From an uncultured Gammaproteobacteria bacterium (GTDB lineage: Bacteria > Patescibacteriota > Patescibacteriia > Magasanikbacterales > UBA922): DNA of 64,000 bases. Shown in pieces: positions 1-64,000 of this stretch. Both the position numbers and the translations under genes were made by a program. The stretch spans positions 676-64,675 of the forward strand of contig CAYSXR010000004.1 of assembly GCA_964435035.1 (NCBI GenBank). The letters are read 5' to 3'. Under the pieces are notes generated by a model that saw nothing but the letters and a program-made list of their open reading frames with translations, had not been told where the DNA came from and made no database searches. The stretch's first letter is position 1, and the number at the start of each line of letters is the position of its first letter.

Positions 1-23
1 TCGTCGCCGATCGGCTTCAGCTT

Positions 24-737
24 GTGCAGCTGATCGCACGGATCATGGTCGGCTATCACCTACATGCCGAGATGATTCTAGCAGGTAAGGCCTCAGTCAG
101 CTCTCGCCCGACGTCCCGCATGGTAGCGGCCGCAGTGCAGCAACTCGCGCCCCCCACATCTGACGGCCTTCGGTGGAGACGTGACGGTTGGGTCTTCCAA
201 ATGATCTCGTGGATTTCGGTGCGTGAAGGCTCACTGACGAGAATCCTCGCGGCCCCGCACATGCGGGAAGGTCGTCACGGTTTTGACGGTCTTTTCCTTG
301 AAGATGTCAACGGCACCGTCACGTTGACTGTTTGCGAGGACAAGGCAACGGACAATTCTCGAGCGACGGTTCAGCAGCAGGTATTTCCCGAATTCGCATC
401 GCTCGAAGCCGGGGAACGCGATGCAGAGCTGCAAGCAGAACTCACCGCTCTTCTTCGACAAACATCGCGTTCTTCAGATCAAATCGCTGCGGCTATTGAT
501 GCCGTGCAATGGGAACAGCAGCGAAGATTCCGAGCGACAGTTACCGCCGAGACCGCAGTAGCGAATCGGCCGGAGGCACTCTACAAGGACTATGACACCG
601 TCGTGATTGGGAGCGTTGAGCGTCGCTCCGGCAACATATTTGTCGAGGACGCGTTGCGACCATGGATGGATAGCTTGTGCGCGGACATTACCGCTGAACT
701 ACAGCGACTACCCGTTCGACCTACAAAGACAACGTAG
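24..737 (+). CDS. Hypothetical protein, 5'-truncated by the window edge; candidate PD-(D/E)xK-like nuclease (possible HamA/DUF1837-like partner of the downstream helicase)
   Basis: High-GC ORF in frame from position 3 with no upstream stop (GTG at 24 is only the first possible start). Contains FDGLFLED...TLTVCEDK, which fits a D...(D/E)xK restriction-endonuclease-like motif. Its stop lies 3 nt before the helicase ATG, suggesting translational coupling. Confidence 0.45.
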   Translation: MQLIARIMVGYHLHAEMILAGKASVSSRPTSRMVAAAVQQLAPPTSDGLRWRRDGWVFQMISWISVREGSLTRILAAPHMREGRHGFDGLFLEDVNGTVTLTVCEDKATDNSRATVQQQVFPEFASLEAGERDAELQAELTALLRQTSRSSDQIAAAIDAVQWEQQRRFRATVTAETAVANRPEALYKDYDTVVIGSVERRSGNIFVEDALRPWMDSLCADITAELQRLPVRPTKTT

Positions 738-740
738 AGT

Positions 741-3700
741 ATGTACGACCCTATTACCCGCGCTCTCATTGCCTCAGCTCCACCCCTCAAAGGGCTTGAA
801 CGAGCGCGCTTGCCCGAGGAATTAGCTCAGGCATACGCGACACTTGTGTCCGCGCGACTTCGCCTTCAGGAAGTACCCGACGATCCCGAGTGGCCTAAGG
901 AGATTGCCCGGGTCCGCCGCTTGGCCAACACCTACGAAACTTACGCGGCGGCGCTTGCCGAGCGAGACGATCAGGAAGCCGCCGCGTTTGTCGCTGCGAC
1001 GGCTCACGGCATCGTTCAGCGTGCCGTCTCGCTCCGTGATCCATCGACTGCAGCAACGGTGCTGGCGAGCAATTTCATCTCGCCAGACATCTCGGCATGC
1101 CTTCTTTTCCTTGCGGCGGGCTATTTTGCTGACGCGCTGGAGGTCGCACGGAGATTCCAGATCCCCAAAGAGGCACGCGAAGTGGACGTGGTGGGCCTGC
1201 AACGTATGATCCAGCATCTCGTTGCGGGTCGTCTTGGTGCAGCCATCAATGCCCGCAGAGAGATGTCCACGGACCGTGCGCAGCGTGATGTTGTTGCACG
1301 GCTGTACCTCGACATTGCAGATGCGGTCGAAGTCCTATGTACTGAGATCCGAGACGGAACGACGCTCGACTCGGTCGCTCGACTGCGCTCAGCTCAGCAG
1401 CGCGCAACGCTTCCGATTCTCGTAGCGGGGCGCGTGCCTGCGACGGTGGCTACTCTAGCGGGACCGCACCATCTTGCGACGCTACTTCTCCAAGCCGCGC
1501 CTTCACTGTTGCGGCGACGTATGTCGATCATCCCAGCGCCACTCGGCACAGGCGCGTCATGGGAGAACTTCAAGGCAAATCTCTCCCATCTGCGCCCGTT
1601 TTTGTGGAGAAGTCACGAGAATGCGGTGGAGTCCGGGTTTCTGAACCCGGGAACATCGGCAGTGCTCAGCTTTCCGACCGGGTCTGGTAAGTCGACGATG
1701 GCGGAGCTCAAGGTCGCGAGCACGCTGTCAACCGACAAGCATATTCTCTACCTCGTGCCGACGCATGCCTTAGTGTCGCAGGTCACGGCAGACCTAAAGC
1801 GCGCGTTCCCCGACACGGGCGTGGCCGACTCCATAGTCTTTGAGGCAGACTACACCGAAGTCGAGGAGCAGCAGGCACAGATTGCCGTCATGACGCCGGA
1901 ACGTGCCTTGACCATCCTGAGTAGCGACCCCGCCACGTTCGACGGAGTCGGCCTCATTGTCATGGACGAGTGTCACCTGTTGCATCCGGGCGAAGAAGAT
2001 CGGCTTCGCCGCAACATCGATGCAATGTTCTGCTTGCTGTCATCGACGGCACACTGCCCGGATGCGGACGTTCTCTTGATGTCCGCAATGATGCAGAACC
2101 ATATGGAACTCGCTGCGTGGCTTGCAGATCTCACCGGCCGTCCATGTCTCGGGCTCAGCACTGATTGGAAGCCAACTCGCCAGATGCGTGGCTGCGTGGT
2201 TTTTGGCTCGGAGGAAGTCGAGGCACTTAACGCTCTGATTGCCCGTGCAAAAGCCGTCAAGACTACGAAAGGACCGCCGGCGGGCTTAGTTCGGTCCCTG
2301 ACCGCTCAGCCTCAGGCCCTATTCGGGCTCAAACAGACATGGTCCCGTGACGCGCTGGACTTCAAGCTCTTACCGTTGCTCAATCGGAAGCTGCAACTGA
2401 AGGCCAACAAGGACTGGTGGCTCACCCCAAATCGGAATGAGGTGTCAGCCGAGCTTGCCACTGAATTTGCAGACCGAGGTCTGCCTGTACTCGTCTTCGC
2501 CGAATCCCCGCGCCTCGCCGATTCTCTTGCAGATGCGATCGCCGAGAAGCGAAACGGAACCGTCGCGCTTCTTGGTGATGAGACTCGTCTCCGTGAGATT
2601 GCAGTTGATGAACTCGGGTCAGACGCTGACCTTCGGGGCCTGACCAACGGATTGGCCGCGTCGCACCACGGGTTGCTGCTGCCAACTGAACGGCGCCTCG
2701 TAGAGAGCGTCTACAAGCGCGGAGATCAGACCATCGCGCTCGTTGGAACCCCAACGCTCGCGCAAGGTGTCAATTTGCCAGCGGAGGTTGTCATTGTGTC
2801 GGGTGACGACCGCTACAACCCGGTAACGAAGAAGTCAACGCCGCTAAACGCCGAGGAACTCCTCAATGCGGTAGCACGAGCGGGGCGACCTGGCTTCGCA
2901 TCCGTTGGAATCGTCCTGGTTGTTCCTGGACGCGTGGTGAGTGTCGACTGGTCGGCAACCACCGTAGGAAAGCGGTGGCTCGACTTGCAGAAGGATGTGT
3001 TCTCAAAGCTCGATCAGTGTCTTGTCATTGATGACCCACTCGAACGAATGCTTGACCTCGTCCAGACCACGCCCAACGCCACAGATGCGCGGTACTTTCT
3101 TAATCGTCTTCCAACTGATGGTTCAACAGTAAAGCAGTTCTTGGCGCGAAGCTTCGGTGCATATCGAGCGAGTCAGGCGATGCAACGCGAGGCCTTCGAC
3201 CGGAAAGCGTTCCATGTTGCGGCGCTCCGAGAAGCTGCTAGCCCAGAGGATGAGTGGGTCGACGCGATCGCGGTGACGTCTGGTGTTGATATTGAGTTTG
3301 CGCGCTCTCTGGCAAGTCAGTTCGAGGACAATCCAGGGTATTGGGACTGCACGACGGTGCAAGAGCTATGTGGGCGGTTCTTTCAATGGCTCCGAGAAGA
3401 CTCAGTCCGAGGACATGCACTGTTCCGAGGTTCTGTCTCGAAAAGCTCTCTGGGCCCGGAAGATATGGAAGACTTGGTCGAAATGTGGATCGGTGGGTCT
3501 ACACTGCGAGAGTTGGAGAGTCGTCTAAGCGACAAAGTCGTTGATGGATGCTGGAAGGCTAGAGAGTTTGTGCTCCGTCGAGTGCCGGATATTTCCTACG
3601 GGCTTGGCGTGGTTGCTCACGCCTACCGCCTGAAGGTAGGCGAAGGGGGCGACATGCCGACCGTTCTGGCTTGTGGGGCCGAGTGTCTCAAGAGGGGGTT

Positions 3701-3863
3701 TTCGTCTCCTGAACAGCTGGCTGTCGCCTATTCTGTTTCTGAAGATCACTCCAGACGTGAGTACGCAGAGATCCTTTCGCGGCTTGAACTTGAACCCGGA
3801 GAGGATCGGGAACCCTTTTCGAAGACGCTGTCTCGTGTACGGAGTGCGCTATCCAACGACTAG
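741..3863 (+). CDS. Superfamily-2 DExH-box helicase, 1040 aa, with a roughly 300-aa N-terminal domain and a roughly 400-aa C-terminal extension; candidate defence helicase (Hachiman HamB-like)
   Basis: Walker A FPTGSGKST, motif Ia YLVPTHALVSQ, motif II VMDECH, SAM(M) motif III-like, motif VI ARAGRPG. High GC. Immediately follows a nuclease-like ORF. Confidence 0.7.
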   Translation: MYDPITRALIASAPPLKGLERARLPEELAQAYATLVSARLRLQEVPDDPEWPKEIARVRRLANTYETYAAALAERDDQEAAAFVAATAHGIVQRAVSLRDPSTAATVLASNFISPDISACLLFLAAGYFADALEVARRFQIPKEAREVDVVGLQRMIQHLVAGRLGAAINARREMSTDRAQRDVVARLYLDIADAVEVLCTEIRDGTTLDSVARLRSAQQRATLPILVAGRVPATVATLAGPHHLATLLLQAAPSLLRRRMSIIPAPLGTGASWENFKANLSHLRPFLWRSHENAVESGFLNPGTSAVLSFPTGSGKSTMAELKVASTLSTDKHILYLVPTHALVSQVTADLKRAFPDTGVADSIVFEADYTEVEEQQAQIAVMTPERALTILSSDPATFDGVGLIVMDECHLLHPGEEDRLRRNIDAMFCLLSSTAHCPDADVLLMSAMMQNHMELAAWLADLTGRPCLGLSTDWKPTRQMRGCVVFGSEEVEALNALIARAKAVKTTKGPPAGLVRSLTAQPQALFGLKQTWSRDALDFKLLPLLNRKLQLKANKDWWLTPNRNEVSAELATEFADRGLPVLVFAESPRLADSLADAIAEKRNGTVALLGDETRLREIAVDELGSDADLRGLTNGLAASHHGLLLPTERRLVESVYKRGDQTIALVGTPTLAQGVNLPAEVVIVSGDDRYNPVTKKSTPLNAEELLNAVARAGRPGFASVGIVLVVPGRVVSVDWSATTVGKRWLDLQKDVFSKLDQCLVIDDPLERMLDLVQTTPNATDARYFLNRLPTDGSTVKQFLARSFGAYRASQAMQREAFDRKAFHVAALREAASPEDEWVDAIAVTSGVDIEFARSLASQFEDNPGYWDCTTVQELCGRFFQWLREDSVRGHALFRGSVSKSSLGPEDMEDLVEMWIGGSTLRELESRLSDKVVDGCWKAREFVLRRVPDISYGLGVVAHAYRLKVGEGGDMPTVLACGAECLKRGFSSPEQLAVAYSVSEDHSRREYAEILSRLELEPGEDREPFSKTLSRVRSALSND

Positions 3864-3931
3864 AGCGCCAATCAGCTCGATCGGCCATGTTCAAGCGTCC
3901 ATGCGAAGATCCGGTGCACCGTCTCTAGTCG

Positions 3932-3960
3932 GATGACTCTCAGTTGAGAGTCATCTATTT
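3932..3960 (+). terminator. Rho-independent terminator after the helicase gene
   Basis: Perfect inverted repeat GATGACTCTCA-gt-TGAGAGTCATC followed by TATTT. Confidence 0.6.
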
Positions 3961-4098
3961 AGGTTGCTGAGCGCCGCGTGACGGCGCGCGTCGAGGTGAA
4001 CGGAATCAGGACCTCTGATACACTAATCATCATTGATCGTCCGAATCAGCCTTTCGACCCATTCAAGCGTTCGAGAACCCGTCCTGGCGACTCTACAG

Positions 4099-4132
4099 AA
4101 GCACTGCTCTACCAAGAGTGGTGCTTTTATTT
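4099..4132 (+). terminator. Hairpin plus T-tract at the high-GC/low-GC junction
   Basis: AAGCAC-N16-GTGCTT followed by TTATTTG. Marks the end of the GC-rich segment. Confidence 0.4.
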
Positions 4133-4178
4133 GCAAAGAGTGCTCCTTTTTGAAGTTGGAATTTAAGGAAAATATCCA

Positions 4179-4207
4179 CTTGACACTTCCGTCTATATTT
4201 GGTATCC
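4179..4207 (+). promoter_or_regulatory. Sigma70-like promoter for rplJL
   Basis: TTGACA, a 17-nt spacer, then TATCCT. Followed by a roughly 140-nt leader before rplJ. Confidence 0.45.
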
Positions 4208-4348
4208 TCTTATCACCATAGACAGTAGCTTCTCGAGAAATATCGAGATTAAATACGCTACCGAGGTAAACCAGTTCCGAATTAGTCGGGACAAAGGTCG
4301 AATTACCGTGTAGTCTGTGGTTCACAAAACCACATTTTTTATTTGTTT

Positions 4349-4870
4349 ATGCCAAAAACTAGAGCACAAAAAGAAGTAGCAATGCAAGCATTGGTTGATA
4401 CCCTCAAGCAGTCGAAGTCTGTTGTGTTCGCCAACTTTCAAGGTTTGAAAGTTTCTGAATCAGAAGAGCTTCGCAGACTTTGTCGCAAAGAAGGTGTTGA
4501 ATACCTTGCTGCAAAGAAGACTTTGGTTGCACGTGCACTCAAAGATGCAGGAATCGAAGGAAATCCAAAATCTTTTGAAGGCGCTGTTTCTGTTGTATTT
4601 GGGATCGAGGATGAGGTTGCTCCCGCTCAGATTCTTGCAAAATTCGCGAAAACACATGAAGCTGTAAAGCTTTTTGGTGGTATTCTCGAAGGTTCATTTA
4701 TTGATAGTACAAAAGTGACTGAACTTTCAAAACTTCCAAGTAAACAGCAGCTTCTCGGTCAATTGGTGGGCACACTTAACGCTCCAATATCTGGATTTGT
4801 TAATGTGCTTGCTGGAAATCTCCGAGGACTGGTTACCGTACTTGGTGCGATTAAAGATGCAAAAGTTTAA
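4349..4870 (+). CDS. rplJ: 50S ribosomal protein L10
   Basis: MPKTRAQKE... L10 family sequence; ATG at 4349 preferred over the TTG at 4343; followed by rplL. Confidence 0.9.
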   Translation: MPKTRAQKEVAMQALVDTLKQSKSVVFANFQGLKVSESEELRRLCRKEGVEYLAAKKTLVARALKDAGIEGNPKSFEGAVSVVFGIEDEVAPAQILAKFAKTHEAVKLFGGILEGSFIDSTKVTELSKLPSKQQLLGQLVGTLNAPISGFVNVLAGNLRGLVTVLGAIKDAKV

Positions 4871-4894
4871 TACTAGTTATTAATTAATGTATAT

Positions 4895-5299
4895 ATGTCA
4901 GAAGAAAAAACAGTTGTAGAAGTACCAGCAAAATTTCAGTCTCTCGTAAGTGAGGTTGAAAAAATGTCTGTACTTGATCTCGCTGAACTCGTAAAAGTTC
5001 TCGAGGAAAAATTTGGAGTTTCAGCAGCAGCTCCAGCAATGATGATGGCAGCTCCAGCCGCAGGCGGGGCAGCAGCTGCAGAAGAAAAGACCGACTTCAA
5101 TGTTGAACTTACTGAAGCAGGTGGAAACAAGATTGCTGTAATCAAAGTAGTAAAAGAAATTACTGGTCTTGGACTCGCTGAAGCAAAAGGACTCGTTGAT
5201 GGCGCTCCAAAGGTTATTAAAGAAAAAGTTGCAAAAGCAGATGCTGAAGAAATGAAAAAGAAAATCGAAGAAGCTGGTGGAAAAGTTACCTTAAAATAA
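4895..5299 (+). CDS. rplL: 50S ribosomal protein L7/L12
   Basis: Ala-rich hinge [22 protein letters not shown] and C-terminal domain [20 protein letters not shown]...KIEEAGGKV. Confidence 0.95.
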
Positions 5300-5316
5300 G
5301 CGCCTGTTACTTCATT

Positions 5317-5347
5317 AAAAAATCCTCTGTAAATCAGAGGATTTTTT
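5317..5347 (+). terminator. Rho-independent terminator after rplL
   Basis: AAAAATCCTCTG-taaat-CAGAGGATTTTTT. Confidence 0.8.
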
Positions 5348-5362
5348 AATTTTCTAATGTTT

Positions 5363-5457
5363 AAATTATTCTAATTATACTAATTGACCTAAGTGCTTTA
5401 AAATTTATTTTGATTTTTTTTAGAATAATTAGAGTAATTAGAACAATTAGGTTAATT
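5363..5457. repeat. Family A intergenic iteron palindrome, copy A1
   Basis: Left arm of three 9-mers (AATTATTCT, AATTATACT, AATTGACCT), a spacer, then right arm AGAATAATT, AGAGTAATT, AGAACAATT, AGGTTAATT, which are reverse-complement 9-mers. Lies between the convergent rplL and the membrane protein gene. Confidence 0.7.
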
Positions 5458-7715
5458 TATAATTTAAACTTGTATACCACTGTCCCATCCAACACATACG
5501 CTTCTTTTTCATCTGCACTAATCGTTAGTCCAGTTGGATTGGTCCATTGGTCTGCGGTAAATTGTTTTTTGAAAGTACCTTCTTTATCGAGCATAATTAT
5601 TCGTTTTCGTGAAGGCTCGAGTATATATAGATTTCCAAATTCACTATTTGTTTCGATTAGAGTAGGAGATTCAAGTATTGGATCAAGACCTGAAATTTCA
5701 AATGGCTGTTCCTCTCCTGCAGTGAATTTAATAATTTCTCCTTTTGATGTTGCTACAAAGATATCTCCATCAATTCCAAATGCTGTGCTATTTTTGAGTG
5801 CATTTTGTGTATGGGGCGCCTGTACCCATGTAGTACCATTGTCATATCCAATTTGTGTTGGATTGTGTCGATATAGAGTACCGTTTCCTGTATCCAGTGC
5901 GTAGAGACGTCCATTGTAGAGTGCAATGTCTTTCAGTACTACTGATTGATTTGGGTAGCCGATTGTTTTTGAGATAATACTATCTGAGATGTTGTCGTAT
6001 GCTACAATTGTGTTCGTTCCTGAGATAAATACCACTTGTGAATTATCTTTTGCTGTATATCCTTGTGTGAGCTGGCGTGTAGTCTCAGCATTTTTGGTTT
6101 CTACTGTTCCGGTTAGTGTGGATATGAAATATAATGAAGAATCAGTAATTCCTGTAGCGATTAATTTGTCACCGACTAGTACTAACGAATCAGGTCTTGC
6201 GTTGGTTATCGTATCTTTAATGTCAGCTATCTTTTCAGGTGTGATTGTGGTAATTTTTTGTACCCTAATCAGGAGTTTTGCAAGCTCTGATTTGATTTTA
6301 TCAGCGTGCGATTGTTTTTCTGGAGTTTCGTGTGTGAGTGAATTGAGTAGGTTTTCAGCATCACGTAGAGACTCAAGTGCTTTGGTATTTTCTCCGTAGA
6401 GAAGATAGGACTCAACTTCTTTTTGTTTTTCATCCACCTGCACCATTTCTGCTTGGTACGTTTCTTCTGCAATAATTTCTTTTTGTTTTGCTTTCATGTA
6501 CATGACGCTACCAATAAGTACTGCAATTCCTACGATTAGAGTGAGGAGTAATATTTTTCCAAACATTCCGAGACTAGTAATTCGGTCTACTATTCTTGTG
6601 ATTGATGTCTTGTATTGTTCGATCAAAATTTTTCTGCTTCCATTATAATTACTGATGAGCGACCATAGTATGGTGATGAATTTTCCGAGTGCAAATACCA
6701 CAGTCTTTAATACATAAAAGAGTGCTCGAACAATCCATACGAGCGATTTTCCAAGCATGATTAAAATGGTATTTGCTCCGTCTTCGACTACTCCCTCATC
6801 CCTTTTTCTTTTTTTATAGCGTCCTTGTTTGGTTTCTCTGATAGTCGAAGGTCGGTCGGGAGTATCTTCGGTGTTTCGTTTCATACTACCGGTGATAGAC
6901 TTGGCAAGGTGTGAAAAAACTTTTGGTGATAAGGTTTCTTCAGTTGAGCGTGTGGTGTCGATTAATTTATCCATTGATTCTTCTGAGCCAATAATTGGCC
7001 GATAGAGGTTTTTTTCTACACGTACAGGCTCAATCATCTCTGTCCCGGTGAGGACTAGTCCACCAAATGAGTATTCAGAGGAAATTGCTTCAAGTGTTTT
7101 TTGTACTTGATGAGCGGATTGTTTTGCGGGTTTTCCGATAATCATTTTGGCAATCCGATCGCATGAGAAATATTTGATGATATGTGGTGTTGAAATATAT
7201 ACTGCTTCATCAGTCGTAAAATTTCCTTCAATAACTGAAGAAAAGAAAATATGCTCCGGATATACCACTTCATCGACAATACGAGTGAATGAAGGTCCTT
7301 CAGGGGTGGAATACGCTAGAAGTGCAAGAATATCCCCTCGATATGCAAATGAAAGTTTGTTGCCCGTAATCACTCCAACTGCGATATGGATCTTTCTTTC
7401 TTCGTCTTCAAGCAGTACCTTTGCTCGGCGATTGAGTTTTTCGATAACTGATTCAAAGTGCTTTACTTCAGGATTCTCAGCATTTTTTGTTTCGCCATCA
7501 TAATCGCTATAGTATAGTGCCTCTCCATCGGTTATCAATTCTTCAATTATGCCTAATATTTTTCCTTCAGGATGATCAATTTCTGCGAGCACAAAAAAAT
7601 ATCCCTGATTTTCTCCGTCTGGTTTGCCAGGGGAAGCGATGTGGAGGAGTACGTGGGAAAGGTGACTATTTTTTCCTTCGACAAAAAATTCGTATACTTC
7701 ACTTTTTATAGGCAT
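5457..7715 (-). CDS. Hypothetical membrane protein with an N-terminal cytoplasmic domain, central TM helices and a C-terminal beta-propeller-like repeat domain
   Basis: Long ORF with hydrophobic segments ILIMLGKSLVWIVRALFYVL and LLTLIVGIAVLIGSV. C-terminal YVTN/NHL-like repeats (GNGTLY, GDIFVAT). The ORF track start is TTG at 7769; ATG at 7715 (MPIKSEVYEF) is preferred because a promoter lies between the two. Confidence 0.55.
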   Translation of the reverse strand: MPIKSEVYEFFVEGKNSHLSHVLLHIASPGKPDGENQGYFFVLAEIDHPEGKILGIIEELITDGEALYYSDYDGETKNAENPEVKHFESVIEKLNRRAKVLLEDEERKIHIAVGVITGNKLSFAYRGDILALLAYSTPEGPSFTRIVDEVVYPEHIFFSSVIEGNFTTDEAVYISTPHIIKYFSCDRIAKMIIGKPAKQSAHQVQKTLEAISSEYSFGGLVLTGTEMIEPVRVEKNLYRPIIGSEESMDKLIDTTRSTEETLSPKVFSHLAKSITGSMKRNTEDTPDRPSTIRETKQGRYKKRKRDEGVVEDGANTILIMLGKSLVWIVRALFYVLKTVVFALGKFITILWSLISNYNGSRKILIEQYKTSITRIVDRITSLGMFGKILLLTLIVGIAVLIGSVMYMKAKQKEIIAEETYQAEMVQVDEKQKEVESYLLYGENTKALESLRDAENLLNSLTHETPEKQSHADKIKSELAKLLIRVQKITTITPEKIADIKDTITNARPDSLVLVGDKLIATGITDSSLYFISTLTGTVETKNAETTRQLTQGYTAKDNSQVVFISGTNTIVAYDNISDSIISKTIGYPNQSVVLKDIALYNGRLYALDTGNGTLYRHNPTQIGYDNGTTWVQAPHTQNALKNSTAFGIDGDIFVATSKGEIIKFTAGEEQPFEISGLDPILESPTLIETNSEFGNLYILEPSRKRIIMLDKEGTFKKQFTADQWTNPTGLTISADEKEAYVLDGTVVYKFKL

Positions 7716-7720
7716 AGCTT

Positions 7721-7749
7721 TTGACACGATAATACCTACATAGTATACT
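7721..7749 (+). promoter_or_regulatory. Bidirectional promoter region with a shared palindromic -10
   Basis: + strand: TTGACA, 17 nt, TATACT. - strand: TTGCGA, 16 nt, TATACT. Both use the palindrome AGTATACT at 7742-7749. Confidence 0.5.
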
Positions 7750-7814
7750 ACAGACTGTCTATTTCGCAATAACGTATCCCTTTATTTTGCTTATATACAG
7801 ACGTTTTCAATTGT

Positions 7815-8414
7815 ATGCTCGAACACTTATTTGGCTCAAAGACAAGGGTCAAAACTCTTAAATTATTATACCGAAGGCCTGATCGACCTTTTTTTGTTCG
7901 TGAACTTTCTCGTGAAATTGGCGTACAGATCAATGCGGTACGTAGAGAATTAGAGCTTTTACTTAGGCTTGGGATTATTTTGGAGAAAACAGATACTAAG
8001 CCTGCTGATGTGGAGAAGGCAGGGGTTACGCTCCGTAAATATTATCAACTGAATCCTGAATCATTATTGTATGCAGAATTGCAGGCCCTTCTTATTAAAG
8101 AAACAGTTATTGAACAAAAACAGTTTATTGATGACCTTAGTACAAAAATTGGGGATATTAAATTACTTATTTTGACTGGTGCCTTTACTCATGATATCAA
8201 GGTGGAGACGGATTTACTTATTATTGGTACTGTAAAGCTTCGAGCTCTTACAAAACTTATTGAACATTATCAGCATGAGATGGGATTTGATATCCGCTAT
8301 ACGATTATGACTGAAGATGAATTTATTGATCGCAGATATGTGATGGATAAATTTTTATTTTCAATTTTTGAAGCAGAACATGTCAAAGTTATTGATCAGA
8401 TAACACAGAATTAG
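7815..8414 (+). CDS. Winged-helix DNA-binding protein (putative transcriptional regulator)
   Basis: N-terminal KTRVKTLKLL...FVRELSREIGVQINAVRRELELL is an ArsR/wHTH-like recognition helix. C-terminal domain unknown. Confidence 0.5.
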   Translation: MLEHLFGSKTRVKTLKLLYRRPDRPFFVRELSREIGVQINAVRRELELLLRLGIILEKTDTKPADVEKAGVTLRKYYQLNPESLLYAELQALLIKETVIEQKQFIDDLSTKIGDIKLLILTGAFTHDIKVETDLLIIGTVKLRALTKLIEHYQHEMGFDIRYTIMTEDEFIDRRYVMDKFLFSIFEAEHVKVIDQITQN

Positions 8415-8445
8415 GATCGCTAGGGTTGATAAACTATAGAACTTC

Positions 8446-8554
8446 AAAATTATTCTAATTGTACTAATTGACCTAATTATTCTAATAAGAATTAGAAAGT
8501 GGCAGGGTTTTTAATCTGGGATTTTTAGAATAATTAGGGTAATTAGAATAATTG
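8446..8554. repeat. Family A iteron palindrome, copy A2
   Basis: Four left 9-mers (AATTATTCT, AATTGTACT, AATTGACCT, AATTATTCT), a 40-nt spacer, then right arm AGAATAATT, AGGGTAATT, AGAATAATT, ending 12 nt before the ATG at 8566. Confidence 0.7.
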
Positions 8555-8565
8555 TATTTTTGATT

Positions 8566-8955
8566 ATGTACTTGTTTATCGATCCTTCGAAACAAGACTC
8601 AATTCGATTAGTACTTTTTTTACATGACACTTCTCGTGAACATGTATTTGATGTACGAAATAGAGAACTTCTCTCAGTTATTGTTGAAATGCTTGAGCGG
8701 GAACATGTGCCACTTGCACATATTCGAGGAATTGTTGTTCTAGTGGGGGAAGGTAGGTTTTCAAGTACTCGGATTGCTAGTGTAGTTGGAAATACATTAT
8801 CGTATGCACTACATATTCCGGTTGTTGCAACCACTCGAGGTAATGAGCCGACTGGCGCGACTATTGATACCTTCTTTACTGCGTCAGGTATATTATATTA
8901 TATTACACCGACATATAGTGGTGAACCACATATTGGTGTGCGCGGACCTTCCTAG
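8566..8955 (+). CDS. TsaB/YeaZ-like protein (truncated Kae1-partner domain)
   Basis: GEGRFSSTRIASVVGNTLSYALHIPVV resembles TsaB GPGSFTGVRIGV..A.GLA..L..P. Only about 130 aa. Confidence 0.4.
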   Translation: MYLFIDPSKQDSIRLVLFLHDTSREHVFDVRNRELLSVIVEMLEREHVPLAHIRGIVVLVGEGRFSSTRIASVVGNTLSYALHIPVVATTRGNEPTGATIDTFFTASGILYYITPTYSGEPHIGVRGPS

Positions 8956-8961
8956 AAATTT

Positions 8962-10446
8962 ATGCTTTCTCCTTACCAACGTTACCGTTTATATGAAATG
9001 CTTCCAGGCATTTCTATCTGGGGTACTCTCATTCTCGCGGTTGTTTTTTCGTTTCTATATCCGCTTGCAATGATTTATTTTATCATTATTTTTGATATCT
9101 ATTGGGTGCTCAAAGTATTTAATTTTTCTTTTTATTTAATCGTATCATGGATTAGATATCGTAAAGTACAGCGGATCGACTGGAAAGACGCACTCCAACA
9201 TGATATTCCTGATGCAACACGCTTACGTCATGTAGTTTTTTTGACTGTCTTTAATGAAACGTGGGATGTGGTTGAGGGTGCGGTCGCTAGTGTGGCTGCT
9301 TCTGTGTACAATCCATCGTTGTTTACTCTGGTTATTGCAGGAGAAGAGCGTCAAGCAGAGCATTGTAAAGAACTTTTTCAAAAAATAGAAGCTCGTTTTC
9401 TTGATGTATTTGACCATATTGCTTTTACTCTTCATCCAAGCAGCCTCCCTGATGAAATTCCAGGAAAAGGTTCAAATTTGCATTATGCTGAAGGTGAAAT
9501 GAAGAAATATATTGATGCACATGGCTGGAAATATGAAGAGGTGATTATCACCGTATTTGATATTGATACCGTGTGTCATTCTAATTATTTTGCGTATTTG
9601 GCATATACCTATGCTACTCATCCAAACCCAACAAAGAGCTCATATCAGCCGATTGCACTCTATAACAATAACATGTGGGAGTCGCCATCAGTGTTGCGTA
9701 TTATGGCGTTTGGTACCACATTCTGGATGATGATGTCTCTCGCTCGTCAAGATTCGCTTGTCACCTTTTCTTCACATTCAATGAGCTTCAAAGCATTAGT
9801 TGATGCAGGATTTCATGATAAACGTATCGTAAGTGAGGATTCGCGAATTTTTTATCAATGTTTGCTTGCTTACAACGGTAAGTATGAGGTAACTCCATTG
9901 TATATTCCCGTATCAATGGATACAGTCCGGGATACTTCCTGGTGGCAGAGTATTCGAAATCTCTATCGTCAGCAGCGCCGTTGGGCATGGGGAGTAGAAC
10001 ATGTGCCATTTTTATTGTGGGAGTTTAGAAAAAAAGGAAAATTGATACCATGGTATACTAAATTTAAATGGCTTTTTATTGAATGGGAAGGTAAATGGTC
10101 ATGGTGTCTTGCAGCTCTCCTTATCACCATTCTTGGAAGATTTCCACTGTGGGTAGCTAGTCCTAGTATTAGACAGAGTGCACTGTATTTCAATGCGCCA
10201 CATCTGCTTGAAATTCTTATGACTGCTGCTATGAGTGGGCTTATTCTTTCTGCAATGCTTAGTTTACCCCTCCTTCCCCCTCGACCACAATCGCATCCAC
10301 GATATCGATATGTAATCATGGTATTGCAGTGGATTTTATTACCGGTTTCAATGCTTTTTGTTGCAGCAGCTCCAGGGATCGATGCAGTGACACATTTGAT
10401 GCGTGGTAAATATTTAGGATTTAATATTTCTCAAAAAAAACGCTAG
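8962..10446 (+). CDS. Membrane glycosyltransferase, GT2 family (processive, cellulose/chitin-synthase-like)
   Basis: Multiple TM helices, DxD-like region FDIDTV, and the Q(Q/R)xRW motif YRQQRRWAWG. Confidence 0.7.
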   Translation: MLSPYQRYRLYEMLPGISIWGTLILAVVFSFLYPLAMIYFIIIFDIYWVLKVFNFSFYLIVSWIRYRKVQRIDWKDALQHDIPDATRLRHVVFLTVFNETWDVVEGAVASVAASVYNPSLFTLVIAGEERQAEHCKELFQKIEARFLDVFDHIAFTLHPSSLPDEIPGKGSNLHYAEGEMKKYIDAHGWKYEEVIITVFDIDTVCHSNYFAYLAYTYATHPNPTKSSYQPIALYNNNMWESPSVLRIMAFGTTFWMMMSLARQDSLVTFSSHSMSFKALVDAGFHDKRIVSEDSRIFYQCLLAYNGKYEVTPLYIPVSMDTVRDTSWWQSIRNLYRQQRRWAWGVEHVPFLLWEFRKKGKLIPWYTKFKWLFIEWEGKWSWCLAALLITILGRFPLWVASPSIRQSALYFNAPHLLEILMTAAMSGLILSAMLSLPLLPPRPQSHPRYRYVIMVLQWILLPVSMLFVAAAPGIDAVTHLMRGKYLGFNISQKKR

Positions 10447-10450
10447 GTAT

Positions 10451-11935
10451 ATGTTTATACAAGCTACATCTCGAGAAAAGAAAAAAAAGAAATTACCCTA
10501 TATTCTATTAAGTATTTTTTTGTTATTAGTATTATGTAGTCTCGCAGTATATTACGTCATTCGACATGTTGGAATTGAAGGATTTCTTTCATCTTCTTTT
10601 GTGCAGCAGCAAATTAGTAAACATGTTGGTGGGGATGAGGGTGATATTTTTGAGCTTTTGCCGATCGCGCTTGGTTTCGATGAACCAAAAACATACCTAG
10701 TGTTATTTTTAAATAATACAGAGATGCGTCCGGGCGGGGGATTTATTGGTGTGTATGGTACTGTTCGTGTTACGGGGGGGCATGTTGAGGTTTTGAAAGT
10801 TGAAGGAACTGAAATATTAGATAATCAATCTTCACATGTTAATGTGCCTGTTCCTCCAAGTCCTTTGTCTCAGTATCTGAAAGTTTCAGGGTGGTATTTC
10901 AGAGACAGTAACTGGTCTCCTGATTTTGCTGAGAGCTCAAAACAGGGGTTGGCACTGTATACTCGAGAGAATGGAGTTGCGTCGGGAGACATTGATGCAG
11001 TTATTGGAGTGACTGCTACGGTGCTTGAAGAACTTATGAAAAAAACTGGACCGATTACGATTAATGGAATTACGTTTACTCCAGAAAATGTAGTAGCTGA
11101 GCTTGAGCATGAGGTTGAATATAAATTTATTGATCGAGGAATTTCTCGAGGAGATCGTAAAGATATTATTGAGCCTTTTATGCTTGCTATGATTGATAAG
11201 TTGAAAAGTGATGTATTGCGTCATCCTTTTGAATATCGTGCACTCGCTGAAAAATTATTACAAGAAAAGCATGTTGTCGCATACGCACTTGATTCAAACA
11301 TTCAAAATACGTTACATGAACATTCAGCAGATGGAAGTATTGCAGATACGACTGGCGATTATCTCATGTGGGTGGATGCCAATCTTGGTGCATTAAAAAC
11401 TGATCATGCGATTACACGTACACTTTCTTATACTATACAACCAGAAGTGTCTCCAACAGGGGATCGGTATTATGAAGCGACTGCGACGATGAAGTATATA
11501 CACTCGCAGCCTTTTGACTGGAGAACGTCGCGATACCGTACGTACGCACGAGTGTTTGTGCCTGAAGGCTCTGAACTGATTTCTTTTCGTGTAAGTAAAG
11601 GGCAACAGGTCCCCCCATATCTAGCTCAGAGTGGAGAAGAGCTTGGAAAAAAATGGTTTGGAACTTTTGTTACTATAGAACCGCTTGGAGTTGAAACACT
11701 CACCTTCACCTATCGTTTGCCCAACTCCATCGCTCAGCAGATTGATCAAAAAATGTATACGTTACATGTACAAAAACAAATCGGCCTTGTGGGCGCTTCA
11801 TTGACGCTCGACCTTGATTTTGATACAACTATCCAAGCAGCAGAACCTCCTGAAATGCAATCTGAGTGGGGGGATGGTGTGTATCGGTTCGAAACCCGGT
11901 TTGATCGAGATTGGGAGTTTGAAGTACGGATGTAG
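10451..11935 (+). CDS. Membrane-anchored DUF4012-like protein, commonly adjacent to glycosyltransferases
   Basis: N-terminal TM; LVLFLNNTEMRPGGGFIGVYG motif. Confidence 0.45.
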   Translation: MFIQATSREKKKKKLPYILLSIFLLLVLCSLAVYYVIRHVGIEGFLSSSFVQQQISKHVGGDEGDIFELLPIALGFDEPKTYLVLFLNNTEMRPGGGFIGVYGTVRVTGGHVEVLKVEGTEILDNQSSHVNVPVPPSPLSQYLKVSGWYFRDSNWSPDFAESSKQGLALYTRENGVASGDIDAVIGVTATVLEELMKKTGPITINGITFTPENVVAELEHEVEYKFIDRGISRGDRKDIIEPFMLAMIDKLKSDVLRHPFEYRALAEKLLQEKHVVAYALDSNIQNTLHEHSADGSIADTTGDYLMWVDANLGALKTDHAITRTLSYTIQPEVSPTGDRYYEATATMKYIHSQPFDWRTSRYRTYARVFVPEGSELISFRVSKGQQVPPYLAQSGEELGKKWFGTFVTIEPLGVETLTFTYRLPNSIAQQIDQKMYTLHVQKQIGLVGASLTLDLDFDTTIQAAEPPEMQSEWGDGVYRFETRFDRDWEFEVRM

Positions 11936-11997
11936 TTATAATTTTAAAAGAGATAAGATTTATTGTTTTCTAGTAAAAGAGTAAAAAGTTGGTTTTT

Positions 11998-12030
11998 ACC
12001 AGATAACTAGCAAACCAGTAAACTAGATAA
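11998..12030 (-). repeat. Family E 8-bp periodic CTRGTT repeat, copy E1 in reverse orientation
   Basis: Reverse complement reads ATCTAGTT-TACTGGTT-TGCTAGTT-ATCTGGT. Lies immediately upstream of mreB. Confidence 0.5.
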
Positions 12031-12039
12031 CGAGCTATT

Positions 12040-13041
12040 ATGCGTAAAGTAGGAATCGATCTTGGTACCACAAATATTCTAGTGTATATTCCCAAACGAG
12101 GGATCGTGGTAAACGAGCCCTCTGTTGTTGCTATTTCAAAAGAAGATCGAAGAGTACTGGCAGTAGGTGCAGAAGCAAAAGAAATGATTGGACGCACTCC
12201 TGATACTATTATTGCTGAACGTCCGCTGAAAGATGGGGTTATTGCGAGTTATAAAACTACAGAAGCGATGCTTCGATATTTTATTAATAAGGCGTTGGGA
12301 GGAATTCGTTTGTTTCGTCCCGAAGTGATGGTGGCAGTACCTGCGGGGATTACATCAACCGAGAGAAGAGCGGTAATTGATGCGGCTATGGCAGCTGGCG
12401 CAAAAGCAGCCTATATTATTAAAGAACCTATTGTTGCTGCAATCGGTGCTGATATTCCTATTGGTTCTCCATCGGGTCACATGATTATTGATATTGGTGG
12501 AGGAACTGCTGAAATTGCGGTTATTTCATTGGGAGGAATTGTATCAGTCGGATCGGTGCGCATTGGTGGAAATAGGTTTGATTTGTCAATTGCTGAATTT
12601 ATACGCAGAAAATATGGATTAGCTATTGGAGAGCAGAGTGCTGAAGAAGTGAAAATCCAGATTGGAAGTGCTATGTTTATGGATACTCCTCTTACTATGG
12701 ATGTAAAGGGAAGAGACATGGTTACTGGTCTCCCACGCACGGTCACGGTCACGTCTGATGATACTACTGAAGCATTACAGCATGATTTAGAAGGGCTTAT
12801 TGAGGCAGTCAAAGAAGTATTGAATCGTACTCCTCCTGAACTTTCTGCTGATGTGATGAATAAAGGTATTATTATGTCTGGAGGGTCAAGTTTACTCCGA
12901 AATCTTGATGAGCTTATTGCTCAGGCAATTGGTGTTGCAGCATATGTGGCTGAAGAGCCATTGCTTTGTGTTGCAAAAGGTACAGGTATTGCGCTTGAAA
13001 ATCTTGATAATTACAAACGATCAATTGTTTCGACGAGGTAA
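12040..13041 (+). CDS. mreB: Rod shape-determining protein MreB
   Basis: GIDLGTTN..., DIGGGTAEIAV, actin-fold ATPase motifs. Confidence 0.9.
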   Translation: MRKVGIDLGTTNILVYIPKRGIVVNEPSVVAISKEDRRVLAVGAEAKEMIGRTPDTIIAERPLKDGVIASYKTTEAMLRYFINKALGGIRLFRPEVMVAVPAGITSTERRAVIDAAMAAGAKAAYIIKEPIVAAIGADIPIGSPSGHMIIDIGGGTAEIAVISLGGIVSVGSVRIGGNRFDLSIAEFIRRKYGLAIGEQSAEEVKIQIGSAMFMDTPLTMDVKGRDMVTGLPRTVTVTSDDTTEALQHDLEGLIEAVKEVLNRTPPELSADVMNKGIIMSGGSSLLRNLDELIAQAIGVAAYVAEEPLLCVAKGTGIALENLDNYKRSIVSTR

Positions 13042-13050
13042 TTAACAACT

Positions 13051-13116
13051 AACAGTGAGCAATTAACAAGAATTTAAATTTGTTAATTGTTAGTTGCTCA
13101 CTGTTAATTTTATTTT
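13051..13116 (+). terminator. Long imperfect hairpin plus T-tract after mreB
   Basis: AACAGTGAGCAA/TTGCTCACTGTT outer stem with inner TTAACAA/TTGTTAA, followed by AATTTTATTTT. Confidence 0.55.
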
Positions 13117-14286
13117 ATGATACTCGGTATTGACGCATCTCTAGTAACTCGGGAACAACGTACGGGAGTGGAGTCATATGCGTTTCAGATTATTACGCAT
13201 TTGAGTAGAGTAATTCCTCCTGAAGTTGAAGTGCGGCTCTATAGTGATCATGCGCTCCCTACACATTTTGTACAACATATTCCTGCACATTGGAAACAAG
13301 TACTTCTTGCTTGGCCACCTCGATTTTTGTGGACACAGGTTCGACTTAGTTTTGAAATGTTGCAACATCCTCCAGATATTTTATTTACTCCTGGACATGT
13401 AGAACCAGTGATTCAGCCAAGAGCTACTATTATGATGGTACATGATGTGGCTGCGTGGAGGGTTCCTCGCGCGTATTCAAAATTTAATCGGTGGTACACA
13501 CTTTTTTTAACGATGAAGGCAATACAGAAGAATCCGGTAATACTCACTCCTAGTTTTTTTACCAAACAGGAATTGGAAAAGTTGGTGTTTGAGCGAAAAA
13601 AAACTAAAAAAGCTGAAATTTTTGTGATACCTCATGGGCATGTTTCTCGAACATTACCTATTCCTACTACTCCCACCAAATTGTTTACTCGTTACGGAAT
13701 TGATCAGAATACCCGATACCTACTCTGTGTTGGTCGAGTTGAATATAAAAAGAATATTGATACGGTACTTTCTGCTTTTGAGAAATTAAAGTCAGAAAAT
13801 CCTGAGCATACTACTCTCAAGCTGGTTCTCGCTGGAAAACCCGGCGTTGGATACGAGGATATACAAAACATGATTATTCATAGTCGGTATCGTACAGATA
13901 TTATTGAAACGGACTGGCTTCATGAAGATGAATTAACGTCGTTGCTTGCTCATGCGCGTATGTTGGTTTTTGTAAGTCGATATGAAGGGTTTGGTTTTCC
14001 AATTTTAGAGGCACTTGATCTAGGTGTGCCTGTTGTTGCTTCTAAAGGTGTGGGATTAGAAGAGGTTGGTGGGGTGTGTGTTACCTATGTATCTTCTACT
14101 AATCCAGATCACATTGCAGAAGCAATACAAAAAAACCTTTCATTTTCTTCAACTACTCGTCTTGATTTTCGAGCCCAGGCACGTCTACAGGTATTGCCAT
14201 TTTCTTGGTCTCGTTCGGCTAGTGCAACATATGAGGCTATAGTGAAGGCATATGAAATTGCGGAGGCGAATAAGCGTGTGGTATGA
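13117..14286 (+). CDS. Glycosyltransferase family 4 (RfaG-like)
   Basis: EGFGFPILEA E-x7-E motif; GT4 fold layout. Confidence 0.8.
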   Translation: MILGIDASLVTREQRTGVESYAFQIITHLSRVIPPEVEVRLYSDHALPTHFVQHIPAHWKQVLLAWPPRFLWTQVRLSFEMLQHPPDILFTPGHVEPVIQPRATIMMVHDVAAWRVPRAYSKFNRWYTLFLTMKAIQKNPVILTPSFFTKQELEKLVFERKKTKKAEIFVIPHGHVSRTLPIPTTPTKLFTRYGIDQNTRYLLCVGRVEYKKNIDTVLSAFEKLKSENPEHTTLKLVLAGKPGVGYEDIQNMIIHSRYRTDIIETDWLHEDELTSLLAHARMLVFVSRYEGFGFPILEALDLGVPVVASKGVGLEEVGGVCVTYVSSTNPDHIAEAIQKNLSFSSTTRLDFRAQARLQVLPFSWSRSASATYEAIVKAYEIAEANKRVV

Positions 14287-14301
14287 TTCTCCCTAAGCAC
14301 T

Positions 14302-15216
14302 ATGACATATATTGGTCATGAAAAAATAATTTCTTTTTTTGATGCTTGTGTTTCAGAACACAGACTTAGTCATGCGTATGTTTTTTCTGGTCCACGACAT
14401 GTAGGTAAACGGACAATTGCTAATCATATTGCACGAACTATTCTTGGTATTCCTCAGAACCAGGCATTAGTACATCCTGATTTGATTGTAGTTCAGCGGG
14501 AACTTGACGAAAAAACAGAAACTTTGAAAAAAGATATTAGCGTTATGCAGATTCGGGATTTAATCCATCGATTGAGTCAGAGTGCTTTTGCAAAAGATGG
14601 GTACACTGTTGCAATTGTTGATGGAGCTGAACATATGAATGTTGCAGGAGCGAATGCGCTTTTGAAAACACTTGAAGAACCGCGGGCACGTACTATAGTT
14701 TTTCTTATTACTCAGGATGAATATATATTATTACCCACCATACGATCTCGGACACAATCAATATATTTTTCTCCCGTTGGTGTAGAAAAAATTAAAACTC
14801 ATCTTGAGTCTGTAGGTATTGAGTCTAACCGTGCAGAGGAATACGCACGTGAATCCCATGGATTACCGGGATATGCATGTAATTGGGTAGGGGATACAAC
14901 TCTCTTTGAAGATCATATTTCTTTCAAACAGCGTTGTGTATCACTTATGCATATTCCTTTTTATGAGAAGATCCAAAAAATTGAAGAATTTTTTGAAGAT
15001 AAAGATGATCATATTGAAGCTAGGGCGCGGATAATTGACATGCTTGGGGTTTGGACTTTCACACTTCGTGATATAATGATACTGCGTTCGTCTAATTTTG
15101 AGACTCGATATACTGTTTCTCAGGTATTAGATTCGATACGTCAAGCAGAAAAACAATTAAAACAGAATATTCACCCTAGATTAATTCTCGAGCATATTAT
15201 GCTCACGCTACCTTAA
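14302..15216 (+). CDS. holB: DNA polymerase III delta-prime subunit
   Basis: AYVFSGPRHVGKRTIANHIA P-loop-like, LKTLEEP, RSR sensor motif LLPTIRSRTQ. Confidence 0.75.
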   Translation: MTYIGHEKIISFFDACVSEHRLSHAYVFSGPRHVGKRTIANHIARTILGIPQNQALVHPDLIVVQRELDEKTETLKKDISVMQIRDLIHRLSQSAFAKDGYTVAIVDGAEHMNVAGANALLKTLEEPRARTIVFLITQDEYILLPTIRSRTQSIYFSPVGVEKIKTHLESVGIESNRAEEYARESHGLPGYACNWVGDTTLFEDHISFKQRCVSLMHIPFYEKIQKIEEFFEDKDDHIEARARIIDMLGVWTFTLRDIMILRSSNFETRYTVSQVLDSIRQAEKQLKQNIHPRLILEHIMLTLP

Positions 15217-15229
15217 TTATTTAGCCCGT

Positions 15230-16315
15230 ATGAAACGATCGCTTTCATCCATTTTTCTTTTATTCATCGTTATTATCTTAAGCGGACAAGCTTGTGTTGT
15301 TTTTGGGAGTAAGAAAAATACCGCACTAGGTCCTGCAGGAGTGTGGGTTACTACAAAGAATGGTGAATCATGGACACAAATTGTGTCAGTTCCTACAGCT
15401 GAAGGGGTAGTACAGGTTCCACAGGCCGAGGTATATAAGCTTATTGATGACCCCCAAGATGCTCATGCACTTTATTGGGCATCACGAGAAGATGGAATTT
15501 TTTATAGTTATGATGATGGTAGAACGTGGGCTCGTGCCGAAGCTCCGCTAAATACTGGATTTATATATAGTATCGCTGTACACCCTAAAGAAAAATGTAC
15601 TATTTATGCTTCGAATGGAAGGCAGGTTTTCAAAACACTCGACTGTATGCGTTCGTGGACTGAAGTATACCGAGAAAATCGTGCTGAATTTGTCGTAACT
15701 TCAGTTTCGATTAATCCGTTTAATCCTTTTGAAGTTTTTGCAGCAACAAGCGCGGGTGATTTGTATGAGAGTGCTGATGGAGGAAATTCATGGCAAGTGA
15801 ATACTCGACTTAATAGAACGGACATTCGTGAAGTGGTGTTTGACCGGAACAAGGAAGGAATTATGTATCTAGCAACCAGAGAAAATGGGTTGTATCGTAC
15901 GCGTGATGGGGGAACTACCTGGGAAAATCTCGCGCCTAATTTTAGGGAATATGCGGGTTCTTTACAGTTCCGTAGATTTATGGTATATCCTTCTAAAGCT
16001 GAGACTATTTTCTGGGTTTCAAAATATGGAATTCTAACGTCACGTAATTCTGGAGAAGAGTGGGAACCAATATCTTTGGTCACACCTCCAGGAAGCGTTG
16101 ATATCTATGGATTTTCGGTTAATCCAAATAATGACAAAGAAATGTATTACACAGGGAGTATTGGAGATCGCTCTACGTTTTACCGGAGTGTTGATGGTGG
16201 GGTGACCTGGGAAACACGTAAATTGCCTACAAAACAGACTCCCACGGCACTTCGTGTGCATCCTGAGCAAGATGGGTGGGTGTATCTCGGGTTTACGACG
16301 ATAATTAAAAAATAA
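15230..16315 (+). CDS. Secreted BNR/Asp-box repeat protein (sialidase-like beta-propeller)
   Basis: Signal peptide; five S-x-D-x-G-x-T-W Asp-box motifs (SYDDGRTW, SADGGNSW, TRDGGTTW, SRNSGEEW, SVDGGVTW). Confidence 0.7.
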   Translation: MKRSLSSIFLLFIVIILSGQACVVFGSKKNTALGPAGVWVTTKNGESWTQIVSVPTAEGVVQVPQAEVYKLIDDPQDAHALYWASREDGIFYSYDDGRTWARAEAPLNTGFIYSIAVHPKEKCTIYASNGRQVFKTLDCMRSWTEVYRENRAEFVVTSVSINPFNPFEVFAATSAGDLYESADGGNSWQVNTRLNRTDIREVVFDRNKEGIMYLATRENGLYRTRDGGTTWENLAPNFREYAGSLQFRRFMVYPSKAETIFWVSKYGILTSRNSGEEWEPISLVTPPGSVDIYGFSVNPNNDKEMYYTGSIGDRSTFYRSVDGGVTWETRKLPTKQTPTALRVHPEQDGWVYLGFTTIIKK

Positions 16316-16412
16316 ACATTGATTACGCAGATTGAATATGGATTTAGACTGAAAATTCAGGATTTTCCATGTTAATCAGTTTAAATCAATAATAATCAGT
16401 TTAAATCAATGT
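16316..16412 (+). repeat. Family B structured leader element, copy B1
   Basis: ACATTGATT...AATCAATGT termini (9-bp inverted). Internal GGATTTAGACTGA pairs with TCAGTTTAAATC through a G-U-compatible mismatch. Ends 3 nt before the frr ATG. Confidence 0.65.
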
Positions 16413-16415
16413 TAT

Positions 16416-16961
16416 ATGACTTCAGAATATAAAGAACAAATACATAAATCACTTGAGCATTTGAAACAGGATATTTCGAGTCTTCGTACTGGTCGTGCAA
16501 CACCGGCGATTGTGGAAGATATTATGATTGAGGCCTATGGTATGAAGCAACCAGTCAAAGCACTGGCATCAATTTCTGTGTTGGACGCAAAAACATTAGC
16601 GATTGAGCCATGGGATAAGAGCATTATTCAGGCTCTTGATACCGGGCTTCGTATGTCTGACCTCGGCATAAACCCGGTCAATGATGGAAAAATGATTCGA
16701 TTACCACTTCCAGAACTTAGTCAGGATCGCAGACAAGAGCTTATCAAAGTTCTAAATACCAAATTAGAAAGTGCTCGAATTGTCCTTCGAAAATTGCGTG
16801 AAGAAGCTCGTGAAAATGTGGATATTCAGGAAGAACATGGTTCTATTAGTGAAGATCAGAAGTATAAATTGCATGATGAAATTGAAAAACTTGCAAAAGA
16901 GGCAAACGAAAAGGTGAAAGAGATTGGAGAGGAAAAAGAAGTAGAAATTTTGAAAGTATAG
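16416..16961 (+). CDS. frr: Ribosome recycling factor
   Basis: LRTGRATPAIVEDIMIEAYG...LAIEPWDKS... family signature. Confidence 0.9.
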   Translation: MTSEYKEQIHKSLEHLKQDISSLRTGRATPAIVEDIMIEAYGMKQPVKALASISVLDAKTLAIEPWDKSIIQALDTGLRMSDLGINPVNDGKMIRLPLPELSQDRRQELIKVLNTKLESARIVLRKLREEARENVDIQEEHGSISEDQKYKLHDEIEKLAKEANEKVKEIGEEKEVEILKV

Positions 16962-16973
16962 ATAACGTGTAAT

Positions 16974-17003
16974 AAAAAATTGGTTCGCAAGCCAATTTTT
17001 TTA
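16974..17003 (+). terminator. Rho-independent terminator after frr
   Basis: AAAAAATTGG-ttcgcaag-CCAATTTTTTT. Confidence 0.8.
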
Positions 17004-17064
17004 TTATACACTTGAGCAAAAGATTTATTGTGCAATGTATATGTGTTATATGCACTTTTTTTAT

Positions 17065-17093
17065 TTGGAGCTTTTCTTCAAAAATGTTATACT
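17065..17093 (+). promoter_or_regulatory. Promoter of the ABC operon
   Basis: TTGGAG, 17 nt, then extended -10 TGtTATACT. Confidence 0.5.
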
Positions 17094-17119
17094 TTGCAAT
17101 ATATTTTTAGACACATACA

Positions 17120-18484
17120 ATGTCACTTATTGATATAAAAAATTTATCCGTTGGATATTTTCTTGGCAAAAGTAATGAAGTCAAGGCGCTTAGTGATGTG
17201 AGTTTGAAAATCGAGCGCGGTGAATTTATTATTTTTTTTGGTGCTTCTGGTTGCGGAAAATCAACATTGCTTTATACGATAGCAGGACTGGAACGACCTA
17301 CGGGTGGTGAAGTGCTGGTTACTGGTGTGAATTTGGCGGATATGAAAAATAAAGAACTTGAGTATTACCGTCAGCACACCATTGGCATGGTATTTCAAGC
17401 ATTTCATCTTATTCCCTCACTTTCTATTGTCAAAAATATCATGTTACCCCAAATTGCGATTGGGGGTGATCCAAAAAAACGACGAGAAGAAGCTGAAAGA
17501 TTGATGAAGTATTTCGGTGTGTATGAACAGCGCAATAAAGTGCCTAATGAATTATCTGGTGGACAACAGCAGCGTGTGGCGATTTGTCGTTCATTGATTA
17601 ATGATCCAGAAATTATTTTTGCGGATGAACCGGTAGGTAATCTGGACTCAAAGTCTGCTCACGATGTGTTGGGTTTGATACAAGAATTAAACATAAAAGA
17701 TAAAAAAACGGTTATTTTGGTTACACATGATCCATCACATTTGGATATTGCTGATCGGGTTTTTTTTATGAAGGATGGAAAAGTTATTGATACTAAAGTA
17801 AACAAAGAGACTAGAAAAATTACGGTTGAAAAATCTGGTGAACCAGCGAAAAAGACTAATCTGGAACTTGTATCAAAAACACTTGCCACCTCAGAACACA
17901 TGGGAATTGGTGGATTGTTTCTTGAATATAAGGTCAAGGAGATTGTTTCTGATGCGCTTACAGGGCTTACGATTGAAGAGGTAACAGGTATTGAGCATCG
18001 AGTATCAGAAATTTTAAAGAATAAATTAAGTGATTATCGTGATTTGGAAGATTACCTTGATCGTGAATATACGTTTGGTGGACTTGATTTGAATAAACGC
18101 ACTGCACATCGGTTGACTGATAATATACGTAGTGTGGTTGAGGAAATGAAAACACTAGTTGAAGCTTCTGCGTCTAGTAAGAAAGGTTTGAGCTATGTTG
18201 AAAAACTTCGTTTTAATTTACTTGATACTTTTGATGTCCATGTCTCTAGTACAGATATTGTCGAACGTATTGAAAGCATCATTCGTGAACGAGTAGAGGG
18301 TCGCACTGACCGTAAAGGCGTACAGGCATTATTTGATACATCAGTGGTGGATGGTGGTGCGGGGCTTGATCGCAGAGATGCAAAACGAATGTCAAAACAT
18401 CTCGAGTTATTATTGTTGACACGATATGATGGTCAAGTAAAAAACGAAAAAGAAGATCATTCAAAATCAGAAAAGTCTAGTTAG
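17120..18484 (+). CDS. ABC transporter ATP-binding protein (MacB/LolD/FtsE-like) with a roughly 220-aa C-terminal extension of unknown function
   Basis: Walker [11 protein letters not shown]-loop, signature LSGGQQQRV, Walker B IIFADEP, H-loop VTHD. Long C-terminal tail. Confidence 0.85.
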
Positions 18485-18485
18485 T

Positions 18486-19772
18486 ATGACTATAAACTTA
18501 GTAGAAAAAAAATCTGTATCTGCACAGAAAGAAGACAAGAAACAACATATTTCACGACGGATGGTAGTGAAAGATATTTTGTCACTTTCGACACGTACCT
18601 TTAAGACTCGGCCGATGCGTACCGCACTTACGATTCTTGGTATGAGTGTAGGTATTGGTGCGGTATTATTTTTGGTTTCCTTGGGCTATGGTTTACAAGA
18701 AACAGTCTTGAATCGTATTACAAATGCGGATGCGTTACTTAGTTTGGATGTAAGTGCGGGGCAGTCTGAGCTCATTAAACTAGATCGTGCAAATTTGGAT
18801 AAAATGGCACAATTGCCCAATGTTGAAGAAGTAAGTCCAATTACTGCAATTTCTTCTCAGATTACACTTAAAGATTTGACTGGGATTGTGACGCTCTATT
18901 CAGTGAAACCTTCTTTTTTTCGTCTGAGCGGTATTTTGCCGTTTAAAGGAAAGCTATTTGAGGCCACTCAATCAGGAGAAGCTCAGCGAGAAATAGTGGT
19001 TTCTTCAGCCCTTGCAACTATTTTTAATCTGGATCCTGATTCTATTGTCGGAGAAAAAGTTTCTATTACAGCTTTTGTATCGAGGCTTGATGAAACAGGG
19101 AACGAAGTAGTGAGCACTACTATCATCAGTGATCCATTTGTGATTGTTGGGGTAGTTCAGGATGATAAGGAAAGTTTTATGTATGCACCTGAGAGTTTAC
19201 TACAGGATATACATGTAGAAACATATATTGGTGCAAAGATAAAAGTGACTTCTCCTGAGGTAATGGGTGCTATTCGTGACCAGGTTATTGATATGGGCTT
19301 CTTTGTTTCTGCATTACAAGATACTATTGACCAGGTTAAAAAGATTTTTGCGATTGTTCAGATAGTGTTGGGTTTATTTGGACTTGTTGCTCTAATTGTA
19401 TCGGCGATTGGAATGTTTAATACTATGACCGTACTTCTTATGGAACGTACGAATGAAATTGGTATTATGCGCTCAATTGGGGTTACGAGAAATGATGTAC
19501 GAAAACTTTTTATGGTTGAGGCTATGGTGATGGGTTTTTTGGGAGGATTAGGTGGAGTTGCATTGGGACATCTGGGTGGTGTATTGGCTAATTTTGGCAT
19601 CAATTTACTTGCAAAGAATTTTGGAGGACAAGCACTTAGCTTATTTAGTCGTCCAGCTTCGTTTATTGTGGGCATTATTATATTTTCTACTATCATTGGC
19701 TTTATAACTGGCATATTTCCAGCACAGCGTGCTGCAAAAATCAAGCCACTCGACGCATTACGGTACAAATAG
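18486..19772 (+). CDS. ABC transporter permease, FtsX/MacB type (periplasmic core domain plus 4 TM)
   Basis: N-terminal TM, large extracytoplasmic domain, C-terminal FtsX-like helices, terminal LDALRYK. Confidence 0.8.
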   Translation: MTINLVEKKSVSAQKEDKKQHISRRMVVKDILSLSTRTFKTRPMRTALTILGMSVGIGAVLFLVSLGYGLQETVLNRITNADALLSLDVSAGQSELIKLDRANLDKMAQLPNVEEVSPITAISSQITLKDLTGIVTLYSVKPSFFRLSGILPFKGKLFEATQSGEAQREIVVSSALATIFNLDPDSIVGEKVSITAFVSRLDETGNEVVSTTIISDPFVIVGVVQDDKESFMYAPESLLQDIHVETYIGAKIKVTSPEVMGAIRDQVIDMGFFVSALQDTIDQVKKIFAIVQIVLGLFGLVALIVSAIGMFNTMTVLLMERTNEIGIMRSIGVTRNDVRKLFMVEAMVMGFLGGLGGVALGHLGGVLANFGINLLAKNFGGQALSLFSRPASFIVGIIIFSTIIGFITGIFPAQRAAKIKPLDALRYK

Positions 19773-19798
19773 TGAAGATAGTTTTTTTGTCATTACTC

Positions 19799-19836
19799 AA
19801 CTGTGGAATAACCCACAGTTTTTTTCTTTTTTTTAT
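19799..19836 (+). terminator. Rho-independent terminator
   Basis: AACTGTGG-aataac-CCACAGTT followed by TTTTTCTTTTTTTT. Confidence 0.8.
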
Positions 19837-19917
19837 CCCCATATTTAGCGTAATTTTTCTATTATAACATGAGAAAAAGTGGTATACTGTTGTCACGACT
19901 TCGTGTGATAGTTTTTT

Positions 19918-22900
19918 ATGGTGAAATTTAAGAAAAATAAGCAGAAGTTAGTGAAATCACAATCACGTAATTCTAACAGCAAATGGGATTTTGCTGCTTA
20001 TTGGGTTTGGCATGAATTGTTATTATCATATGGTAGACTTCGTAAAACTACCAAAACTCGTACAGCAAAAAAAGAACTTAATGCTCTTGGTAAACAAATC
20101 ATGCGTCATTATGTAAAAAACTTTGTTTATTTTCCTGTTTGGCTTTTTAAATTTCTTACGCCTTCATATCTTAAAGGTCCAGTAAATGTATGGACCAATT
20201 TACGTACCATTCTCCGAAGTTCTGAATTTCGTCCTCTTCGACTCGCGGTGGTTTCACAGGCAGTCTTTTGTTTTGTTTTTATTAGGTTGGGAATGCTTAT
20301 TTTTTATAACCTTTCAACTCCAGCTGATGCTGCTACGTTTGGATGGATACAGACTACGTGGACTGGGGGAGTCTCGACTACTGTTGCAGCTACGCATTCG
20401 AGTGATCGAACTGGCTGGACGACATATGCGAGTTCTACTCAAGTGAACACTACTGTTTCATCTGGAAATATTACTATTGCAACTTCATCATACATAACGA
20501 CAGATGATAGCACACTTAGTACTGATGGTCTTGCAAGTGGTGGTGGATTTGCAAATGGTGTCACCTCTAGCGTGGTAGTGAACGGCGGAGATGTTACTCT
20601 AGGTATTGCATCTGCTGGTGGAGAAATTAATCAGTGGGATGCTACTCCATATAATCTTCCTGCTACTATTAGTGGTACCGAAGATGGTAATGGAGTTATG
20701 GTGACTGATGGCGTTGATGCTTTTTATATCCTTCGTGGGGGTGGAACGACTGGGTTTTATAAATTTATTCCTTCTGATAAAACAACGAGCACTCTTACCT
20801 CTGTGCCTACCTCTATACCTCCCAATGGGGGTGGGGGAACGGTTGCGTTGTCTGGTGATTATATTTATCTGTATTCTGGAGGTAATAGTAATGTTAAATT
20901 TTACGCATATTCGATTTTGGGGAATTCATGGACTACTCTTACTAATCCGCCTAGTTCACCTTATGGTGACGGTATTGGTAGTACCATGGCTGTTGATGCT
21001 TCAGGAAATATTTATTTTGCAGCAGGTGGAGCAACAACAAATTTTTTAAAGTATACCGTAACTTCAAGTGCTCCGTATGGGGCATGGAGTGTGTTGTCTA
21101 GTATTGGAAATTCTGTGGGAAGAGGCTCTCGAGCAATATATGATAGTGAGAATAATGATATCCTTATCCTTACAGGTAATAATGGTCATACCATAAGTAA
21201 GTACGATATTGATTTAGGTACGATGACTAATTATGCTGGTGCTCCTAATGACCCTGGATTTACGTCGGGTGCTTCGATGGTAAAAAATGATGACAACGAT
21301 ATTGTATATGCAATTACCGGTCAAAACTATGCATGGCTTGAGAGATTGAATTTGAATAGTGGCACATGGGCATCAAGACAAACTTCTTCAACACCTGCTG
21401 CAGGAAATACAGTGGGGTATATGATACATAAACCTGGAGAAAACAGGATTTATACCACATTTGGAGGAACTAGTTTTTACTATTTACGACCACAACAAGG
21501 GGATTGGCAGTTCACTACCACGACTAAGCCAATTCCTGGATCAATCGGTGCGGGTGCTACCATGATTCGTCACAATAATGATGAAATTTATGTATTGGCT
21601 GGGGGAGGGAGTAGTGCTATTTATCGTTTTGCTATTAATGCGGGTACTCAATATACAGCTACAGGTACACTTACTTCTGCAACAATTGATCTTAAATATG
21701 CAACTTCTACTCGGATTTCATGGTCCTCGAGTGCGCATGGTCAGACTGGGTCAAATCCAGTAAAGTTTCAAGTTGCCGCAAATACGGATAATGCTACCTG
21801 GAGCTATGTAGGTCCTGATGGAACTTCAGGAACGTACTTTACTAGTTCTAATACTGCATTGCCTGGATCATTGAATGGAAAAAGATATTATCGATATCGA
21901 GCCTATTTAACTACTGCAAATACTTCATTTACTCCTACACTTAGTAGTGTTACTTTTACGTATCATAGTTATTTGACTTCTGGTTCACTCGCGTCAAATC
22001 CTTTTAATGCTGAAGATGACACTAATGTGCTCGCTGCGGTTTCGTGGGCGGGAAGTGTTCCGGCGGGTACCGTGATTAAATTCCAAGTGCGTACTAGTCC
22101 TGATAATGCAGTCTTCACTTCATGGATGGGTCCGGATGGAACTTCTGGTACGTATTTTACTGACAGTAGTGGTGCGCAAACGATGCCTGCTCTGTTGACC
22201 GATGGGGAAGATGATCGTTGGATTCAGTATAAAGTATTTTTTGAATCTGATGGAACAGGAACTCCGATTCTTGAACAAAGTACACTTACGTATGTAGTGA
22301 ATGCACCTCCGGAGATTACTATTACGAATACGGTTTCTACTACTTCCAGTGGTGTTGTAGTGGTGAATTATGACGTGCGTGATATTGATAGTGCAACGGG
22401 TGCTACGCCTGGTGTGGTTGCTGTTGCGCTTCAGTATTGTACGGCGAGTTGTTCAAGTGTGGGGAATGAGGTGTGGGCTACAGCAGTAACTTCAAGTTTG
22501 TCTGGTACGTTTGGTTCGAGCGTTGCAGTGGATACTGTTTCGACTACTCAATATACAAGTTATTCATTGACTTGGACTCCCACTAGTTCTTATAATAACC
22601 AGTATAATGGATCGAATTTTAAAATCCGTCTTCGTGCGAATGATTCTGAGGCGGCAAATAATATCGGGGTTGATGAGTCCAATACTTTTGTATTGGATAC
22701 TACTGATCCTTTACCTTCAATTATTATTGATGGGAGAAGTATTGCGACCAGTACACTTTCGATTAGCGTTACTGATGATACAATGGCAGGATTAGAAATG
22801 AAATTATCAAACGACAGTGACCTATCTTCGGATGGATTAAATGGAAGTTCGGGTACGTGGATTCCGTATACAACAACCTCGACGTGGAATTTGGGTACTG

Positions 22901-25900
22901 GAGGAACAACGGTCTATTACCAGGTTAGGGATGCATTTGGAAATATCTCTGCAAATGGTATTATCTCATCTGCAGAGACTCCTGAAATTCCTGGAAATTT
23001 ATTTTTTAAAGATATTTCGAACTCTGATACTTTGGAATGGCGAGAATTTATTGCATGGCAAATTATTGATGATCCGACTCCTGGATTTGCACAATACGCA
23101 ATTTATCGTTCAAGCGATGGTATTAATTATACTGAAATTGCTACTCAAGTATCACGTATTATTAATTATTATCTTGATACTGATATTGATACAGGAACGG
23201 TTTATTATTATAAAGTTACTTCAGAAGATAGCGATGGTAATATTTCGGCATTTTCGACTATTGTATCTGATAATCCGAATGGAACGGGAGGAACTGATGT
23301 GTCTGCGCCGACTATTTCCAATGTTACGACGAGTTCGATTGGTTCAAATTCAATTACGATTACCTGGGAGACTGATGAAGTTTCTGATTCGTATATTGAT
23401 TATACGACTGAAGAGGGAAGTGACTTTAGTAATGTGGATACGGTAGGTCTGACGACGATGCGAAATAATGCTGCAGGACTCGGTATTCATATAGTTTCTC
23501 TCACGAATCTTGCACCAAACACGACATATTATTTCCGTGTACGATCTCTCGATCCTGATGGTAATGAGGGAATTGGCACGCAAGCTCCTAATGGATACGT
23601 ATACACGACGCTCACTGGACCGATTATTTCAGATGTTTCAACTGCTGAAATTCGAAATACTCAGGCAACAGTTACATGGAGTACTGATCAGGATAGTGAT
23701 TCGTATGTAGTTTTTTCTACCTCTTCAAGTTTTACTGCGTCTTCGACTGTAGGTTCACCTCTCACTGTGTCATCGCATGAGGTAGTTCTGCCTTCGCTTC
23801 TTCCGGGGACTACGTATTATTATTATGTTCAATCTGGGCAAGTAACTGATAAGAATACTATCGAAGGGCAGCATGAATATTATACGTTTGAAACCACTGC
23901 GGATATTACGGCTCCAGTAATTACGTTTGATTCTGGGGGAGACGTGGTTGTGTCTGATACTTCATTGGTAATTACTTTTAGCACCAACGAGACTGCAACT
24001 TCTACGATTAATTATGGTACGAGTCTTTCATATGGGTCTGTGATCGCTAATAATAATCTTAATTCTGACCACCGTTACGTATTTACTGGACTTCTTCCAG
24101 GTACTGCATACTATCTGAGTATGCGTGTTGCGGATGTTGATGGAAATATATCAAGCGCCCTTCAATTTAGTGTTACTACTACTGATAGTGCAGATTATAC
24201 TCCGCCTATCATTACGAACGTAACTTCGAGTGTGGTGACTGATGATGAAGCACTTATACTCTGGTCAACTGATGAGGGCGCTACTGGAAAAGTGTATTAT
24301 GGTACGACGAGCACGGTATACACTGAATCAAGTGATTTAGTTTCAACTTACAATCGTGAACATTTTATGACTCTCAGTGGGTTGACTACTTCAACAGAGT
24401 ATTTTTATGTAGTTGTATCAGCTGATGTAAGTGGAAATAGTAGTACTTCAACTGAGTATTCATTTACCACTCTCGAAGAATTATCTGAAGAAAGCGAAGT
24501 GCGATTGCGTGAAGAAACTGCGTACGCACAAGGGCTCGCCGATGGTACTCCACCACCAGATTTTGTGGCACCAATCATTTCGAATGTTACTTCGACGGTG
24601 GTGACTGATGATGAGGCTCTTATTATCTGGTCGACTGATGAGGGTACAACGGGACGGGTTCATTATGGTACCACTCCTTCAACGTATACTGAATCAAGTG
24701 ATTTAGTTGCTACATTTAATAGTGCGCATGCAATTACCCTTCATAATCTTACTACTTCTACGCAATATTATTTTGTTGTAGTGTCTGCTGATTCTAGTGC
24801 AAATACTTCTACTTCTGGCGAATATACGTTTACCACACTTGAAACACTCTCAGAAGAAAGTGAAGTGTTGCTTCGTGAAGAGGCTGCTCGAGCAGAGGGT
24901 GTAGTACAAGGGTCTGCAACAGTACCATCAAGTGGTGGGGGAGGAAGTTCTGTTGATCGAACACCTCCTATTATTTCTGATGTGTTGGTGAACAATATCG
25001 CCTCTGATTCTGCTACGATCAAGTGGAATACGAATGAAAATGCTAATACATTGGTAGAATTTGGAAAGACCATTGAATATGGTCGAGGCTCACTCGATCT
25101 TGAAAATGTACAAGTACATACGATTGATTTGGTTGAATTACTTCCTCTCACTACTTATTTTTATCGAATAAGCTCAATTGATACTACAGGTAATCGAAGT
25201 AGCCCAGTAACCGGATCGTTTACCACTGTTTCACTCGCTGAAGAAATTGCATCAAGTACCGAAAATATTATTGAAGATATTGCAGCAGACGAAAAAAATA
25301 CTGATGCTGCAGAGGAATTGTTTCTCTCTACTATCGAAAAAGCTGGACAAATTATCAAGAGTCTCGCTGGTCGTGTGAGTGTTGGTGTACTTGAGACATC
25401 ATTACTTGCTCAGGCACAGATTATCGAACAATTGTCTGACATTTTGCCATTACCTATTATCGGTGGACAGCCTGTAGTTGATGCAGGATCGAATTATGCT
25501 ACAGTTTCGTGGAGTACTGATAAAAATGCAAATTCATTGGTTGAGTTTGCGCCTGAAGGAGAGTTTTTGTCTGATAAGACCTATGATCAGACGGTAGGAG
25601 AGCCTACGGCTTCCCGAACTGGGCATGTGGTTGAAGTGAAAGGATTGCTTCCTGATACGGTATATCATTATCGTGTGGTTTCTCGTACACAAACGGGATC
25701 TGAAACAAAGTCTCAAGATTTTGTATTTAGAACGAAATCTCAAACTAACGAAATTACGAATTACAATGTAGTTGTTCTCTCTCCTGAAGAAGTTTCTTTT
25801 TCTTGGAATACCACGGTACCTACCGATTCTGCAGTTGTGTACACACCTTATCGAAATGGGGTACCTCAGATTGAGGCACGGCAAGTAGTACGACAAGCTG

Positions 25901-26424
25901 GACTCACTACACAGCATTCTCTTAAGGCTGTAGGATTTGAAGCAGGTGTTCTCTATGATGTTGAATTGCTTGGTACTGACACAGGAAACAATGTATCGAG
26001 TAAGGTAATTAAAGGCTTTACTACCGAAGGAGAGGATCTTGTGCCAGTGATTTCCCAGATACAGACTGATGCGGCGATTGTACCTGGAGGGAAAGAAAAG
26101 ATTCAAATTATTATTTCATGGCAGACCAATGAATTATCAACGAGTAGATTATTTTATCGTAAAGGATTTGCTGCTGATGGTACTCAATTTACCGCAAGCA
26201 CTACTCTTGATCAAAATTATACAAAAAAACATGTGGTGGTGGTTACGAATTTTGAACCGGGTACCGTCTACCAATTTGTGGTTGAGAGTATTGATTCAAG
26301 TGGTAATACAGGTATTTCAAAAACAATTACTATCCTCACTCCTCAAAAAGAACAATCAGTGTTTCAAGTCATTTTTAGTAACGTAGAAGATATGTTCTCG
26401 TGGGTCGGTAAACTTAGAAATTAG
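19918..26424 (+). CDS. Giant (2168 aa) cell-surface protein with an N-terminal TM anchor, beta-propeller-like repeats and many fibronectin-III / purple-acid-phosphatase-N-like domains
   Basis: Single 6.5-kb ORF. TM segment LAVVSQAVFCFVFIRLGMLIF. Repeated I(T/S)W(E/S)TDE...YY(F/Y)RV FN3-like units. Internal near-identical tandem repeats. Confidence 0.8.
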   Translation: MVKFKKNKQKLVKSQSRNSNSKWDFAAYWVWHELLLSYGRLRKTTKTRTAKKELNALGKQIMRHYVKNFVYFPVWLFKFLTPSYLKGPVNVWTNLRTILRSSEFRPLRLAVVSQAVFCFVFIRLGMLIFYNLSTPADAATFGWIQTTWTGGVSTTVAATHSSDRTGWTTYASSTQVNTTVSSGNITIATSSYITTDDSTLSTDGLASGGGFANGVTSSVVVNGGDVTLGIASAGGEINQWDATPYNLPATISGTEDGNGVMVTDGVDAFYILRGGGTTGFYKFIPSDKTTSTLTSVPTSIPPNGGGGTVALSGDYIYLYSGGNSNVKFYAYSILGNSWTTLTNPPSSPYGDGIGSTMAVDASGNIYFAAGGATTNFLKYTVTSSAPYGAWSVLSSIGNSVGRGSRAIYDSENNDILILTGNNGHTISKYDIDLGTMTNYAGAPNDPGFTSGASMVKNDDNDIVYAITGQNYAWLERLNLNSGTWASRQTSSTPAAGNTVGYMIHKPGENRIYTTFGGTSFYYLRPQQGDWQFTTTTKPIPGSIGAGATMIRHNNDEIYVLAGGGSSAIYRFAINAGTQYTATGTLTSATIDLKYATSTRISWSSSAHGQTGSNPVKFQVAANTDNATWSYVGPDGTSGTYFTSSNTALPGSLNGKRYYRYRAYLTTANTSFTPTLSSVTFTYHSYLTSGSLASNPFNAEDDTNVLAAVSWAGSVPAGTVIKFQVRTSPDNAVFTSWMGPDGTSGTYFTDSSGAQTMPALLTDGEDDRWIQYKVFFESDGTGTPILEQSTLTYVVNAPPEITITNTVSTTSSGVVVVNYDVRDIDSATGATPGVVAVALQYCTASCSSVGNEVWATAVTSSLSGTFGSSVAVDTVSTTQYTSYSLTWTPTSSYNNQYNGSNFKIRLRANDSEAANNIGVDESNTFVLDTTDPLPSIIIDGRSIATSTLSISVTDDTMAGLEMKLSNDSDLSSDGLNGSSGTWIPYTTTSTWNLGTGGTTVYYQVRDAFGNISANGIISSAETPEIPGNLFFKDISNSDTLEWREFIAWQIIDDPTPGFAQYAIYRSSDGINYTEIATQVSRIINYYLDTDIDTGTVYYYKVTSEDSDGNISAFSTIVSDNPNGTGGTDVSAPTISNVTTSSIGSNSITITWETDEVSDSYIDYTTEEGSDFSNVDTVGLTTMRNNAAGLGIHIVSLTNLAPNTTYYFRVRSLDPDGNEGIGTQAPNGYVYTTLTGPIISDVSTAEIRNTQATVTWSTDQDSDSYVVFSTSSSFTASSTVGSPLTVSSHEVVLPSLLPGTTYYYYVQSGQVTDKNTIEGQHEYYTFETTADITAPVITFDSGGDVVVSDTSLVITFSTNETATSTINYGTSLSYGSVIANNNLNSDHRYVFTGLLPGTAYYLSMRVADVDGNISSALQFSVTTTDSADYTPPIITNVTSSVVTDDEALILWSTDEGATGKVYYGTTSTVYTESSDLVSTYNREHFMTLSGLTTSTEYFYVVVSADVSGNSSTSTEYSFTTLEELSEESEVRLREETAYAQGLADGTPPPDFVAPIISNVTSTVVTDDEALIIWSTDEGTTGRVHYGTTPSTYTESSDLVATFNSAHAITLHNLTTSTQYYFVVVSADSSANTSTSGEYTFTTLETLSEESEVLLREEAARAEGVVQGSATVPSSGGGGSSVDRTPPIISDVLVNNIASDSATIKWNTNENANTLVEFGKTIEYGRGSLDLENVQVHTIDLVELLPLTTYFYRISSIDTTGNRSSPVTGSFTTVSLAEEIASSTENIIEDIAADEKNTDAAEELFLSTIEKAGQIIKSLAGRVSVGVLETSLLAQAQIIEQLSDILPLPIIGGQPVVDAGSNYATVSWSTDKNANSLVEFAPEGEFLSDKTYDQTVGEPTASRTGHVVEVKGLLPDTVYHYRVVSRTQTGSETKSQDFVFRTKSQTNEITNYNVVVLSPEEVSFSWNTTVPTDSAVVYTPYRNGVPQIEARQVVRQAGLTTQHSLKAVGFEAGVLYDVELLGTDTGNNVSSKVIKGFTTEGEDLVPVISQIQTDAAIVPGGKEKIQIIISWQTNELSTSRLFYRKGFAADGTQFTASTTLDQNYTKKHVVVVTNFEPGTVYQFVVESIDSSGNTGISKTITILTPQKEQSVFQVIFSNVEDMFSWVGKLRN
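24193..24890 (+). repeat. Tandem duplication of two roughly 366-bp units (about 80% identical) inside the giant protein gene
   Basis: PPIITNVTSSVVTDDEALILWSTDEG...SEESEVRLREE versus APIISNVTSTVVTDDEALIIWSTDEG...SEESEVLLREE. Confidence 0.8.
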
Positions 26425-26448
26425 GTATATATTATCTAGTCTCTTTTG

Positions 26449-26478
26449 TTGACAAAATGCCCTAGTTTTACGTATACT
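26449..26478 (+). promoter_or_regulatory. Promoter of glyS
   Basis: TTGACA, 18 nt, TATACT. Confidence 0.55.
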
Positions 26479-26630
26479 ATCTTTCGATAAGCTGGGGTAA
26501 TGATAAGAGGTGGCTCTCTTTGAACTTTTGGCTTATATTACATAAAAAAGTGTCCCGACTTAGTCGGGAAACTTGGGTGGAACCCCCGGTCGAATGGCTG
26601 GGCCCAAGACCATTAGAGTGGTCTTTTTTT
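26479..26630 (+). promoter_or_regulatory. Probable T-box riboswitch leader (glycine-specific) with an intrinsic terminator
   Basis: T-box-like AACTTGGGTGGAACCCCCGG (consensus AGGGUGGNACCGCGG) followed by terminator AAGACCA-ttagag-TGGTCTTTTTTT. A GGC triplet lies in the upstream loop region. Positioned before a glycyl-tRNA ligase gene. Confidence 0.5.
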
Positions 26631-26632
26631 AT

Positions 26633-26722
26633 ACATTGATTCAAACAGATTAATACAGATTACACAGATAGATGTATTTGTATTTTCAGTTTAAATCCGT
26701 TTGAATCAGTCTAAATCAATGT
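26633..26722 (+). repeat. Family B structured leader element, copy B2, between the T-box terminator and the glyS ATG
   Basis: ACATTGATT...TCAGTTTAAATCCG...AATCAGTCTAAATCAATGT; ends 3 nt before the ATG. Confidence 0.65.
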
Positions 26723-26725
26723 TGT

Positions 26726-28036
26726 ATGTCTCAAGATACCATGGAAGCTCTTATATCATTATGCAAACGTCGAGGTTTTGTTTTTCCTGGGAGTGAAATT
26801 TACGGGGGTCTTGCTAATGCATGGGATTACGGTCCATTGGGTGCGCAGATGAAGAAAAATATTAAAGACTTGTGGTGGAAGCAATTTGTTGAAAGCAGGA
26901 TCGATATGGTTCCCTTTGATGGAGCAATACTTATGAATCCAAAAGTGTGGGAAGCGAGTGGGCACGTGGCAACCTTCAATGATCCATTAGTTGAATGTAA
27001 AAATTGTCATGGTCGTTTTCGAGCTGATCAGGTGGATATTTCCAAAAATTGTCCAACCTGTGGAAAAAAAGATTGGACCGAAGCTAAACAGTTTAATCTG
27101 ATGTTTAAAACGTCCATTGGTCCCTCAGAAGAAAGTGCTAATACGGTGTATCTTCGTCCAGAAACTGCCCAGGCAATGTTTGTAAATTTTAAACAGGTTG
27201 CAAATACGAGTCGAAAAAGACTTCCTTTTGGAATTGCACAAATTGGAAAAGCATTTCGTAATGAAATTACGCCCGGGAATTTTATTTTCCGAACACTTGA
27301 ATTCGAACAAATGGAAATTGAATATTTCATTGAAGAGAATGAGTGGGAAAAATTGTTTGAAAATTGGTTGAAAGATACCTATTCTTTTGCTCGTGCATTG
27401 GGAATCAAAACGGATCTTATGCATGATTTGGAAGTTCCTGAAGATGAACGAGCACATTATTCCAAACGCACTGTTGATATCATGTTTGATTTTCCCTTTG
27501 GACAGAAAGAGTTGTGGGGTCTTGCGTATCGTGGGGATTATGATTTGCGTCAGCATGAAGCACACTCAAAACAATCTCTGGAATATACGGATCCTCTCGA
27601 TAATAAACGAAAAATAATTCCGCATGTGATTGAGCCTTCATTTGGAGTAGATCGAACATTGCTTGCTGTTCTCGTATCTGCATACGAAGAGCAATTGGTA
27701 AAAGAAGGGGATACACGTGTTGTGTTACACCTGAAGCCGGCAATCGCTCCCTATCATGTTGCCGTATTGCCACTCATGAAAAAAGACGGACTTGCTGAAA
27801 TTGCACAGACATTACACTCTGAGTTATTGAAATATTTTAGAGCAGATTATGATGAATCGGGAAGTGTGGGAAAACGGTATCGAAGACATGATGAAATTGG
27901 AACTCCGTTTTGTGTCACAGTGGATTATGAATCAAAAGATGATAATTGTGTCACCGTTCGCGACCGTGATACAATGACGCAGGAGCGGATGAAGATTGAG
28001 GATTTACCTGAGTTTTTGCGAGGAAAAATGATTTAG
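26726..28036 (+). CDS. glyS: Glycine--tRNA ligase (class II, alpha2 type)
   Basis: LCKRRGFVFPGSEIYGG...GPLG class II motifs; about 436 aa. Confidence 0.85.
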   Translation: MSQDTMEALISLCKRRGFVFPGSEIYGGLANAWDYGPLGAQMKKNIKDLWWKQFVESRIDMVPFDGAILMNPKVWEASGHVATFNDPLVECKNCHGRFRADQVDISKNCPTCGKKDWTEAKQFNLMFKTSIGPSEESANTVYLRPETAQAMFVNFKQVANTSRKRLPFGIAQIGKAFRNEITPGNFIFRTLEFEQMEIEYFIEENEWEKLFENWLKDTYSFARALGIKTDLMHDLEVPEDERAHYSKRTVDIMFDFPFGQKELWGLAYRGDYDLRQHEAHSKQSLEYTDPLDNKRKIIPHVIEPSFGVDRTLLAVLVSAYEEQLVKEGDTRVVLHLKPAIAPYHVAVLPLMKKDGLAEIAQTLHSELLKYFRADYDESGSVGKRYRRHDEIGTPFCVTVDYESKDDNCVTVRDRDTMTQERMKIEDLPEFLRGKMI

Positions 28037-28050
28037 TTATAGATAAAATT

Positions 28051-28160
28051 AAATTATTCTAATTATACTAATTAACCTAATTGTTTTAACACTCATAATA
28101 TAGGTTGAAAGAATGTATACGTTTAGGTAAATTAGAATAATTAGAGTACTTAGAATAATT
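28051..28160. repeat. Family A iteron palindrome, copy A3
   Basis: AATTATTCT, AATTATACT, AATTAACCT ... AGGTAAATT, AGAATAATT, AGAGTACTT, AGAATAATT; ends 9 nt before the ATG at 28169. Confidence 0.7.
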
Positions 28161-28168
28161 TTTTACTT

Positions 28169-29428
28169 ATGTACGAACGATATAATCTCCACAATGGAGC
28201 AGAAGTGTGTCTAGTTCCTATCAAGGATGCACAGTCAACGACTGTTCTTATTATGTATCCTGTTGGTTCACGCTATGAATCATTTAAATTGAATGGAGTG
28301 TCACATTATATTGAACATCTTTTTTTCAAAGGTACTAAGAAGCGTCCAACGACTTTGAAGTTGACTAGTGAAATTGATCGACTTGGTGCCGAGTATAATG
28401 CATTTACGAGTAAAGAATATACAGGATATTATATTAAAGCAGCAGGAAATTTTCTTGAAACTTCGCTTGATATTCTTTCAGACATGCTTTTCAATTCACT
28501 GTTTGATGCGCGTGAAATGGAGAGAGAGAAGAAAGTAATTGCTGAAGAAATCAAAATGTATAATGATAATCCACTGATGCATATTGATTCAGTGTTTGAA
28601 AGTTCGCTCTATAAGGGCAGTCCTCTTGCGTGGGATATTGCAGGAACGGTAAAGCATGTACAAGAATACAAGCGTGAGGATGTGTTGAAGTATCGTGATA
28701 CGTATTATGATGCAAGTGCAATGAAGATTGTGATTGCAGGTGCGATGAATGCTGAAACGAAAAATTTGATTGAAAAATATTTTGGTATACCTGCAACCAA
28801 GAAAAAAATGAAAAATGTGTATAAACCAATGGTCTATGGTTCAACCAAGCGAGAAGATCGATTGGTGATTGATCATAAAACTACTGACCAGGTGCAGATG
28901 ATGCTTGGGTTTCCCTCATTTTCACATACGGATGAGAGGTTGCATGCTCAGACAGTCATGAATACTATTCTCGGAGGATCGATGAGTTCACGTTTGTTTA
29001 TTCAGATTCGCGAACGCAGGGGATTGGCCTATATGGTGCGCTCAGGATCGGATCAATTCCGTGACACGGGTTATACGTTTGTTCGCTCAGGCCTTGAAGC
29101 GACAAATATTAATAAAGCACTTGACGTTATCAAAAATGAAATTGAAAAAATGGTCGAGAAGGGTGTAACCAAGAAAGAGTTAGAAGATGCTAAGACTCAT
29201 ATCAGAGGATCATTTACCCTTTCTCTTGAGGATAGTAGTATGCAGGCGAATTATTATGCACGCCATTTATTATTCCAGAAAAATATTGAAACTCCTGAAG
29301 AAATACTTTCAAAAATCGATGAGGTTACACATGATGAGATCAAAGCGGTGGCGAAGAAATTATTCAATTGGAAACAAGCGCGGCTTGCGATTATTGGAAA
29401 TACTGATGAGTCGAAGATTAAGTTCTAG
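28169..29428 (+). CDS. M16 family zinc metallopeptidase (pitrilysin/insulinase-like)
   Basis: Inverted zinc motif HYIEHLFFKG (HxxEH). Confidence 0.8.
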   Translation: MYERYNLHNGAEVCLVPIKDAQSTTVLIMYPVGSRYESFKLNGVSHYIEHLFFKGTKKRPTTLKLTSEIDRLGAEYNAFTSKEYTGYYIKAAGNFLETSLDILSDMLFNSLFDAREMEREKKVIAEEIKMYNDNPLMHIDSVFESSLYKGSPLAWDIAGTVKHVQEYKREDVLKYRDTYYDASAMKIVIAGAMNAETKNLIEKYFGIPATKKKMKNVYKPMVYGSTKREDRLVIDHKTTDQVQMMLGFPSFSHTDERLHAQTVMNTILGGSMSSRLFIQIRERRGLAYMVRSGSDQFRDTGYTFVRSGLEATNINKALDVIKNEIEKMVEKGVTKKELEDAKTHIRGSFTLSLEDSSMQANYYARHLLFQKNIETPEEILSKIDEVTHDEIKAVAKKLFNWKQARLAIIGNTDESKIKF

Positions 29429-29484
29429 AACAGGTTACACGCGAAATTTGAATGAATCGAATTTATGAATAGGAGAAAAGTTTT

Positions 29485-29514
29485 CTGGTTTACTGGTTGT
29501 CTAGTTGTCTGGTG
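29485..29514 (+). repeat. Family E 8-bp periodic repeat, copy E2
   Basis: CTGGTTTA-CTGGTTGT-CTAGTTGT-CTGGTG. Confidence 0.5.
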
Positions 29515-29553
29515 AATTCGTGTATTCTTTTGACTTTTTACTTTTGACTTCAC

Positions 29554-30297
29554 ATGGATATGAAATATATATTTGGAAATTGGAAAATGTATCTTGATTA
29601 TACTGAAAGTGTTGCACTCTCAGAGAGTATTCGAGATACACAGCTACCGGAGGATTTGGTATGTACCGTATTTCCAAATACACTTGCATTTGTAGGTGTG
29701 CATGAAATTTTGAAAGATACTTCGATTGGTCTTGGTGCACAGAATGTTTCGTGGGTACCTCGGGGTGCCTATACCGGTGCTACTTCAACTGAATTGTTTC
29801 ATAGTGCGGGGGCATCATACGCACTCGTTGGACATTCTGAAAGACGGTATATTTTTGGAGAAACAGATGAAGCTGCTAGGAAAAAATTGGAAGCGTGTTT
29901 GGATGCAAAGCTTATTCCTGTGGTCTGTATTGGTGAAACCAAAGAAGACCGAGTAGACCAAAAAGCTGAGTATCGAGTGAAAAAACAGGTTATGAAGTTG
30001 TTTGAAGGGCTTACTACTTCTCAGCAGATAATTGTGGCATATGAGCCTGTGTGGGCAATTGGGACGGGAGATGCTTGTGATGCGGAAGAAGCAGTACGTA
30101 TGATTACGCTTATTAAAGAGGAAATAAAGATGTATTTTCCAAGAGCTATTCCGGTACTCTATGGCGGAAGTGTGGACGAGAAAAATGCTGCTGAGTATCT
30201 ATCCTACGGAATTATTGATGGTGTATTGGTAGGATCTGCATCGACTGATGGAGTGCGGTTTAAAAAAATAATTGAGAGTTCTGTAATCTCTGTATGA
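29554..30297 (+). CDS. tpiA: Triosephosphate isomerase
   Basis: GNWKM, GHSERR, AYEPVWAIGTG, YGGSV motifs. Confidence 0.9.
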   Translation: MDMKYIFGNWKMYLDYTESVALSESIRDTQLPEDLVCTVFPNTLAFVGVHEILKDTSIGLGAQNVSWVPRGAYTGATSTELFHSAGASYALVGHSERRYIFGETDEAARKKLEACLDAKLIPVVCIGETKEDRVDQKAEYRVKKQVMKLFEGLTTSQQIIVAYEPVWAIGTGDACDAEEAVRMITLIKEEIKMYFPRAIPVLYGGSVDEKNAAEYLSYGIIDGVLVGSASTDGVRFKKIIESSVISV

Positions 30298-31196
30298 TGC
30301 TTATTATTCCCATTATTTTAGCAGTAGTTTCTCTTGGTGTTATTATAGGTATTGTCTATCGACACTATCATCAAATAACACTTCTTAATGTTGAGTCTTT
30401 GCCATACATGCGGGAAGAAAAGAAAAAAGAAGAGTTTATTCGTAAAAAAGCTGCTATTAAAAGTTCACAAGTGCATGCTCGTGTTCGTGTGATGGTCGTA
30501 GCACCAGTTATTACTATTGCAAAACAAATTCAACTTAAATTCAGAAGATTTGTTGGGTTGGTCGAGCGTCGTGCGATGATGCAGGATACTTCGAAAAGAA
30601 AGTATGCGACTCCTGAAGAAGAAACGCGTCATCAATTGAATATTCAACAATTAATGCTTGAAGCAAAACGTGATTTTGATGCTGAAGATTATGATACTGC
30701 TGAAAAAAAATATTTAACGGTCTTGCGTCAAGAATCAAAGAATACGGATGCGTATCAAGGGCTTGCAGAAGTGTACCAAAAACAAGGTCAATTAATTGAA
30801 GCAAAAGAAACGTACCAATTTATTTTGCAAATCAATCCGTCTGATGATCAGACACTTATTCGGCTTGGGGATATGTATGAAGAAGAGGGACGTCTGGAAA
30901 AAGCGGTGGAGTACTATGAGCAGGCTGTAATGGTAAACCCTCACAATCCTATACGTTTCGCAAAATTGTATGATTTGCTTTTTGAACTTAAACAATATGA
31001 AACAGCACTTGAGGCGATTCAACAGGCACTGGAGATTGAACCACAAAATCCAAAATATCTTGACAATTTCACTGAAGTAGCTATACTATTGAAACAAAAA
31101 ATGCTTGCAGAGAAGGGGTATCATGAACTTCGGATGATTAATCCTGAGAATCAAAAACTACAATCATTTCGACAACGAATTGATGAACTCACTTAA
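30294..31196 (+). CDS. TPR-repeat protein with an N-terminal TM anchor
   Basis: N-terminal hydrophobic helix; several 34-residue TPR-like units (AYQGLAEVYQKQG, LIRLGDMYEEEG, AVEYYEQAV); ATGA overlap with tpiA. Confidence 0.6.
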   Translation: MMLIIPIILAVVSLGVIIGIVYRHYHQITLLNVESLPYMREEKKKEEFIRKKAAIKSSQVHARVRVMVVAPVITIAKQIQLKFRRFVGLVERRAMMQDTSKRKYATPEEETRHQLNIQQLMLEAKRDFDAEDYDTAEKKYLTVLRQESKNTDAYQGLAEVYQKQGQLIEAKETYQFILQINPSDDQTLIRLGDMYEEEGRLEKAVEYYEQAVMVNPHNPIRFAKLYDLLFELKQYETALEAIQQALEIEPQNPKYLDNFTEVAILLKQKMLAEKGYHELRMINPENQKLQSFRQRIDELT

Positions 31197-31280
31197 GTCC
31201 TGTATTATTTCATAGACTCTGAGTTCCAGTGATTAGAGACTACTTGGAGTGCGGTTCAACTAATATTTTGTAGTCAGCGA

Positions 31281-31353
31281 GCCGTCTTAGCTCAGCTGGT
31301 AGAGCAACGGTTTTGTAAACCGTAGGTCCGGGGTTCGAACCCCCGAGACGGCT
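31281..31353 (+). tRNA. tRNA-Thr (anticodon UGU)
   Basis: Hand-folded cloverleaf: acceptor GCCGTCT/AGACGGC, anticodon loop TTTGTAA, T-loop TTCGAAC. No encoded CCA. Flanked by 6 extra complementary nt on each side. Confidence 0.8.
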
Positions 31354-31381
31354 CGCTGATTATAAAGTTAGGAGTAAAAAT

Positions 31382-31466
31382 GGGTCGATTCCCGAGCGGT
31401 CAAAGGGGGCAGACTGTAAATCTGCTGGCTCAGCCTTCGTAGGTTCGAATCCTACTCGGCCCACCA
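31382..31466 (+). tRNA. tRNA-Tyr (anticodon GUA), long variable arm, CCA encoded
   Basis: Acceptor GGGTCGA/TCGGCCC with a G-U pair, anticodon loop CTGTAAA, T-loop TTCGAAT, 3' ACCA. Confidence 0.8.
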
Positions 31467-31468
31467 AT

Positions 31469-31498
31469 AAAAAGTCGCTTTACCAAGCGGCTTTTTTT
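31469..31498 (+). terminator. Rho-independent terminator after the tRNA pair
   Basis: AAAGTCGCTT-tacc-AAGCGGCTTTTTTT. Confidence 0.7.
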
Positions 31499-31531
31499 GT
31501 AGTATACTCAGTACATATACTTAATCTATAT

Positions 31532-32557
31532 ATGGAAATACTGCCTGGACAACCTCGAAATACATTTGTGCCGTTTCTTTTATTTATTATTTTTTCTATC
31601 TTTGCTGCTTTTGGAGCTGCATATATTTTTTTTAGTTCTACAAATAATCAGCGTGCCCAAACTGATACTATCCGTTTACTAACCATTGACGAAGTTTCGC
31701 AGCAAAATGCAATATCTGGAGGAGGATCAGTTCTATCTATTAATACGTCTACCCTTATCGATAACCCAACACTTTCCGAGATACTAGGACCAGAAGATGA
31801 AAACGGATTATTTTTACACGTCCTTGAGGGGTATGAGCTTGATAAAATAATTCCTATACCACATTCTTCAAGTACTTTGATTGGAACAAGGCATATTACA
31901 GGTACTACCTCTTCAACGTATTCGTTTATGTTGTGGAATGTTTTTGGTGATAGTAGTGATGCTGTCTTGGTAAAGAAATTAGACGTAGATGAGTGTGGTT
32001 TGCCAGGTGTGCAGTGGGAATATTTGTCTGATAAAAGCGCAGTTATAGTCAACTATTGGCAGCGTTCTTGTGAGGGTGATGGTATTCATACGATGTATTA
32101 TTTTGCAGATGATTTTGTTGAGAAATTTAAAATAGTTGAAACCACTGATACGTCAACACTAGTCTTAAGTTTTACTGACAGTAGTACGACGTCTACTATT
32201 TCTTTAATTTCTGATAACGACTGCACTCAATTACCATATCCACGGGAAACTGGTAAAGAATGGAAAGATGAGAATCTACCAGTTGTAAATTTACTAGGTT
32301 TAAAAGTTGTCCGTACAGGAGAAGCTGGAAATAATGAAAAAATGTTAACTTTTTCATCTCCTATATCTTTGCGTTGTGAGGTAGGTTATGGGGATAGTAA
32401 GGAGAATCCATCAATAAAATTAATTAAGTATGCGGAGGGGCAATTACTGTTTGGATTTAATAAGTACGTGGGAATTATTGATCTTGATAAAATTGGAGAT
32501 ATTTTTGAGCATTCAGGTCCATATGGCATATCGGTTGAGGGTGTTACACTCAAATAA
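31532..32557 (+). CDS. Hypothetical secreted/membrane-anchored protein
   Basis: N-terminal TM helix FVPFLLFIIFSIFAAFGAAYIFF; no recognisable domain. Confidence 0.5.
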   Translation: MEILPGQPRNTFVPFLLFIIFSIFAAFGAAYIFFSSTNNQRAQTDTIRLLTIDEVSQQNAISGGGSVLSINTSTLIDNPTLSEILGPEDENGLFLHVLEGYELDKIIPIPHSSSTLIGTRHITGTTSSTYSFMLWNVFGDSSDAVLVKKLDVDECGLPGVQWEYLSDKSAVIVNYWQRSCEGDGIHTMYYFADDFVEKFKIVETTDTSTLVLSFTDSSTTSTISLISDNDCTQLPYPRETGKEWKDENLPVVNLLGLKVVRTGEAGNNEKMLTFSSPISLRCEVGYGDSKENPSIKLIKYAEGQLLFGFNKYVGIIDLDKIGDIFEHSGPYGISVEGVTLK

Positions 32558-32566
32558 TTAATAGTA

Positions 32567-32597
32567 TAAAAAGCCGCTTTACCGAGCGGCTTTTTTC
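32567..32597 (+). terminator. Rho-independent terminator, near-identical to the one at 31469
   Basis: AAAAGCCGCT-ttaccg-AGCGGCTTTTTT. Confidence 0.75.
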
Positions 32598-32614
32598 GTA
32601 TATAGTAACACTAT

Positions 32615-32875
32615 ATGAAAAAACTTTGGTTCAAACGAAAATTGTATGGTTGGGGATGGTATCCGGTCACTTGGGAAGGGTGGGCGGTAATTTTGGTGTA
32701 TATGGGTGCTGTTTTTGCGTTTGCTGCGACTATTGATGAACAGTCTCCACCTCGAGAGCTCATATTTACCTTTTTTTTGCCTATTACACTTCTGACCATT
32801 ACTCTCATTCGTATTTGTTATGCCACGGGTGAAAAACCGCGTTGGCAGTGGGGAGAAGATATTGATAAAAAATAA
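32615..32875 (+). CDS. Small hypothetical membrane protein (86 aa)
   Basis: Two predicted TM helices, Trp-rich. Confidence 0.4.
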   Translation: MKKLWFKRKLYGWGWYPVTWEGWAVILVYMGAVFAFAATIDEQSPPRELIFTFFLPITLLTITLIRICYATGEKPRWQWGEDIDKK

Positions 32876-32900
32876 CCCGCTTTTGGCGGGATTATTTTTT
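32873..32900. terminator. Bidirectional terminator between convergent genes
   Basis: CCCGC-ttttg-GCGGG flanked by an A-run upstream and a T-run downstream. Confidence 0.6.
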
Positions 32901-33358
32901 TACACTATGTCGTGTAGCACTTCGTCTGCATGTATTTCAGGTTTTACATTTTCGTAGTGTTTGAGAATAGTGCCCTCAGGACTGATGAGAAATGATTCTC
33001 GAACTATTCCCATATTTTTTTTACCAAACATTTCTTTCTCTCTCCATACTCCATATGCACTAATTACTTTTTTTTCAGGATCAGCGAGGAGCGGAAAATT
33101 TAAGTGAAATTTTTTAGCAAATTTTTTGTGTGACTCTATGTCATCAGCACTTACACCTAAGACTTGTACGTTTTTTTCTTTGAGTTCATTTAACCTGTCT
33201 TGAAAATTACACGCTTCGGTGGTGCAGCCAGGTGTGTCGTCTTTGGGGTAGAAATAGAGGAGTACATATCTGCCTGCATATTCTGCAAGACTGTGTGTGG
33301 TGCCAAATTGATCCTGGAGCGTGAAGTCAGGGGCTGGTGAATGGAGTGGGGGAGTCAT
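32900..33358 (-). CDS. bcp: Peroxiredoxin (Bcp/thiol peroxidase, AhpC/TSA family)
   Basis: FYPKDDTPGCTTEAC active-site motif. Confidence 0.85.
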   Translation of the reverse strand: MTPPLHSPAPDFTLQDQFGTTHSLAEYAGRYVLLYFYPKDDTPGCTTEACNFQDRLNELKEKNVQVLGVSADDIESHKKFAKKFHLNFPLLADPEKKVISAYGVWREKEMFGKKNMGIVRESFLISPEGTILKHYENVKPEIHADEVLHDIV

Positions 33359-33383
33359 ATAGTATTGATTTAGATTGATTAAA

Positions 33384-33453
33384 AATTGATTATGCAGATT
33401 AAAGAATATGTATTTTCAGTCTAAATCATAATTTAATCTGTTTGAATCAATGT
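33384..33453 (+). repeat. Family B element, copy B3 (degenerate)
   Basis: ATTGATTATGCAGATT...TCAGTCTAAATCA...AATCTGTTTGAATCAATGT; 50 nt upstream of the next ATG. Confidence 0.5.
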
Positions 33454-33505
33454 TAGTATACCATCACTTGCATATCTGTATAGTCTTGTGTTAGCGTATG
33501 GCTGT

Positions 33506-34069
33506 ATGAATACTGAAGTATATAATAACGTGTGTAAAGAACTGGAAGATCGTAGGGCTACCGGAAACCCGTATTGGAATGCGGGTCCTCAGACTGTTGA
33601 TCTTATTATTTCCTATATTCAGAAGTTAGGTCAGTGTCGAGTACTTGAGATTGGTACTTCAAATGGGTATACCGCTTTGCGATTGGTGCCGTCACTTATT
33701 GAGGTTGGAGGAAGTATTACTACGATTGAGTCTCACAAAGAGCGCGGTGATTTGGCGGAACATCATTTTCGTATTGCTGAAGTGGGGAGTATTATTACTT
33801 TGGTACACGGGCATGCACCAGAAATATTTGATTCACTTACGGGGTTATTTGATATTGTATTTCTTGATGCTACCAAATATGAGCATGTTTCGTATGTACA
33901 GGCGCTTCTTTCGTTGATGAATGCCCATTGTGTGGTAATTGCGGATAATATTCATTCGCATGAAGAAGCTATGAAGCCGTTTATTGAGTACATGTATTCT
34001 TTGCCTAGTTTTTCAGTCGAAATTTTATCCACTGAGACTGGAATTCTTGTGGCAGATAAGGAGTTGTAG
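33506..34069 (+). CDS. Class I SAM-dependent O-methyltransferase (caffeoyl-CoA OMT-like)
   Basis: VLEIGTSNGYTAL (motif I) and FDIVFLDATK; ATG at 33506 preferred over the GTG at 33488. Confidence 0.65.
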   Translation: MNTEVYNNVCKELEDRRATGNPYWNAGPQTVDLIISYIQKLGQCRVLEIGTSNGYTALRLVPSLIEVGGSITTIESHKERGDLAEHHFRIAEVGSIITLVHGHAPEIFDSLTGLFDIVFLDATKYEHVSYVQALLSLMNAHCVVIADNIHSHEEAMKPFIEYMYSLPSFSVEILSTETGILVADKEL

Positions 34070-34086
34070 GCCTATTTATTTTCCTG

Positions 34087-34115
34087 TTGACAGGATGGAT
34101 TAATTTGAGTATACT
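34087..34115 (+). promoter_or_regulatory. Promoter for the tRNA-Val/tRNA-Thr cluster
   Basis: TTGACA, 17 nt, TATACT. Confidence 0.6.
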
Positions 34116-34224
34116 GCTCTCCGCATATTGATTACCTTTTACAGCCATGCGCGCCTAGCTCCCGCCCAAGGCGGGCAGGCAGTTGGTCGAGGTGTTTAGT
34201 GATTTTTTGTAAAAACAAATTTAA

Positions 34225-34298
34225 GCGCGCCTAGCTCAGTTGGTTAGAGCATCTCGTTTACACCGAGAGGGTCGGGGGTTCGAATCCCTCGGCGCGCA
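34225..34298 (+). tRNA. tRNA-Val (anticodon UAC)
   Basis: Acceptor GCGCGCC/GGCGCGC, anticodon loop TTTACAC, T-loop TTCGAAT. No encoded CCA. Confidence 0.8.
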
Positions 34299-34384
34299 CT
34301 GAGAAAATGAACAATTAGCAATACACAATTAACAGCACAGTATTTTGTTAATTGCTCTTTGATAATTGTTCATTTTTCATTCAT

Positions 34385-34460
34385 GCTGTCATAGCTCAGT
34401 TGGTAGAGCGCGTCCATGGTAAGGACGAGGTCTCCAGTTCAATCCTGGATGACAGCTCCA
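34385..34460 (+). tRNA. tRNA-Thr (anticodon GGU), CCA encoded
   Basis: Acceptor GCTGTCA/TGACAGC, anticodon loop ATGGTAA, T-loop TTCAATC, 3' TCCA. Confidence 0.75.
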
Positions 34461-34463
34461 GTA

Positions 34464-34496
34464 AAAACATCGCTAAAATAAGCGATGTTTTTTATT
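34464..34496 (+). terminator. Rho-independent terminator after tRNA-Thr
   Basis: AACATCGCT-aaaata-AGCGATGTTTTTTT. Confidence 0.75.
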
Positions 34497-34583
34497 TATA
34501 GCGAGTCTCTTTGTTAGTACTATTTTTCGGTAGGGGGCAATTCTTTGTGTATGACTTCTATTTGCTGTATTTTTTGGTAAAAC

Positions 34584-34612
34584 TTGACAGATACTCTGTA
34601 ATCCTGTACTAT
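34584..34612 (+). promoter_or_regulatory. Promoter of rpmG
   Basis: TTGACA, 17 nt, TACTAT. Confidence 0.5.
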
Positions 34613-34641
34613 TTCCTTACTTCATTTTTAGTTCCTGTATT

Positions 34642-34809
34642 ATGGCTTCCAAGTCAAAAGAACGACAAAATAAGATCAAACTCTCATGTACTGAGTGTAA
34701 GACGGTGACGTATTTCAAAAACAAGAATAAAGCCATCAAACAACGTCTTGAAATCTCAAAGTTTTGCAAGCACTGCACGAAACACTCCATGCATAAAGAG
34801 ACCAAATAA
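34642..34809 (+). CDS. rpmG: 50S ribosomal protein L33 (55 aa; absent from the ORF track because it is under 60 aa)
   Basis: MASKSKERQNKIKLSCTECKTVTYFKNKNKAIKQRLEISKFCKHCTKHSMHKETK matches the L33 zinc-ribbon pattern C-x2-C...C-x2-C with KNK and HKE(T/V)K. Confidence 0.8.
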   Translation: MASKSKERQNKIKLSCTECKTVTYFKNKNKAIKQRLEISKFCKHCTKHSMHKETK

Positions 34810-34863
34810 GATCTTAGTCAAAAACAGCCCTATCTTAGGTGCTGTTTTGAATTAATAAATTAT

Positions 34864-35715
34864 ATGAAATATTTTCTTGAGGTACTGTATAAAAGTCTCA
34901 GTAATCCTGTCTGGTTTTCAGCACAGTCAAAACAGTCAAAAAAATCCACGTGGTTTTTTGTTCTTACTGTTCTTGTGTTAGCTTTTGGTGCGGCTGCTGT
35001 TTTTACCTTCAGAGCTATTCCGTATGCAGTAACCTCAGTGAAAGATATAATCGTAGAAGAAGTACCTGATTTTTATGCAACAGTCACTGATCATAAACTC
35101 TCGGTGACGGGAGTAGAGCAACCTTATGTTCGAAGATTTGAAACAAAAGAGGAAGGGGTACTCGTACTTATTGTTGACACCGTGAGCACTAGTACACTTA
35201 GTGTTGAACAATTTGTTACTTCTTCAGAAAAAGCAATACTCGTTACACAAGATCATGTGCTATCAAATACTACTGAAATTTTTGGAAGTACCAAAGAAGA
35301 TTTTTCTGATGTACCAAATATATCTTTTTCTCGCACAGAGGCAATACAGACACTTGAGAATTTGGTAGGCTCATGGAGATCAATGATTATGGTCGTTGCC
35401 TTGGCGATTGTTTTCTTGATTTGGGGATTGGGATTATTGGCATATCTCCTTATCTGTTCATCACTCATATATCTCGTCTATACTCGCACTACCAAACAAC
35501 CTGTAGGTGAGCGCTACACATGGAAGGAAGTATTTACACTCTCTATATTTGCCTTTGCACTTCCAAAGATTGTAATGACCGCTCTTTCATTTGGACCATT
35601 AATTTCTATTCCTTACGTCGTTACCCTTGTGATGGTTATCGCAGTCTTCCGTGCATTGAGTGTGAAAAAGTCTGTGTCTGAACAAGAAAATGGTTCAGTA
35701 ATGCCGAATCTCTAG
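34864..35715 (+). CDS. Hypothetical polytopic membrane protein
   Basis: N-terminal TM, central soluble region, C-terminal 3 TM helices. Confidence 0.45.
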   Translation: MKYFLEVLYKSLSNPVWFSAQSKQSKKSTWFFVLTVLVLAFGAAAVFTFRAIPYAVTSVKDIIVEEVPDFYATVTDHKLSVTGVEQPYVRRFETKEEGVLVLIVDTVSTSTLSVEQFVTSSEKAILVTQDHVLSNTTEIFGSTKEDFSDVPNISFSRTEAIQTLENLVGSWRSMIMVVALAIVFLIWGLGLLAYLLICSSLIYLVYTRTTKQPVGERYTWKEVFTLSIFAFALPKIVMTALSFGPLISIPYVVTLVMVIAVFRALSVKKSVSEQENGSVMPNL

Positions 35716-35727
35716 AGTTTTCCACAC

Positions 35728-35756
35728 TTGATCAACTCGTTTAATTCAGCTATACT
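35728..35756 (+). promoter_or_regulatory. Promoter of the GST gene
   Basis: TTGATC, 17 nt, TATACT. Confidence 0.5.
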
Positions 35757-35809
35757 GTCTATTCGAGTGCTTTTATGTGCTCTTGTTATTTTAATACTGT
35801 TCGGATGTT

Positions 35810-36415
35810 ATGATTACACTATACGGATCTGCGAATTCAAGTGCGGGCAAATGTATTTGGCTTCTTGAAGAATTGAATGTTCCTTATGAACAAAAGGAAC
35901 TAAACATGAAGATGAAAGAACAAAAGTCTGAGTGGTTTTTGAAATTAAATCCTAATGGGAAAGTTCCAGTATTGGTTGATGAAGAGTTTGTATTGTGGGA
36001 ATCTTTTGCTATCAATCAATATTTGGCAGAAAAATATAAACCACAGCTTTTGGGGAGAACGGTAGAAGAAAAAGCGCTGGTGTCACAGTGGAGTTGGTGG
36101 GCAGCACTTCACCCACAGCAGTACTTTGATACTATTTTGCTTTTTGTTATGTATTCAGTGGGTACTCAGGCTGAAGCTATCAAAGCAGGGGAAGATGTTA
36201 AACAATATCTCAAAATTCTTGAAACTCATCTTACAGACAAAGATTTTGTCGTAGGTAAAGAATTTACTCTTGCAGATGTGAGTATTGGTTCAATCATTAA
36301 TCTTGGATTTGGATTGAACTATGATTTTGGTGAATACCCTGCGATTACTTCGTGGATGGGGCGGTTGAAGACGAGACCTGCTATGATCTCATTACTTGCT
36401 AAGTTGGGAAGATAG
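35810..36415 (+). CDS. Glutathione S-transferase family protein
   Basis: Thioredoxin-like N-terminal domain (YGS..S....W.L.E, GKVPVL) and alpha-helical C-terminal domain. Confidence 0.7.
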   Translation: MITLYGSANSSAGKCIWLLEELNVPYEQKELNMKMKEQKSEWFLKLNPNGKVPVLVDEEFVLWESFAINQYLAEKYKPQLLGRTVEEKALVSQWSWWAALHPQQYFDTILLFVMYSVGTQAEAIKAGEDVKQYLKILETHLTDKDFVVGKEFTLADVSIGSIINLGFGLNYDFGEYPAITSWMGRLKTRPAMISLLAKLGR

Positions 36416-36455
36416 TACAAAATCTCAAAATTTAAAACATAAAACTCAAAATTAT

Positions 36456-36486
36456 AACTCAAAGCTTAAAAGCTTTGAGTTATTTG
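36456..36486 (+). terminator. Rho-independent terminator
   Basis: AACTCAAAGCTT-aa-AAGCTTTGAGTT followed by ATTTG. Confidence 0.7.
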
Positions 36487-36492
36487 TAGCAC

Positions 36493-36521
36493 TTGACAAA
36501 TAAACTATTTTTTTGTATACT
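36493..36521 (+). promoter_or_regulatory. Promoter of typA
   Basis: TTGACA, 17 nt, extended -10 TGTATACT. Confidence 0.6.
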
Positions 36522-36578
36522 TCGCCCACTATTTTGCCTCGAGTCTCGAGTGTATAGCTTGAGGCTTTTATCTTAAAT

Positions 36579-38366
36579 ATGGAAATTCGAAACATTGCAA
36601 TTATCGCACACGTAGACCATGGTAAAACCACTTTGACCGATGCTTTGCTTCGCGAGTGTGGCATGATTACTGAGGAAGGTCAGACTATGGATTCAAACAC
36701 TCTTGAAAAAGAGCGTGGTATTACGATTTATGCCAAAAATACCTCGCTTTTTTATAAAGGAACCAAAGTAAATATCGTGGATACTCCGGGCCATGCTGAT
36801 TTTGGTTCTGAAGTAGAGCGTGTACTCCGATCGATTGATTCAGTGTTATTGATTGTTGATGCTCAGGAAGGTCCGATGCCTCAAACTAAATTTGTATTGA
36901 AAAAATCTCTTGAAATTGGTTTGAAACCGATTGTGGTTTTGAATAAAATTGATAAACCTGCTGCACGACCACAAGAAGCTCATGATATGGTTTTGGAACT
37001 ATTTATGGATCTTGGAGCAAATGATGAACAACTCAATTTTACGACTGTTTATGCAATTGGCAAACTTGGTATTGCAAAAAAGAACTTAACTGATGAGTCA
37101 ACTAATCTTGAACCATTGCTTGATACAATTCTCGAAAAAGTACCTGCTGCTCGCCATGATATTACCAAACCTCTTCGGATGCAGCCATTTAACCTCGCGT
37201 ACGACAATTATCTGGGTCGTCTTGCTGTTGGGCGTATTTACGAAGGTGTGGTAAAGCAGGGTGATAAAGTATTTATCAAAAATGAGGATGGAACTGTCCG
37301 AACGGGGAATATTACCAAAATTCAAAATTTTAAAGGTTTTGCTCGTGAAGAAGTGCAGCAAGCTGAAGCAGGGGATATTGCTATGATTGCGGGAATTCCT
37401 GATATTTATATTGGTGAGACCATTTGTGTTTCAGCTGATCAGGAAGCATTACCTGCTATCAAGGTTGATGATCCAACAATTTCTATTGATTTTTTGGTCA
37501 ACAATTCTCCATTTGCTGGAAAAGAGGGAACCTATGTAACCAGTAGACAAATTCGCGAACGACTTGAAAAAGAGCTCGAGGTGAACGTGGGTCTACATGT
37601 GGAATTTGGTAGTGGAGATCGTTTTACCGTGTATGGACGAGGAGAAATGCATATCGCAATTTTGCTTGAAAATATGCGCCGTGAAGGATTCGAACTTCAG
37701 GTGTCTCAACCTCGTGTAATTATCAAAGAAGAAAATGGAGAAAAAGTAGAGCCTTTTGAAGAAGTAACGATTGATGTGCCTGATATATATGTTGGTACGG
37801 TTATTGAAAAAATGAGTAAACGAAAGGGTAGTATGACGAATATGATGCCTGAAGGTGGTCATACTCGTATTATTTTTGAAATCCCAACTCGTGGTATCCT
37901 CGGATATCGTGGAGAATTTGTAATGGATACTCGTGGAGAGGGAATTATGGCGTCACGTGTGACTGGATTCCGTCCTCATGTGGGAGTTATTGAAAAGAGG
38001 GAAGTTGGAAGTATGGTTTCTATGCTTACTGGAAAAGCGCTTGGATATGCACTGTGGAATCTCCAGGAACGAGGTACACTCTATATCGGACCAAACATTG
38101 AAATTTACGAGGGAATGGTTATTGGTAATGTGGCGAAGGGTCAGGATATGGCAGTGAATGCAATCAAAGGAAAGAAACTTTCAAACATGCGAGCAAGTGG
38201 CAGTGATGATGCAATTATTCTTACTCCTCCATTTGAAATTTCACTTGAGCGTGGTATGGAAATCATGACTGATGATGAATATCTTGAAATTACTCCAAAA
38301 AGTATTAGACTTCGAAAGAAATATTTGACTGAGGTTGAACGAAATAAGGCGAAGAGGTCGAGTTAA
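36579..38366 (+). CDS. typA: Translational GTPase TypA/BipA
   Basis: G1 AHVDHGKTT, G3 DTPGH, G4 NKID; EF-G-like domain order without domain IV; C-terminal BipA domain. Confidence 0.9.
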   Translation: MEIRNIAIIAHVDHGKTTLTDALLRECGMITEEGQTMDSNTLEKERGITIYAKNTSLFYKGTKVNIVDTPGHADFGSEVERVLRSIDSVLLIVDAQEGPMPQTKFVLKKSLEIGLKPIVVLNKIDKPAARPQEAHDMVLELFMDLGANDEQLNFTTVYAIGKLGIAKKNLTDESTNLEPLLDTILEKVPAARHDITKPLRMQPFNLAYDNYLGRLAVGRIYEGVVKQGDKVFIKNEDGTVRTGNITKIQNFKGFAREEVQQAEAGDIAMIAGIPDIYIGETICVSADQEALPAIKVDDPTISIDFLVNNSPFAGKEGTYVTSRQIRERLEKELEVNVGLHVEFGSGDRFTVYGRGEMHIAILLENMRREGFELQVSQPRVIIKEENGEKVEPFEEVTIDVPDIYVGTVIEKMSKRKGSMTNMMPEGGHTRIIFEIPTRGILGYRGEFVMDTRGEGIMASRVTGFRPHVGVIEKREVGSMVSMLTGKALGYALWNLQERGTLYIGPNIEIYEGMVIGNVAKGQDMAVNAIKGKKLSNMRASGSDDAIILTPPFEISLERGMEIMTDDEYLEITPKSIRLRKKYLTEVERNKAKRSS

Positions 38367-38390
38367 CTGGTTATCTAGTTGTCTGGTTTT
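38367..38390 (+). repeat. Family E 8-bp periodic repeat, copy E3 (begins at the typA stop codon)
   Basis: CTGGTTAT-CTAGTTGT-CTGGTTTT. Confidence 0.5.
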
Positions 38391-38392
38391 GT

Positions 38393-38467
38393 AAGATTGA
38401 AGATTAAAAACTGAAGATTAAGGAAAATTTAAAATCTTTAGTCTTTAATCTTCAATCTTTTTTATTT
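38393..38467 (+). terminator. Long perfect 16-bp-stem hairpin terminator (family D motif TTTAATCTTCAATCTT)
   Basis: AAGATTGAAGATTAAA...TTTAATCTTCAATCTT followed by TTTTTATTT. The same 17-mer recurs at 45918-45934. Confidence 0.7.
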
Positions 38468-38538
38468 ATTCATATCAGGGTGTGAGCTATTGAAAAAGTT
38501 ATTTATATTCGCTATACTCTGGTAGATAATTAATCCAT

Positions 38539-38609
38539 GGGCGCGTGGTGAAATGGTATCACTAAGGTCTCCAAAACCTTCGTCGTCGGTCCGATTCCGA
38601 CCGCGCCTG
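38539..38609 (+). tRNA. tRNA-Trp (anticodon CCA)
   Basis: Acceptor GGGCGCG/CGCGCCT, anticodon loop CTCCAAA. Atypical T-loop TCCGATT. No encoded CCA. Confidence 0.65.
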
Positions 38610-38616
38610 CTCCAGA

Positions 38617-38646
38617 AAACATGGCTAACATAAGCCATGTTTTTTG
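38617..38646 (+). terminator. Rho-independent terminator after tRNA-Trp (same design as the one at 34464)
   Basis: AACATGGC-taacataa-GCCATGTTTTTT. Confidence 0.75.
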
Positions 38647-38717
38647 TATACCCACCGAAGGAATTGAACTTTTTAGTAAAATGCTCTATAGTTTCTATAC
38701 TAATTTATAATAATCCC

Positions 38718-39029
38718 ATGCCTATGGATTTTGATGATCTTGTTCTTTCTCCTGAAGATGCTGCAGCAGACATACCAAAACTTTTTGAAAAAGAACGTTT
38801 TGAAAGTGTGCATTATTTATTGGATCAAATTCAGGAACGAGGAGGAAAACAGAGGGCAATGGAATTAGTCGAGAAACATTTCAGGAAAGAAGGAAAGTTT
38901 GATCTTGCTGCACAATGTCTACCTTGGCTTTTGGAAAAACTTAAGAAGGATCGAGATATAGATAGTGAATTTGGTAATAAAACTCCAGATGAGATACGAG
39001 ATTACTTTGGATTAGGAAAAAGGATGTAG
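38718..39029 (+). CDS. Hypothetical protein (103 aa)
   Basis: ATG at 38718 (MPMDFDD...) preferred over the ORF-track start; no recognisable domain. Confidence 0.4.
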   Translation: MPMDFDDLVLSPEDAAADIPKLFEKERFESVHYLLDQIQERGGKQRAMELVEKHFRKEGKFDLAAQCLPWLLEKLKKDRDIDSEFGNKTPDEIRDYFGLGKRM

Positions 39030-39123
39030 TTTCACAGTATAATTGTTGGGATATAAACATACCCCTTCTCCTCACGTAAAATAGTTTCAACGTCCCGTAC
39101 GATGTTCTGTACGGAACAACCAT

Positions 39124-39151
39124 TGACAAATTCTCTTCTTTCTGCTATACT
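39124..39151 (+). promoter_or_regulatory. Promoter of the DEAD-box helicase gene, followed by a roughly 100-nt structured leader
   Basis: TTGACA, 16 nt, TATACT; leader hairpins GAGGAGATTTACTCCTC and TAGTGGCCCAGTAGACATCGGGTCACTA. Confidence 0.55.
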
Positions 39152-39252
39152 CGCATTTCATTCATTAGAGGAGATTTACTCCTCATAGACTCGAATCTTC
39201 TTGTTCCATAGTTGTAGTGGCCCAGTAGACATCGGGTCACTATATTTATTTT

Positions 39253-40698
39253 ATGGAACACACACCACAAACTTTAAGTTTTGATAACCTCGGACTTGCT
39301 CCGAAAATCGTCGACATTTTGATGCAGAACAAATTTACTCAGCCAACTCCGATTCAAGCGAAGTCTATTCCTGTTGCACTCGAAGGAAAAGATATGGTAG
39401 GAATTGCTCAGACAGGCACGGGAAAGACTCTTGCTTTTGGATTACCAATGATACAACGATTGTCACAGTTGAAAGCTCAAGGTCTTGTACTTGTTCCTAC
39501 TCGCGAGTTGGCATTACAGGTAGAAGAAACCATTCGAAAAATTGGTAATAGTTTTGGTCTCAAAACCACCGTGGTTATTGGAGGAGCTTCGATGCATATG
39601 CAGGTGAATGAGCTTCGTCGCAATCCGCACATTATTGTAGCAACTCCTGGGCGACTCGCTGATCATCTCGAACAAAAAACAGTAACGCTTGATCGTATTA
39701 AGGTGGTCGTGCTTGATGAAGCTGACCGTATGTTTGATATTGGATTTGCACCGCAAATCAAGCGCATTTTGTCGCTTACACCGAAAGATCGTCAGACACT
39801 TCTTTTTTCTGCAACCATGCCTGCTGAAATTGCAAAAATGGCATCACAACATATGAAATTGCCACTTCGAATCGAAGTTGCTCCACAAGGAACGAGTTCG
39901 GCAAATGTTGAGCAGGAAATTTTTATTATTAGCAAAGAACAAAAATTACAATTACTTCAGAAAATGCTTGATGATAACAAAGGAACTGTACTCGTGTTTT
40001 CCCGAACCAAGTTTGGAGCAAAACGAATTGCCGCTTCTCTTCGTCACATGAAGCACACTGCTGTTGAAATTCATTCGAATCGTACACTTGCACAGAGAAA
40101 AGCGGCATTAGCTGGATTCAAATCTGGTCAGTATCGTATTCTTGTTGCAACTGACATTGCTGCGCGTGGAATTGATGTAACGGGAATTTCACTCGTTATC
40201 AACTTTGACTTACCGGACAATTCTGAAGATTATGTACACCGTATTGGTAGAACAGGTCGAGCTGGAATGAGTGGTAAAGCAGTTTCTTTTGTAACACATC
40301 AAGAAAAATCACAAATTAGACAGATTGAGAGATTGATCAAAAAGTCATTGCCTATTATTGGACTTCCTACTCTTCCTCCACGAATTGAAGTTCCTCGGGA
40401 AGAGAATAGACCTGAAAGAGGATATGGACGTCCTTATCGAGGTGGACAAGGCGGGGGTCAGGGTCGTGAAGAAAGAAGTTTTGGGGGTGGTAATAATAGT
40501 CAGAGACGAAATCGAACTCATCGATATGGCAACAATCGCCCACGACCAGAAGGTGACCGTGGTGGTAGTTCAGGAGAGAGACCAGCGTACAATCGTGGAC
40601 CACGTACCGAAGGTCAGTCGAGTTCTGACGGTTCTCAGCAACGATCATTTCAGCGCACTTTTCGAAGACCTACACGTCCTCAGAGTACACAAAACTAA
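39253..40698 (+). CDS. DEAD-box ATP-dependent RNA helicase with a C-terminal Arg/Gly-rich tail
   Basis: Q-motif, AQTGTGKT, PTRELA, DEAD (VLDEADRM), SAT, HRIGRTGR; RGG-rich C-terminus. Confidence 0.9.
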   Translation: MEHTPQTLSFDNLGLAPKIVDILMQNKFTQPTPIQAKSIPVALEGKDMVGIAQTGTGKTLAFGLPMIQRLSQLKAQGLVLVPTRELALQVEETIRKIGNSFGLKTTVVIGGASMHMQVNELRRNPHIIVATPGRLADHLEQKTVTLDRIKVVVLDEADRMFDIGFAPQIKRILSLTPKDRQTLLFSATMPAEIAKMASQHMKLPLRIEVAPQGTSSANVEQEIFIISKEQKLQLLQKMLDDNKGTVLVFSRTKFGAKRIAASLRHMKHTAVEIHSNRTLAQRKAALAGFKSGQYRILVATDIAARGIDVTGISLVINFDLPDNSEDYVHRIGRTGRAGMSGKAVSFVTHQEKSQIRQIERLIKKSLPIIGLPTLPPRIEVPREENRPERGYGRPYRGGQGGGQGREERSFGGGNNSQRRNRTHRYGNNRPRPEGDRGGSSGERPAYNRGPRTEGQSSSDGSQQRSFQRTFRRPTRPQSTQN

Positions 40699-40722
40699 TG
40701 AGGGTACATACTTGACTTTATA

Positions 40723-40756
40723 AGTAACCTGGTATACACTAGGTTACTTTTTAATT
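40723..40756 (+). terminator. Rho-independent terminator after the helicase
   Basis: AGTAACCT-ggtatacact-AGGTTACT followed by TTTTAATT. Confidence 0.6.
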
Positions 40757-40832
40757 GATGCTATTCTTTTGGATTTATCTGAATCTAGAGGAGCTGGATC
40801 AATAGTCGAGCATCAACCAAAGGAGTTTTTAC

Positions 40833-41342
40833 ATGATCAAGTTCATTCTCGTCCTCTTCGCGTGTATCCTCGCATCCTGTGGTTCCACCGTCCCGTTCGA
40901 GAAGTACCAGAAGCTTCAGGCAGATCAAGATCAGCGGATTAGACGTGCACTCGATGCCTTCGAACAGATCCAGCGTCGCTTGCTGAAGCAAGAGCTGACT
41001 TTCTATGTGCGTCAGGGTGGCACAGGGGGAGTGCTGTACGAGTTCATGCCGGTCGCGGACAAGGATATTCTCAGACCTCTTTCGAAGCTTGGTCCTGCGA
41101 CGAAGGGGCCTGTGCGTTCCGATATGATCGTGACAGTGCGGTCAAGCGAGCGGCTGAATGAAGTCAATCCCAATCTCTCCTACTGTGTTTTCGAGGTGAG
41201 TCTCTGGAAGATTAAGGGGCGAGAAGTCATTCATGTGGATCGTTCTGAGGAGTCGGGTGCGTCGCCTCCGTGCAATCCTGAAGAGAAGATTGAACGTCTG
41301 GACTACTCCGGCACCAAGCTCCAGACCATCATCTGGTTTTGA
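40833..41342 (+). CDS. Lipoprotein on a high-GC mini-island (probable horizontal acquisition)
   Basis: Signal peptide with lipobox ILASC; GC about 55% against about 38% in the flanks; strong SD AAAGGAG 8 nt upstream, unlike neighbouring genes. Confidence 0.6.
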   Translation: MIKFILVLFACILASCGSTVPFEKYQKLQADQDQRIRRALDAFEQIQRRLLKQELTFYVRQGGTGGVLYEFMPVADKDILRPLSKLGPATKGPVRSDMIVTVRSSERLNEVNPNLSYCVFEVSLWKIKGREVIHVDRSEESGASPPCNPEEKIERLDYSGTKLQTIIWF

Positions 41343-41404
41343 ACAACCCCGACGCCTCGCGCCGACTGTTACGACACGGTGCGATCGCGTCGGGAACAGT
41401 TTAT

Positions 41405-41438
41405 CCTACACTAGAAATAGTGTGGGGTTTTTGTTTTT
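41405..41438. terminator. Bidirectional terminator between convergent genes
   Basis: CCTACACTA-gaaa-TAGTGTGGG followed by TTTTTGTTTTT. Confidence 0.6.
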
Positions 41439-42507
41439 AGCCGAATAATCGTTTAAAGAATCCTGAAATTCTGGCTGGTTTTTTGGGCGGATTTGGTTTT
41501 GGAGGATTTTCTATCTGAGCGTTTTCCTCTCCTGGTTGGGGTACTATATCAAGACGAAATAAACCAGGTATAGTATCATCCCTCTCAAGATCAAGTATTT
41601 GAGTTTTTGTGAGAGATTGTATTTCTGCTTTGAATGCCTGTTCTATTGCATCGAGCAATATTCCTTTTTCTTCTTTCCATTTTTTATTCATCTCATTTCT
41701 AGATGTGGGATCGAGTTTTGTAATTTTAGCTTCAAATTCTTCTTCTTTTTTTGAAACGGGGGGTTTGAGGAATTTAGTGTATGTTTTTAATAACTGGTCG
41801 GTTACTAAACCAATAAGCATGTCCCGTTCTTCATTATTATTTCTATCAGACACATTCAGTGCACCTGTAATTTTTATTTTTGCGGCATAATATTCATGTA
41901 AGTTTTGTTGTATAACTTCTTGTATTTTTGTGAATTTATCAACACCTCTGTTGGCTGCACGTTTGAAAATATCGTTATTTGTATACTTCTTTATATTTTG
42001 CAATATGTCATGCATTTCACCTACTAATTCTAAGATGTACTCATCTCGTTCACTGGTATCATTTTCATTTGTTTTATCACCTGTGCCTTTACTTTGTTTT
42101 TCTCGTAAGTCATGAGTTATTGCTAATTCAATTTCAGCATCACTGCCATGTACGAGAGAGGTTAATGTTGTAGGTGTATCTTTGATGAGACTATCATCGA
42201 TGTTTCTTAGAACCACAGTTATGATATCTTCATAATCGGGTGGAAGATTATTTGGGGTGGTGTCTTGGTTTTTTTGTCTGCGACCTGGCTCACTTGCTAG
42301 CATTATTTTTTCTGCAATTGCATCAAGTGTATCATGTTTTTCTAGAAATATTCTATCGATATCTCCCAGTATTTTTTGCTGTGTGTCACTAGGAAGTTGT
42401 TCTAGTATTTTTTGTATTTTTTTTTTGGCATTTTGTAGAATAGTGTCTTTTTCATGGACTTCCTCCATTATTTCTTCTGTTGAGTGTATATTTTGACTTG
42501 TTTCCAT
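41437..42507 (-). CDS. Hypothetical acidic, Lys/Glu-rich coiled-coil protein
   Basis: 356-aa ORF, low complexity, C-terminal PKPNPPKKP; no motif recognised. Confidence 0.45.
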   Translation of the reverse strand: METSQNIHSTEEIMEEVHEKDTILQNAKKKIQKILEQLPSDTQQKILGDIDRIFLEKHDTLDAIAEKIMLASEPGRRQKNQDTTPNNLPPDYEDIITVVLRNIDDSLIKDTPTTLTSLVHGSDAEIELAITHDLREKQSKGTGDKTNENDTSERDEYILELVGEMHDILQNIKKYTNNDIFKRAANRGVDKFTKIQEVIQQNLHEYYAAKIKITGALNVSDRNNNEERDMLIGLVTDQLLKTYTKFLKPPVSKKEEEFEAKITKLDPTSRNEMNKKWKEEKGILLDAIEQAFKAEIQSLTKTQILDLERDDTIPGLFRLDIVPQPGEENAQIENPPKPNPPKKPARISGFFKRLFG

Positions 42508-42576
42508 AGGAGCCGCTAATTATATAATAAATAAAGTATATAGTGACTTACTATTTTCTGCAAATGTGAGCGTTTG

Positions 42577-42585
42577 TGATATACT
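42577..42585 (+). promoter_or_regulatory. Extended -10 element for the GT28 gene
   Basis: TGaTATACT 17 nt upstream of the ATG at 42602; it lies inside the GTG-started ORF-track model, which is why that start is rejected. Confidence 0.4.
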
Positions 42586-42601
42586 ATATAAAATATTGCG
42601 T

Positions 42602-43960
42602 ATGTCCAAACAAAAAACATTTTCAGAAGCTTATATTGTTACTGTCGACATGGGATATGGTCATCAGCGTGCAGTGCACCCATTGCGAGATATTGCCGCG
42701 TCTCCTGTAGGATGGCAGAATGTGGATATTATCACAGCTAATAATTATGGCGGAATTCCTAAGAGTGATAGTCTCAAGTGGGAGAGTAGCCGCAAAGTCT
42801 ATGAGTGGATATCGCGTCTCAAAAAAGTACCACTGATTGGTCCTCTATCGTTCTCTATCATGGATTATATTCAGCGGATTGATCCTTTTTATCCTAAGCG
42901 TGATTTGTCTCGACCAACCCTTCAGGTCAAAGAAATGTATCGAATGATTGAGGAAGGGTGGGGGAAACACCTGATTGAAACTCTTAATCAGAAACCATTA
43001 CCATTGCTTACTTCTTTTTTTGCTATTGCTTTTTTTGCTGAAGAACATGGATATCAAGGTGAAATATATTGTTTGTGTACAGATACTGATATTAGTCGTG
43101 CATGGGCACCACTTGATCCGAAGACAAGTAGAATCAAATATTGTGCTCCAAATAAACGAGTAAAACAACGACTTTTGCATTACGGTGTTCCTGAGAAAAA
43201 TATTTTTGTAACAGGGTTTCCTTTACCAAAAGAAAATACGGGAACAAAAAATTTAAAAACACTTAAACAATCTTTGGGATGTAGGGTCACCAATCTTGAT
43301 CCAAATTTACGGTATCAACGAAAGTATGAGTCTACGATTGAATCATATTTAGGTGCTCGCTATTGTAGTCGTGACCATGAACATCCATTGACTATTACGT
43401 TTGCAGTGGGTGGAGCAGGAGCTCAGCGCGATATTGGTATCACCATACTCGAAAGTTTGCATGAACATATTGATACAGGTAGGGTAAAATTGAATTTGGT
43501 TGCTGGATCACGTAATGATGTGTACGTGTATTATGAGAATAAAGTGAGAGAATTGCATCTCAATGAAAAACATTCGGGAATGATTAATATCATTTATGAT
43601 GCACAAAAGATGGGATATTTTGAGAAATTCAATGAAGCACTTCTGACGACTGATATTCTCTGGACTAAACCAAGTGAACTTTCTTTTTATGCTGCTCTGG
43701 GTATTCCTATTATCATAGCCCCTTCGATTGGTTCTCAGGAAGATTATAATCGAGCGTGGCTCCACTCAATTGGTGCTGGATTTGAGCAAGAAGATCCACG
43801 GTATACTCATCAATGGCTTTTTGATTGGCTTGAGTCTGGCTGGCTTGCTGAGGCTGCTGTAAGTGGTTTTTTGCATGCTCCTAAAAATGGAGCGTATCAC
43901 ATCGAAGAAGTTGTGCTGCGAGGAAAACGCAGCGAAATTGAAGATGTTCATCTTTTGTAA
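42602..43960 (+). CDS. GT28-family glycosyltransferase (MurG / diacylglycerol glycosyltransferase-like)
   Basis: N-terminal VDMGYGHQRAV (G-x-G-H motif of MurG/UgtP) and central FAVGGAGAQ. Confidence 0.55.
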   Translation: MSKQKTFSEAYIVTVDMGYGHQRAVHPLRDIAASPVGWQNVDIITANNYGGIPKSDSLKWESSRKVYEWISRLKKVPLIGPLSFSIMDYIQRIDPFYPKRDLSRPTLQVKEMYRMIEEGWGKHLIETLNQKPLPLLTSFFAIAFFAEEHGYQGEIYCLCTDTDISRAWAPLDPKTSRIKYCAPNKRVKQRLLHYGVPEKNIFVTGFPLPKENTGTKNLKTLKQSLGCRVTNLDPNLRYQRKYESTIESYLGARYCSRDHEHPLTITFAVGGAGAQRDIGITILESLHEHIDTGRVKLNLVAGSRNDVYVYYENKVRELHLNEKHSGMINIIYDAQKMGYFEKFNEALLTTDILWTKPSELSFYAALGIPIIIAPSIGSQEDYNRAWLHSIGAGFEQEDPRYTHQWLFDWLESGWLAEAAVSGFLHAPKNGAYHIEEVVLRGKRSEIEDVHLL

Positions 43961-43965
43961 TCTGT

Positions 43966-44883
43966 ATGAATTGGATTCTCATGGCACTTATTGGATACGG
44001 TTTGCTTGCTCTTACCTTTATTCTTGATAAATACATATTATCATCAACTACCATCCAGCGTCCGAGTGTATACACATTTTATTCTACCATTATTATGTGG
44101 GGTGCAATGGTGCTTTTGTTTTTTTCAAAAGAAATATGGGGATATTATGATATTTTGATTGGGCTCGGTTCGGGAGTCGCATTTGGGTTTGGGTTATTAA
44201 CGTTGTATGTTGCAGTGAAGGGGGGAGAAGCGTCGCATGTAAATCCTTTTAGTGGAGCCGTGGTTGCAGTGACTACCTATGTATTATCACATTATTTTTT
44301 GTCTGAAACATTGACACCAGGGCAGCTCTGGGGAATGGTATGTCTGGTAGTTGCGTCGGTTGTCCTTTCGTATCAGGAGACTAAAATAAAAAAAGGATTT
44401 TCCCTGAGTTATCTTTGGGCAATAGTTTCAGGTGTATGTTTTGCTATCTCTCATGTGAGTGCTAAATTTTTGTACATGACACATGATTTTATTCCTGCGT
44501 TTGCCTGGAGTCGGGCTGGAGCTGGAATTGTCGGATTACTCCTACTTTTTCATCCTCGTGTGTTGAAAGAATTGTCTTATCGATTGTCGCATAGAAAAAA
44601 GTCAAAGAAAAAAATACAACCAACTTCGCTTGCGATTGTGTGGATTGCGAAAATTATTGGTATTGCAGCGGTTGTATTGATTCAGTATGCTGGAGCAATT
44701 GGTTCAGTTTCAGCTGTACATGCATTGAGTGGGCTTCAGTATGCACTTATGTTTGCAATAATTTTTGTATTAAGTAAATGGTCACCAAAAACATTCAAAG
44801 AATATTTTTCACCGCGTGAGCTAGTAGTACAGAGTTTTGCTATCATGCTCGTTATTATTGGCGGGGTATTATTTATTTTGTAA
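43966..44883 (+). CDS. EamA/DMT-family transporter (10 TM)
   Basis: Two repeated 5-TM halves; typical DMT hydrophobicity pattern. Confidence 0.55.
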   Translation: MNWILMALIGYGLLALTFILDKYILSSTTIQRPSVYTFYSTIIMWGAMVLLFFSKEIWGYYDILIGLGSGVAFGFGLLTLYVAVKGGEASHVNPFSGAVVAVTTYVLSHYFLSETLTPGQLWGMVCLVVASVVLSYQETKIKKGFSLSYLWAIVSGVCFAISHVSAKFLYMTHDFIPAFAWSRAGAGIVGLLLLFHPRVLKELSYRLSHRKKSKKKIQPTSLAIVWIAKIIGIAAVVLIQYAGAIGSVSAVHALSGLQYALMFAIIFVLSKWSPKTFKEYFSPRELVVQSFAIMLVIIGGVLFIL

Positions 44884-44887
44884 TTTT

Positions 44888-45883
44888 ATGCGCATGAGCT
44901 GGTTTGGTATTCTCATTGGACTTGTGGCTCTCATCTATGGGGGGTTGTGGTGGTATGGAAAAACTACCCATCCGATACAGTATGGAATAAGCTTTAGCTC
45001 ACAACATGCGGCATGGCTTATACCTGAGTGGAAACCCATGTATCGAGAAATGCTTACTGATTTGAAACCTGCCTTTATCCGATTGTCTGTTGATTGGGAT
45101 CAGGTCGAGAAAGAAGAAGGGGAGTATGATTTTTCTGATGTTGATTTCATGATGAATGAAGCGGGTAAGCAGAATGTGCACGTGCTTTTGGCTGTAGGAC
45201 AGAAGACTCCTCGTTGGCCTGAGTGTCATTTACCGTCCTGGCTTGAAGAAAAAACACGTGATGAATATTTGCACAAATTATATGCGTATGTCTCAACTAC
45301 GGTAGACCGTTATAAAGATCATAAAGCACTTGAATATTGGCAGGTCGAAAATGAACCATATATCAAGTTTGATTTTGGGAGTTGTAAGCGGTTTGAGCCA
45401 CTTGCAATTGATGAAGAGATTTCTATTGTTCGGGCGAAAGATGATATTCATAACATCGTAGTGACTGATAGTGGTGAATTATCAGTGTGGTATCCTGCTG
45501 CAAAAAAAGGAGATATTTTTGGAAGTACGATGTATCGAGTGGTCACTACTCCGAAAGGAAGTATTTTTACTTATGATTGGATGCCTGCAGGATGGTTCAA
45601 AGTTCGGGCAAACATATTTGGTTTATCACCAGATACATTTTTTATCTCAGAATTACAAGCTGAACCTTGGATCCATAATGGTGATCTCATTGGAATGCCA
45701 ATTGAAGATCAATTTGAGACTATGAGTGTCGAGCAGATGAAGAAAAATTTGGAGTTTGCGAGATATACTAGTGCATCGCGAGCATATTTGTGGGGAGTGG
45801 AGTGGTGGTATTGGATGAGGTATACGCACAATGATTCTAGTTTTCTTGATTTGGCTCGGGAATATATGGGAAAGAATAATTGA
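44888..45883 (+). CDS. Membrane-anchored clan GH-A glycoside hydrolase
   Basis: N-terminal TM; catalytic acid/base context YWQVENEPY (NEP motif); ATG at 44888 avoids an overlap with the upstream gene. Confidence 0.5.
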   Translation: MRMSWFGILIGLVALIYGGLWWYGKTTHPIQYGISFSSQHAAWLIPEWKPMYREMLTDLKPAFIRLSVDWDQVEKEEGEYDFSDVDFMMNEAGKQNVHVLLAVGQKTPRWPECHLPSWLEEKTRDEYLHKLYAYVSTTVDRYKDHKALEYWQVENEPYIKFDFGSCKRFEPLAIDEEISIVRAKDDIHNIVVTDSGELSVWYPAAKKGDIFGSTMYRVVTTPKGSIFTYDWMPAGWFKVRANIFGLSPDTFFISELQAEPWIHNGDLIGMPIEDQFETMSVEQMKKNLEFARYTSASRAYLWGVEWWYWMRYTHNDSSFLDLAREYMGKNN

Positions 45884-45951
45884 GACTAAGACTAAAGAAT
45901 AAAGATTGGTGATAATTCTTTAATCTTCAATCTTTCTAACACTGTTTTTTA

Positions 45952-47148
45952 TTGTTAATTATTATGATGCTAAAACAAACGGTATCAGAAGAGATTGTAC
46001 ATTTCCGTGGTTTATTCCAGCGGCGTATTGGTTTGTGGCAAGGAGTTGCGTTAATTGTGAGCGGAACGATTGGAGCAGGAGTATTGGGACTTCCATATGC
46101 AATTTCTCGCTCAGGAGCCATAGTCGGTTTTTTGTATATTGTGGCTCTTGGTTTGATTATGATGGTCTTGAATTTGATGCTTGGACAATTAGTTTCAATC
46201 CAACCAAAACCACTACAACTTACTGGTCTTGCACGAAAATATTTAGGTGCGTGGGGCGGATATCTGATGACTGCAATACTCTATACTATGCTTGTTGGAG
46301 TGTTATTGGTCTATCTCATTGGTGAAGGTGAGACATTATCTGTGTTATTTGGTGGACCAAGCGAGTATTGGACTATTGGTTTTTTTCTATTGGGTGCAGC
46401 GCTTATTGCTAGTGGCATGAGGACTATAAAACGTGTTGAATCCGTTTTGGTGGTAGGTATACTTGCTGTAGTATTTATGATTATATTGGTGAGTTTTCCT
46501 CAGGTGGATACTGCAAATTTGATTTCATATAATTTTTCTGAATTATTATTTCCGTACGGTGTGGTTCTTTTTGCTTTCCATAGCACTACTTCGATGCCCG
46601 AGGCATATACGATACTCAAAAATAAAAATGGAACGTATAAACATTCAATTGTTTTTGCGGGTATAATTGCGATTTTGGTATATGCTGCTTTTGCATTGCT
46701 TGCTGTTGGAGTTATGGGAGATGCAACACCCGAAATTGCAACGATTGGTTTGGGGGAGTTTATCGGCCATCGAGCTTTTCTATTTGGTAATGTTTTTGCT
46801 CTGTTGGCTATGGGTACGAGTTTCTTGATTACTGCTCTTTCGCTTAGAGATTCGTTGACTTGGGATTATGGAATGCGCGAATGGGTAGCAACGATTGTAG
46901 TGTGTATAGTTCCATTTTTGCTTTTTTATTTTGGTTTACGGAGTTTTATTGCGGTTATTGATATTATTGGGGGAGTATTAGTCACCGCTGAGCTTTTCTT
47001 GATTATTCTCATGTATTGGAGAGCTCATCAAAAGGGAGAATTTAAAGGGGCACGTACTTTTTCACTCCATCGAGTAGGGTTGTTTATTATTCCTGTACTT
47101 CTTGCGCTAGCTATTGGTGCGGTGTATAGTGTGGGGAAACTGTTTTAA
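45952..47148 (+). CDS. Amino acid permease (APC/aromatic amino acid transporter-like, 11-12 TM)
   Basis: GAGVLGLPYA motif typical of amino acid transporters; polytopic. Confidence 0.6.
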   Translation: MLIIMMLKQTVSEEIVHFRGLFQRRIGLWQGVALIVSGTIGAGVLGLPYAISRSGAIVGFLYIVALGLIMMVLNLMLGQLVSIQPKPLQLTGLARKYLGAWGGYLMTAILYTMLVGVLLVYLIGEGETLSVLFGGPSEYWTIGFFLLGAALIASGMRTIKRVESVLVVGILAVVFMIILVSFPQVDTANLISYNFSELLFPYGVVLFAFHSTTSMPEAYTILKNKNGTYKHSIVFAGIIAILVYAAFALLAVGVMGDATPEIATIGLGEFIGHRAFLFGNVFALLAMGTSFLITALSLRDSLTWDYGMREWVATIVVCIVPFLLFYFGLRSFIAVIDIIGGVLVTAELFLIILMYWRAHQKGEFKGARTFSLHRVGLFIIPVLLALAIGAVYSVGKLF

Positions 47149-47236
47149 ACATTGATTACGCAGATTAATATGGATTTAAACAGATTGGATATAATTTTTT
47201 CAGTCTAAATCCGTTTTAATCTGTTTAAATCAATGT
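47149..47236 (+). repeat. Family B structured leader element, copy B4
   Basis: ACATTGATT and AATCAATGT outer stem. GATTTAAACAGATT pairs perfectly with AATCTGTTTAAATC (14 bp). Ends 3 nt before the uppP ATG. Confidence 0.7.
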
Positions 47237-47239
47237 TGT

Positions 47240-48040
47240 ATGACTATACTTCAGGCAATTGTTCTCGGTATTGTACAGGGTCTATGTGAATTTTTGCCGA
47301 TTTCTTCATCAGGGCACTTGATTTTAGTACCCGTTATTTTTGGGTGGGATGTGCAAGATCAATCATTTGATATTGTGCTGCATGTTGCGACATTGGTTGC
47401 AGTTGTACTTTTTTTCCGCACTACGGTCGCACGAATTTTTCGAGCACTTATTCATTTTAAGCAGCCTACCGTAGATCGAAATATAGGATTTGCGGTTATT
47501 ATTTCAACTATTCCTGCTGCGTTTGTGGGATTATTATTTGGGAATAAAATTGAATCTGCATTTCGATCGCCTCAGTCAGTTGCAATTAGTTTGATTCTTG
47601 GTGCGGGCATACTATTTGTAGCAGATCGTTACATTCATCATCGTCACGAAACACATCCTATTTCTAAAATTACTTTTCGTAATGCAATGGTGGTTGGGTT
47701 TGCACAAGTCTTGGCTTTTGTTCCTGGTATGAGCAGATCAGGGGTGACGATCTCTGCAGCGTTATTACAAAATTTTTCAAAGACTGCTGCTGCAGAATTT
47801 TCATTTTTAATGAGTATTCCTATTATTACTTTGGCTGGAGCTTCAGCTTTGAAGGATATGGTGGGCACAGGGGGGATTACCTATGGAATACCGATTTTGA
47901 TTGTCGGCTTTATTGCGGCCATGCTTAGTGGGCTTTTCTCTATCTGGCTTACTCTTACCGTGATACGAAAAGTGAGCTTTATTCCTTTCGTTATTTATCG
48001 GATTATTATTGCGGGAGTTATTATAGCGTTGTTTGTTTAG
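47240..48040 (+). CDS. uppP: Undecaprenyl-diphosphatase
   Basis: GLCEFLPISSSGHL and PGMSRSG motifs. Confidence 0.9.
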   Translation: MTILQAIVLGIVQGLCEFLPISSSGHLILVPVIFGWDVQDQSFDIVLHVATLVAVVLFFRTTVARIFRALIHFKQPTVDRNIGFAVIISTIPAAFVGLLFGNKIESAFRSPQSVAISLILGAGILFVADRYIHHRHETHPISKITFRNAMVVGFAQVLAFVPGMSRSGVTISAALLQNFSKTAAAEFSFLMSIPIITLAGASALKDMVGTGGITYGIPILIVGFIAAMLSGLFSIWLTLTVIRKVSFIPFVIYRIIIAGVIIALFV

Positions 48041-48043
48041 TAC

Positions 48044-48092
48044 TTGACGGAAGTTCTTTAAAAGAGTATGATAAGTATGATTTTTCATACTT
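48044..48092 (+). promoter_or_regulatory. Promoter plus palindromic operator of the AbrB-family gene
   Basis: TTGACG, 17 nt, TATGAT; then the palindrome AGTATGA-ttttt-TCATACT spanning the +1 region. Confidence 0.5.
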
Positions 48093-48096
48093 TTTT

Positions 48097-48342
48097 ATGC
48101 CATCAACCAAAAAAGATTTGAACATATACGGGACATGTCATGGTACTACTTCTCTTGGAGAGAGGGGGCAGGTTGTTGTTCCGAAGAAATTAAGATCTAA
48201 GCTTTCTCTTAAGAAAGGTGATAACTTTTTGGTTATTGAAAAAGATGGTGTTATTGTCTTGGCCCCGACGAGTGTAGTTGAGTCGATGATTTCTAATTTA
48301 TCAAACTTAAGTGAAGAATTAAAAAATTCACATATATCATAA
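48097..48342 (+). CDS. AbrB/MazE/SpoVT-family swapped-hairpin DNA-binding protein
   Basis: ERGQVVVPKKLRSKLSLKKGDNFLVIEKDGVIVLAP. Confidence 0.7.
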   Translation: MPSTKKDLNIYGTCHGTTSLGERGQVVVPKKLRSKLSLKKGDNFLVIEKDGVIVLAPTSVVESMISNLSNLSEELKNSHIS

Positions 48343-48356
48343 TATACACGATTACT

Positions 48357-50009
48357 ATGAGCACACCTGCACAACTGTCTACAGTCAAACCTTGGTACAA
48401 AAAGAAATGGATCTATATAGTGGGAATTATTGTTCTTCTTGTCGGGGGCTATGTTTTTTCACAGTCACAAAAACAAAACAAAGGACCTTCGTATGAGACT
48501 TTTGTAGTTGAACGAGGGACGTTAACTCAGACTGTTGATGCTTCGGGAAACGTAAAATCAGCAGACGAACTTGATTTACGTTTTGAATCCAGCGGTCGAA
48601 TCGCAAAAATTTATACCGAGATTGATGCGCAAGTTCGTGCAGGAGCATTATTAGCTGATCTAAATTTGAGTGAAGTTAATGCTCGAATTGGGGAGGCAAG
48701 TGCTGGTGTAGGACAAGCTCAGGCTAATTTGTCCCAGATCAAAGCTGCGGGACAGGATGCAATTACGAATGCCAAAGCTGCTGTTGAAAAAGCACTGATT
48801 AATTTGAAATTATCTGAAGGTGGAATGAATAGTGAAATTGTTCGAGATACGTATAATGATGCTTTTGCGCTCATGGTACAGATTCAAGCAACCGTGTCTC
48901 AAGCAATCACGGCGGTTGATAATATTTTGGGCATTGATAATGAATTTGTAAATGATGTGTTTGAAACACAGCTTGGTGTTCAGAAACCAAGTACACTTAT
49001 TTCTGCTCGCAATCAATACCTACTTGCAACCATTGATCAAAATGCTTTTGATGCAAAAGCAAATTCGCTTTCTCTCGCTTCTTCTCAGGCTGATATTGAT
49101 GCGGCGATTATGGTGGCTGATAAAGTACTTACTTCTACCAAAGATTTATTGTATCAGGTTTCTGAAGTTCTTAATACATCGCCAGCAGTTGGTGGTTTGA
49201 CTCAGACTCTTCTTGATACAATGAAATCTTCGATTTCTTCTGAACGTTCTCTTGTTACGGCTAAACTCACTTCTCTTATTTCGCAGAGACAGGCAATTCA
49301 GGATGCAAAAAATAGTTATACTACAAATAGCGTTCTTTATGAACAAGCAAAACAGAATTTGATTAATGCGGAGAATAAGGCTGTGGCAGATGTAGCTGCG
49401 TATGAAGCGTCTATTCGATCTTCGCAAGCATCAGTTGGTGCAGCGGTTGCTAGTCGGAATAAATCTCGTATTGTCGCACCGATTGCAGGTAAGGTTGCTA
49501 AGGTGGCATTTAAGCCAGGTGAATTTGTAACGAGTCAAGATGCGGTGATAAAGCTTGTAAGTCCTCGTTTTGAAGTCAAAGTGGATATCCCAGAAACTGA
49601 TATTGTAAAAATTGCGAACGGAGTTTCAACTACAGTGACGCTTGATGCGTATGGAAATGATGTAAAATTTACTGGAGTGGTAACTGAAATTGAAACGGGT
49701 GAAACAGTGATACAAGATGTGGTGTATTATAAAGTTACCGTAGTACTTGAAGAAAAAACTGAATATCAGATATTAAATGGTATGACTGCTGACGTAATGT
49801 TCTTTACTGAAAATAAAGATAATGTTCTCTTTATTCCTCAACGAGCGATTCGTTCTGAAGATGTCAAAAAAATGGTTCGTATTCTTGAAAATGGACAAGT
49901 CCGTGAAGTGGAAGTGGTTACCGGACTTCGAGGAGATGATGGATTGATTGAAATTGTGTCTGGACTTGAACCAGGTCAGGAAATTGTAATTCGTGAGAAA
50001 GCGGAGTAG
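48357..50009 (+). CDS. Periplasmic adaptor / membrane fusion protein (HlyD/MacA family)
   Basis: N-terminal TM, long coiled-coil, beta-barrel and lipoyl-like motifs (RIVAPIAGKVAKV). Confidence 0.75.
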   Translation: MSTPAQLSTVKPWYKKKWIYIVGIIVLLVGGYVFSQSQKQNKGPSYETFVVERGTLTQTVDASGNVKSADELDLRFESSGRIAKIYTEIDAQVRAGALLADLNLSEVNARIGEASAGVGQAQANLSQIKAAGQDAITNAKAAVEKALINLKLSEGGMNSEIVRDTYNDAFALMVQIQATVSQAITAVDNILGIDNEFVNDVFETQLGVQKPSTLISARNQYLLATIDQNAFDAKANSLSLASSQADIDAAIMVADKVLTSTKDLLYQVSEVLNTSPAVGGLTQTLLDTMKSSISSERSLVTAKLTSLISQRQAIQDAKNSYTTNSVLYEQAKQNLINAENKAVADVAAYEASIRSSQASVGAAVASRNKSRIVAPIAGKVAKVAFKPGEFVTSQDAVIKLVSPRFEVKVDIPETDIVKIANGVSTTVTLDAYGNDVKFTGVVTEIETGETVIQDVVYYKVTVVLEEKTEYQILNGMTADVMFFTENKDNVLFIPQRAIRSEDVKKMVRILENGQVREVEVVTGLRGDDGLIEIVSGLEPGQEIVIREKAE

Positions 50010-50016
50010 GTCATAC

Positions 50017-50135
50017 ACATGAATTCAAATTATTCTAATTATACTAATTGATCTAATTATTCTAAGGGTCTGTAGTGAGTTAGAAATATTATATATTTTG
50101 AATTTTTTAGAGTATTTAGGTTAATTAGAATAATT
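50017..50135. repeat. Family A iteron palindrome, copy A4
   Basis: AATTATTCT, AATTATACT, AATTGATCT, AATTATTCT ... AGAGTATTT, AGGTTAATT, AGAATAATT, AGGAATTCT. Confidence 0.7.
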
Positions 50136-50151
50136 AGGAATTCTTTCTGTT

Positions 50152-51603
50152 ATGATTGATCTCGCCAAAGTGTATATCACGATTGGAAAACTTGCGGAAG
50201 AGAAAAAAGTCCGTGCGCATGCAGTGGGTGGATTTGTGCGCGATATGTTGATGCATCGAGAATCAGTCAAAGATTTGGATGTAGTGGTCGAAGGTAGCGG
50301 TATTGAGTTTGCCAGGGCTTTCGATGAAGCAGTAAAACAAGAGGGAAGTCTGATTGAATTTTCTGATTTCGATACTGCGCGATATGTCTATACGACTGAG
50401 CAGGAGGATGGAAAAACTGAAAAAGTATTTGAACTTGAATTTGCGGGAGCGCGTAGTGAAGCATATAATGAGACTTCACGAAAACCTAAAGTGGTGTCAA
50501 CTACTCTCGAAGAGGATTTGAAGCGACGTGATTTTACGGTTAATGCTCTTGCATTACCGATTACTTCTCTCGGATTGGGTAATGAAATTATTGATCCCTT
50601 TGATGGAGCAATCGATATCGAAAAAAAAATACTTCGAACACCACTTGATCCTGATACGACATTTTCTGAAGATCCGCTTCGTATGCTTCGTGCGGCACGA
50701 TTTGCTTCACAGCTCGGATTTACTATTGAAGATACTGCGTATGATGCAATTACGCGTAATCGTGAACGATTGAAGATTGTATCAAAAGAGCGTGTGTGTG
50801 AAGAATTTTTTAAACTCCTTGCTACGCCGATTCCATCAGTCGGGTTGTGGATTTTGTATCAAACCGGACTTATTAATGAATTTCTTCCTGAGGTAAGTGA
50901 GTTGAATGGAGTTGAAGAATTGTACGGTCATCAGCATAAGAATAATCTCGTGCATACCTTTAAAGTGGTTGATAACATTTCTGAGCGTACGGAGAATGTA
51001 TTACTTCGATTTGCTGCACTCATGCATGATATTGGAAAACCTGGAACCAAATCATTTATTGCTGGTCGTGGTTGGGCTTTTGATATGCATGAACATTTGG
51101 GTCGAAAAATTGTACGTGATGTGGGGCGACGACTTCGAATGAGTAAGAGTGATATCGAATATGTGGCACTGTTGGTACGCTGGCATCAGCAGCCAATTGC
51201 ACTTATGGATGATGGGGTGACTGATAGTCCTGTTCGACGTTTGATTGTAAATTTGAAAGATAAACTTGATGATTTGCTCACACTTTGTCGAAGTGATATC
51301 ACTACTGGAAATCCATATAAGCTCAAGAAACGATTGAAAAATTATGATTTCCTTGAAAAGCGTATTGTAGAAGTAACTGAAAAAGACAAGCTTCGTGCGT
51401 TTCAGTCGCCTGTGCGTGGAGAGGAGATTATGGAGTTGACTCAGCTCAAAGCTGGTCCTACGATTGGAAAAATTAAGAAAGCTTTAGAAAATGCAATTCT
51501 TGATGGAAAAGTAGAGAACGATTATGAAAAAGTAAAAGAATATTTTTTCTCGATTAAAGATGAGTATATGAGTCAAGCGGAGGAATGGGAAAAACAAAAT
51601 TAG
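50152..51603 (+). CDS. cca: CCA-adding tRNA nucleotidyltransferase / poly(A) polymerase family with a C-terminal HD domain
   Basis: GGFVRDMLMHR...DLDVV head domain; RDFTVNALA; HD motif LMHDIGK. Confidence 0.85.
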   Translation: MIDLAKVYITIGKLAEEKKVRAHAVGGFVRDMLMHRESVKDLDVVVEGSGIEFARAFDEAVKQEGSLIEFSDFDTARYVYTTEQEDGKTEKVFELEFAGARSEAYNETSRKPKVVSTTLEEDLKRRDFTVNALALPITSLGLGNEIIDPFDGAIDIEKKILRTPLDPDTTFSEDPLRMLRAARFASQLGFTIEDTAYDAITRNRERLKIVSKERVCEEFFKLLATPIPSVGLWILYQTGLINEFLPEVSELNGVEELYGHQHKNNLVHTFKVVDNISERTENVLLRFAALMHDIGKPGTKSFIAGRGWAFDMHEHLGRKIVRDVGRRLRMSKSDIEYVALLVRWHQQPIALMDDGVTDSPVRRLIVNLKDKLDDLLTLCRSDITTGNPYKLKKRLKNYDFLEKRIVEVTEKDKLRAFQSPVRGEEIMELTQLKAGPTIGKIKKALENAILDGKVENDYEKVKEYFFSIKDEYMSQAEEWEKQN

Positions 51604-51620
51604 GTCAATTAGAATAATTA
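51600..51620 (+). repeat. Family A half-element (right arm only), copy A5, overlapping the cca stop and 6 nt before the next ATG
   Basis: TTAGGTCAATT, AGAATAATT. Confidence 0.55.
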
Positions 51621-51626
51621 CTTGCT

Positions 51627-52352
51627 ATGTCCAAACTTATTGAAGTCAAAAATTTGAAAAAGCAGTACGAAAACGAGGAGGTAGTTACCAAAATTTTACA
51701 TGGAGTGACTTTTGATATTGATAAAGGTGAATTTGTTTCTATCATGGGTCCGTCTGGATCAGGAAAGTCTACACTTATGCATATTTTGGGTTTTCTTGAT
51801 ACCTTGTCTGAAGGAACGTTCTTTTTTGAAGGACAAGATGTAAGCATGCTTAGGGATGATCAGCTTGCTATCATGCGCAGCAAAAAAATTGGGTTTGTGT
51901 TTCAGGCATTTAATTTGCTCAATCGCTCGACGACACTCGAAAATGTAATGCTTCCACTGCTCTATACTGATGTGCCAAAGAAAGAGCGAATTCAGCGCGC
52001 AACCGAGCTTTTGAATCAGGTGGGATTGGGACACCGACTTGAATATTCCCCAAATAAATTATCTGGTGGTGAAAAGCAACGTGTTGCTATCGCGCGAGCG
52101 CTCGTTAATAATCCAGAAGTTATTTTTGCAGATGAGCCAACGGGAAATTTGGATTCAAAGTCTGGATTGCAAGTTATGAAGATTTTACAAGATTTGAATG
52201 AAAAAGGTCATAGTATTATTCTCGTAACTCATGAAAAGTATACTGCTGAACACGCGAAACGTATTATTCGCCTCAAAGATGGTGTCATTGAGTATGACAA
52301 GGAGGTTGAACAACGACAGCTCGCCGGAGAGAATGTGACACTTATGAAGTAG
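51627..52352 (+). CDS. ABC transporter ATP-binding protein, MacB/LolD type
   Basis: [38 protein letters not shown]. Confidence 0.9.
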
Positions 52353-52380
52353 TATTTTTTATAGAACATGTTTATTGTCT

Positions 52381-53619
52381 ATGGATTTTTTGGAAAGCAC
52401 AACTAATGCCTGGAAAATAATTACTCGAAGCAAGGCTCGATCTTTTTTGACCATGCTTGGTATTGTTATTGGTGTTATGGCTGTGATTATTGTGATGTCT
52501 GTTGGTGCAGGCGCTCAAAGTCTTATTCTTAATCAAGTAAAAGGGTTGGGGTCAAATTTGGTAGTTGTATTGCCTGGTGCTTCTGAAAATGATGGTCCAC
52601 CTGCCTCAGCACTTGGAATTGTGGTCACGACGCTTACATCGGAAGATGGGGAAGTAATTATGAGGGATGCATGTCCTTGTATCGAAGATTTGGCAGTATA
52701 TGTAACGGGCAATGATATTATTACTTCAGAAGCATATACGACGAGAGGTAATTACACGGGCACGAGTGCATCATATATACGAGTAGAAGATACTCAAGTT
52801 GAAACTGGTAGATTTTTTTCAGAAGATGAAGAAAAGAATTTTGCTCATGTGGTAGTACTTGGATCGGGAATCAAAAATGAATTATTTGAAAATAGTGATG
52901 CTATTGGTGAGCGTATTAGAATCGGCAAGGTGAGTTTTACGGTGATTGGTGTGATGAAACAGCGTGGGGTTTCTGGTTTCCAAAATCAAGATGATCAACT
53001 TTTTATTCCAGCAAGTGCTGCTCAAAAATTATTGTTGGGTGTCAATCACGTGAATTACATACGAATGAAAGTGGATAGTCCAGAGAATGTAGATGGTGCT
53101 ATGGAAGAGGTGAGGGCATTGCTCCGTGACAGACATGATATCAAGCCAGATGAGGATGCTGATTTTTCGGTACGATCGACAGCAGAGGGTTTGAGTGCAC
53201 TTACTAATATTACTAATGCATTGAAATTTTTTCTTGTTGCAATTGCAAGTATTGCATTGGTTGTTGGGGGATTTGGTATTATGAATATCATGCTTGCGAC
53301 CGTGCAAGAACGTACACGAGAGATTGGGTTGAGAAAAGCTGTAGGAGCGACTTCCAGACAAATTACATTTCAGTTTTTAATAGAATCAGTGGTGATTACG
53401 TTTGTCGGAGGAACGATTGGTCTTGTATTGGGAATACTGATTTCTATCATTGTTGCACAGGTTGCTCAAAAGTTGGGATATTCCTGGGATTTGGTTATTA
53501 CGGTTGGTTCAATCGTACTTGGGTGGGGAGTGTCTGTTGGAATCGGTCTCATGTTTGGAATATTACCTGCACGGCGTGCAAGCAAATTGAATGCGATTGA
53601 GGCTTTACGATATGAATAA
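52381..53619 (+). CDS. ABC transporter permease, MacB/FtsX type
   Basis: MacB periplasmic core plus FtsX 4-TM; ATG at 52381 preferred over the TTG at 52375. Confidence 0.8.
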   Translation: MDFLESTTNAWKIITRSKARSFLTMLGIVIGVMAVIIVMSVGAGAQSLILNQVKGLGSNLVVVLPGASENDGPPASALGIVVTTLTSEDGEVIMRDACPCIEDLAVYVTGNDIITSEAYTTRGNYTGTSASYIRVEDTQVETGRFFSEDEEKNFAHVVVLGSGIKNELFENSDAIGERIRIGKVSFTVIGVMKQRGVSGFQNQDDQLFIPASAAQKLLLGVNHVNYIRMKVDSPENVDGAMEEVRALLRDRHDIKPDEDADFSVRSTAEGLSALTNITNALKFFLVAIASIALVVGGFGIMNIMLATVQERTREIGLRKAVGATSRQITFQFLIESVVITFVGGTIGLVLGILISIIVAQVAQKLGYSWDLVITVGSIVLGWGVSVGIGLMFGILPARRASKLNAIEALRYE

Positions 53620-53630
53620 CATTATCACGT

Positions 53631-54860
53631 ATGATGTTTAAAGATTTATTTACGATTGCATCGGGAGCATTGCTCAGACAGAAAATGCGCACCATTCTTA
53701 CGGTGGTGGCGCTTAGTATTGGTATTGCGTCAGTTGTTATTATTGTTTCTGCAGGTAGAGGATTGGAATCAATGGTTCTTGGTGAATTGGATGTGTATAG
53801 TCCAAACACCATGAATGTCGAGGTGCGTGTCCCCGGTAAATCGGGTGGGGGCATGACGAGTGGAATCACTATTACCACTCTCAAAAATTCGGATATGGAA
53901 GCTCTTATGAAGCATCCAAATATTTCTCTTGCGTATAGTTATGTCACTAGTCAACAAGTTATTAAATATCGTGAAGAAAATCAGACGGTGACTGTATTTG
54001 GATATGGTGCATATGCTGCTGAAGTAGATAATGTAAAAATTTTAGAAGGAAGATTTTATACACCTGATGAAGAAGCATCCTTGGCACAAGTGGTATTTAT
54101 TGGATCAAAAATAAAAGAAGATTTTTTTGGTGATGACACTGCTATTGGTAAAAATATTTTTATCAAAGGAAAATCATTTCGTGTAGTTGGAGTCCAAGAA
54201 CCAATGGGTGCCTCATTTGGGTTTGATATGGATAGTGTCGTCTATATGCCAACTGAGACACTCCAGAAACGTTTTTTGGGTACGGACTATGTGATGGGGA
54301 TTAATGCACACGTGATTGATATGAGTCAGCTTGATTCTACCAAAGAAGATGTGGAAATGCTACTTCGTGAAAGACATGATATCACTGATCCAGATAAAGA
54401 TGATTTTGAGGTCGCTACCATGGATGAGATTAGAGACACACTTGAAACCGTAGTAGGTGGAATCACCTTACTTCTGATTGCTTTGGTATGTATTTCACTT
54501 ATTGTGGGTGGAGTTGGGATTACGAATATTATGTATGTGACAGTCTCTGAGAGAACGTTTGAAATAGGACTTCGTAAATCGCTGGGTGCTAAGTCACGAG
54601 ATATTTTATTACAATTTTTAATCGAAGCCATGCTCCTTACTTCCATGGGGGGTATCGTGGGGGTAATTTTTGGAGTATTAATTTCATATCTTGTATATCT
54701 TATTGCGACTAGTGTGGGGCTTAATTGGGTTTTTGCTGTACCATTGTATGCCGTGGTACTTGCGATTGGTTTTTCAACTACGGTAGGTTTGTTTTTTGGG
54801 CTCTATCCAGCAAAGAAGGCTGCACGGCTCAATCCGATCGAGGCATTAAGAAAAGAGTAA
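53631..54860 (+). CDS. ABC transporter permease, MacB/FtsX type (second paralog)
   Basis: Same architecture; about 35% identical to the upstream permease by eye. Confidence 0.8.
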   Translation: MMFKDLFTIASGALLRQKMRTILTVVALSIGIASVVIIVSAGRGLESMVLGELDVYSPNTMNVEVRVPGKSGGGMTSGITITTLKNSDMEALMKHPNISLAYSYVTSQQVIKYREENQTVTVFGYGAYAAEVDNVKILEGRFYTPDEEASLAQVVFIGSKIKEDFFGDDTAIGKNIFIKGKSFRVVGVQEPMGASFGFDMDSVVYMPTETLQKRFLGTDYVMGINAHVIDMSQLDSTKEDVEMLLRERHDITDPDKDDFEVATMDEIRDTLETVVGGITLLLIALVCISLIVGGVGITNIMYVTVSERTFEIGLRKSLGAKSRDILLQFLIEAMLLTSMGGIVGVIFGVLISYLVYLIATSVGLNWVFAVPLYAVVLAIGFSTTVGLFFGLYPAKKAARLNPIEALRKE

Positions 54861-54863
54861 ATT

Positions 54864-54963
54864 GAAATTATTCTAATTGTACTAATTGACCTAATAATTC
54901 TAAAATTTAGAATTATTGAAATTTTTTAGGTTAATTAGAATAATTAGAGTACTTAGAATAATT
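54864..54963. repeat. Family A iteron palindrome, copy A6
   Basis: AATTATTCT, AATTGTACT, AATTGACCT, AATAATTCT ... AGGTTAATT, AGAATAATT, AGAGTACTT, AGAATAATT. Confidence 0.7.
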
Positions 54964-54973
54964 TCTCCTTCTC

Positions 54974-55003
54974 TTGCTTTTTTGAGGGATTTTACGCTAT
55001 ACT
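54974..55003 (+). promoter_or_regulatory. Promoter of yidC
   Basis: TTGCTT, 18 nt, TATACT. Confidence 0.45.
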
Positions 55004-55012
55004 TAGGTCATT

Positions 55013-55732
55013 ATGTTCGAATTTATTTGGAACGAAATACTCTATCAGCCATTGTTCAATGTCCTTATCTGGATGTATAACAATGTTACTGATCATAATC
55101 TTGGCTGGGCTGTAATTTTTCTTACACTTGCTCTTCGAGTTTTGATGCTCCCTCTGTCGATTATTTCTGAGTATAATCGTGTGAGAAATCAAGAACTTGC
55201 TGCTGAAATTGATACCATGGGGCAGGATTTCAAATTTGATCCTATTCTCCGGAAGGAACATATTCGAAAACTCGTTAGAGCACGGAAAGTGCATCCTTGG
55301 GCAAAGACACTTGGACTCGCAGTTCAGCTTCTTGTATTGGTACTACTCTATCAAGTGTTCTGGCGTGGAATTACCGGCGAAAAGTTGATTACCTACCTCT
55401 ATGATTGGGTGGATTTTCCAGGGACCATTAATATCATGTTCTACGGCTTTAATTTGGCGGCCCATCATGATATAGTATGGGCGGGAATTGTAGCACTTCT
55501 CATGCTCGTTGAAGTGTATCTCGAGGTGAGACGGAATAAGAATGCACCGACCAAATCAGACCTTTTATATTTTATTTTATTCCCCTTAGCGACGTTCTAT
55601 TTGCTCTGGGTTCTCCCTATGGTAAAATCCCTCTTTGTATTGACTTCTATCCTATTTTCTGCTATAGTCAACCCTTTATTGCATAGTGCAATGAAGCCAA
55701 AAAAGAAGGAAAAAACTGATACTCATCATTAA
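55013..55732 (+). CDS. yidC: Membrane protein insertase YidC (short form)
   Basis: NLGWAVIFLTLALRVLMLPL matches the conserved YidC TM motif (GWAIIL.T...R..L.PL); 5 TM helices. Confidence 0.7.
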   Translation: MFEFIWNEILYQPLFNVLIWMYNNVTDHNLGWAVIFLTLALRVLMLPLSIISEYNRVRNQELAAEIDTMGQDFKFDPILRKEHIRKLVRARKVHPWAKTLGLAVQLLVLVLLYQVFWRGITGEKLITYLYDWVDFPGTINIMFYGFNLAAHHDIVWAGIVALLMLVEVYLEVRRNKNAPTKSDLLYFILFPLATFYLLWVLPMVKSLFVLTSILFSAIVNPLLHSAMKPKKKEKTDTHH

Positions 55733-55740
55733 TATCTTAT

Positions 55741-56364
55741 ATGGCTGATTCGTCACTCGATAAACTCATGTATTCATTCGTGATGGAGGATGTCCTCAAA
55801 GGACTGTTTATCTATGTTCCACCAGGATACGTGGCATGTGTCTATGACCTTGGTCGTGGGGTATTGAAGAAGGTATTGACACCAGGACTTCATTTCAAAA
55901 TTCCTTTTTGGCAGAAAGCAAAACTTTTTAATACTCAGACATTGGAATACGGTATTTCTCGCCAGTTTAATAGTGGAAATCAAAAAGCAATGGGGGATAT
56001 TCCAATTGCTGCCGTAACTCATGATAACAAGCGAATTGCAGTCGAAGGAACGATTCTTCTTCGACTTGATATTCATCAGATCCCGATGATCTGGCAGACG
56101 ATTGGTGAGGATTTTGTAGAAAAAATTATTCGCCCCACCATCCGCAGTCGTATGCGCATGGTTGCGACTCGATTCACCTATGAAGATTTGGTGGGAAGTA
56201 AGCGTGATGCGGTGGAAACTGAAGTAAAAAATGAACTTGAACGTATTTTCTATCCTCGCGGAATCTATGTAGAAAATATTCTTCTTAGTGAAATTTCTCA
56301 GGTTTCTGCTGGAAGTGGTGCGGGAGATGCTCCGAAGAAAGAGGATCATGGTGGACATCATTAA
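55741..56364 (+). CDS. SPFH/band-7 (stomatin/HflK/C-like) domain protein
   Basis: VPPGYVACVYDLGRGV...LTPGLHFKIPF SPFH core. Confidence 0.65.
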   Translation: MADSSLDKLMYSFVMEDVLKGLFIYVPPGYVACVYDLGRGVLKKVLTPGLHFKIPFWQKAKLFNTQTLEYGISRQFNSGNQKAMGDIPIAAVTHDNKRIAVEGTILLRLDIHQIPMIWQTIGEDFVEKIIRPTIRSRMRMVATRFTYEDLVGSKRDAVETEVKNELERIFYPRGIYVENILLSEISQVSAGSGAGDAPKKEDHGGHH

Positions 56365-57232
56365 GAATACTGTTTTTATGGGAGAATTTCAGTCTGCTCA
56401 AGGGTTAGAAAATTTTCACCCTGTTGATCAATCTAAAAATGAAAATAATCGAGAGGGTGAAATAGTCGAAAACATAAGAAATAATCCATATTTTGTACGT
56501 CTGTGTAAAGGTTTTTTACGTTATCAAGAATTACTGACTACTCCTAATATCTCTGGGGAAGAAAAACAACAGTTTTTACAACGGATGCATGAATTGCATA
56601 GGATCGGCGATTTAAATGTTGCAAAACAAAATACAGAAGCTGTCTTTATGGCACCTGCTGATGTGGACGATGTCTTTGAATATGCTTTGCGTTATGCTGA
56701 AACTGGAGATTTTAACCCAGAACAGTTTTTACAATATCTTAGAAAAAATCCTGAAATTCTTATTGGTTTGTCTGAAGAGTGGAATCCAAAGAGTGGGGAT
56801 AGTAAGTTGGGTGAGTATGAGTATGTAAATAGTCTTGTTGCCTTTACTAAAAAAGATGATGAAACCATTTCGCTTCATATTCTTCCTGCAGGAACTTTAA
56901 AACCATCTGAGCTGATTACAAAGGTAGTTGAAGGTTTCCGAAAAATTGCCCATAAAATTTCTTTGGGTGAAATTTCATGCAAGCATATTGAAATGAAGTC
57001 TTGGATGCTTGGTAAGGGTCTCCAGGAAAAAATTACCCCGTTATTTTCTAAGATGGGTGATATTAACATTCATGAAATAGATCAAAACACTGAAGATGTG
57101 GTTGATATCCAGAGACTTGCATTGTTGTTTAATACGAAATCTCTTGAGCATTACTTACGCACCGGTATTCCACCTGAGGTTAGAGCGGCTGAGATTAACA
57201 GTAAAAACTTTACGCAGGCCTTCGTAAATTAA
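56348..57232 (+). CDS. Hypothetical protein (overlaps the SPFH gene by 17 nt)
   Basis: ATG at 56348 (MVDIIKNTVF...) preferred over the ORF-track start at 56288; no domain recognised. Confidence 0.45.
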   Translation: MVDIIKNTVFMGEFQSAQGLENFHPVDQSKNENNREGEIVENIRNNPYFVRLCKGFLRYQELLTTPNISGEEKQQFLQRMHELHRIGDLNVAKQNTEAVFMAPADVDDVFEYALRYAETGDFNPEQFLQYLRKNPEILIGLSEEWNPKSGDSKLGEYEYVNSLVAFTKKDDETISLHILPAGTLKPSELITKVVEGFRKIAHKISLGEISCKHIEMKSWMLGKGLQEKITPLFSKMGDINIHEIDQNTEDVVDIQRLALLFNTKSLEHYLRTGIPPEVRAAEINSKNFTQAFVN

Positions 57233-57249
57233 TAGTTTGGATATAGTAT

Positions 57250-57277
57250 AAAAGAGGCTCTTGACGCCTCTTTTTTG
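57250..57277 (+). terminator. Rho-independent terminator
   Basis: AAAAGAGGC-tcttgac-GCCTCTTTTTT. Confidence 0.8.
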
Positions 57278-57281
57278 TAGT

Positions 57282-57314
57282 GGTATATTATCACTCAGAT
57301 AATACGAGTGATAA
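57282..57314 (+). promoter_or_regulatory. hrcA promoter -10 (TGgTATATT) overlapped by a CIRCE-like HrcA operator
   Basis: TTATCACTC-N9-GAGTGATAA against the CIRCE consensus TTAGCACTC-N9-GAGTGCTAA (one change per half-site); sits 2 nt before the hrcA ATG. Confidence 0.65.
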
Positions 57315-57315
57315 T

Positions 57316-57999
57316 ATGCTTACTCCTCGAAAAGAGACTATTCTCAAATATATTGTTGAGACCTATATCAAGGAAGCCGAACCAATCGGTTCCAAGTTGC
57401 TATCGGAAGATACAGGTCTTGAAGTATCTGGTGCGACACTCCGAAATGAAATGCGAGAGCTTGAGGAAGATGGACTTCTCACGCATCCACACACTTCATC
57501 GGGGAGAATCCCGACTGAGGCAGGGTATCGGTATTATGTGGAACATTTGATGAAGCCAGAAGTGATGGGAAAAAAGATTACTGATAAAATTGGTGCAGCA
57601 TTGGAGGAACATCGCGAGATTGATCGCAAGCTCAAAATTTTTGCACGTATTGTTTCTGAAATGTGTGGCACTGCAGTAATTGTTTCATTCAAAAAAGATT
57701 CATTATACTATACGGGTATTTCACACTTTTTCTCACAGCCAGAATTTCAGGATTATTCGTTCACCGTATCGGTGTCTGGAATATTTGATACCTGTGAAGA
57801 AGTGATGCCAGAACTCCATAAAGAGTATAGTGATACATTGCCACGTATTTCTATCGGATCAGAAAATCCATTTGGAACCATGTGTAGTGTAGTGGGTAAA
57901 AAATTGGACAATGATGTGCTCATTGCAATATTAGGACCCCTCCGTATGAGGTACAATCGAGCACTTACATTACTCAATTATACTAATGATGTATTTTAA
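57316..57999 (+). CDS. hrcA: Heat-inducible transcription repressor HrcA (short, 227 aa)
   Basis: ILKYIVETYIKEAEPIGSKLL...VSGATLRNEMRELEEDGLLTHPHTSSGRIPT..GYRYYV N-terminal wHTH signature. Confidence 0.8.
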   Translation: MLTPRKETILKYIVETYIKEAEPIGSKLLSEDTGLEVSGATLRNEMRELEEDGLLTHPHTSSGRIPTEAGYRYYVEHLMKPEVMGKKITDKIGAALEEHREIDRKLKIFARIVSEMCGTAVIVSFKKDSLYYTGISHFFSQPEFQDYSFTVSVSGIFDTCEEVMPELHKEYSDTLPRISIGSENPFGTMCSVVGKKLDNDVLIAILGPLRMRYNRALTLLNYTNDVF

Positions 58000-58004
58000 T
58001 CTCT

Positions 58005-58547
58005 ATGATTATGAGCGATGAACAGCAGGGAACAATTAATAATGAGCAATTAATAAATAATCAACCGCAATCTGATGTTGAAAAGTTGACTCAAGAATGT
58101 GAGGAATACAAAACTGGTTGGCAGCGAGCGGTGGCAGATTATCAGAATTTGAAAAAAGAAATGGAATCCAATCGGCTTGATTTGTTCAATTGGAGTGAAG
58201 AGAAAATATTATCTGAGTTTATTCCGATTTATGATAATTTTAAAAAAGCGTTTGCACATCATCCAGAGCTTGATGGGGGAGATGAATTTCATAAGAAAGT
58301 GCAGAATTGGGTGAATGGAATTGGGTTCATTAAAAAACAATTTGAAGATGTGCTGAAAAATCATCAGGTTGAGGAGATTAAGGCTGAAGGAAAATTTGAC
58401 CCACAGTTTCATGAGGCAGTAACCGAAGAAGATAATGAACTGGAGCACGGATCGATTATACGAGAAGTCGAATCTGGATATACGATGAAAGGAAAAGTGA
58501 TCAAGGTGGCGAAAGTGGTTGTGTCTAAGGGTTCTATTTCAACATAA
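58005..58547 (+). CDS. grpE: Nucleotide exchange factor GrpE
   Basis: WQRAVADYQN, GKFDPQFHEAV, GYTMKGKVIKVAKVVVS. Confidence 0.9.
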   Translation: MIMSDEQQGTINNEQLINNQPQSDVEKLTQECEEYKTGWQRAVADYQNLKKEMESNRLDLFNWSEEKILSEFIPIYDNFKKAFAHHPELDGGDEFHKKVQNWVNGIGFIKKQFEDVLKNHQVEEIKAEGKFDPQFHEAVTEEDNELEHGSIIREVESGYTMKGKVIKVAKVVVSKGSIST

Positions 58548-58613
58548 TAGAACACGGATGACACAGAATTGAACGGAATTAACATGTTTCAGATTCCGCC
58601 TCATCTGTGTTCC
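58548..58613 (+). repeat. Family C structured element, copy C1
   Basis: GAACACGGATGA pairs with TCATCTGTGTTC (12 bp, one G-U), enclosing the inner hairpin CGGAAT...ATTCCG. Confidence 0.55.
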
Positions 58614-58676
58614 ATTAATAATTTTTAAGCTCAATACATATCGAACGGTATGAGTTGAGCAATCGGAGAACAGCAT

Positions 58677-59123
58677 ATGTCTCTTACACGCTGGGTCCCT
58701 ATGGATCCGTTTGCTGAGATGGAAGAAATGATGCGCTCTCTTCCCTCTGTTACCAGTAATAATACACTTGCTCAACGCGGATTTGTTCCGGCAGTAGACA
58801 TCTATGAGACCAAAGAAGCGGTCGTCGTAGAATCTCAACTTCCAGGAATCAATCCTGAAGAAGTAGAGGTAAGTGTGGAAAATGGTGTACTTTTGATCAA
58901 AGGCGAGCACAAACGCGAACACGAGGTCGAGGAGAAGAATTATTACCGCAAAGAAGTTCGTAGTGGTATGTTCTATCGTCAGGTGCCACTTCCTACTGAG
59001 GTCGAGGAGAACAATGTGTCAGCAGAATTTGAAAATGGCATATTGAAAATTACGTGTCCAAAGGCGGAATCGGTAGAGAAGAAGAAAGTAAATGTGAAGA
59101 TTGTAAATAAGACTAAGAAATAA
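58677..59123 (+). CDS. Hsp20/alpha-crystallin small heat-shock protein
   Basis: ACD core PAVDIYETKEAVVVESQLPG...VENGVLLIKGE...A.FENGILKI. Confidence 0.85.
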   Translation: MSLTRWVPMDPFAEMEEMMRSLPSVTSNNTLAQRGFVPAVDIYETKEAVVVESQLPGINPEEVEVSVENGVLLIKGEHKREHEVEEKNYYRKEVRSGMFYRQVPLPTEVEENNVSAEFENGILKITCPKAESVEKKKVNVKIVNKTKK

Positions 59124-59221
59124 AAGTAATAATATTGTTTAAGGGTATTAATCATGAGGATTGATACTTGAGCCGCTCCATCTTGATCCAGTATCTCGTC
59201 TGTACAACTTGTACTTGAATC

Positions 59222-59244
59222 GAGGGGAGGGCTGAGGGAAAGGG
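59222..59244 (+). other. G-quadruplex-forming motif in the dnaK upstream region
   Basis: GGGG-a-GGG-ctga-GGG-aaa-GGG, four G-tracts with loops of 1, 4 and 3 nt, in a 38% GC background. Confidence 0.4.
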
Positions 59245-59303
59245 TAAAAGTTAAAACGACAAAGTGAAAAAAATTTTAAATAAACTAATCACTAATTAAC
59301 TAA

Positions 59304-61241
<1,938 letters not shown>

Positions 61242-61250
61242 GTTTTCAAA

Positions 61251-61314
61251 TAGAACGCGGATTTAACGGATAACACGGGTATACACGGATTAAATCCGTG
61301 TTATCCGTGTTCTA
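61251..61314 (+). repeat. Family C element, copy C2: interleaved inverted repeats (A-B...A'-B' order)
   Basis: CGGATTTAA and CGGATAACACGG, followed by TTAAATCCG and CCGTGTTATCCG. Confidence 0.55.
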
Positions 61315-61372
61315 TTATATTTATTGGAATTGGATGCTATACTTATATCTCACCTATATTTAACTCATACAT

Positions 61373-61960
61373 ATGACCAAACAAACACGAATTTTTTCTG
61401 TAGCTATAGTCTTGGTGGGAGTCGGTATTGCATATTGGCTTATTTCTCCATTATTTGTCGATAAAGTTGTAAATGAGGATATTCCGTTTGTGTCACAAAA
61501 TAGCAATATTGCAGAACAAATTCCGGATACGGAGATCAGAGGTGATTACGGAAGTGCAATGATGGAGATGCGTGACCAAGGAAAAGAAATGACTGACTCA
61601 ATGCCATCTAGTAACGAGCCAAAAGAGGTTGCAACTGGTACATTCGTAGAAGTAGCTCATGAAGGATTCGGCGATGCAAAAATTATTGCTCTAGGTGAAA
61701 ATGAGTCGATACTTCGTTTAGAAAATCTTGATGTATTGAATGGTCCTGATTTGCGCGTGCTTCTTTCTCCAAGTACATATATTAAGGGTAAGTCTGATCT
61801 TGGAGATTATGTTGAATTAGGTGAATTGAAGGGTAATAAAGGGGACCAGAATTATGAAATTCCAGAGGGTGTTAATATTGCCAAATATAATAGTGTCGTT
61901 ATTTACTGCAAGCCGTTTGGTGTGGTTTTTAATGTGGCAAAGCTTGATCGAAGCAAATAG
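61373..61960 (+). CDS. Membrane-anchored DM13-domain protein
   Basis: N-terminal TM; GDAKIIALGENESILRLENLDVLNGPDLRVLLS...YNSVVIYCKPFGVVF is DM13-like. Confidence 0.5.
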   Translation: MTKQTRIFSVAIVLVGVGIAYWLISPLFVDKVVNEDIPFVSQNSNIAEQIPDTEIRGDYGSAMMEMRDQGKEMTDSMPSSNEPKEVATGTFVEVAHEGFGDAKIIALGENESILRLENLDVLNGPDLRVLLSPSTYIKGKSDLGDYVELGELKGNKGDQNYEIPEGVNIAKYNSVVIYCKPFGVVFNVAKLDRSK

Positions 61961-61969
61961 TTTTCAATT

Positions 61970-63079
61970 ATGTCATCAAAAGATTATTATAAAATTCTCG
62001 GAGTAGAAAAAAATGTATCGGCTGAAGATTTGAAAAAAGCATTTCGTAAGCTTGCACATAAGTATCATCCGGATAAACAAGGTGGAGATGAGGCAAAGTT
62101 CAAAGAAGTGAACGAGGCTTTTCAGGTACTCGGAGACGAGACCAAGCGAAAACAATATGATCAATTTGGTGCTGATTTCAATCAGCAGGGTGGATTTGGC
62201 GGTGGCATGAGCTGGGACGATTTTATGCGGGCTAGTCGTGGTCAGGGTGGAGCCCAGGGAGGGTTTAGTGGTAATTTTGGTGGGTTTGATTTTGGAGATA
62301 TTTTTGGTGACATGTTTGGAATGGGTGGAAATAGAGGGGGTGCACGTCAACGTCGTGGAAATGATATTCAGGTAGATATTGAAATTAGTTTCGAAGAAGC
62401 TGCATTCGGAGTGGATCGAGAAATCAAATTAACAAAAAATAATGCGTGTGACGTTTGTAGTGGATCAGGTGCTGAGCCTGGAAGTTCATTACATACCTGC
62501 GAAGAATGTAAAGGCGCTGGACAAGTAAGACGAGTGCAACAGACTATACTTGGTGCTATGCAGACAGCGGTAACTTGTCCCAAATGTAGTGGTGTGGGAA
62601 AATTTCCTGAAAAACGATGTAAACATTGTGGGGGAGATGGAGTACTCCGATCTGAATCAAAATATACGGTAAAAATTCCTGCGGGAATTTCTGAGGGTGA
62701 GGCTGTTCGATTGGCGGGAAAAGGTGAAAGTGGTGGGGCGGGAGTAGTGCCAGGTGATTTGTATATTCGTGTGCATGTCCGTGAACACAAAGGTTGGGAA
62801 CGGGATCAATACGATATTCATAGTGAAATTATAATCAATTATCCTCAGGCGGTTCTAGGAGATACTGTTCCTGTCGATACTCTTGATGGGGAGAAGAAAA
62901 TTGCAGTGCCTGAGGGTGTACAAGCAGGGCAGGTAATTCGTCTGAAGGGTTTGGGAGTTCCGCGTTTGCATGGTACAGGGAGAGGGGATCATTATGTACA
63001 TGTAAAACTTGATGTACCCAAGAAAGTTTCGAAGGCTGCGAAGAAGTTGATTGAAGAGTTGAAGAGTGAATTAGAGTAA
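61970..63079 (+). CDS. dnaJ: Chaperone DnaJ
   Basis: J-domain HPD (KYHPDK), G/F region, four CxxCxGxG zinc-finger repeats. Confidence 0.9.
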   Translation: MSSKDYYKILGVEKNVSAEDLKKAFRKLAHKYHPDKQGGDEAKFKEVNEAFQVLGDETKRKQYDQFGADFNQQGGFGGGMSWDDFMRASRGQGGAQGGFSGNFGGFDFGDIFGDMFGMGGNRGGARQRRGNDIQVDIEISFEEAAFGVDREIKLTKNNACDVCSGSGAEPGSSLHTCEECKGAGQVRRVQQTILGAMQTAVTCPKCSGVGKFPEKRCKHCGGDGVLRSESKYTVKIPAGISEGEAVRLAGKGESGGAGVVPGDLYIRVHVREHKGWERDQYDIHSEIIINYPQAVLGDTVPVDTLDGEKKIAVPEGVQAGQVIRLKGLGVPRLHGTGRGDHYVHVKLDVPKKVSKAAKKLIEELKSELE

Positions 63080-63082
63080 TAA

Positions 63083-63113
63083 AAAATCACCCTTATCGGG
63101 TGATTTTTGTTTT
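63083..63113. terminator. Bidirectional Rho-independent terminator
   Basis: AATCACCC-ttat-CGGGTGATT followed by TTTGTTTT. Confidence 0.75.
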
Positions 63114-63552
63114 ACACAATAACTAGGTGTGTTTGTAGTTCTTCTACATCATCTTCTAATCTTTCTATTCGTCCTTCGTGTCTCAAGAGTGCGTGGTTAG
63201 TTGCTGCCATCTCCTCAGTCATTTTCTTGAGTACTCCTGTTATCTCATCCTGTACTGTGAGAATAGTGTTTAAATTTTCTGGGATGTCCTTTATCTTTTC
63301 TTTGATGTCTGACACGTCGGTTTGAAGATTAAGGATTGAGGTTGCCATTCTGTCAGCTGTACTAGACAGTGTATCTACTCTTCCTGATAGGGTGTCCACT
63401 GTTCCAGAGAGTGTGTTGACCGTCCCAGTCAATTGATCCACTGTCCCTGTTAACGTATCAACTACTCCAACTGTCTTATTTACTGTTTCCTTAATTTCAG
63501 AAACATCTGTTTGAAGCTGGGTTATTGGCTCAGCTATTTTATCTTCCTCCAT
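63112..63552 (-). CDS. Hypothetical coiled-coil protein with heptad TLSGTVD repeats
   Basis: TLTGTVDQLTGTVNTLSGTVDTLSGRVDTLSS repeats. Confidence 0.45.
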   Translation of the reverse strand: MEEDKIAEPITQLQTDVSEIKETVNKTVGVVDTLTGTVDQLTGTVNTLSGTVDTLSGRVDTLSSTADRMATSILNLQTDVSDIKEKIKDIPENLNTILTVQDEITGVLKKMTEEMAATNHALLRHEGRIERLEDDVEELQTHLVIV

Positions 63553-63611
63553 ATAATTCCTCCTTAAGAATAATATATGTATGGTATCTTAATCTGCGAA
63601 ACATTGTCAAT

Positions 63612-64000
63612 TTAGTACGCTTTGCCATCAAGTACGCGATTTACTTCTGCATCGGCTTCTTTATTTTTATGTCTGAGCACGTGTGAAATTCTTACTCGTT
63701 TGAATTTTTGAAGTAAATTCCACGCCTCGATGAACAGTTTTTGGAGTGTTGGTTCTTTCACTTTCCATCGTCTGTTTAGTTGCTCTACGACGAGTTTACT
63801 ATCAGCAACACAGTCTATTTCGTCTGCTCCTAGTTCTAGAGCTTTTTTGAGTCCAGAAATAATTGCCATGTATTCGGCATAATTGTTTGTCTGTTTGCCG
63901 AGATAGTCACCGAATGCACTTACTTTTTTTCCTGTATCATCTTTGATGACGACGCCTGTTGCTGCGGGTCCTGGATTGCCGCGCGCTCCGCCGTCGGTAT
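63612..64000 (-). CDS. rnhA: Ribonuclease HI, 5'-truncated by the window end
   Basis: Reverse strand continues in frame past the ORF-track Met: ...GARGNPGPAATGVVIKDDTGK...TNNYAEYMAIISGLKKA...ISHVLRHKNKEADAEVNR, an RNase H fold signature. Confidence 0.65.
   Translation of the reverse strand, partial: TDGGARGNPGPAATGVVIKDDTGKKVSAFGDYLGKQTNNYAEYMAIISGLKKALELGADEIDCVADSKLVVEQLNRRWKVKEPTLQKLFIEAWNLLQKFKRVRISHVLRHKNKEADAEVNRVLDGKAY

Follow-up and report, generated by a model that had tools for sequence, protein, structure and literature searches.

A high-GC segment with a Hachiman-like nuclease-helicase gene pair, a probable horizontal acquisition, at the tRNA-Glu/rplJ locus of a Candidatus Magasanikbacteria

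We analyzed a stretch of DNA of 64,000 nucleotides (hereafter, the window), whose beginning differs sharply in composition from the rest. We consider it probable, at roughly 80%, that this beginning is the right-hand end of a foreign, unameliorated high-GC segment in the chromosome of a member of Candidatus Magasanikbacteria, and recent horizontal transfer rather than an assembly error is its most likely origin. On sequence grounds, the host is assigned to Candidatus Magasanikbacteria (CPR); its rplJ product L10 is 91-96% identical to those of Candidatus Magasanikbacteria MAGs. The foreign segment carries an intact two-gene operon encoding a Hachiman-like pair.

The GC content was 0.582 (58.2%) in positions 1-4092 and 0.390 (39.0%) in positions 4093-64000. 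Across 112 host 4-kb windows used as the baseline, GC averaged 0.389 (sd 0.010, maximum 0.421), so that the block lies approximately 19 sd outside the host range (z ~19). The two block genes have GC3 values of 0.58 and 0.62, against 0.22-0.32 for six host genes, and the tetranucleotide distance to the host was 0.055 for the block versus 0.013 +/- 0.003 for host windows. A first-pass annotation had described an abrupt GC discontinuity near the window start and proposed checking it by GC, tetranucleotide and codon usage; the block proved to be an outlier in GC, GC3 and tetranucleotide composition, although the measured GC was 58% and not the "60%+" given there. A GC3 of ~0.6 is elevated only moderately, and Actinobacteria do not typically show such a value. 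The block had also been expected to continue upstream of the window, as it does in a per-run Logan contig, L001, whose 8,476-nt overlap with the window shows 100% identity and which extends 650 bp further. GC climbs to 0.68-0.70 in these 650 bp. A clear ORF is absent from the upstream stretch where GC climbs from 0.58 to 0.68, and the upstream 536 bp of L001 look non-coding, with GC flat across codon phases. Neither the upstream 560 bp nor the 229-bp spacer behind the block genes showed DNA or translated similarity to any of the homologue loci. In total, at least 4,742 bp of the block are visible, with host DNA seen on its right side alone. Of the 78,506-bp NCBI contig, between 115 and 14,490 bp lie upstream of the window. 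The features around the boundary are as follows.

1-737, plus strand: 3' 245 codons of a hamA-like gene, frame open to the window start
741-3863, plus strand: intact hamB-like SF2 helicase gene, 1040 aa, starting 4 nt past the upstream stop codon
3864-4092, no strand: non-coding foreign tail, GC ~0.53
3931-3956, inside the foreign tail: terminator-like hairpin after hamB, 11 bp plus T-rich tail
4093-4095, no strand: junction of foreign and host DNA, equal to positions 71-73 of the relatives' tRNA-Glu gene
4097-4136, plus strand: host intrinsic terminator, 14-bp stem followed by UUUUAUUU; directly after tRNA-Glu(UUC) in relatives
4180-4208, plus strand: rplJ promoter from a promoter scan, TTGACA, 17-nt spacer, TATCCT, upstream TG
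4198-4350, plus strand: ribosomal protein L10 leader, Rfam RF00557
4349-5299, plus strand: first host genes, rplJ (4349-4870) and rplL (4895-5299)

The boundary had been placed at about 4090-4130, in a hairpin just upstream of the rplJ promoter, and both statements agree with the comparison to related genomes. Local alignments of the window to three relatives (L005, L009 and L010) all begin at 4093, which is the 5' foot of the 14-bp hairpin 4097-4128, and bases 4093-4095 are the last acceptor bases and the discriminator A of the relatives' tRNA-Glu. The rplJ -35 box follows 52 nt downstream, at 4180. As a terminator, the hairpin has a dG of -18.7 (z -3.7; the homologous hairpin of L005 has a dG of -15) and is 90% identical to its counterparts in L009, L010 and L011 over 51 nt. 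The position of the rplJ promoter is kept among relatives, and ~150 nt of the L10 leader are identical in five relatives; its RF00557 match scored 37 bits (E 2e-4) against a gathering score of 44. The products of rplJ and rplL matched Ribosomal_L10, Ribosomal_L12 and L12_N in Pfam. On the foreign side, the hairpin after hamB is stable (dG -17.5, z -4.4). The tail 3864-4092 resembled none of the related or homologue loci and contained no significant tRNA-like repeat.

The same locus was then compared among four relatives (L002, L005, L009 and L010) with L10 91-96% identical and DNA 72-88% identical. In all four, the order is tsaD, tRNA-Glu(ttc), terminator, zero to two cargo genes and the rplJ promoter, and the space between tRNA-Glu and rplJ is empty or holds an acyltransferase, alone or with a 151-aa gene. 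The foreign DNA is absent from this locus in the four genomes. In the strain studied here, the terminator and promoter are intact, and the body of tRNA-Glu is replaced by foreign DNA.

Next, we examined the gene pair. A candidate defence cassette had been suspected in the block, and a Hachiman-like nuclease-helicase pair is indeed what was found. The helicase matched HamB1 (1.2e-37) and PDC-M23B (1.8e-37) in PADLOC, DEAD (1.3e-20) and ResIII in Pfam, and the HamB structure 8vx9_B in the PDB (2.3e-23 over residues 287-726). As in HamB, the protein is large, belongs to the SF2 (DExH) helicases and retains its ATPase motifs: GSGKS K317, D409-E-C-H412 and R713-R716 do not vary across the 10 closest homologues. 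The partner gene comprises 275-283 codons in full (536/560-1387 of L001). Its product is a predicted PD-(D/E)xK nuclease, recognised by fold alone, and the fold is of HamA type with a D...ExK active site. By sequence, neither this protein nor its two nearest homologues matched Pfam, PADLOC or the PDB at E up to 10, so the DUF1837 family (PF08878) of Hachiman HamA was not detected in the window protein; a profile of 37 hamA-like members had no match in the PDB, and one Enterobacter member gave PF08878 at E 0.12. The arrangement is that of Hachiman: hamA immediately precedes hamB on the same strand, and the two are inherited together. In 79 of 80 GTDB loci, drawn from many phyla at 31-68% GC, a homologue of the nuclease gene stops immediately ahead of the helicase gene, and the same holds for the two homologue contigs described below, L015 and L016. 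This spread, together with the neighbours on L015 and L016, marks the pair as a mobile module. The closest known systems are Hachiman (HamAB; E. coli ECOR31, PDB 8vx9) and AbpAB (PDB 8zue). The helicase resembles PDC-M23, a PADLOC candidate system, about as closely as it resembles HamB1, but the window partner matches no PADLOC model; therefore, the pair would be called neither PDC-M23 nor Hachiman by PADLOC, and membership in PDC-M23 was rejected on the same ground. In E. coli Hachiman, the helicase restrains the nuclease and frees it on damaged or aberrant DNA in phage infection (PMC12278908). From homology and fold, an anti-phage activity of the present pair may be inferred: the HamB-like helicase would restrain the HamA-like nuclease and free it on aberrant DNA, which would then be degraded.

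The closest homologues of the block proteins were 47-52% identical. None above 52% identity was found among 5.8 billion proteins, and none above ~41% among 185,579 species genomes. The closest one with genomic context, a HamB homologue 51% identical on L015 (64% GC), has as neighbours two tyrosine-integrase genes, an FtsK/DUF87-like translocase gene and Replic_Relax, and the element looks conjugative. Another homologue, 48% identical on L016 (contig GC 62.6%), adjoins an excisionase-like HTH_17 gene. The Ddl protein of L016 had only Patescibacteria among its named best matches, with 74% identity to a 'Patescibacteria group bacterium' and 57-58% to Uhrbacteria, and L016, the sole homologue contig with a taxonomic marker, comes from a high-GC Patescibacterium. 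No taxonomic signal emerged when the proteins of L015 and L016 were set against the Magasanikbacteria loci.

Integrase-borne islands classically insert at tRNA-gene 3' ends. The block resembles tRNA-associated islands in being atypical in composition, absent from the same locus of relatives and bounded by a tRNA-gene 3' end (4093 corresponding to slot positions 71-73), and in carrying defence cargo whose homologues elsewhere adjoin integrases. It is unlike them in that its visible boundary has no tRNA-derived direct repeat and its visible 4,742 bp contain neither an integrase nor an att repeat. For a direct repeat of the tRNA 3' end (attR) on the foreign side, 678 of 5000 and 1681 of 2000 shuffles reached the score, and none was accepted. 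One attR candidate, 'GTTCGAgaaCCCGT..GCG', had looked like a decayed tRNA T-arm plus acceptor and was no better than shuffled sequence. We tentatively propose, as a possible rather than a probable reading, that what is visible is one end of a site-specific element that targets tRNA-Glu, travels among Patescibacteria of widely differing base composition and passed from an Uhrbacteria-like donor of ~60-68% GC into a Magasanikbacterium of 39% GC. The broader reading, which we hold probable, asks for less. The segment lies between the body of tRNA-Glu(UUC) and its own terminator, immediately upstream of the rplJ promoter, and would have entered by horizontal transfer with insertion at the tRNA-Glu 3' end. 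This step may have been mediated by an integrase, the closest cargo homologue adjoining two tyrosine-integrase genes.

Alternatively, the insertion could be real and have needed no integrase. CPR bacteria are thought to import DNA via competence-like machinery, and a break adjacent to the tRNA gene might have captured high-GC environmental or host-cell DNA through illegitimate or micro-homology recombination. The foreign side without an att-like repeat, the visible 4.7 kb without an integrase and the non-coding look of the upstream 536 bp are compatible with this route. However, the junction matches the tRNA 3' end within 1-3 nt, the homologous cargo is linked to integrases and to the HTH_17 excisionase-like gene, and the usual place of an integrase, on the attL side, lies beyond the visible sequence. 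We regard this route, too, as doubtful.

The foreign segment came from a high-GC donor, for which a high-GC Patescibacterium is no less likely than an actinobacterium. The block had been described as "Actinobacteria-like", a label that is unsupported because one of the nearest homologues sits in a high-GC Patescibacterium. An actinobacterial donor, for example the host cell of a CPR epibiont, nevertheless agrees with the GC of the block (58-70%) and with the gene content around the L015 homologue (Replic_Relax, integrases and an FtsK/DUF87-like translocase), which we take to be reminiscent of actinomycete integrative conjugative elements. Against such a donor stand the GC3 of just ~0.6 in the two block genes, the modest identity of homologues in both the protein and the species-genome searches, the Ddl of L016, which points to Patescibacteria, and the Replic_Relax protein of L015, which had no match among 72,556 plasmids. 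Thus, we consider an actinobacterial source rather unlikely.

Genomes of the CPR bacteria, or Patescibacteria, are very small, and for a long time the group was believed to have few defence systems. Genomic islands, some of them devoted to defence, are on record for Patescibacteria, and most transfers reportedly take place within the group (PMC12455944). Similar to those islands, the block would represent acquired DNA with defence genes in a streamlined CPR genome; it differs from them in that the cargo is a Hachiman-like pair and not a restriction-modification system, and in that the contrast is unusually sharp, 19 GC points without a sign of amelioration. No new class of biology is involved: islands at tRNA genes and Hachiman are known, and so is horizontal transfer in Patescibacteria. 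If the transfer is real, it offers a clean case of a CPR cell gaining a complete nuclease-helicase immunity module from a donor of very different composition, with a base-pair-resolved boundary and empty sister sites, at a recognisable hot spot between tRNA-Glu and rplJ. Should the site-specific element also be real, it would give CPR bacteria a natural vector and offer a first way into the question of how streamlined cells acquire immunity, and it would deliver a Hachiman branch whose nuclease is missed by defence-finding HMMs. The HamA models of Pfam and PADLOC miss the nuclease partner, and therefore systems of this branch go uncalled.

The first-pass annotation had left acquisition and chimeric assembly side by side. 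Acquisition is now favoured by the junction in the Logan contig, the lack of sequence shared by the two sides, the position at the tRNA 3' end and the variable slot. In a chimeric contig, high-GC DNA of another organism would have been fused to the Magasanikbacteria rplJ flank, either during assembly or in a chimeric molecule from library preparation or amplification. Several observations speak for it. No return to host DNA is seen on the left of the block, and GC reaches 0.68-0.70 at the left end of L001, as it would if a neighbouring high-GC genome had been joined. The tsaD-tRNA region of the strain lies on different contigs in the NCBI and Logan assemblies, and the join is beside a tRNA gene inside which every Logan contig of this genus that was examined breaks. 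The junction recurs in runs with neighbouring numbers from a single accession series; these runs may share a sample or library and may not be independent. Nevertheless, we judge a chimera quite improbable, because the junction is present in a 100% identical Logan contig and no repeat is common to both sides. The same junction-spanning sequence is found in the 78.5-kb NCBI contig and in L001, and two more contigs are indexed with the gene (the look-up index holds three contigs with the exact HamB, besides the NCBI contig). A graph chimera requires a shared k-mer, and none is present: no tRNA, Rfam element, rRNA or other repeat was found at the junction (3864-4095), the foreign side contains neither a tRNA nor any stretch that resembles the tRNA, and host homology begins abruptly at 4093. 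Furthermore, L001 is unbranched through the junction; from the way contigs are built, the native path from tRNA to terminator would therefore be absent or minor in that run. Nor would an artefact be expected to fall precisely where a tRNA slot of variable gene content has its 3' end. Finally, a native gene of odd composition was rejected because four related genomes lack the block genes at this locus.

The left side of the locus was also sought in the strain itself. Two Logan contigs (L019 and L020, from the same runs, SRR12762285 and SRR12762287) carry dnaE, tsaD, a 155-aa ORF and nucleotides 1-43 of tRNA-Glu, at which point they end. The tsaD region of the strain is on a 38,118-bp contig, separate from the 78,506-bp NCBI contig. 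TsaD, DnaE, NrdR and their neighbours were not found on the 78,506-bp contig using 90% clusters and a full TsaD homology search, and P0160, a TsaD considered as the copy of this strain, came from other samples. Look-ups of the 175-aa L10 and of the 283-aa NCBI HamA call gave no match for the missing left side. A scan of GTDB genomes with HamB as the single query was likewise negative, so the strain is not among the species representatives. JGI scans with the strain-specific tRNA 5' end and with a degenerate terminator likewise gave no match; the relatives were missed there too, the samples being absent from JGI. On the rplJ side, the Logan contigs of relatives hold the tRNA 3' end and the terminator, whereas L001 holds foreign DNA and the terminator. 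The strain-specific 5' sequence of tRNA-Glu is GGCGTCATCG, with TGACGCC as its expected 3' acceptor, and ACAGAAGCACTGCTCTACC is the continuation after tRNA-Glu that would mark an empty site.

The base composition of the window was analyzed by GC content, tetranucleotide frequency, and third-position GC (GC3). Window 1-4092 (the block) showed 58.2% GC, versus 39.0% in the remaining 59.9 kb. Host 4-kb windows averaged 0.389 (sd 0.010, maximum 42.1%), which placed the block ~19 sd away. Similarly, its tetranucleotide distance to the host was 0.055, against 0.013 +/- 0.003 for host windows, and GC3 was 0.58 and 0.62 in its two genes versus 0.22-0.32 in six host genes. In 50-nt bins, GC fell from 0.54 (4051-4100) to 0.44 (4101-4150) and then 0.32. 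The compositional step is large and genuine. The abrupt discontinuity at ~4.1 kb described in the first-pass annotation, which had called for computed GC, tetranucleotide, and codon-usage profiles, was therefore reproduced by all three measures; of its figures, ~60%+ abutting ~38%, the step stood but the 60%+ level did not.

The block contains two co-oriented ORFs, both intact and separated by 4 nt; the first, hamA-like, occupies window 1-737 and is open to the window start.

741-3863, + strand: hamB-like SF2 helicase gene, 1040 aa

The upstream end was supplied by L001, a 9,126-bp Logan contig of the window strain that matches 8,476 nt of the window at 100% identity and reaches 650 bp further upstream, completing the first gene (275-283 codons). 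Upstream of this gene, L001 adds 536 bp at 66-70% GC, in which codon-phase GC is flat and no convincing ORF was found. At least 4,742 bp of foreign DNA is thus visible, and the block does extend beyond the window start, as had been anticipated. In this stretch upstream of the hamA-like gene, at 68% GC, CCCGAGGCCGCGGATCACCCCACG and CCCGAGGCCGCCGAGCACTCCACG form a tandem 24-nt repeat (L001 135-182).

The helicase matched PADLOC HamB1 (1.2e-37), PDC-M23B (1.8e-37), and the PDB HamB 8vx9_B (2.3e-23, residues 287-726), and it retains the Walker A lysine, DECH, and the arginine motif. The upstream protein, a predicted nuclease, gave no Pfam, PADLOC, or PDB sequence match, including with a 37-member profile. 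By sequence comparison, however, it belongs to a real family of 305 cluster representatives (50% identity) at E <= 0.001, in which D134, E151, and K153 are invariant. Immediately upstream of the helicase, a homologue of this protein is present in L015 and L016 (44-49% identity), the contigs with the nearest cargo homologues, and in 79 of 80 GTDB loci (L021-L100, ~5200-5990 in each, 31-68% GC) from Pseudomonadota, Bacteroidota, Planctomycetota, Acidobacteriota, Verrucomicrobiota, Myxococcota, and other phyla. From the HamB matches, the conserved adjacency, and the invariant residues, we read the pair as a putative Hachiman-like system, giving substance to the candidate defence cassette noticed earlier. 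It resembles Hachiman in its HamB-type helicase with intact motifs and the partner nuclease gene directly upstream, but differs in that its HamA-like protein, apparently too divergent, is not matched by the DUF1837 model. In E. coli HamAB, the helicase keeps hold of the nuclease until it senses damaged DNA and then lets it go (PMC12278908); by analogy, the helicase encoded here may do the same with its own partner. PADLOC-type tools would not call such pairs as Hachiman because standard HMMs miss this HamA branch. This overlooked branch is one useful by-product, and the base-pair-resolved insertion site with empty-site controls is another; tRNA-associated islands, Hachiman, and horizontal transfer in CPR are already known.

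Next, the right junction was resolved by local alignment of the window with the tRNA regions of relatives. The first aligned base was 4093, at CTACAGAAGCACTGCT, in which CT-A corresponds to the last acceptor bases and discriminator of tRNA-Glu and the remainder to the terminator after it. From here, identity to three relatives (L009, L010, L011) was 90% over 51 nt. A hairpin at 4097-4128 (-18.7 kcal/mol, z -3.7) is similar to its counterpart in L005, homology picks up again at 4147, and the rplJ promoter lies at 4180-4208, in agreement with a boundary placed previously at ~4090-4130 in a hairpin just upstream of that promoter. The alignment start and the resumed homology indicate that host sequence is preserved intact across the predicted tRNA terminator, promoter, and leader. 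In contrast, the 73-nt tRNA-Glu body is absent at the junction in the window strain, where high-GC DNA occupies its place; ARAGORN and Rfam found no tRNA in window 1-31000 or L001. The foreign side was also considered as a tRNA T-arm remnant, but the resemblance was no better than for shuffled sequence.

The same site was then compared in relatives, which share 91-96% L10 identity and, across the syntenic 10 kb, 72-88% DNA identity with the window. In L002, L005, L009, and L010, the order upstream of rplJ is dnaE, a pyrophosphatase-like gene, tsaD, one or two small variable genes, tRNA-Glu(UUC), terminator hairpin, variable slot, and rplJ promoter with leader. L002 has nothing in the slot, whereas L005 and L009 have an acyltransferase_3 gene there; in L010 and L011, a 151-aa gene accompanies an acyltransferase. 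The slot's cargo in relatives is host-like in GC throughout.

L005 8602-10000; L009 4005-5404; L010 7939-10000; L002 9718-10000: tRNA-Glu-to-rplJ-promoter space, a gene-content hot spot in the genus
L005 7460-8479; L009 2863-3882; L019 166-633 (minus strand): small genes between tsaD and tRNA-Glu

These small genes vary by relative (339 aa; 112 + 117 aa; 89 + 57 aa; 155 aa) and have a GC of 0.51-0.55 versus 0.39-0.40 for the genome, a second, milder anomaly across the tRNA from the block. The tRNA-Glu(UUC) acceptor stem also varies in the genus, with 5' GGCGTCA in the window strain (at the ends of L019/L020) and at the ends of L017/L018, versus GGCGCTA in L002, L005, L009, and L010.

The most likely reading is that a Magasanikbacteria chromosome recently acquired the Hachiman-like module by horizontal transfer, at its tRNA-Glu/rplJ hot spot, and we put the probability of a real insertion at about 0.8. 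The foreign segment may have been inserted by an integrase at the tRNA-Glu 3' end, as suggested by this position and by the integrase-rich context of the nearest homologue: in L015, the neighbours are Replic_Relax, an FtsK/DUF87-like gene, two tyrosine integrases, and an Imm33-like gene, which is a mobile-element context. Capture of the imported DNA by illegitimate recombination would fit the visible (right) end, where a test for the att repeat that defines integrase-mediated insertion was negative; given the tRNA 3'-end junction, the integrases beside the nearest cargo homologue, and the fact that the integrase's usual end is the unseen one, we regard it as a less likely but still serious alternative.

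The other side of the site was examined in assemblies of the strain. Its TsaD (94% identical to that of L005) is on two Logan contigs, L019 and L020, from SRR12762285 and SRR12762287; L001 came from SRR12762287 and L014, of the same strain, from SRR12762285. L019 and L020 have the same order, with dnaE, pyrophosphatase, tsaD, a 155-aa ORF, and then a promoter, and both break off after tRNA-Glu nt 1-43. Including these two, ten Logan contigs from eight runs of the genus start or stop inside the 73-nt tRNA-Glu, at positions 7-43.

Contigs starting in tRNA-Glu: L003, L004, L007, L008, L011, L012
Contigs ending in tRNA-Glu: L017-L020

The cause is presumably tRNA-Glu k-mers common to co-occurring relatives. 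This break is systematic and accounts for the left junction never being assembled, so that its absence carries no information. The NCBI source contig is 78,506 bp (14,506 bp beyond the window, of which at least 115 bp lie upstream and at least 16 bp lie downstream) and lacks the strain's TsaD, DnaE, and NrdR; a 38,118-bp NCBI contig holds the TsaD, the adjoining pyrophosphatase-like protein, and the small ORF beside tRNA-Glu. The left junction was not found in the NCBI or Logan assemblies of the strain examined. The informative contrast is on the rplJ side, where the terminator is fused to the tRNA 3' end in relatives but to foreign DNA in L001. Since L001 crosses the junction unbranched, we infer, given how such contigs are built, that the native tRNA-terminator path is absent or minor in its run.

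The first-pass annotation had left acquisition and a chimeric join of foreign and host DNA as alternatives; the former is favoured. An assembly artefact is quite improbable: although the left junction is unseen, GC rises further upstream, and the runs reproducing the junction may stem from one sample or library, a de Bruijn graph would join two genomes only at a k-mer common to both, and the foreign side has no tRNA, Rfam element, or repeat; moreover, the junction occurs in both the NCBI contig and the separately built L001, three contigs in the look-up index carry the exact HamB and L12, and there is no reason for an artefact to coincide precisely with the 3' end of a tRNA slot, which in relatives doubles as a gene-content hot spot.

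As for the origin of the acquired module, the closest helicases among 5.8 billion proteins were only 47-52% identical, and none of 185,579 species genomes held a homologue above ~41% identity. The two nearest homologues with genomic context, L015 and L016, are on 62-64% GC contigs. In L016 (1-14557, 62.6% GC), an HTH_17 (excisionase-like) gene adjoins the pair, and LexA, DinB, and Ddl come next. Only Patescibacteria appeared among the named best hits of this Ddl (74% to 'Patescibacteria group bacterium', 57-58% to Candidatus Uhrbacteria, and also Komeilibacteria and Parcubacteria). High-GC CPR bacteria thus appear to carry the module too, and such a donor would be at least as plausible as an actinobacterium, so that the 'Actinobacteria-like' label was not upheld. 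A possible high-GC CPR donor would fit a published account in which other Patescibacteria are the source of most transfers into this group (PMC12455944). The pair in L015 and L016 had a GC3 of 0.64-0.70 versus 0.81-0.87 in neighbouring genes, indicating that it is an island there too. The GC3 of the window copy (~0.6) has ameliorated little, if at all, towards host values of 0.22-0.32, indicating a transfer that is recent on an evolutionary scale.

From window 4198 on, the sequence is ordinary host DNA.

4198-4350: L10 leader (Rfam 37 bits, under the gathering score of 44)
4349 onwards: rplJ and rplL, the first host genes

Every named member of the 90% clusters of L10, the 770-aa protein, and a 199-aa protein is a Candidatus Magasanikbacteria MAG, and the downstream genes are CPR-typical (a DUF4012 protein, DnaK, TypA, a DEAD-box RNA helicase, a 2168-aa FN3-rich protein, and, from precomputed domains, DnaJ). 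Over about 150 nt, between the -10 region of the promoter and the start codon of rplJ, the L10 leader is identical in five relatives, while flanking DNA is only 86-88% identical, which suggests a CPR variant under strong constraint. The rplJ-rplL pair is isolated (window 4349-7769), with rplK-rplA absent upstream and rpoB-rpoC absent downstream; the 770-aa gene, convergent and of unknown function, follows instead, and all relatives share this arrangement. The 2168-aa ORF (window 19918-26424), rich in FN3 and purple-acid-phosphatase N-terminal-type domains, probably encodes a giant surface protein of the CPR cell.

Follow-up and report, generated by a model that had tools for sequence, protein, structure and literature searches.

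Palindromic 9-bp iteron arrays of CPR genomes share their arms with elements carrying a PF05635 gene

The intergenic palindromes described here (family A) are copies of a real, CPR-wide and polymorphic repeat, whose arms are also those of elements bearing a PF05635 gene, and which can occupy an rRNA loop. They were analysed in a window of 64,000 nucleotides (the whole stretch of DNA studied), and the copy shown above is one of several in it. The explanation that we favour, with moderate confidence, is that the family A copies belong, as non-autonomous members that have no ORF, to a CPR-wide set of selfish palindromic elements of the rRNA intervening-sequence (IVS) type.

In the window the design is (AATTNNNCT)3-4 / 26-45 nt / (AGNNNAATT)3-4, and it occurs as five palindromes and one solo arm. 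A phased search of the window resolved each arm of the palindromes into three to four head-to-tail 9-mers. The AATTNNNCTAATTNNNCTAATT pattern, with at most one mismatch allowed, matched 20 times, every time within the six sites, whereas dinucleotide shuffles predicted 0.01 matches and none of 100 shuffles got to 20. The observed number is far above chance. The CTAATT core hexamer had 27 of its 57 occurrences in the 64 kb inside family A copies, which make up less than 1% of the window. The full copies are non-coding and 95-110 bp long:

5363-5457: family A copy 1; left array 5364-5390 (3 units), centre 31 nt, right array 5422-5457 (4 units)
8446-8554: family A copy 2; left array 8448-8483 (4 units), centre 43 nt, right array 8527-8553 (3 units)
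28051-28160: family A copy 3; left array 28052-28087, centre 37 nt, right array 28125-28160
50027-50135: family A copy 4; left array 50028-50063, centre 45 nt, right array 50109-50135
51593-51619, plus strand: solo right arm, AACAAAATT AGGTCAATT AGAATAATT
54864-54963: family A copy 5; left array 54866-54901, centre 26 nt, right array 54928-54963

Direct reading and the phased search confirmed the five full copies and the half copy that the first-pass annotation had reported at these sites, with small corrections of the coordinates. Copy 4 ends at 50135 as reported, but starts at 50027 and not at 50017. The half copy, reported at 51600-51620, is present and consists of two perfect units (51598-51619) and one degenerate unit, which extends it to 51593. 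The TTGACC and TAGAAT hexamers attributed to the arms were also found there.

Copy 1 is located between convergent genes, right after the L7/L12 terminator (5314-5350). Copy 3 is flanked by the genes of a class II aminoacyl-tRNA synthetase and an M16 peptidase, copy 4 by a HlyD-like gene and the gene of the CCA-adding enzyme, copy 5 by the stop codon of an FtsX-type permease and the conserved yidC promoter (TTGCTT-N17-TATACT). The description of the copies as strictly intergenic was nearly right; the exceptions are the solo arm, which includes the stop codon of the CCA-adding enzyme (51601-51603), and copy 1, whose right arm shares 1 nt with the stop codon of the minus-strand ORF 5457-7769. 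The copies had also been said to end often 6-12 nt before a start codon. This holds for copy 2 (end at 8553, 6 nt to TTG 8560 or 12 nt to ATG 8566), copy 3 (end at 28160, 8 nt short of ATG 28169) and the solo arm (end at 51619, 7 nt before the ATG of an ABC ATPase gene), but not for copy 4 (50135, 16 nt), copy 5 (54963, 49 nt) or copy 1 between its convergent genes.

Unit statistics were obtained from 174 arrays with 648 units. The unit is CTAATT-R-N-Y, with 96-100% fixation at six positions and variation as R, N and Y at the other three; the frequencies along the unit were A, A, T, T, A (.71) or G (.27), T (.48), A (.33) or C (.14), T (.58) or C (.32), C, T. The vocabulary of the variable triplet is small (ATT in 230, AAC in 104 and GAC in 66 of the 648 units, GCT and ATA being also common), and the order of the triplets differs from copy to copy, the left array of copy 2 having ATT, GTA, GAC and ATT. 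In many CPR genomes the centre contains a second, inner inverted pair of arrays made of CCAAT-type heptamers, and outer modules are sometimes present.

The terminal inverted repeats of all five full copies are predicted to form an extended stem, as those of IVSs do. Family A copies all fold, in the computed RNA structures, as long imperfect A/U-rich stems (about -22 to -32 kcal/mol, z -4.9 to -6.9); on the plus strand the five window copies range from -24.5 to -31.8 kcal/mol (copy 1, -24.5 kcal/mol, z -5.1; copy 2, -29.8 kcal/mol, z -4.9; copy 3, z -5.1; copy 4, z -5.2; copy 5, -31.8 kcal/mol, z -6.9). The arms of aligned copies, which the first-pass annotation had proposed to compare for compensatory changes, showed none: arm-arm covariation was absent in outer, inner and shifted registers, with or without G-U pairs and for either transcript. 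In the symmetric register the variable triplets matched in 35% compared with 47-48% in shuffled partners (z about -4.7), worse than shuffled, and part of this deficit may be selection bias of the search pattern; a small set free of that bias gave the same sign (z -1.2 to -2.6). The shifted registers were at chance level. Selection for a perfect RNA stem in the arms is not seen. Since the six fixed positions are kept across phyla without pairing of the arms, pairing does not explain them and sequence-specific recognition is indicated. The idea that the repeat is a protein-binding array is thus probably correct at the level of the 9-mer. No Rfam family was found at the family A sites, and only five tRNAs reached the gathering score in the window.

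The M16 peptidase and the CCA-adding enzyme that flank family A copies have their best homologues in Candidatus Magasanikbacteria (CPR/Patescibacteria), and by this homology the window comes from a Candidatus Magasanikbacteria genome. The neighbours of the copies are housekeeping genes (L7/L12, class II aminoacyl-tRNA synthetase, M16 peptidase, CCA enzyme, ABC transporter, YidC). Upstream of about 50 window genes no Shine-Dalgarno motif was found; the leaders are U/A-rich. Operon-internal spacers in the window measure only 1-25 nt. The first 4000 nucleotides of the window have a GC content of 0.58, compared with 0.37-0.41 elsewhere in it. They encode a 237-aa ORF that matches nothing in Pfam, together with a 1040-aa DEAD/ResIII helicase-like protein. 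This segment may have a foreign origin or mark an assembly or concatenation join immediately ahead of the L10-L7/L12 operon, and the window may hold assembly chimeras at repeats.

The repeat is not restricted to the window. A AATTATTCTAATTNNNCTAATT scan of species-representative genomes matched at least 118 stretches, mostly in CPR genomes, and the palindromic design was present in at least 12 CPR lineages, among them Saccharibacteria, Doudna-, Staskawicz-, Yanofsky-, Zambryski-, Portnoy-, Shapiro-, Roizman- and Magasanikbacteria and unclassified Patescibacteria. Matches labelled Gammaproteobacteria, Planctomycetia or Woesearchaeota combine the CPR design with low GC, and one of these, the MAG CAYMVY01, is syntenic with the window; judged by these sequence features, the labels are probably wrong. 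Matches in rumen Prevotellaceae/Bacteroidaceae were rejected as family A because they represent a different repeat, GGAAAGAAATTAGAATAATTAGAATAATT, with two units only and with arms facing the opposite way. At L021, L022, L079, L092 and other rumen Prevotellaceae/Bacteroidaceae loci the GGAAAGAAATTAGAATAATTAGAATAATT repeat forms diverging inverted pairs about 35-50 nt apart; only a two-unit AGAATAATT string is common to it and family A. A phage origin was rejected as well, as viral contigs yielded only 16 stretches, all solo arrays, a number compatible with chance in AT-rich DNA. One Saccharibacteria contig with a family A array (L002) also contains a group I intron at 3305-3505 (Rfam RF00028, 61.6 bits).

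Among genomes whose flanking proteins are 76-98% identical, three orthologous sites were filled in some, empty in others or occupied by another iteron family. At the synthetase|peptidase site an orthologous copy 3 is common to the window and L122 (peptidase 78% identical). The same site is empty in L120 (96%), L121 (86%) and L124 (76%), with spacers of 12, 11 and 2 nt, respectively, and 14-21 kb of these three relatives contained no family A arrays. In the 98% relatives L125/L127 the site is occupied by an unrelated iteron palindrome. At the HlyD|CCA site another iteron family is present in the 95% relative L224 and none in L225, L226 and L227. At the permease|yidC site, L224 and L225 have CGAAT-heptamer palindromes, L226 has an AAAGTC palindrome and L227 has nothing, all these variants being upstream of one conserved yidC promoter. 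The solo arm is identical in L224; in L225 a single unit of it is left. Family A is thus sporadic among close relatives, as IVS-type elements are. The spacers appear to be hot spots for exchange among element families.

Unrelated palindromes at the sites occupied by family A in the window were located at 9909-10000 in L125, 10714-10861 in L224, and 10803-10922 and 7489-7555 in L226; their dialects are ATTGAAG-type, CGAAT heptamers and AAAGTC units, and the HlyD|CCA site of L224 has a GTTKNCTRG-like array. The window itself has further iteron families. A second palindromic family, ..ACATTGATTTAAAC.. / ..TTTAAATCAATGTTRT, is found at four places, and its end falls right at the ATG of the genes that follow (16416, 26726 and 47240). 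Two others, the 8-mer GTTKNCTRG and the CAATTAACA-type, occur in window spacers:

16313-16413, 26633-26732, 33352-33454 and 47146-47245: ACATTGATTTAAAC/TTTAAATCAATGTTRT family
11995-12031, 29480-29516, 38362-38387, and also 13044-13110, 34304-34376 and 58031-58056: GTTKNCTRG and CAATTAACA-type families

Two more repeats were noticed. A 30-nt inverted pair (AACATAATAGAACACGGATGACACAGAATT and its complement, 87%) at 58541-58570 and 61292-61321 surrounds the hsp20-dnaK region and, by its position, could be a heat-shock operator. Terminator-like hairpins AAAAAGYCGCTTTACCRAGCGGCTTTTTT, 91% identical, are found at 31467-31501 and 32566-32600, downstream of a tRNA pair and of the gene 31532-32557.

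The part of the window around copy 3 (27700-28170) is a mosaic: the 3′ end of the synthetase gene and copy 3 are nearer to L122 (over about 500 nt), both flanks nearer to L120. The pattern could result from import of the element by recombination, or from chimeric assembly at the repeat. Assemblies break at family A copies. Within one genome the identity between the centres of copies reached 0.96 (Doudnabacteria SWC_9), which indicates recent copying there, compared with 0.48 between genomes. The five window centres have 0.51-0.68 identity, barely above the value for copies of different genomes.

Proximity to genes was evaluated for arrays and solo arms. Fifty of the 69 start-facing arrays end 0-20 nt (mode 7) ahead of a start codon, gene ends are equally tightly abutted (-6 to +12 nt), and the solo arms, 31 facing starts and 24 facing ends, show no orientation bias. 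The elements simply occupy very short stop-to-start (or stop-to-promoter) spacers, and the closeness to start codons follows from insertion into spacers of about 2-25 nt.

These data bear on a host function of the arrays, for which the first-pass annotation had suggested binding of a nucleoid protein or global regulator. Operators for a conserved CPR protein of this kind, selected beside gene starts, would account for a 9-mer consensus kept in very divergent CPR lineages without covariation of the arms, for the many arrays ending shortly before start codons and for the solo arm kept in the 95% relative. Such a role is nevertheless quite unlikely. Relatives with 76-96% identical flanking protein have no arrays in 14-21 kb, or carry unrelated iteron families or nothing at the same sites; gene ends are abutted as tightly as starts, solo arms face both, and insertion into short spacers explains the distance to the start codon.

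We consider it very unlikely that the copies are promoter/terminator cassettes, in which the centre would end the upstream gene and outward TAGAAT-like units would serve as -10 elements of short-leader or leaderless mRNAs. Units do read outward as TAGAAT or TAGTAT, the genome is devoid of Shine-Dalgarno sequences, and centres in other CPR genomes are often hairpins followed by TTTATTT. Moreover, copy 3 is situated where relatives have an operon-internal spacer of 2-12 nt, so that downstream expression must either traverse the copy or begin in it. Consensus promoter scans of the window copies, however, matched only 9-10 of 12 positions, at a place that differs from copy to copy, and no intrinsic terminator (G+C-rich stem plus T run) was called in them. 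The organism's real promoters are of the form TTGACA-N17-TATACT (7721-7749, 38489-38519, 39122-39152 and 55639-55669 in the window), an intact conserved yidC promoter is present downstream of copy 5, copy 1 faces two gene ends and the orientation of solo arms is unbiased. The cassette proposed in the first-pass annotation was therefore not borne out.

The observations that carry the IVS-type reading came from longer forms of the repeat. In L003 and L047 the left and right arrays are 0.4-0.5 kb apart and surround an ORF of about 125 aa, and a homologous ORF lies likewise between family A arms in L081, L082, L094 and L100, which makes six CPR loci. The ORF product matched PF05635, '23S rRNA intervening-sequence protein', above the gathering score (E 2e-9 and 2e-12), and TIGR02436, 'four helix bundle protein' (2.8e-19), has a relative in the PDB (2rld) and a pI of 8.7-9.3. 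PF05635/TIGR02436 is the 'S23p' protein encoded in 23S rRNA intervening sequences and is related to Avd of DGRs.

Eighty metagenome loci, chosen independently and by homology to the PF05635 protein alone, were then examined. Family A arrays were present within 250 nt in 23 of the 80 loci, on both sides in 12; among the low-GC loci, roughly 40 by a locus-by-locus count, about 22 had them. Other loci of the sample, high-GC ones included, had inverted arrays of other 7-9-mers (GAATGAC/GAAGCAC, AAATGACA, TTCTAAT, CTAATNN). Inverted repeated 5-mers were found in the flanks of 66 of the 71 testable loci and of 6 of 44 displaced controls; three or more were found in 46 of 71 and 0 of 44, respectively. 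The iteron core was common to nearest protein neighbours in 39 of 59 cases, compared with 18 expected, a co-variation of protein and iteron that could reflect common host ancestry. Of the iteron families of the window other than family A (B, C, D, with ACATTGATTTAAAC/TTTAAATCAATGTTRT among those searched), none was found around the 80 PF05635 homologues, where only the CGAATG dialect was encountered. The PF05635 family comprises at least 7,997 clusters at E <= 1e-20, and many of its members sit on very short contigs (0.5-2 kb).

Both full-length and ORF-less copies were found within a single MAG for Doudnabacteria SWC_9 (L094 compared with L010, L042, L043 and L050) and for Yanofskybacteria (L047). 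As the same arms enclose PF05635 in relatives, we infer that the ORF-less copies of the window, with centres of 26-45 nt, are non-autonomous derivatives. No PF05635 homologue was found in the window or in about 241 kb of (partly redundant) related Magasanikbacteria DNA, so a trans-acting partner for the window genome remains hypothetical.

A MITE was, of the three suggestions of the first-pass annotation, the closest to what was found: the copies are multi-copy palindromes, short (below 300 bp), non-coding and polymorphic in their presence at orthologous sites, and longer, gene-bearing relatives exist. Taken literally, this reading would make the arrays multi-site inverted repeats for an unseen conventional transposase of an autonomous IS and PF05635 a frequent cargo. 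It would also suit the combination of conserved arms and variable centres, typical of old MITE families, and the breaking of assemblies at copies. We nevertheless regard it as unlikely. A search of the flanks of 49 elements for target-site duplications (k = 2, 3, 4, 5, 6 and 8, offsets 0-4 nt), one of the checks advised at the outset, gave nothing above shuffled partners. Among the loci retrieved, arrays 0.4-4 kb apart enclose PF05635 or housekeeping genes (PGK, YidC), no transposase was found between them, and inverted repeats in common with a transposase-encoding autonomous IS were not seen; the gene-bearing partner encodes a 125-aa four-helix-bundle protein. The PF05635 gene could be cargo and not a mobility or maintenance factor, and we know of no nuclease or recombinase activity of a 125-aa helical bundle of this kind. 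Cargo status is, however, hard to reconcile with a link between PF05635 and iterons that spans unrelated dialects (66 of 71 loci).

The idea that the elements generally insert into hairpin loops already present was rejected, since only 3 of 49 have complementary flanks. In L046 (4222-5648) half-elements consisting of one arm plus the centre are found on both sides of the phosphoglycerate kinase gene, between GAPDH and RpiB; arms and centres are therefore separable around single housekeeping genes.

Correia-type repeats of Neisseria, 100-155 bp long, have inverted ends and a TA duplication, and their transcripts are cut by RNase III. Family A resembles these and MITEs in its length (about 100-170 bp), its palindromic structure, its intergenic position near genes and its presence/absence polymorphism, and would likewise, judged by the predicted folds, provide a double-stranded RNA substrate if co-transcribed. 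It differs from them in lacking a target-site duplication, in arms that are iteron arrays with shuffled order of units, and in a gene-bearing relative that encodes no transposase.

IVSs, S23p and short tandem intergenic repeats are already known, IVSs and the S23p ORF since the early 1990s; to our knowledge neither the movement of IVSs nor the function of S23p has ever been explained, and the same is true of the cyanobacterial short tandem intergenic repeats. In L066 (Staskawiczbacteria) a 16S rRNA hairpin loop carries, at 16S model positions of about 188-191, an insertion of 186 nt that is mostly an ORF-less family A palindrome (6429-6577). IVSs are described as selfish elements with inverted repeats forming a stem that is cut by RNase III; some contain the S23p ORF, their distribution is sporadic and their mobility is unexplained (PMC4990558). 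Like the rRNA IVSs of Leptospira and Coxiella (PMC4990558), family A has terminal inverted repeats with a predicted long stem, one small ORF in its full-length form, for a four-helix-bundle protein that belongs with theirs in PF05635, no transposase, and a sporadic distribution suggesting horizontal spread. The window copies differ from IVSs in that they have no ORF, lie between protein-coding genes and not within the loop of an rRNA helix, and are many per genome (five full and one solo arm per 64 kb); in addition, the repeats of family A consist of 9-bp iterons in phase, and there is no preferential pairing between the variable positions.

Other known arrays share single features with family A. 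Mazel et al. are said to have described, in 1990, the cyanobacterial STRR heptamer repeats CCCCAAT and TTGGTCA. The TAACTGA heptamer repeats of Beggiatoaceae are intergenic tandem units (PMC4679880). As in STRR and TAACTGA repeats, the units of family A are short, tandem and intergenic and often end a few nucleotides before start codons, and the inner CCAAT/GACCAAT heptamers of many CPR family A elements resemble STRR1/STRR2; unlike those repeats, family A has a 9-bp unit and arrays in inverted pairs. A link of TAACTGA to PF05635 genes is not mentioned in PMC4679880. REP/BIME elements with RAYT are also abundant intergenic palindromes without target-site duplication; the arms of family A are direct CTAATTRNY arrays and not 20-40-nt hairpins with a GTAG head, and no RAYT gene was seen among the scanned window ORFs. 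The view that family A is neither CRISPR nor a classic REP/BIME element is upheld. The units of TIGR arrays have a period of 36 nt, with two alternating 8-12-nt repeats, two 9-nt variable spacers and an adjoining Nop-domain Tas gene (PMC12045711). Like family A, TIGR arrays (PMC12045711) have a short period, occur in CPR genomes and are missed by CRISPR finders. A TIGR/CRISPR guide array was rejected because family A has a 9-nt period, only three variable bases per unit, taken from a small vocabulary, inverted pairs, no Tas gene and housekeeping neighbours.

That the unit could be a DNA uptake signal for the CPR competence machinery, comparable to DUS of Neisseria or USS of Haemophilus, we regard as scarcely credible. 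It is true that the unit is short and conserved, that inverted pairs are found downstream of genes, as for DUS, and that the mosaic similarity around copy 3 suggests recombinational import. CTAATT, however, does not have the dense spread of DUS or USS, nearly half of its occurrences (27 of 57) being inside copies; close relatives have no arrays altogether, and the enclosed PF05635 gene and the many other dialects would be left unexplained.

According to the IVS-type explanation, a full-length element would consist of inverted CTAATT-R-N-Y arrays, inner modules (often CCAAT heptamers), the PF05635/TIGR02436 gene of about 125 aa and the mirror-image arrays, and the window copies would have retained only the arrays and a short variable centre. 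The fixed CTAATT core would be read sequence-specifically by a protein, most likely by the element's own four-helix-bundle protein, supplied in trans from full-length copies. When transcribed, the arms are predicted to pair into an imperfect, A/U-rich duplex of roughly 30 bp. The duplex would then be cleaved by RNase III, as in rRNA IVSs, and the cleavage may allow the element to be tolerated within operons and rRNA. Spread between lineages presumably involves homologous recombination of flanking genes.

A wider proposal can be put forward only tentatively. PF05635/TIGR02436 proteins may bind iterons sequence-specifically in a very large class of prokaryotic selfish elements that has so far gone unrecognised ('iteron palindromes'). 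The class would unite rRNA IVSs, the CPR repeats and the short tandem repeats found between the genes of cyanobacteria and sulfur bacteria; each protein clade would use a 7-9-bp dialect of its own, and the elements would spread without a transposase by an undescribed mechanism. Candidates for the copying step would be an RNA- or recombination-mediated route with an Avd-like nucleic-acid chaperone. In the literature we found no description of the CPR nonamer palindromes or of their ORF-less intergenic spread, nor of a general framing of PF05635 genes by inverted iteron arrays, and searches on CPR MITEs, CPR promoters and PF05635 mobility returned nothing relevant.

The analysis joins a CPR-wide 9-bp iteron palindrome, a four-helix-bundle gene of the PF05635 family and an insertion in rRNA. 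Inverted iteron arrays nearly always frame the PF05635 gene, even in hosts that differ greatly, and the resulting hypothesis, that the PF05635 protein reads the iterons, is testable in vitro. For CPR genomics the elements matter in that they break assemblies, may create chimeric joins and inflate 16S rRNA genes. In the genomes that carry them, they replace translation-initiation and operon-spacer sequences of essential genes.

Follow-up and report, generated by a model that had tools for sequence, protein, structure and literature searches.

A giant multidomain protein of Magasanikbacteria, predicted to be exported, belongs to a large uncharacterised family linked to a MacB-type ABC transporter in Patescibacteria

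Introduction

How is a very large, repeat-built protein of a Patescibacteria cell exported and held in the envelope, and is attachment to a host the role that best fits it? Host attachment is the standard inference for such giant proteins (PMC13059738, PMC10633639). In Patescibacteria, candidates for host contact are typically large surface proteins with FN3 domains (PMC13059738); in a cultivated Saccharibacterium, some surface proteins of the FN3 type are essential (PMC10633639). The question is raised here by a gene in a 64,000-nucleotide stretch of DNA, referred to as the window, for which an earlier sequence-only reading had proposed an N-terminally anchored, adhesin-like candidate for host attachment with a recently expanded repeat array. 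The giant gene with its parts, the ABC pair beside it and the hairpin between them lie on the + strand.

Gene integrity and gene product

The ORF list and translation place the gene at 19918–26424, where a single 6.5-kb reading frame with an ATG start, no internal stops and a stop codon at 26422–26424 encodes 2168 aa, the length given by the sequence-only reading (232.6 kDa). An identical protein is on record in NCBI (from a 78.5 kb contig), and the intact ORF is also present in at least eight other assemblies. Homologous ORFs of 2166, 2055, 2048, 2046, 2045 and 2285 aa, together with that of locus L009, are likewise uninterrupted. Candidatus Magasanikbacteria (Patescibacteria group) is the label carried by the 88% homolog and by several of the related loci.

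From the N- to the C-terminus, the protein comprises a basic region, a hydrophobic helix, a Kelch-like propeller, four Ig/FN3-like sandwiches, ten FN3-like domains and an amphipathic tail. This domain map spans the whole protein except a low-confidence Thr/Ser-rich stretch (aa 139–239), and neither a catalytic domain nor a binding domain of known specificity was detected in it. The part past the predicted cleavage site comprises 2030 aa with a pI of 4.26. The earlier description of a giant repeat protein of the CPR type is borne out by this non-enzymatic assembly of propeller and FN3-like modules, predicted to be extracytoplasmic, and by the label of the 88% homolog; on sequence grounds, the product is a real secreted protein of Magasanikbacteria (CPR), with a predicted location at the cell surface.

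Domain architecture

The propeller occupies aa 240–575 (20635–21642) and has about six to seven blades according to AlphaFold2 and Foldseek. Its model shows four-strand blades (pLDDT ~70–93), and Foldseek against the PDB retrieves Kelch domains and PLL/PHL lectins (E 7e-11 to 1e-8), with Kelch domains as the best matches (~1e-10). A beta-propeller-like part had been anticipated from the sequence, and the bladed model agrees with it; Pfam Kelch_6 stays below threshold in the giant protein (20.9 bits against a cut-off of 25.3). The module varies within the family, being Kelch-like here, RCC1 in P0011 and P0017 and absent in others, and its profile (PROP) matches 32 of the 146 family representatives examined.

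The conserved family core (aa 580–1030; 21655–23007) was delineated with AlphaFold2, Foldseek and profiles. It consists of four beta-sandwiches, two of about 106 aa with a GPDGT-x-TYF motif (termed SAND) followed by two Ig-like domains (IG), and was modelled with a mean pLDDT of 81.3. The core has no sequence match in Pfam or the PDB; its best structural matches in the PDB, at E ~1e-5, are tandem FN3 arrays together with SiiE, a giant adhesin, and GhpA, a grappling-hook protein. Core profiles match distant Patescibacteria loci at 1e-31 to 1e-120.

Seven FN3-like domains follow (aa 1031–1770; 23008–25227), with envelopes from self-seeded phmmer at aa 1031–1118, 1129–1231, 1233–1324, 1331–1421, 1428–1518, 1550–1640 and 1682–1770. 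The array is then broken by a conserved insert, helical and about 75 aa long (aa 1771–1845; 25228–25452), which is seen in the consensus of alignment A1, ends in LPLPIIGGQP and is restricted to closer clades; outside the near clade its profile (HELIX) has few hits, and it matches 22 of the 146 representatives. Three further FN3-like domains (CT3; aa 1846–2141; 25453–26340) occur family-wide, with distant loci matched at 1e-41 to 1e-148. The self-seeded search thus recognises ten units in aa 1031–2141, and in Pfam the protein matches Pur_ac_phosph_N at eight stretches (E 5.9e-47), fn3 at five and also PhoD_N, which upholds the earlier assignment to FN3 and purple-acid-phosphatase-N-like domains.

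The chain closes with a tail (aa 2142–2168; 26341–26421; PQKEQSVFQVIFSNVEDMFSWVGKLRN), an amphipathic helix whose family motif, seen in an alignment of 38 loci, reads LTP-x3-4-E-S-V-x2-V-I-x2-N-F-E-x2-F-x-W. It lies 0–3 residues from the C-terminus in 96 of 98 tail-bearing representatives. Its hydrophobic moment of ~1.5–1.7 and mean hydropathy below 0.8 indicate that it is not transmembrane, and no LPXTG was found at the C-terminus of the giant protein. The mature chain would accordingly comprise the Kelch-like propeller, about 14 beta-sandwich modules and the conserved amphipathic helix at its end. FN3 domains usually measure ~3.5–4 nm, from which an extended length of ~50–60 nm may be estimated.

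Tandem duplication in the FN3 array

Two adjacent units within the array had been described as about 80% identical and ascribed to recent expansion. The duplication itself exists (24190–24921): u1 (aa 1425–1546; 24190–24555) and u2 (aa 1547–1668; 24556–24921), with a period of 366 nt, each consist of one FN3 domain and an acidic helical linker (LEELSEESEVRLREE... in u1 and LETLSEESEVLLREE... in u2). Their nucleotide identity, however, is 68.6% over whole units in register, 74% in the best local alignment (313 columns) and 77% in the first 118 nt; at the protein level it is 67%, and the repeat was not called by Tandem Repeats Finder. Recency does not hold either, since the two units are separated by a saturated dS of 1.31 (dN/dS 0.19) and both are present in two other assemblies (L001 and L009), where they cluster copy by copy at dS 0.4–0.8 from the window units. 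In L001 and L009, the u2 copies share 89–91% identity with the window u2; the window u1 is orthologous to their u1 copies, and it is what the single unit of L010 matches most closely (77% at the amino acid level). Among relatives, the 122-aa unit of FN3 domain and acidic linker occurs in one, two or three copies, and orthologs show purifying selection (dN/dS 0.06–0.19 in the units). The presence of both copies in three diverged assemblies therefore marks the duplication as no artefact, and by sequence comparison it is an old, fixed length change of the array under purifying selection.

Metagenome assemblies frequently mis-assemble repeat-rich genes, and one of the homologs, P0040, breaks off at 624 aa, so that an assembly or annotation artefact behind the repeat or the long ORF deserves consideration. 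Such an origin is hardly credible, because exact runs common to u1 and u2 reach 21 nt at most, as do exact direct repeats anywhere in the gene, and units that are 69% identical can be neither collapsed nor falsely duplicated by an assembler. Collapse is thus not a concern. The two-copy structure recurs in two other assemblies, full-length ORFs recur in at least eight, and the source labels P0040 as 'partial', which means a contig end.

Processing of the N-terminus

The first 106 residues (19918–20235) form a basic region (23 K/R vs 4 D/E) that is predicted to be helical and cytoplasmic, with helices at 23–43, 48–67, 69–80 and 91–100 (AlphaFold2 pLDDT 55–69). Its sequence is kept in the closer clade only; among the loci, its profile (CYT) matches the near clade alone, and among the family representatives it matches 9 of 146. 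The hydrophobic helix (aa 107–131) and a c-region S-T-P-A-D-A (aa 133–138), together at 20236–20331, resemble the h- and c-regions of a signal peptide, with a predicted signal peptidase I site after A138. This helix contains the single hydrophobic segment of the protein (Kyte-Doolittle >1.6 at aa 113–125 only). The predicted mature N-terminus (aa 139 to ~239; 20332–20634) begins with the family signature A-T-F-G-W-I-Q-T-T-W-T-G-G (aa 139–151), in which alignment A1 shows no variation at A139, T140, Q145, W148 and G151, and continues with the Thr/Ser-rich stretch, which has no confident fold (pLDDT 22–31 for aa 132–235). The N-terminal motif is kept in all distant loci.

Whether the protein stays anchored by this helix is the point at which two readings diverge. 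The anchored protein of the sequence-only reading would be an uncleaved type II signal-anchor protein with a cytoplasmic domain and a projecting FN3 array acting as a host adhesin, and several features agree with this: the region before the helix is basic, predicted to be helical and well conserved among closer relatives, long pre-helix regions are common in the family (median 113 aa in called proteins), and FN3 surface proteins have the standing noted above as host-contact candidates. Against cleavage, cleaved signal peptides do not usually have a conserved, helical N-region of ~105 aa, and such a region suits a signal-anchor whose N-terminal domain lies in the cytoplasm. However, the −3/−1 rule holds in 80 of 80 family members bearing the motif, which had itself been used as a search pattern (−1 is A/G/S/T, −3 is A/V/T/S/I/G, −2 is variable), as do the +1 to +3 residues A-T-[YF]; A was counted at +1 in 78 of the 80, and the site in the giant protein reads A-D-A|A-T-F. 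In addition, some distant members, such as L030, possess a canonical, ordinary short signal peptide of ~35 aa at the homologous position. Anchoring would also put the propeller, the most plausible ligand-binding module, at the membrane and the FN3 array outward, presumably reversing the usual adhesin layout. N-terminal anchoring is thus doubtful, and the anchored-adhesin model as a whole appears rather unlikely. The site sequence, its uniform fit to the −3/−1 rule and the L030-type signal peptides make it more likely that the protein is cleaved and released from the helix. Sec export, with aa 107–131 serving as h-region, and cleavage by signal peptidase I after A138 are most likely; the signal peptide of the Magasanikbacteria clade would then have an unusually long (~105 aa), basic, helical n-region, and the cut would expose the family-invariant A-T-F-x-W-x-Q-T-x-W-x-G-G.

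Family distribution across Patescibacteria

The giant protein is one of many such giants that together form a large, uncharacterised family. A search with the four-sandwich core among 1.84 billion 50%-identity cluster representatives yielded at least 824 relatives at E ≤ 1e-30, and each of the best 150 scores at least 387 bits. The N-terminal motif is present in 102 of the 146 representatives, the tail in 98 and both in 78. Profiles of the N-terminal motif (NTM), SAND, IG, CT3 and TAIL match loci of Magasanik-, Morani-, Wolfe-, Buchanan-, Doudna-, Yonath- and Saccharibacteria, and tandem paralogs occur in L002, L007, L010, L011 and L013. Conservation is concentrated in both termini and the core, with a variable propeller and FN3 array length between family members, which suggests that the termini place or attach the protein in the envelope, while the middle provides a spacer and a binding surface.

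Association with a MacB-type ABC transporter

Directly upstream of the giant gene lies an ABC pair. Its ATPase (17120–18484, 454 aa; Pfam ABC_tran) comprises a LolD/MacB-like nucleotide-binding domain (aa 1 to ~234), with LolD, MacB and DevA as best NCBIfam matches, all far under their cut-offs, and a C-terminal extension of ~220 aa (nt ~17822–18481). This extension is made of two helical repeats, each closing with an invariant GG-x-GL...A motif; sequence comparison with Pfam and the PDB gives no match, no fold or function is recognisable in it, and it is homologous in all 19 long ATPases aligned, from 19 loci of diverse Patescibacteria, with G320, G321, A329, G413 and G415 invariant. The MacB-type (Type VII ABC) permease (18486–19772, 428 aa) combines a MacB_PCD extracytoplasmic domain (Pfam, 5.4e-22) with an FtsX C-terminal transmembrane module (1.8e-18).

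Linkage to such a transporter, which the sequence-only reading had missed, is family-wide. The loci were gathered starting from the giant protein; in 22 of the 47 distinct ones, a same-strand pair of ATPase and MacB_PCD/FtsX permease lies at most 520 bp from a family giant, with gaps of 0–60 bp in most cases and three gene orders (ABC-permease-giant, permease-ABC-giant and giant-ABC-permease), compared with none of 36 non-family FN3 control loci from the same scan (Fisher p = 3e-7). About half of the family loci have no pair within the available flanks, among them L005, L029, L034, L035 and L050, whose flanks extend ~6 kb either way; the linkage is thus common without being obligatory. This absence, the commonness of MacB-type pairs in small genomes, a second such pair in the window (51627–54860) and a terminator-like hairpin between the genes would all suit an ordinary MacB-type exporter (e.g., of peptides or lipids) that is syntenic by chance. 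Such an explanation is improbable, given that the adjacency survives at 27–50% identity to the window's proteins and in three gene orders, where all other synteny, including that with GlyRS, is lost, that 22 of 47 stands at ~1e-34 against a generous random-neighbour expectation, and that linked ATPases with a complete gene carry the unusual ~220-aa extension in all loci but one. In L004, a 40%-identical homolog adjoins the genome's other MacB-type system.

In known Type VII systems, such as FtsEX-EnvC, LolCDE-LolA, MacAB-TolC and YbbAP-TesA, ATP hydrolysis drives the movement of an extracytoplasmic domain, which either works on a dedicated partner or pulls something out of the outer leaflet (PMC5985334, PMC12646458). 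By analogy, the neighbouring pair most likely handles the giant protein: it may extract or hand off the N-terminal hydrophobic segment or the processed N-terminus, or may instead keep the protein at the surface and actuate it there.

Possible roles in the envelope

Taken jointly, the evidence gives slightly better than even odds to an exported, cleaved, non-enzymatic fibrillar envelope protein of ~2000 residues, acidic and Thr/Ser-rich, that is coupled to the MacB-type ABC system. Within the Magasanikbacteria clade, the neighbours are genes for MreB, a glycosyltransferase, DNA polymerase III delta', RRF, GlyRS and TIM. This housekeeping synteny and the purifying selection are unlike what is usually seen for fast-evolving host-specificity factors, which weighs further against the anchored adhesin; with the conserved termini, they are at least as compatible with a conserved role in the envelope as with host attachment.

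It is also conceivable, and can be held tentatively, that the protein is a structural or organising component (a surface-layer, sheath, spacer or scaffold) and that the Type VII ABC is its assembly or remodelling factor, in the manner of FtsEX, which governs wall hydrolases. The very large family with termini and four-domain core kept across many lineages, the selection and synteny just described and the lack of detected catalytic or known-specificity binding domains speak for such a component. In contrast, a variable propeller (Kelch, RCC1 or none), tandem paralogs and varying repeat number are features of diversifying binding proteins, and self-assembly is not supported by the present data.

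Transcription

The hairpin and T-run between the permease and giant genes (19799–19830), identified by a terminator scan and from the sequence, mean that co-transcription in the window is not supported. An extended −10-like element (TGGTATACT), read by eye and not found by scan, lies near 19881–19889, and in the window genome the giant gene is probably served by a promoter of its own.

The giant gene and its genomic setting

The giant gene lies at positions 19918-26424 of the forward strand as an uninterrupted open reading frame (ORF) with an ATG start. The ORF list of the window and its translation give a product of 2168 aa, and a protein identical to it is on record at NCBI. Its nearest homolog (88% identity, 2166 aa) is annotated as 'fibronectin type III domain-containing protein [Candidatus Magasanikbacteria bacterium]', and several related loci also carry Magasanikbacteria titles. 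Since Magasanikbacteria belong to the Patescibacteria/Parcubacteria group, the sequence-only reading was right to attribute the protein to CPR bacteria. The interruption in other assemblies that it had named as a possible objection was not seen: at least eight further assemblies contain the ORF in intact form, and the sole shortened homolog, P0040, is flagged as partial by its source. Apart from its first 4 kb, the window has a G+C content of ~38%. Upstream, the gene order runs MreB, GT4 glycosyltransferase, DNA polymerase III delta', a BNR/sortilin-like propeller protein, RRF, an ABC ATPase, a MacB-type permease and the giant gene, which is followed downstream by genes for GlyRS, an M16 peptidase and TIM; the genes around the giant ORF are housekeeping genes.

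Domain architecture of the giant protein

The protein begins with a basic, predicted helical region (aa 1-106; 23 K/R vs 4 D/E) and its sole hydrophobic helix (aa 107-131), after which the sequence reads S-T-P-A-D-A / A-T-F-G-W-I-Q-T-T-W-T-G-G. A Thr/Ser-rich stretch with no confidently modelled fold (aa 139-239) leads to a bladed beta-propeller of four-stranded sheets (aa 240-575; AlphaFold2 pLDDT 70-93), a core of four consecutive beta-sandwich domains (aa 580-1030; AlphaFold2 mean pLDDT 81) and ten FN3-like domains delimited by Pfam and self-seeded searches (aa 1031-2141). Two acidic helical linkers and a conserved helical insert of ~75 aa (aa 1771-1845) break up the FN3 array, and the last 27 residues form a tail with an amphipathic helix (mean hydropathy < 0.8). 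Signal region, propeller, beta-sandwiches, linkers and tail cover almost every residue, the exception being the low-confidence aa 139-239.

As in FN3-type repeat proteins, several domains exceed the Pfam gathering thresholds, with Pur_ac_phosph_N (PF16656) scoring 158.6 bits against a cut-off of 30 over eight stretches and fn3 (PF00041) 90.1 bits against 25 over five. PhoD_N also matches, at 49.2 bits. The Pur_ac_phosph_N and PhoD_N matches represent only the FN3-like N-domains of those enzymes, and because no Metallophos or PhoD catalytic domain was found in any Pfam scan of the giant protein, the reading as a purple acid phosphatase or PhoD phosphatase is rejected. For the propeller, Kelch_6 remains below its Pfam cut-off (20.9 vs 25.3 bits), with Kelch_4, Kelch_1 and Kelch_3 scoring lower. 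Clear Kelch repeats occupy the homologous position in the homolog P0007, and the best Foldseek PDB matches of the propeller model are Kelch domains (ESP, LZTR1, KLHL2 and Keap1; E 7e-11 to 1e-9), with additional resemblance to seven-bladed lectins (E ~1e-10). Domain annotation therefore bears out most of what had been proposed of the protein's content, a giant chain of FN3 and propeller domains, the propeller being recognized from AlphaFold2 and Foldseek.

The model of the four-sandwich core resembles tandem FN3/Ig arrays, including SiiE and the GhpA grappling hook (Foldseek, E ~1e-5). At the sequence level, neither aa 560-1035 nor the N-terminal 248 aa gave a Pfam match at E <= 10, a PDB sequence search with aa 580-1030 returned chance-level matches only, and NCBIfam contains no family for the giant protein; a word-indexed homolog search yielded one match for its N-terminal 600 aa. 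A sortase-anchored LPXTG/MSCRAMM adhesin is ruled out by the amphipathic C-terminus, which lacks an LPXTG motif (the sole LP.[TSA][GAN] match is internal, at aa 1393), and by the absence of a second hydrophobic segment. Similarly, a type 1 secretion RTX/BIg adhesin is ruled out by the Sec-type N-terminal signal, the absence of RTX/BIg repeats from the Pfam matches of the protein and the MacB_PCD/FtsX nature of the neighbouring transporter.

A predicted signal peptide at the N-terminus

The hydrophobic helix had been read as an N-terminal anchor, which is probably wrong in view of the residue pattern at the following site and of the short signal peptides present in some family members. Among 80 family proteins with a Met start and a T-[YF]-x-W-x-Q-x-x-W motif, the residue before the motif T (+1) is Ala in 78, position -1 is occupied by A (46), G (19), S (12) or T (3), all 80 have A, V, T, S, I or G at position -3 with a variable -2, and every protein has a strongly hydrophobic stretch directly upstream of the site. 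The window protein displays the sequence features of a signal peptidase I substrate, including an n-region with 23 K/R against 4 D/E, an h-region (aa 107-131) and the site A136-D-A138 / A139, and has no lipobox Cys at +1. In some members, such as that of locus L030 (MRKFEKFLKK-TLSIILLVILVSSALF-ANPQTVEA / ATF), the signal peptide is of textbook type and ~35 aa long. In the giant protein, the n-region of the putative signal peptide is atypically long (~105 aa); most members likewise have a long stretch ahead of the helix (median 113 aa), which is conserved in the clade of the window. The most economical reading is that the helix represents the h-region of a cleaved signal peptide, with the mature protein predicted to start at A139; given that such a long and conserved preceding region is unusual for a signal peptide, cleavage is considered likely and no firmer than that.

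Age and copy number of the FN3-plus-linker unit

Two adjacent units of the giant gene, u1 (nt 24190-24555, aa 1425-1546) and u2 (nt 24556-24921, aa 1547-1668), both on the forward strand, each encode one FN3 domain with an acidic linker and repeat with a period of exactly 366 nt. The sequence-only reading had recognized the two units and their approximate length correctly, whereas the identity of about 80% that it gave was too high: an in-register comparison of the copies gives 68.6% identity, rising to 74% over the best 313 columns and to 77% over the first 118 nt, and the proteins encoded are 67% identical. Its description of the duplication as recent was also wrong, as the synonymous divergence between the units is saturated (dS 1.31, dN/dS 0.19) and both copies are present in L001 (GCA_018061425) and in L009, which carries a 91% ortholog. 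The u1 copies of the window, L001 and L009 group together, as do their u2 copies, and orthologous unit copies diverge by dS 0.4-0.8. The units are too diverged for the 366-nt repeat to be picked up by Tandem Repeats Finder. The longest exact run common to u1 and u2 is 21 nt, which makes an assembly artefact, a reservation attached to the repeat earlier, impossible. All this points to a genuine duplication that is old and fixed and is kept under purifying selection.

Only one copy of the unit is found in the more distant orthologs of L002, L003, L010 and L004. The 60% ortholog of L011 (ORF 5899-12807) contains three tandem FN3-plus-linker units (aa 1433-1805; 68-74% mutually identical) that cluster together, indicating an independent expansion, and the unit has thus changed copy number more than once within the clade. 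An import of u2 from the tandem paralog was considered and dropped: u2 joins paralog units in a neighbour-joining tree, yet its identities (62-74%) give the paralog no consistent advantage over the ortholog (71-74%).

A large family defined by its ends and its core

Profiles built from an alignment of close and mid-distance homologs were run on 85 loci of a species-representative genome collection. Five modules persist across loci of Magasanik-, Morani-, Wolfe-, Buchanan-, Doudna-, Yonath- and Saccharibacteria: the hydrophobic helix together with the motif downstream of it, the first two core sandwiches (with GPDGT-x-TYF signatures), the next two, Ig-like sandwiches, the last three FN3 domains, and the C-terminal tail. 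The basic N-region, the propeller and the helical insert vary, with the propeller being of Kelch type in the window, of RCC1 type in the homologs P0011 and P0017, and missing from others. In 1.84 billion cluster representatives, the profile of the four-sandwich core retrieved 824 proteins at E <= 1e-30 and 3463 at E <= 1e-10, and the best 150 matches all scored at least 387 bits, most of them spanning essentially the whole profile. Among 146 new representatives (median length 1922 aa), 102 contain the N-terminal module, 98 the tail and 78 both, and the tail ends 0-3 residues from the C-terminus in 96 of the 98 that have it.

The family can accordingly be defined by a signal peptide followed by A-T-[YF]-x-W-x-Q-[TS]-x-W, the two pairs of core sandwiches, three terminal FN3 domains and, at the very C-terminus, an LTP...NFE..F.W tail. 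All of these modules are present in the window protein, from which the profiles were partly built, and they were recovered in independent distant loci and in 78-138 of the 146 representatives. No Pfam or NCBIfam model covers the family-specific modules, and neither the signature of the family, nor its size, nor its delimitation by termini and core is described in the open-access papers and preprints searched. This is a large, coherent and so far unnamed family, and its conserved ends look like processing and placement signals.

Family paralogs occur in tandem in L002/L008 (9965-16165 and 16247-23239), L007, L010, L011 and L013, and in L010 the ABC pair lies between the two; at this locus the window genome has a single copy. 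Split homologs with a similar break point were observed in four distant loci, L017 (5947-7173 / 7202-12286), L018 (3273-4493 / 4466-9028), L027 (169-1509 / 1513-7389) and L036 (5743-7071 / 7071-11729). Their first ORF (400-447 aa) encodes the signal peptide and N-terminal module and their second (1500-1950 aa) the core, FN3 array and tail; the halves are parted by a single in-frame stop in L027 and lie in different frames in the other three. They could reflect a real two-gene architecture, frameshifting or recoding, or sequencing errors.

Recurrent linkage to a MacB-type ABC pair

Immediately upstream of the giant gene, on the same strand, are genes for a 454-aa ABC ATPase (17120-18484; ABC_tran 9.7e-34) and a MacB_PCD/FtsX permease (18486-19772; MacB_PCD 5.4e-22, FtsX 1.8e-18), all above Pfam cut-offs, and the pair has the hallmarks of a Type VII (MacB-superfamily) system. 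It falls below every NCBIfam cut-off for the named equivalogs FtsEX, LolCDE and MacB proper (LolD 204 vs 308, MacB 196 vs 966 and FtsE 181 vs 265; for the permease, lolCE 77 vs 362 and FtsX models 31-41 vs 225-255).

In close orthologs the entire neighbourhood is syntenic with the window, which by itself is uninformative on linkage. When all loci were searched with the ATPase and permease of the window, 22 of 47 distinct loci, the window included, proved to have a same-strand pair no more than 520 bp (usually 0-60 bp) away from a family giant, and the linkage persists at 27-50% identity to the window's ABC proteins, where the GlyRS neighbour is lost. The pair was found in none of 36 control loci with non-family FN3 proteins from the same scan (Fisher p = 3e-7), and p is ~1e-34 relative to a generous random-neighbour expectation; both values ignore phylogenetic non-independence. 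The order varies, being ATPase-permease-giant in the window, L018, L021, L028 and others, permease-ATPase-giant in L041 (labelled Saccharibacteria), and giant-ATPase-permease in L016, L017, L019, L023, L027, L031, L033, L039, L062 and others. Such rearrangements argue for an adjacency kept by selection. Approximately half of the family loci have no pair in the available flanks, some of them with 6 kb on both sides. In the window, the permease and giant genes are separated by a terminator-like hairpin. The coupling is thus common without being obligatory, and in the window it need not be transcriptional. No description of this ABC linkage was found in the open-access papers and preprints searched.

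The linked ATPases are unusual in length, measuring 415-460 aa in all but one of the loci with a complete ATPase gene. The additional sequence is a C-terminal extension of ~220 aa (17822-18481 of the forward strand; ATPase aa 235-454) comprising two helical repeats, each ending in an invariant GG-x-GL...A. It is alignable throughout and conserved over many Patescibacteria lineages. It has no Pfam match at E <= 10 and only chance-level matches in a PDB sequence search, and a 19-sequence alignment of it gave two matches in a word-indexed homolog search. The exception in length is the Magasanikbacteria locus L004 (1-11858), in which P0007 (40% identical, 2285 aa) adjoins the other MacB-type system of the genome, with a short ATPase and two permeases, and is inserted between the second permease and YidC. 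The equivalent string in the window consists of the CCA-enzyme, the ABC gene, two permeases and YidC only, with no giant. This second MacB-type system of the window (region 50152-55732) comprises a 241-aa ATPase (51627-52352) and permeases at 52375-53619 and 53631-54860, between the CCA/poly(A) polymerase gene and YidC.

Two structural correlates of the linkage were considered and rejected. A pairing of the long cytoplasmic N-region with the long ATPase extension is countered by L017 and L018, where a long ATPase adjoins a giant with a short signal peptide, and by L004, where the N-region stands beside a short ATPase; in L030, also a short-signal-peptide locus, the pair is ~3 kb off. A role of the helical insert (aa 1771-1845) as a universal permease docking site, by analogy with the coiled coils of EnvC/PcsB, was discarded because most of the distant loci linked to an ABC pair lack the insert.

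Comparison with known systems and possible roles

Giant FN3-rich surface proteins are a known kind in CPR genomes and are routinely listed as host-contact candidates, and a duplication within one is not unusual. Giant FN3/Ig-repeat surface proteins of Patescibacteria, for example in Absconditicoccaceae, have been proposed to take part in host interaction (PMC13059738), and FN3/VCBS surface proteins are essential in Southlakia epibionticum (PMC10633639). The window protein shares with them its very large size, an N-terminal signal or TM segment, FN3 repeats, the lack of a catalytic domain and a CPR genome. However, the reports on those proteins give domain content only, whereas the family of the window is delimited by its N-terminus, core, three FN3 domains and tail and is linked to a MacB-type ABC pair. 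The delimitation by termini and core, the size of the family and the linkage to a long-ATPase Type VII pair appear to be undescribed in the open-access literature searched. The value of the locus lies in a very large family with sharply conserved ends and a recurrent MacB-type ABC neighbour with an unusual ATPase.

The giant beta-sandwich chain, the ABC gene neighbour and the conserved extreme C-terminus also recall the type 1 secretion giant adhesins SiiE, LapA and MpIBP, the first of which the core resembles in Foldseek. These adhesins likewise have adjacent ABC transporters, which in type 1 secretion combine an ABC_membrane fold with a membrane-fusion protein and an outer-membrane duct and serve substrates with RTX/BIg repeats and without Sec signal peptides. 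In contrast, the window has a MacB-type ABC pair, a Sec-type N-terminal signal with a signal peptidase site, and no detected RTX repeats. GhpA, the grappling-hook protein of predatory Aureispira, is a giant extracellular Ig/FN3-like chain used for cell-cell contact. It shares Ig/FN3-like modules with the window protein and is among the best core matches (PDB 9fls and related; E 3e-5 to 4e-3), a generic tandem beta-sandwich likeness (TM ~0.2-0.3, 11-15% identity) that carries no evidence of hook assembly, T9SS export or predation in the window.

Type VII ABC systems with a dedicated extracytoplasmic partner include FtsEX-EnvC/PcsB/RipC, LolCDE-LolA, MacAB-TolC and YbbAP-TesA (PMC5985334, PMC12646458, PMC7668044). 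Rather than transporting substrates across the membrane, systems of this superfamily couple ATP hydrolysis to movement of an extracytoplasmic domain, which either works on a partner of its own or pulls hydrophobic moieties out of the outer leaflet (PMC5985334, PMC7668044, PMC12646458). Like them, the pair in the window has an LolD/FtsE-like ATPase and a permease that combines an extracytoplasmic domain, placed between TM1 and TM2, with an FtsX transmembrane module, and it adjoins the gene of a secreted protein, an obvious candidate partner. Known Type VII partners are small adaptors or enzymes, whereas this candidate, inferred from gene linkage only, is a ~230-kDa repeat protein, and its neighbouring ATPase differs in the ~220-aa C-terminal extension with two GG-x-GL repeats, which has no known fold.

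The invariant, probably processed N-terminus by a hydrophobic helix, the invariant C-terminal amphipathic helix and the repeated adjacency to a Type VII pair suggest that the ABC pair is the handling factor of the giant protein, which could extract or hand off its N-terminal segment or, alternatively, hold or actuate a surface fibre. We lean, with little better than even confidence, towards the overall picture of an exported surface fibre functionally coupled to the ABC pair, and place far less trust in any particular sub-mechanism. If the linkage is functional, it would provide a concrete, testable handle on surface building in ultra-small episymbiotic bacteria, for whose giant family no sortase-LPXTG, T1SS or T9SS route is described, and the giant fibre would join the short list of Type VII ABC partners. 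The idea is testable since Saccharibacteria carry the giant-ABC module (L041) and are genetically tractable.

As to what an exported fibre would do, it may bind the host cell, the default interpretation in the literature (PMC13059738, PMC10633639) and one favoured by the variability of the propeller, the occurrence of paralogs in tandem and the shifts in repeat number; it may instead be a conserved envelope component, as purifying selection and the conserved termini would favour. A further, rather unlikely proposal is that the giant and the long-ATPase MacB-type pair constitute one ATP-driven, Patescibacteria-specific envelope machine in which the fibre is extracted, anchored or mechanically actuated. 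The ABC pair would then act on a ~50-60 nm surface fibre through its invariant N-terminus and/or its C-terminal amphipathic tail, and the two-repeat extension of the ATPase would give cytoplasmic control. With such a machine, the fibre would be a Type VII ABC partner of a new class, and bacteria without the known adhesin-anchoring systems would have a new route of surface-protein deployment.

Other features of the window

Several loci (L009-L019, L022, L024, L025 and L074) are titled 'uncultured Gammaproteobacteria bacterium' despite their Magasanikbacteria/Patescibacteria gene content and synteny, which appears to be a mislabel of those MAG series. Positions 1-4000 have a G+C content of 57-59%, compared with ~38% for the genome, with the drop located between ~4000 and 4200. 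This block encodes a 1040-aa DEAD/ResIII helicase matching Hachiman HamB (741-3863; PADLOC, 1.2e-37), preceded by a 237-aa ORF without a family assignment (24-737) that could be HamA; the block is either a horizontally acquired defence island at the window edge or a chimeric join. In the gap between the giant gene and GlyRS, a strong promoter-like site at 26449-26478 (TTGACA-18-TATACT) is followed by a leader that resembles a reduced T-box (26491-26609) and by a hairpin terminator ending in a T-run (26606-26625). The leader matches RF00230 with 39.3 bits (E 1.9e-7), well short of the gathering score, 93, and 26449-26625 would be a candidate small glycine T-box riboswitch in a CPR genome. The 361-aa BNR/sortilin-Vps10-like beta-propeller protein (15230-16315) keeps its place in related Magasanikbacteria loci, flanked there too by DNA polymerase III delta' and RRF. 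Upstream of mreB, 8962-11935 encodes a GT2-type glycosyltransferase and, after it, a DUF4012 protein, each of 494 aa; this pair is syntenic in L002 and L003 and may be an envelope polysaccharide module.
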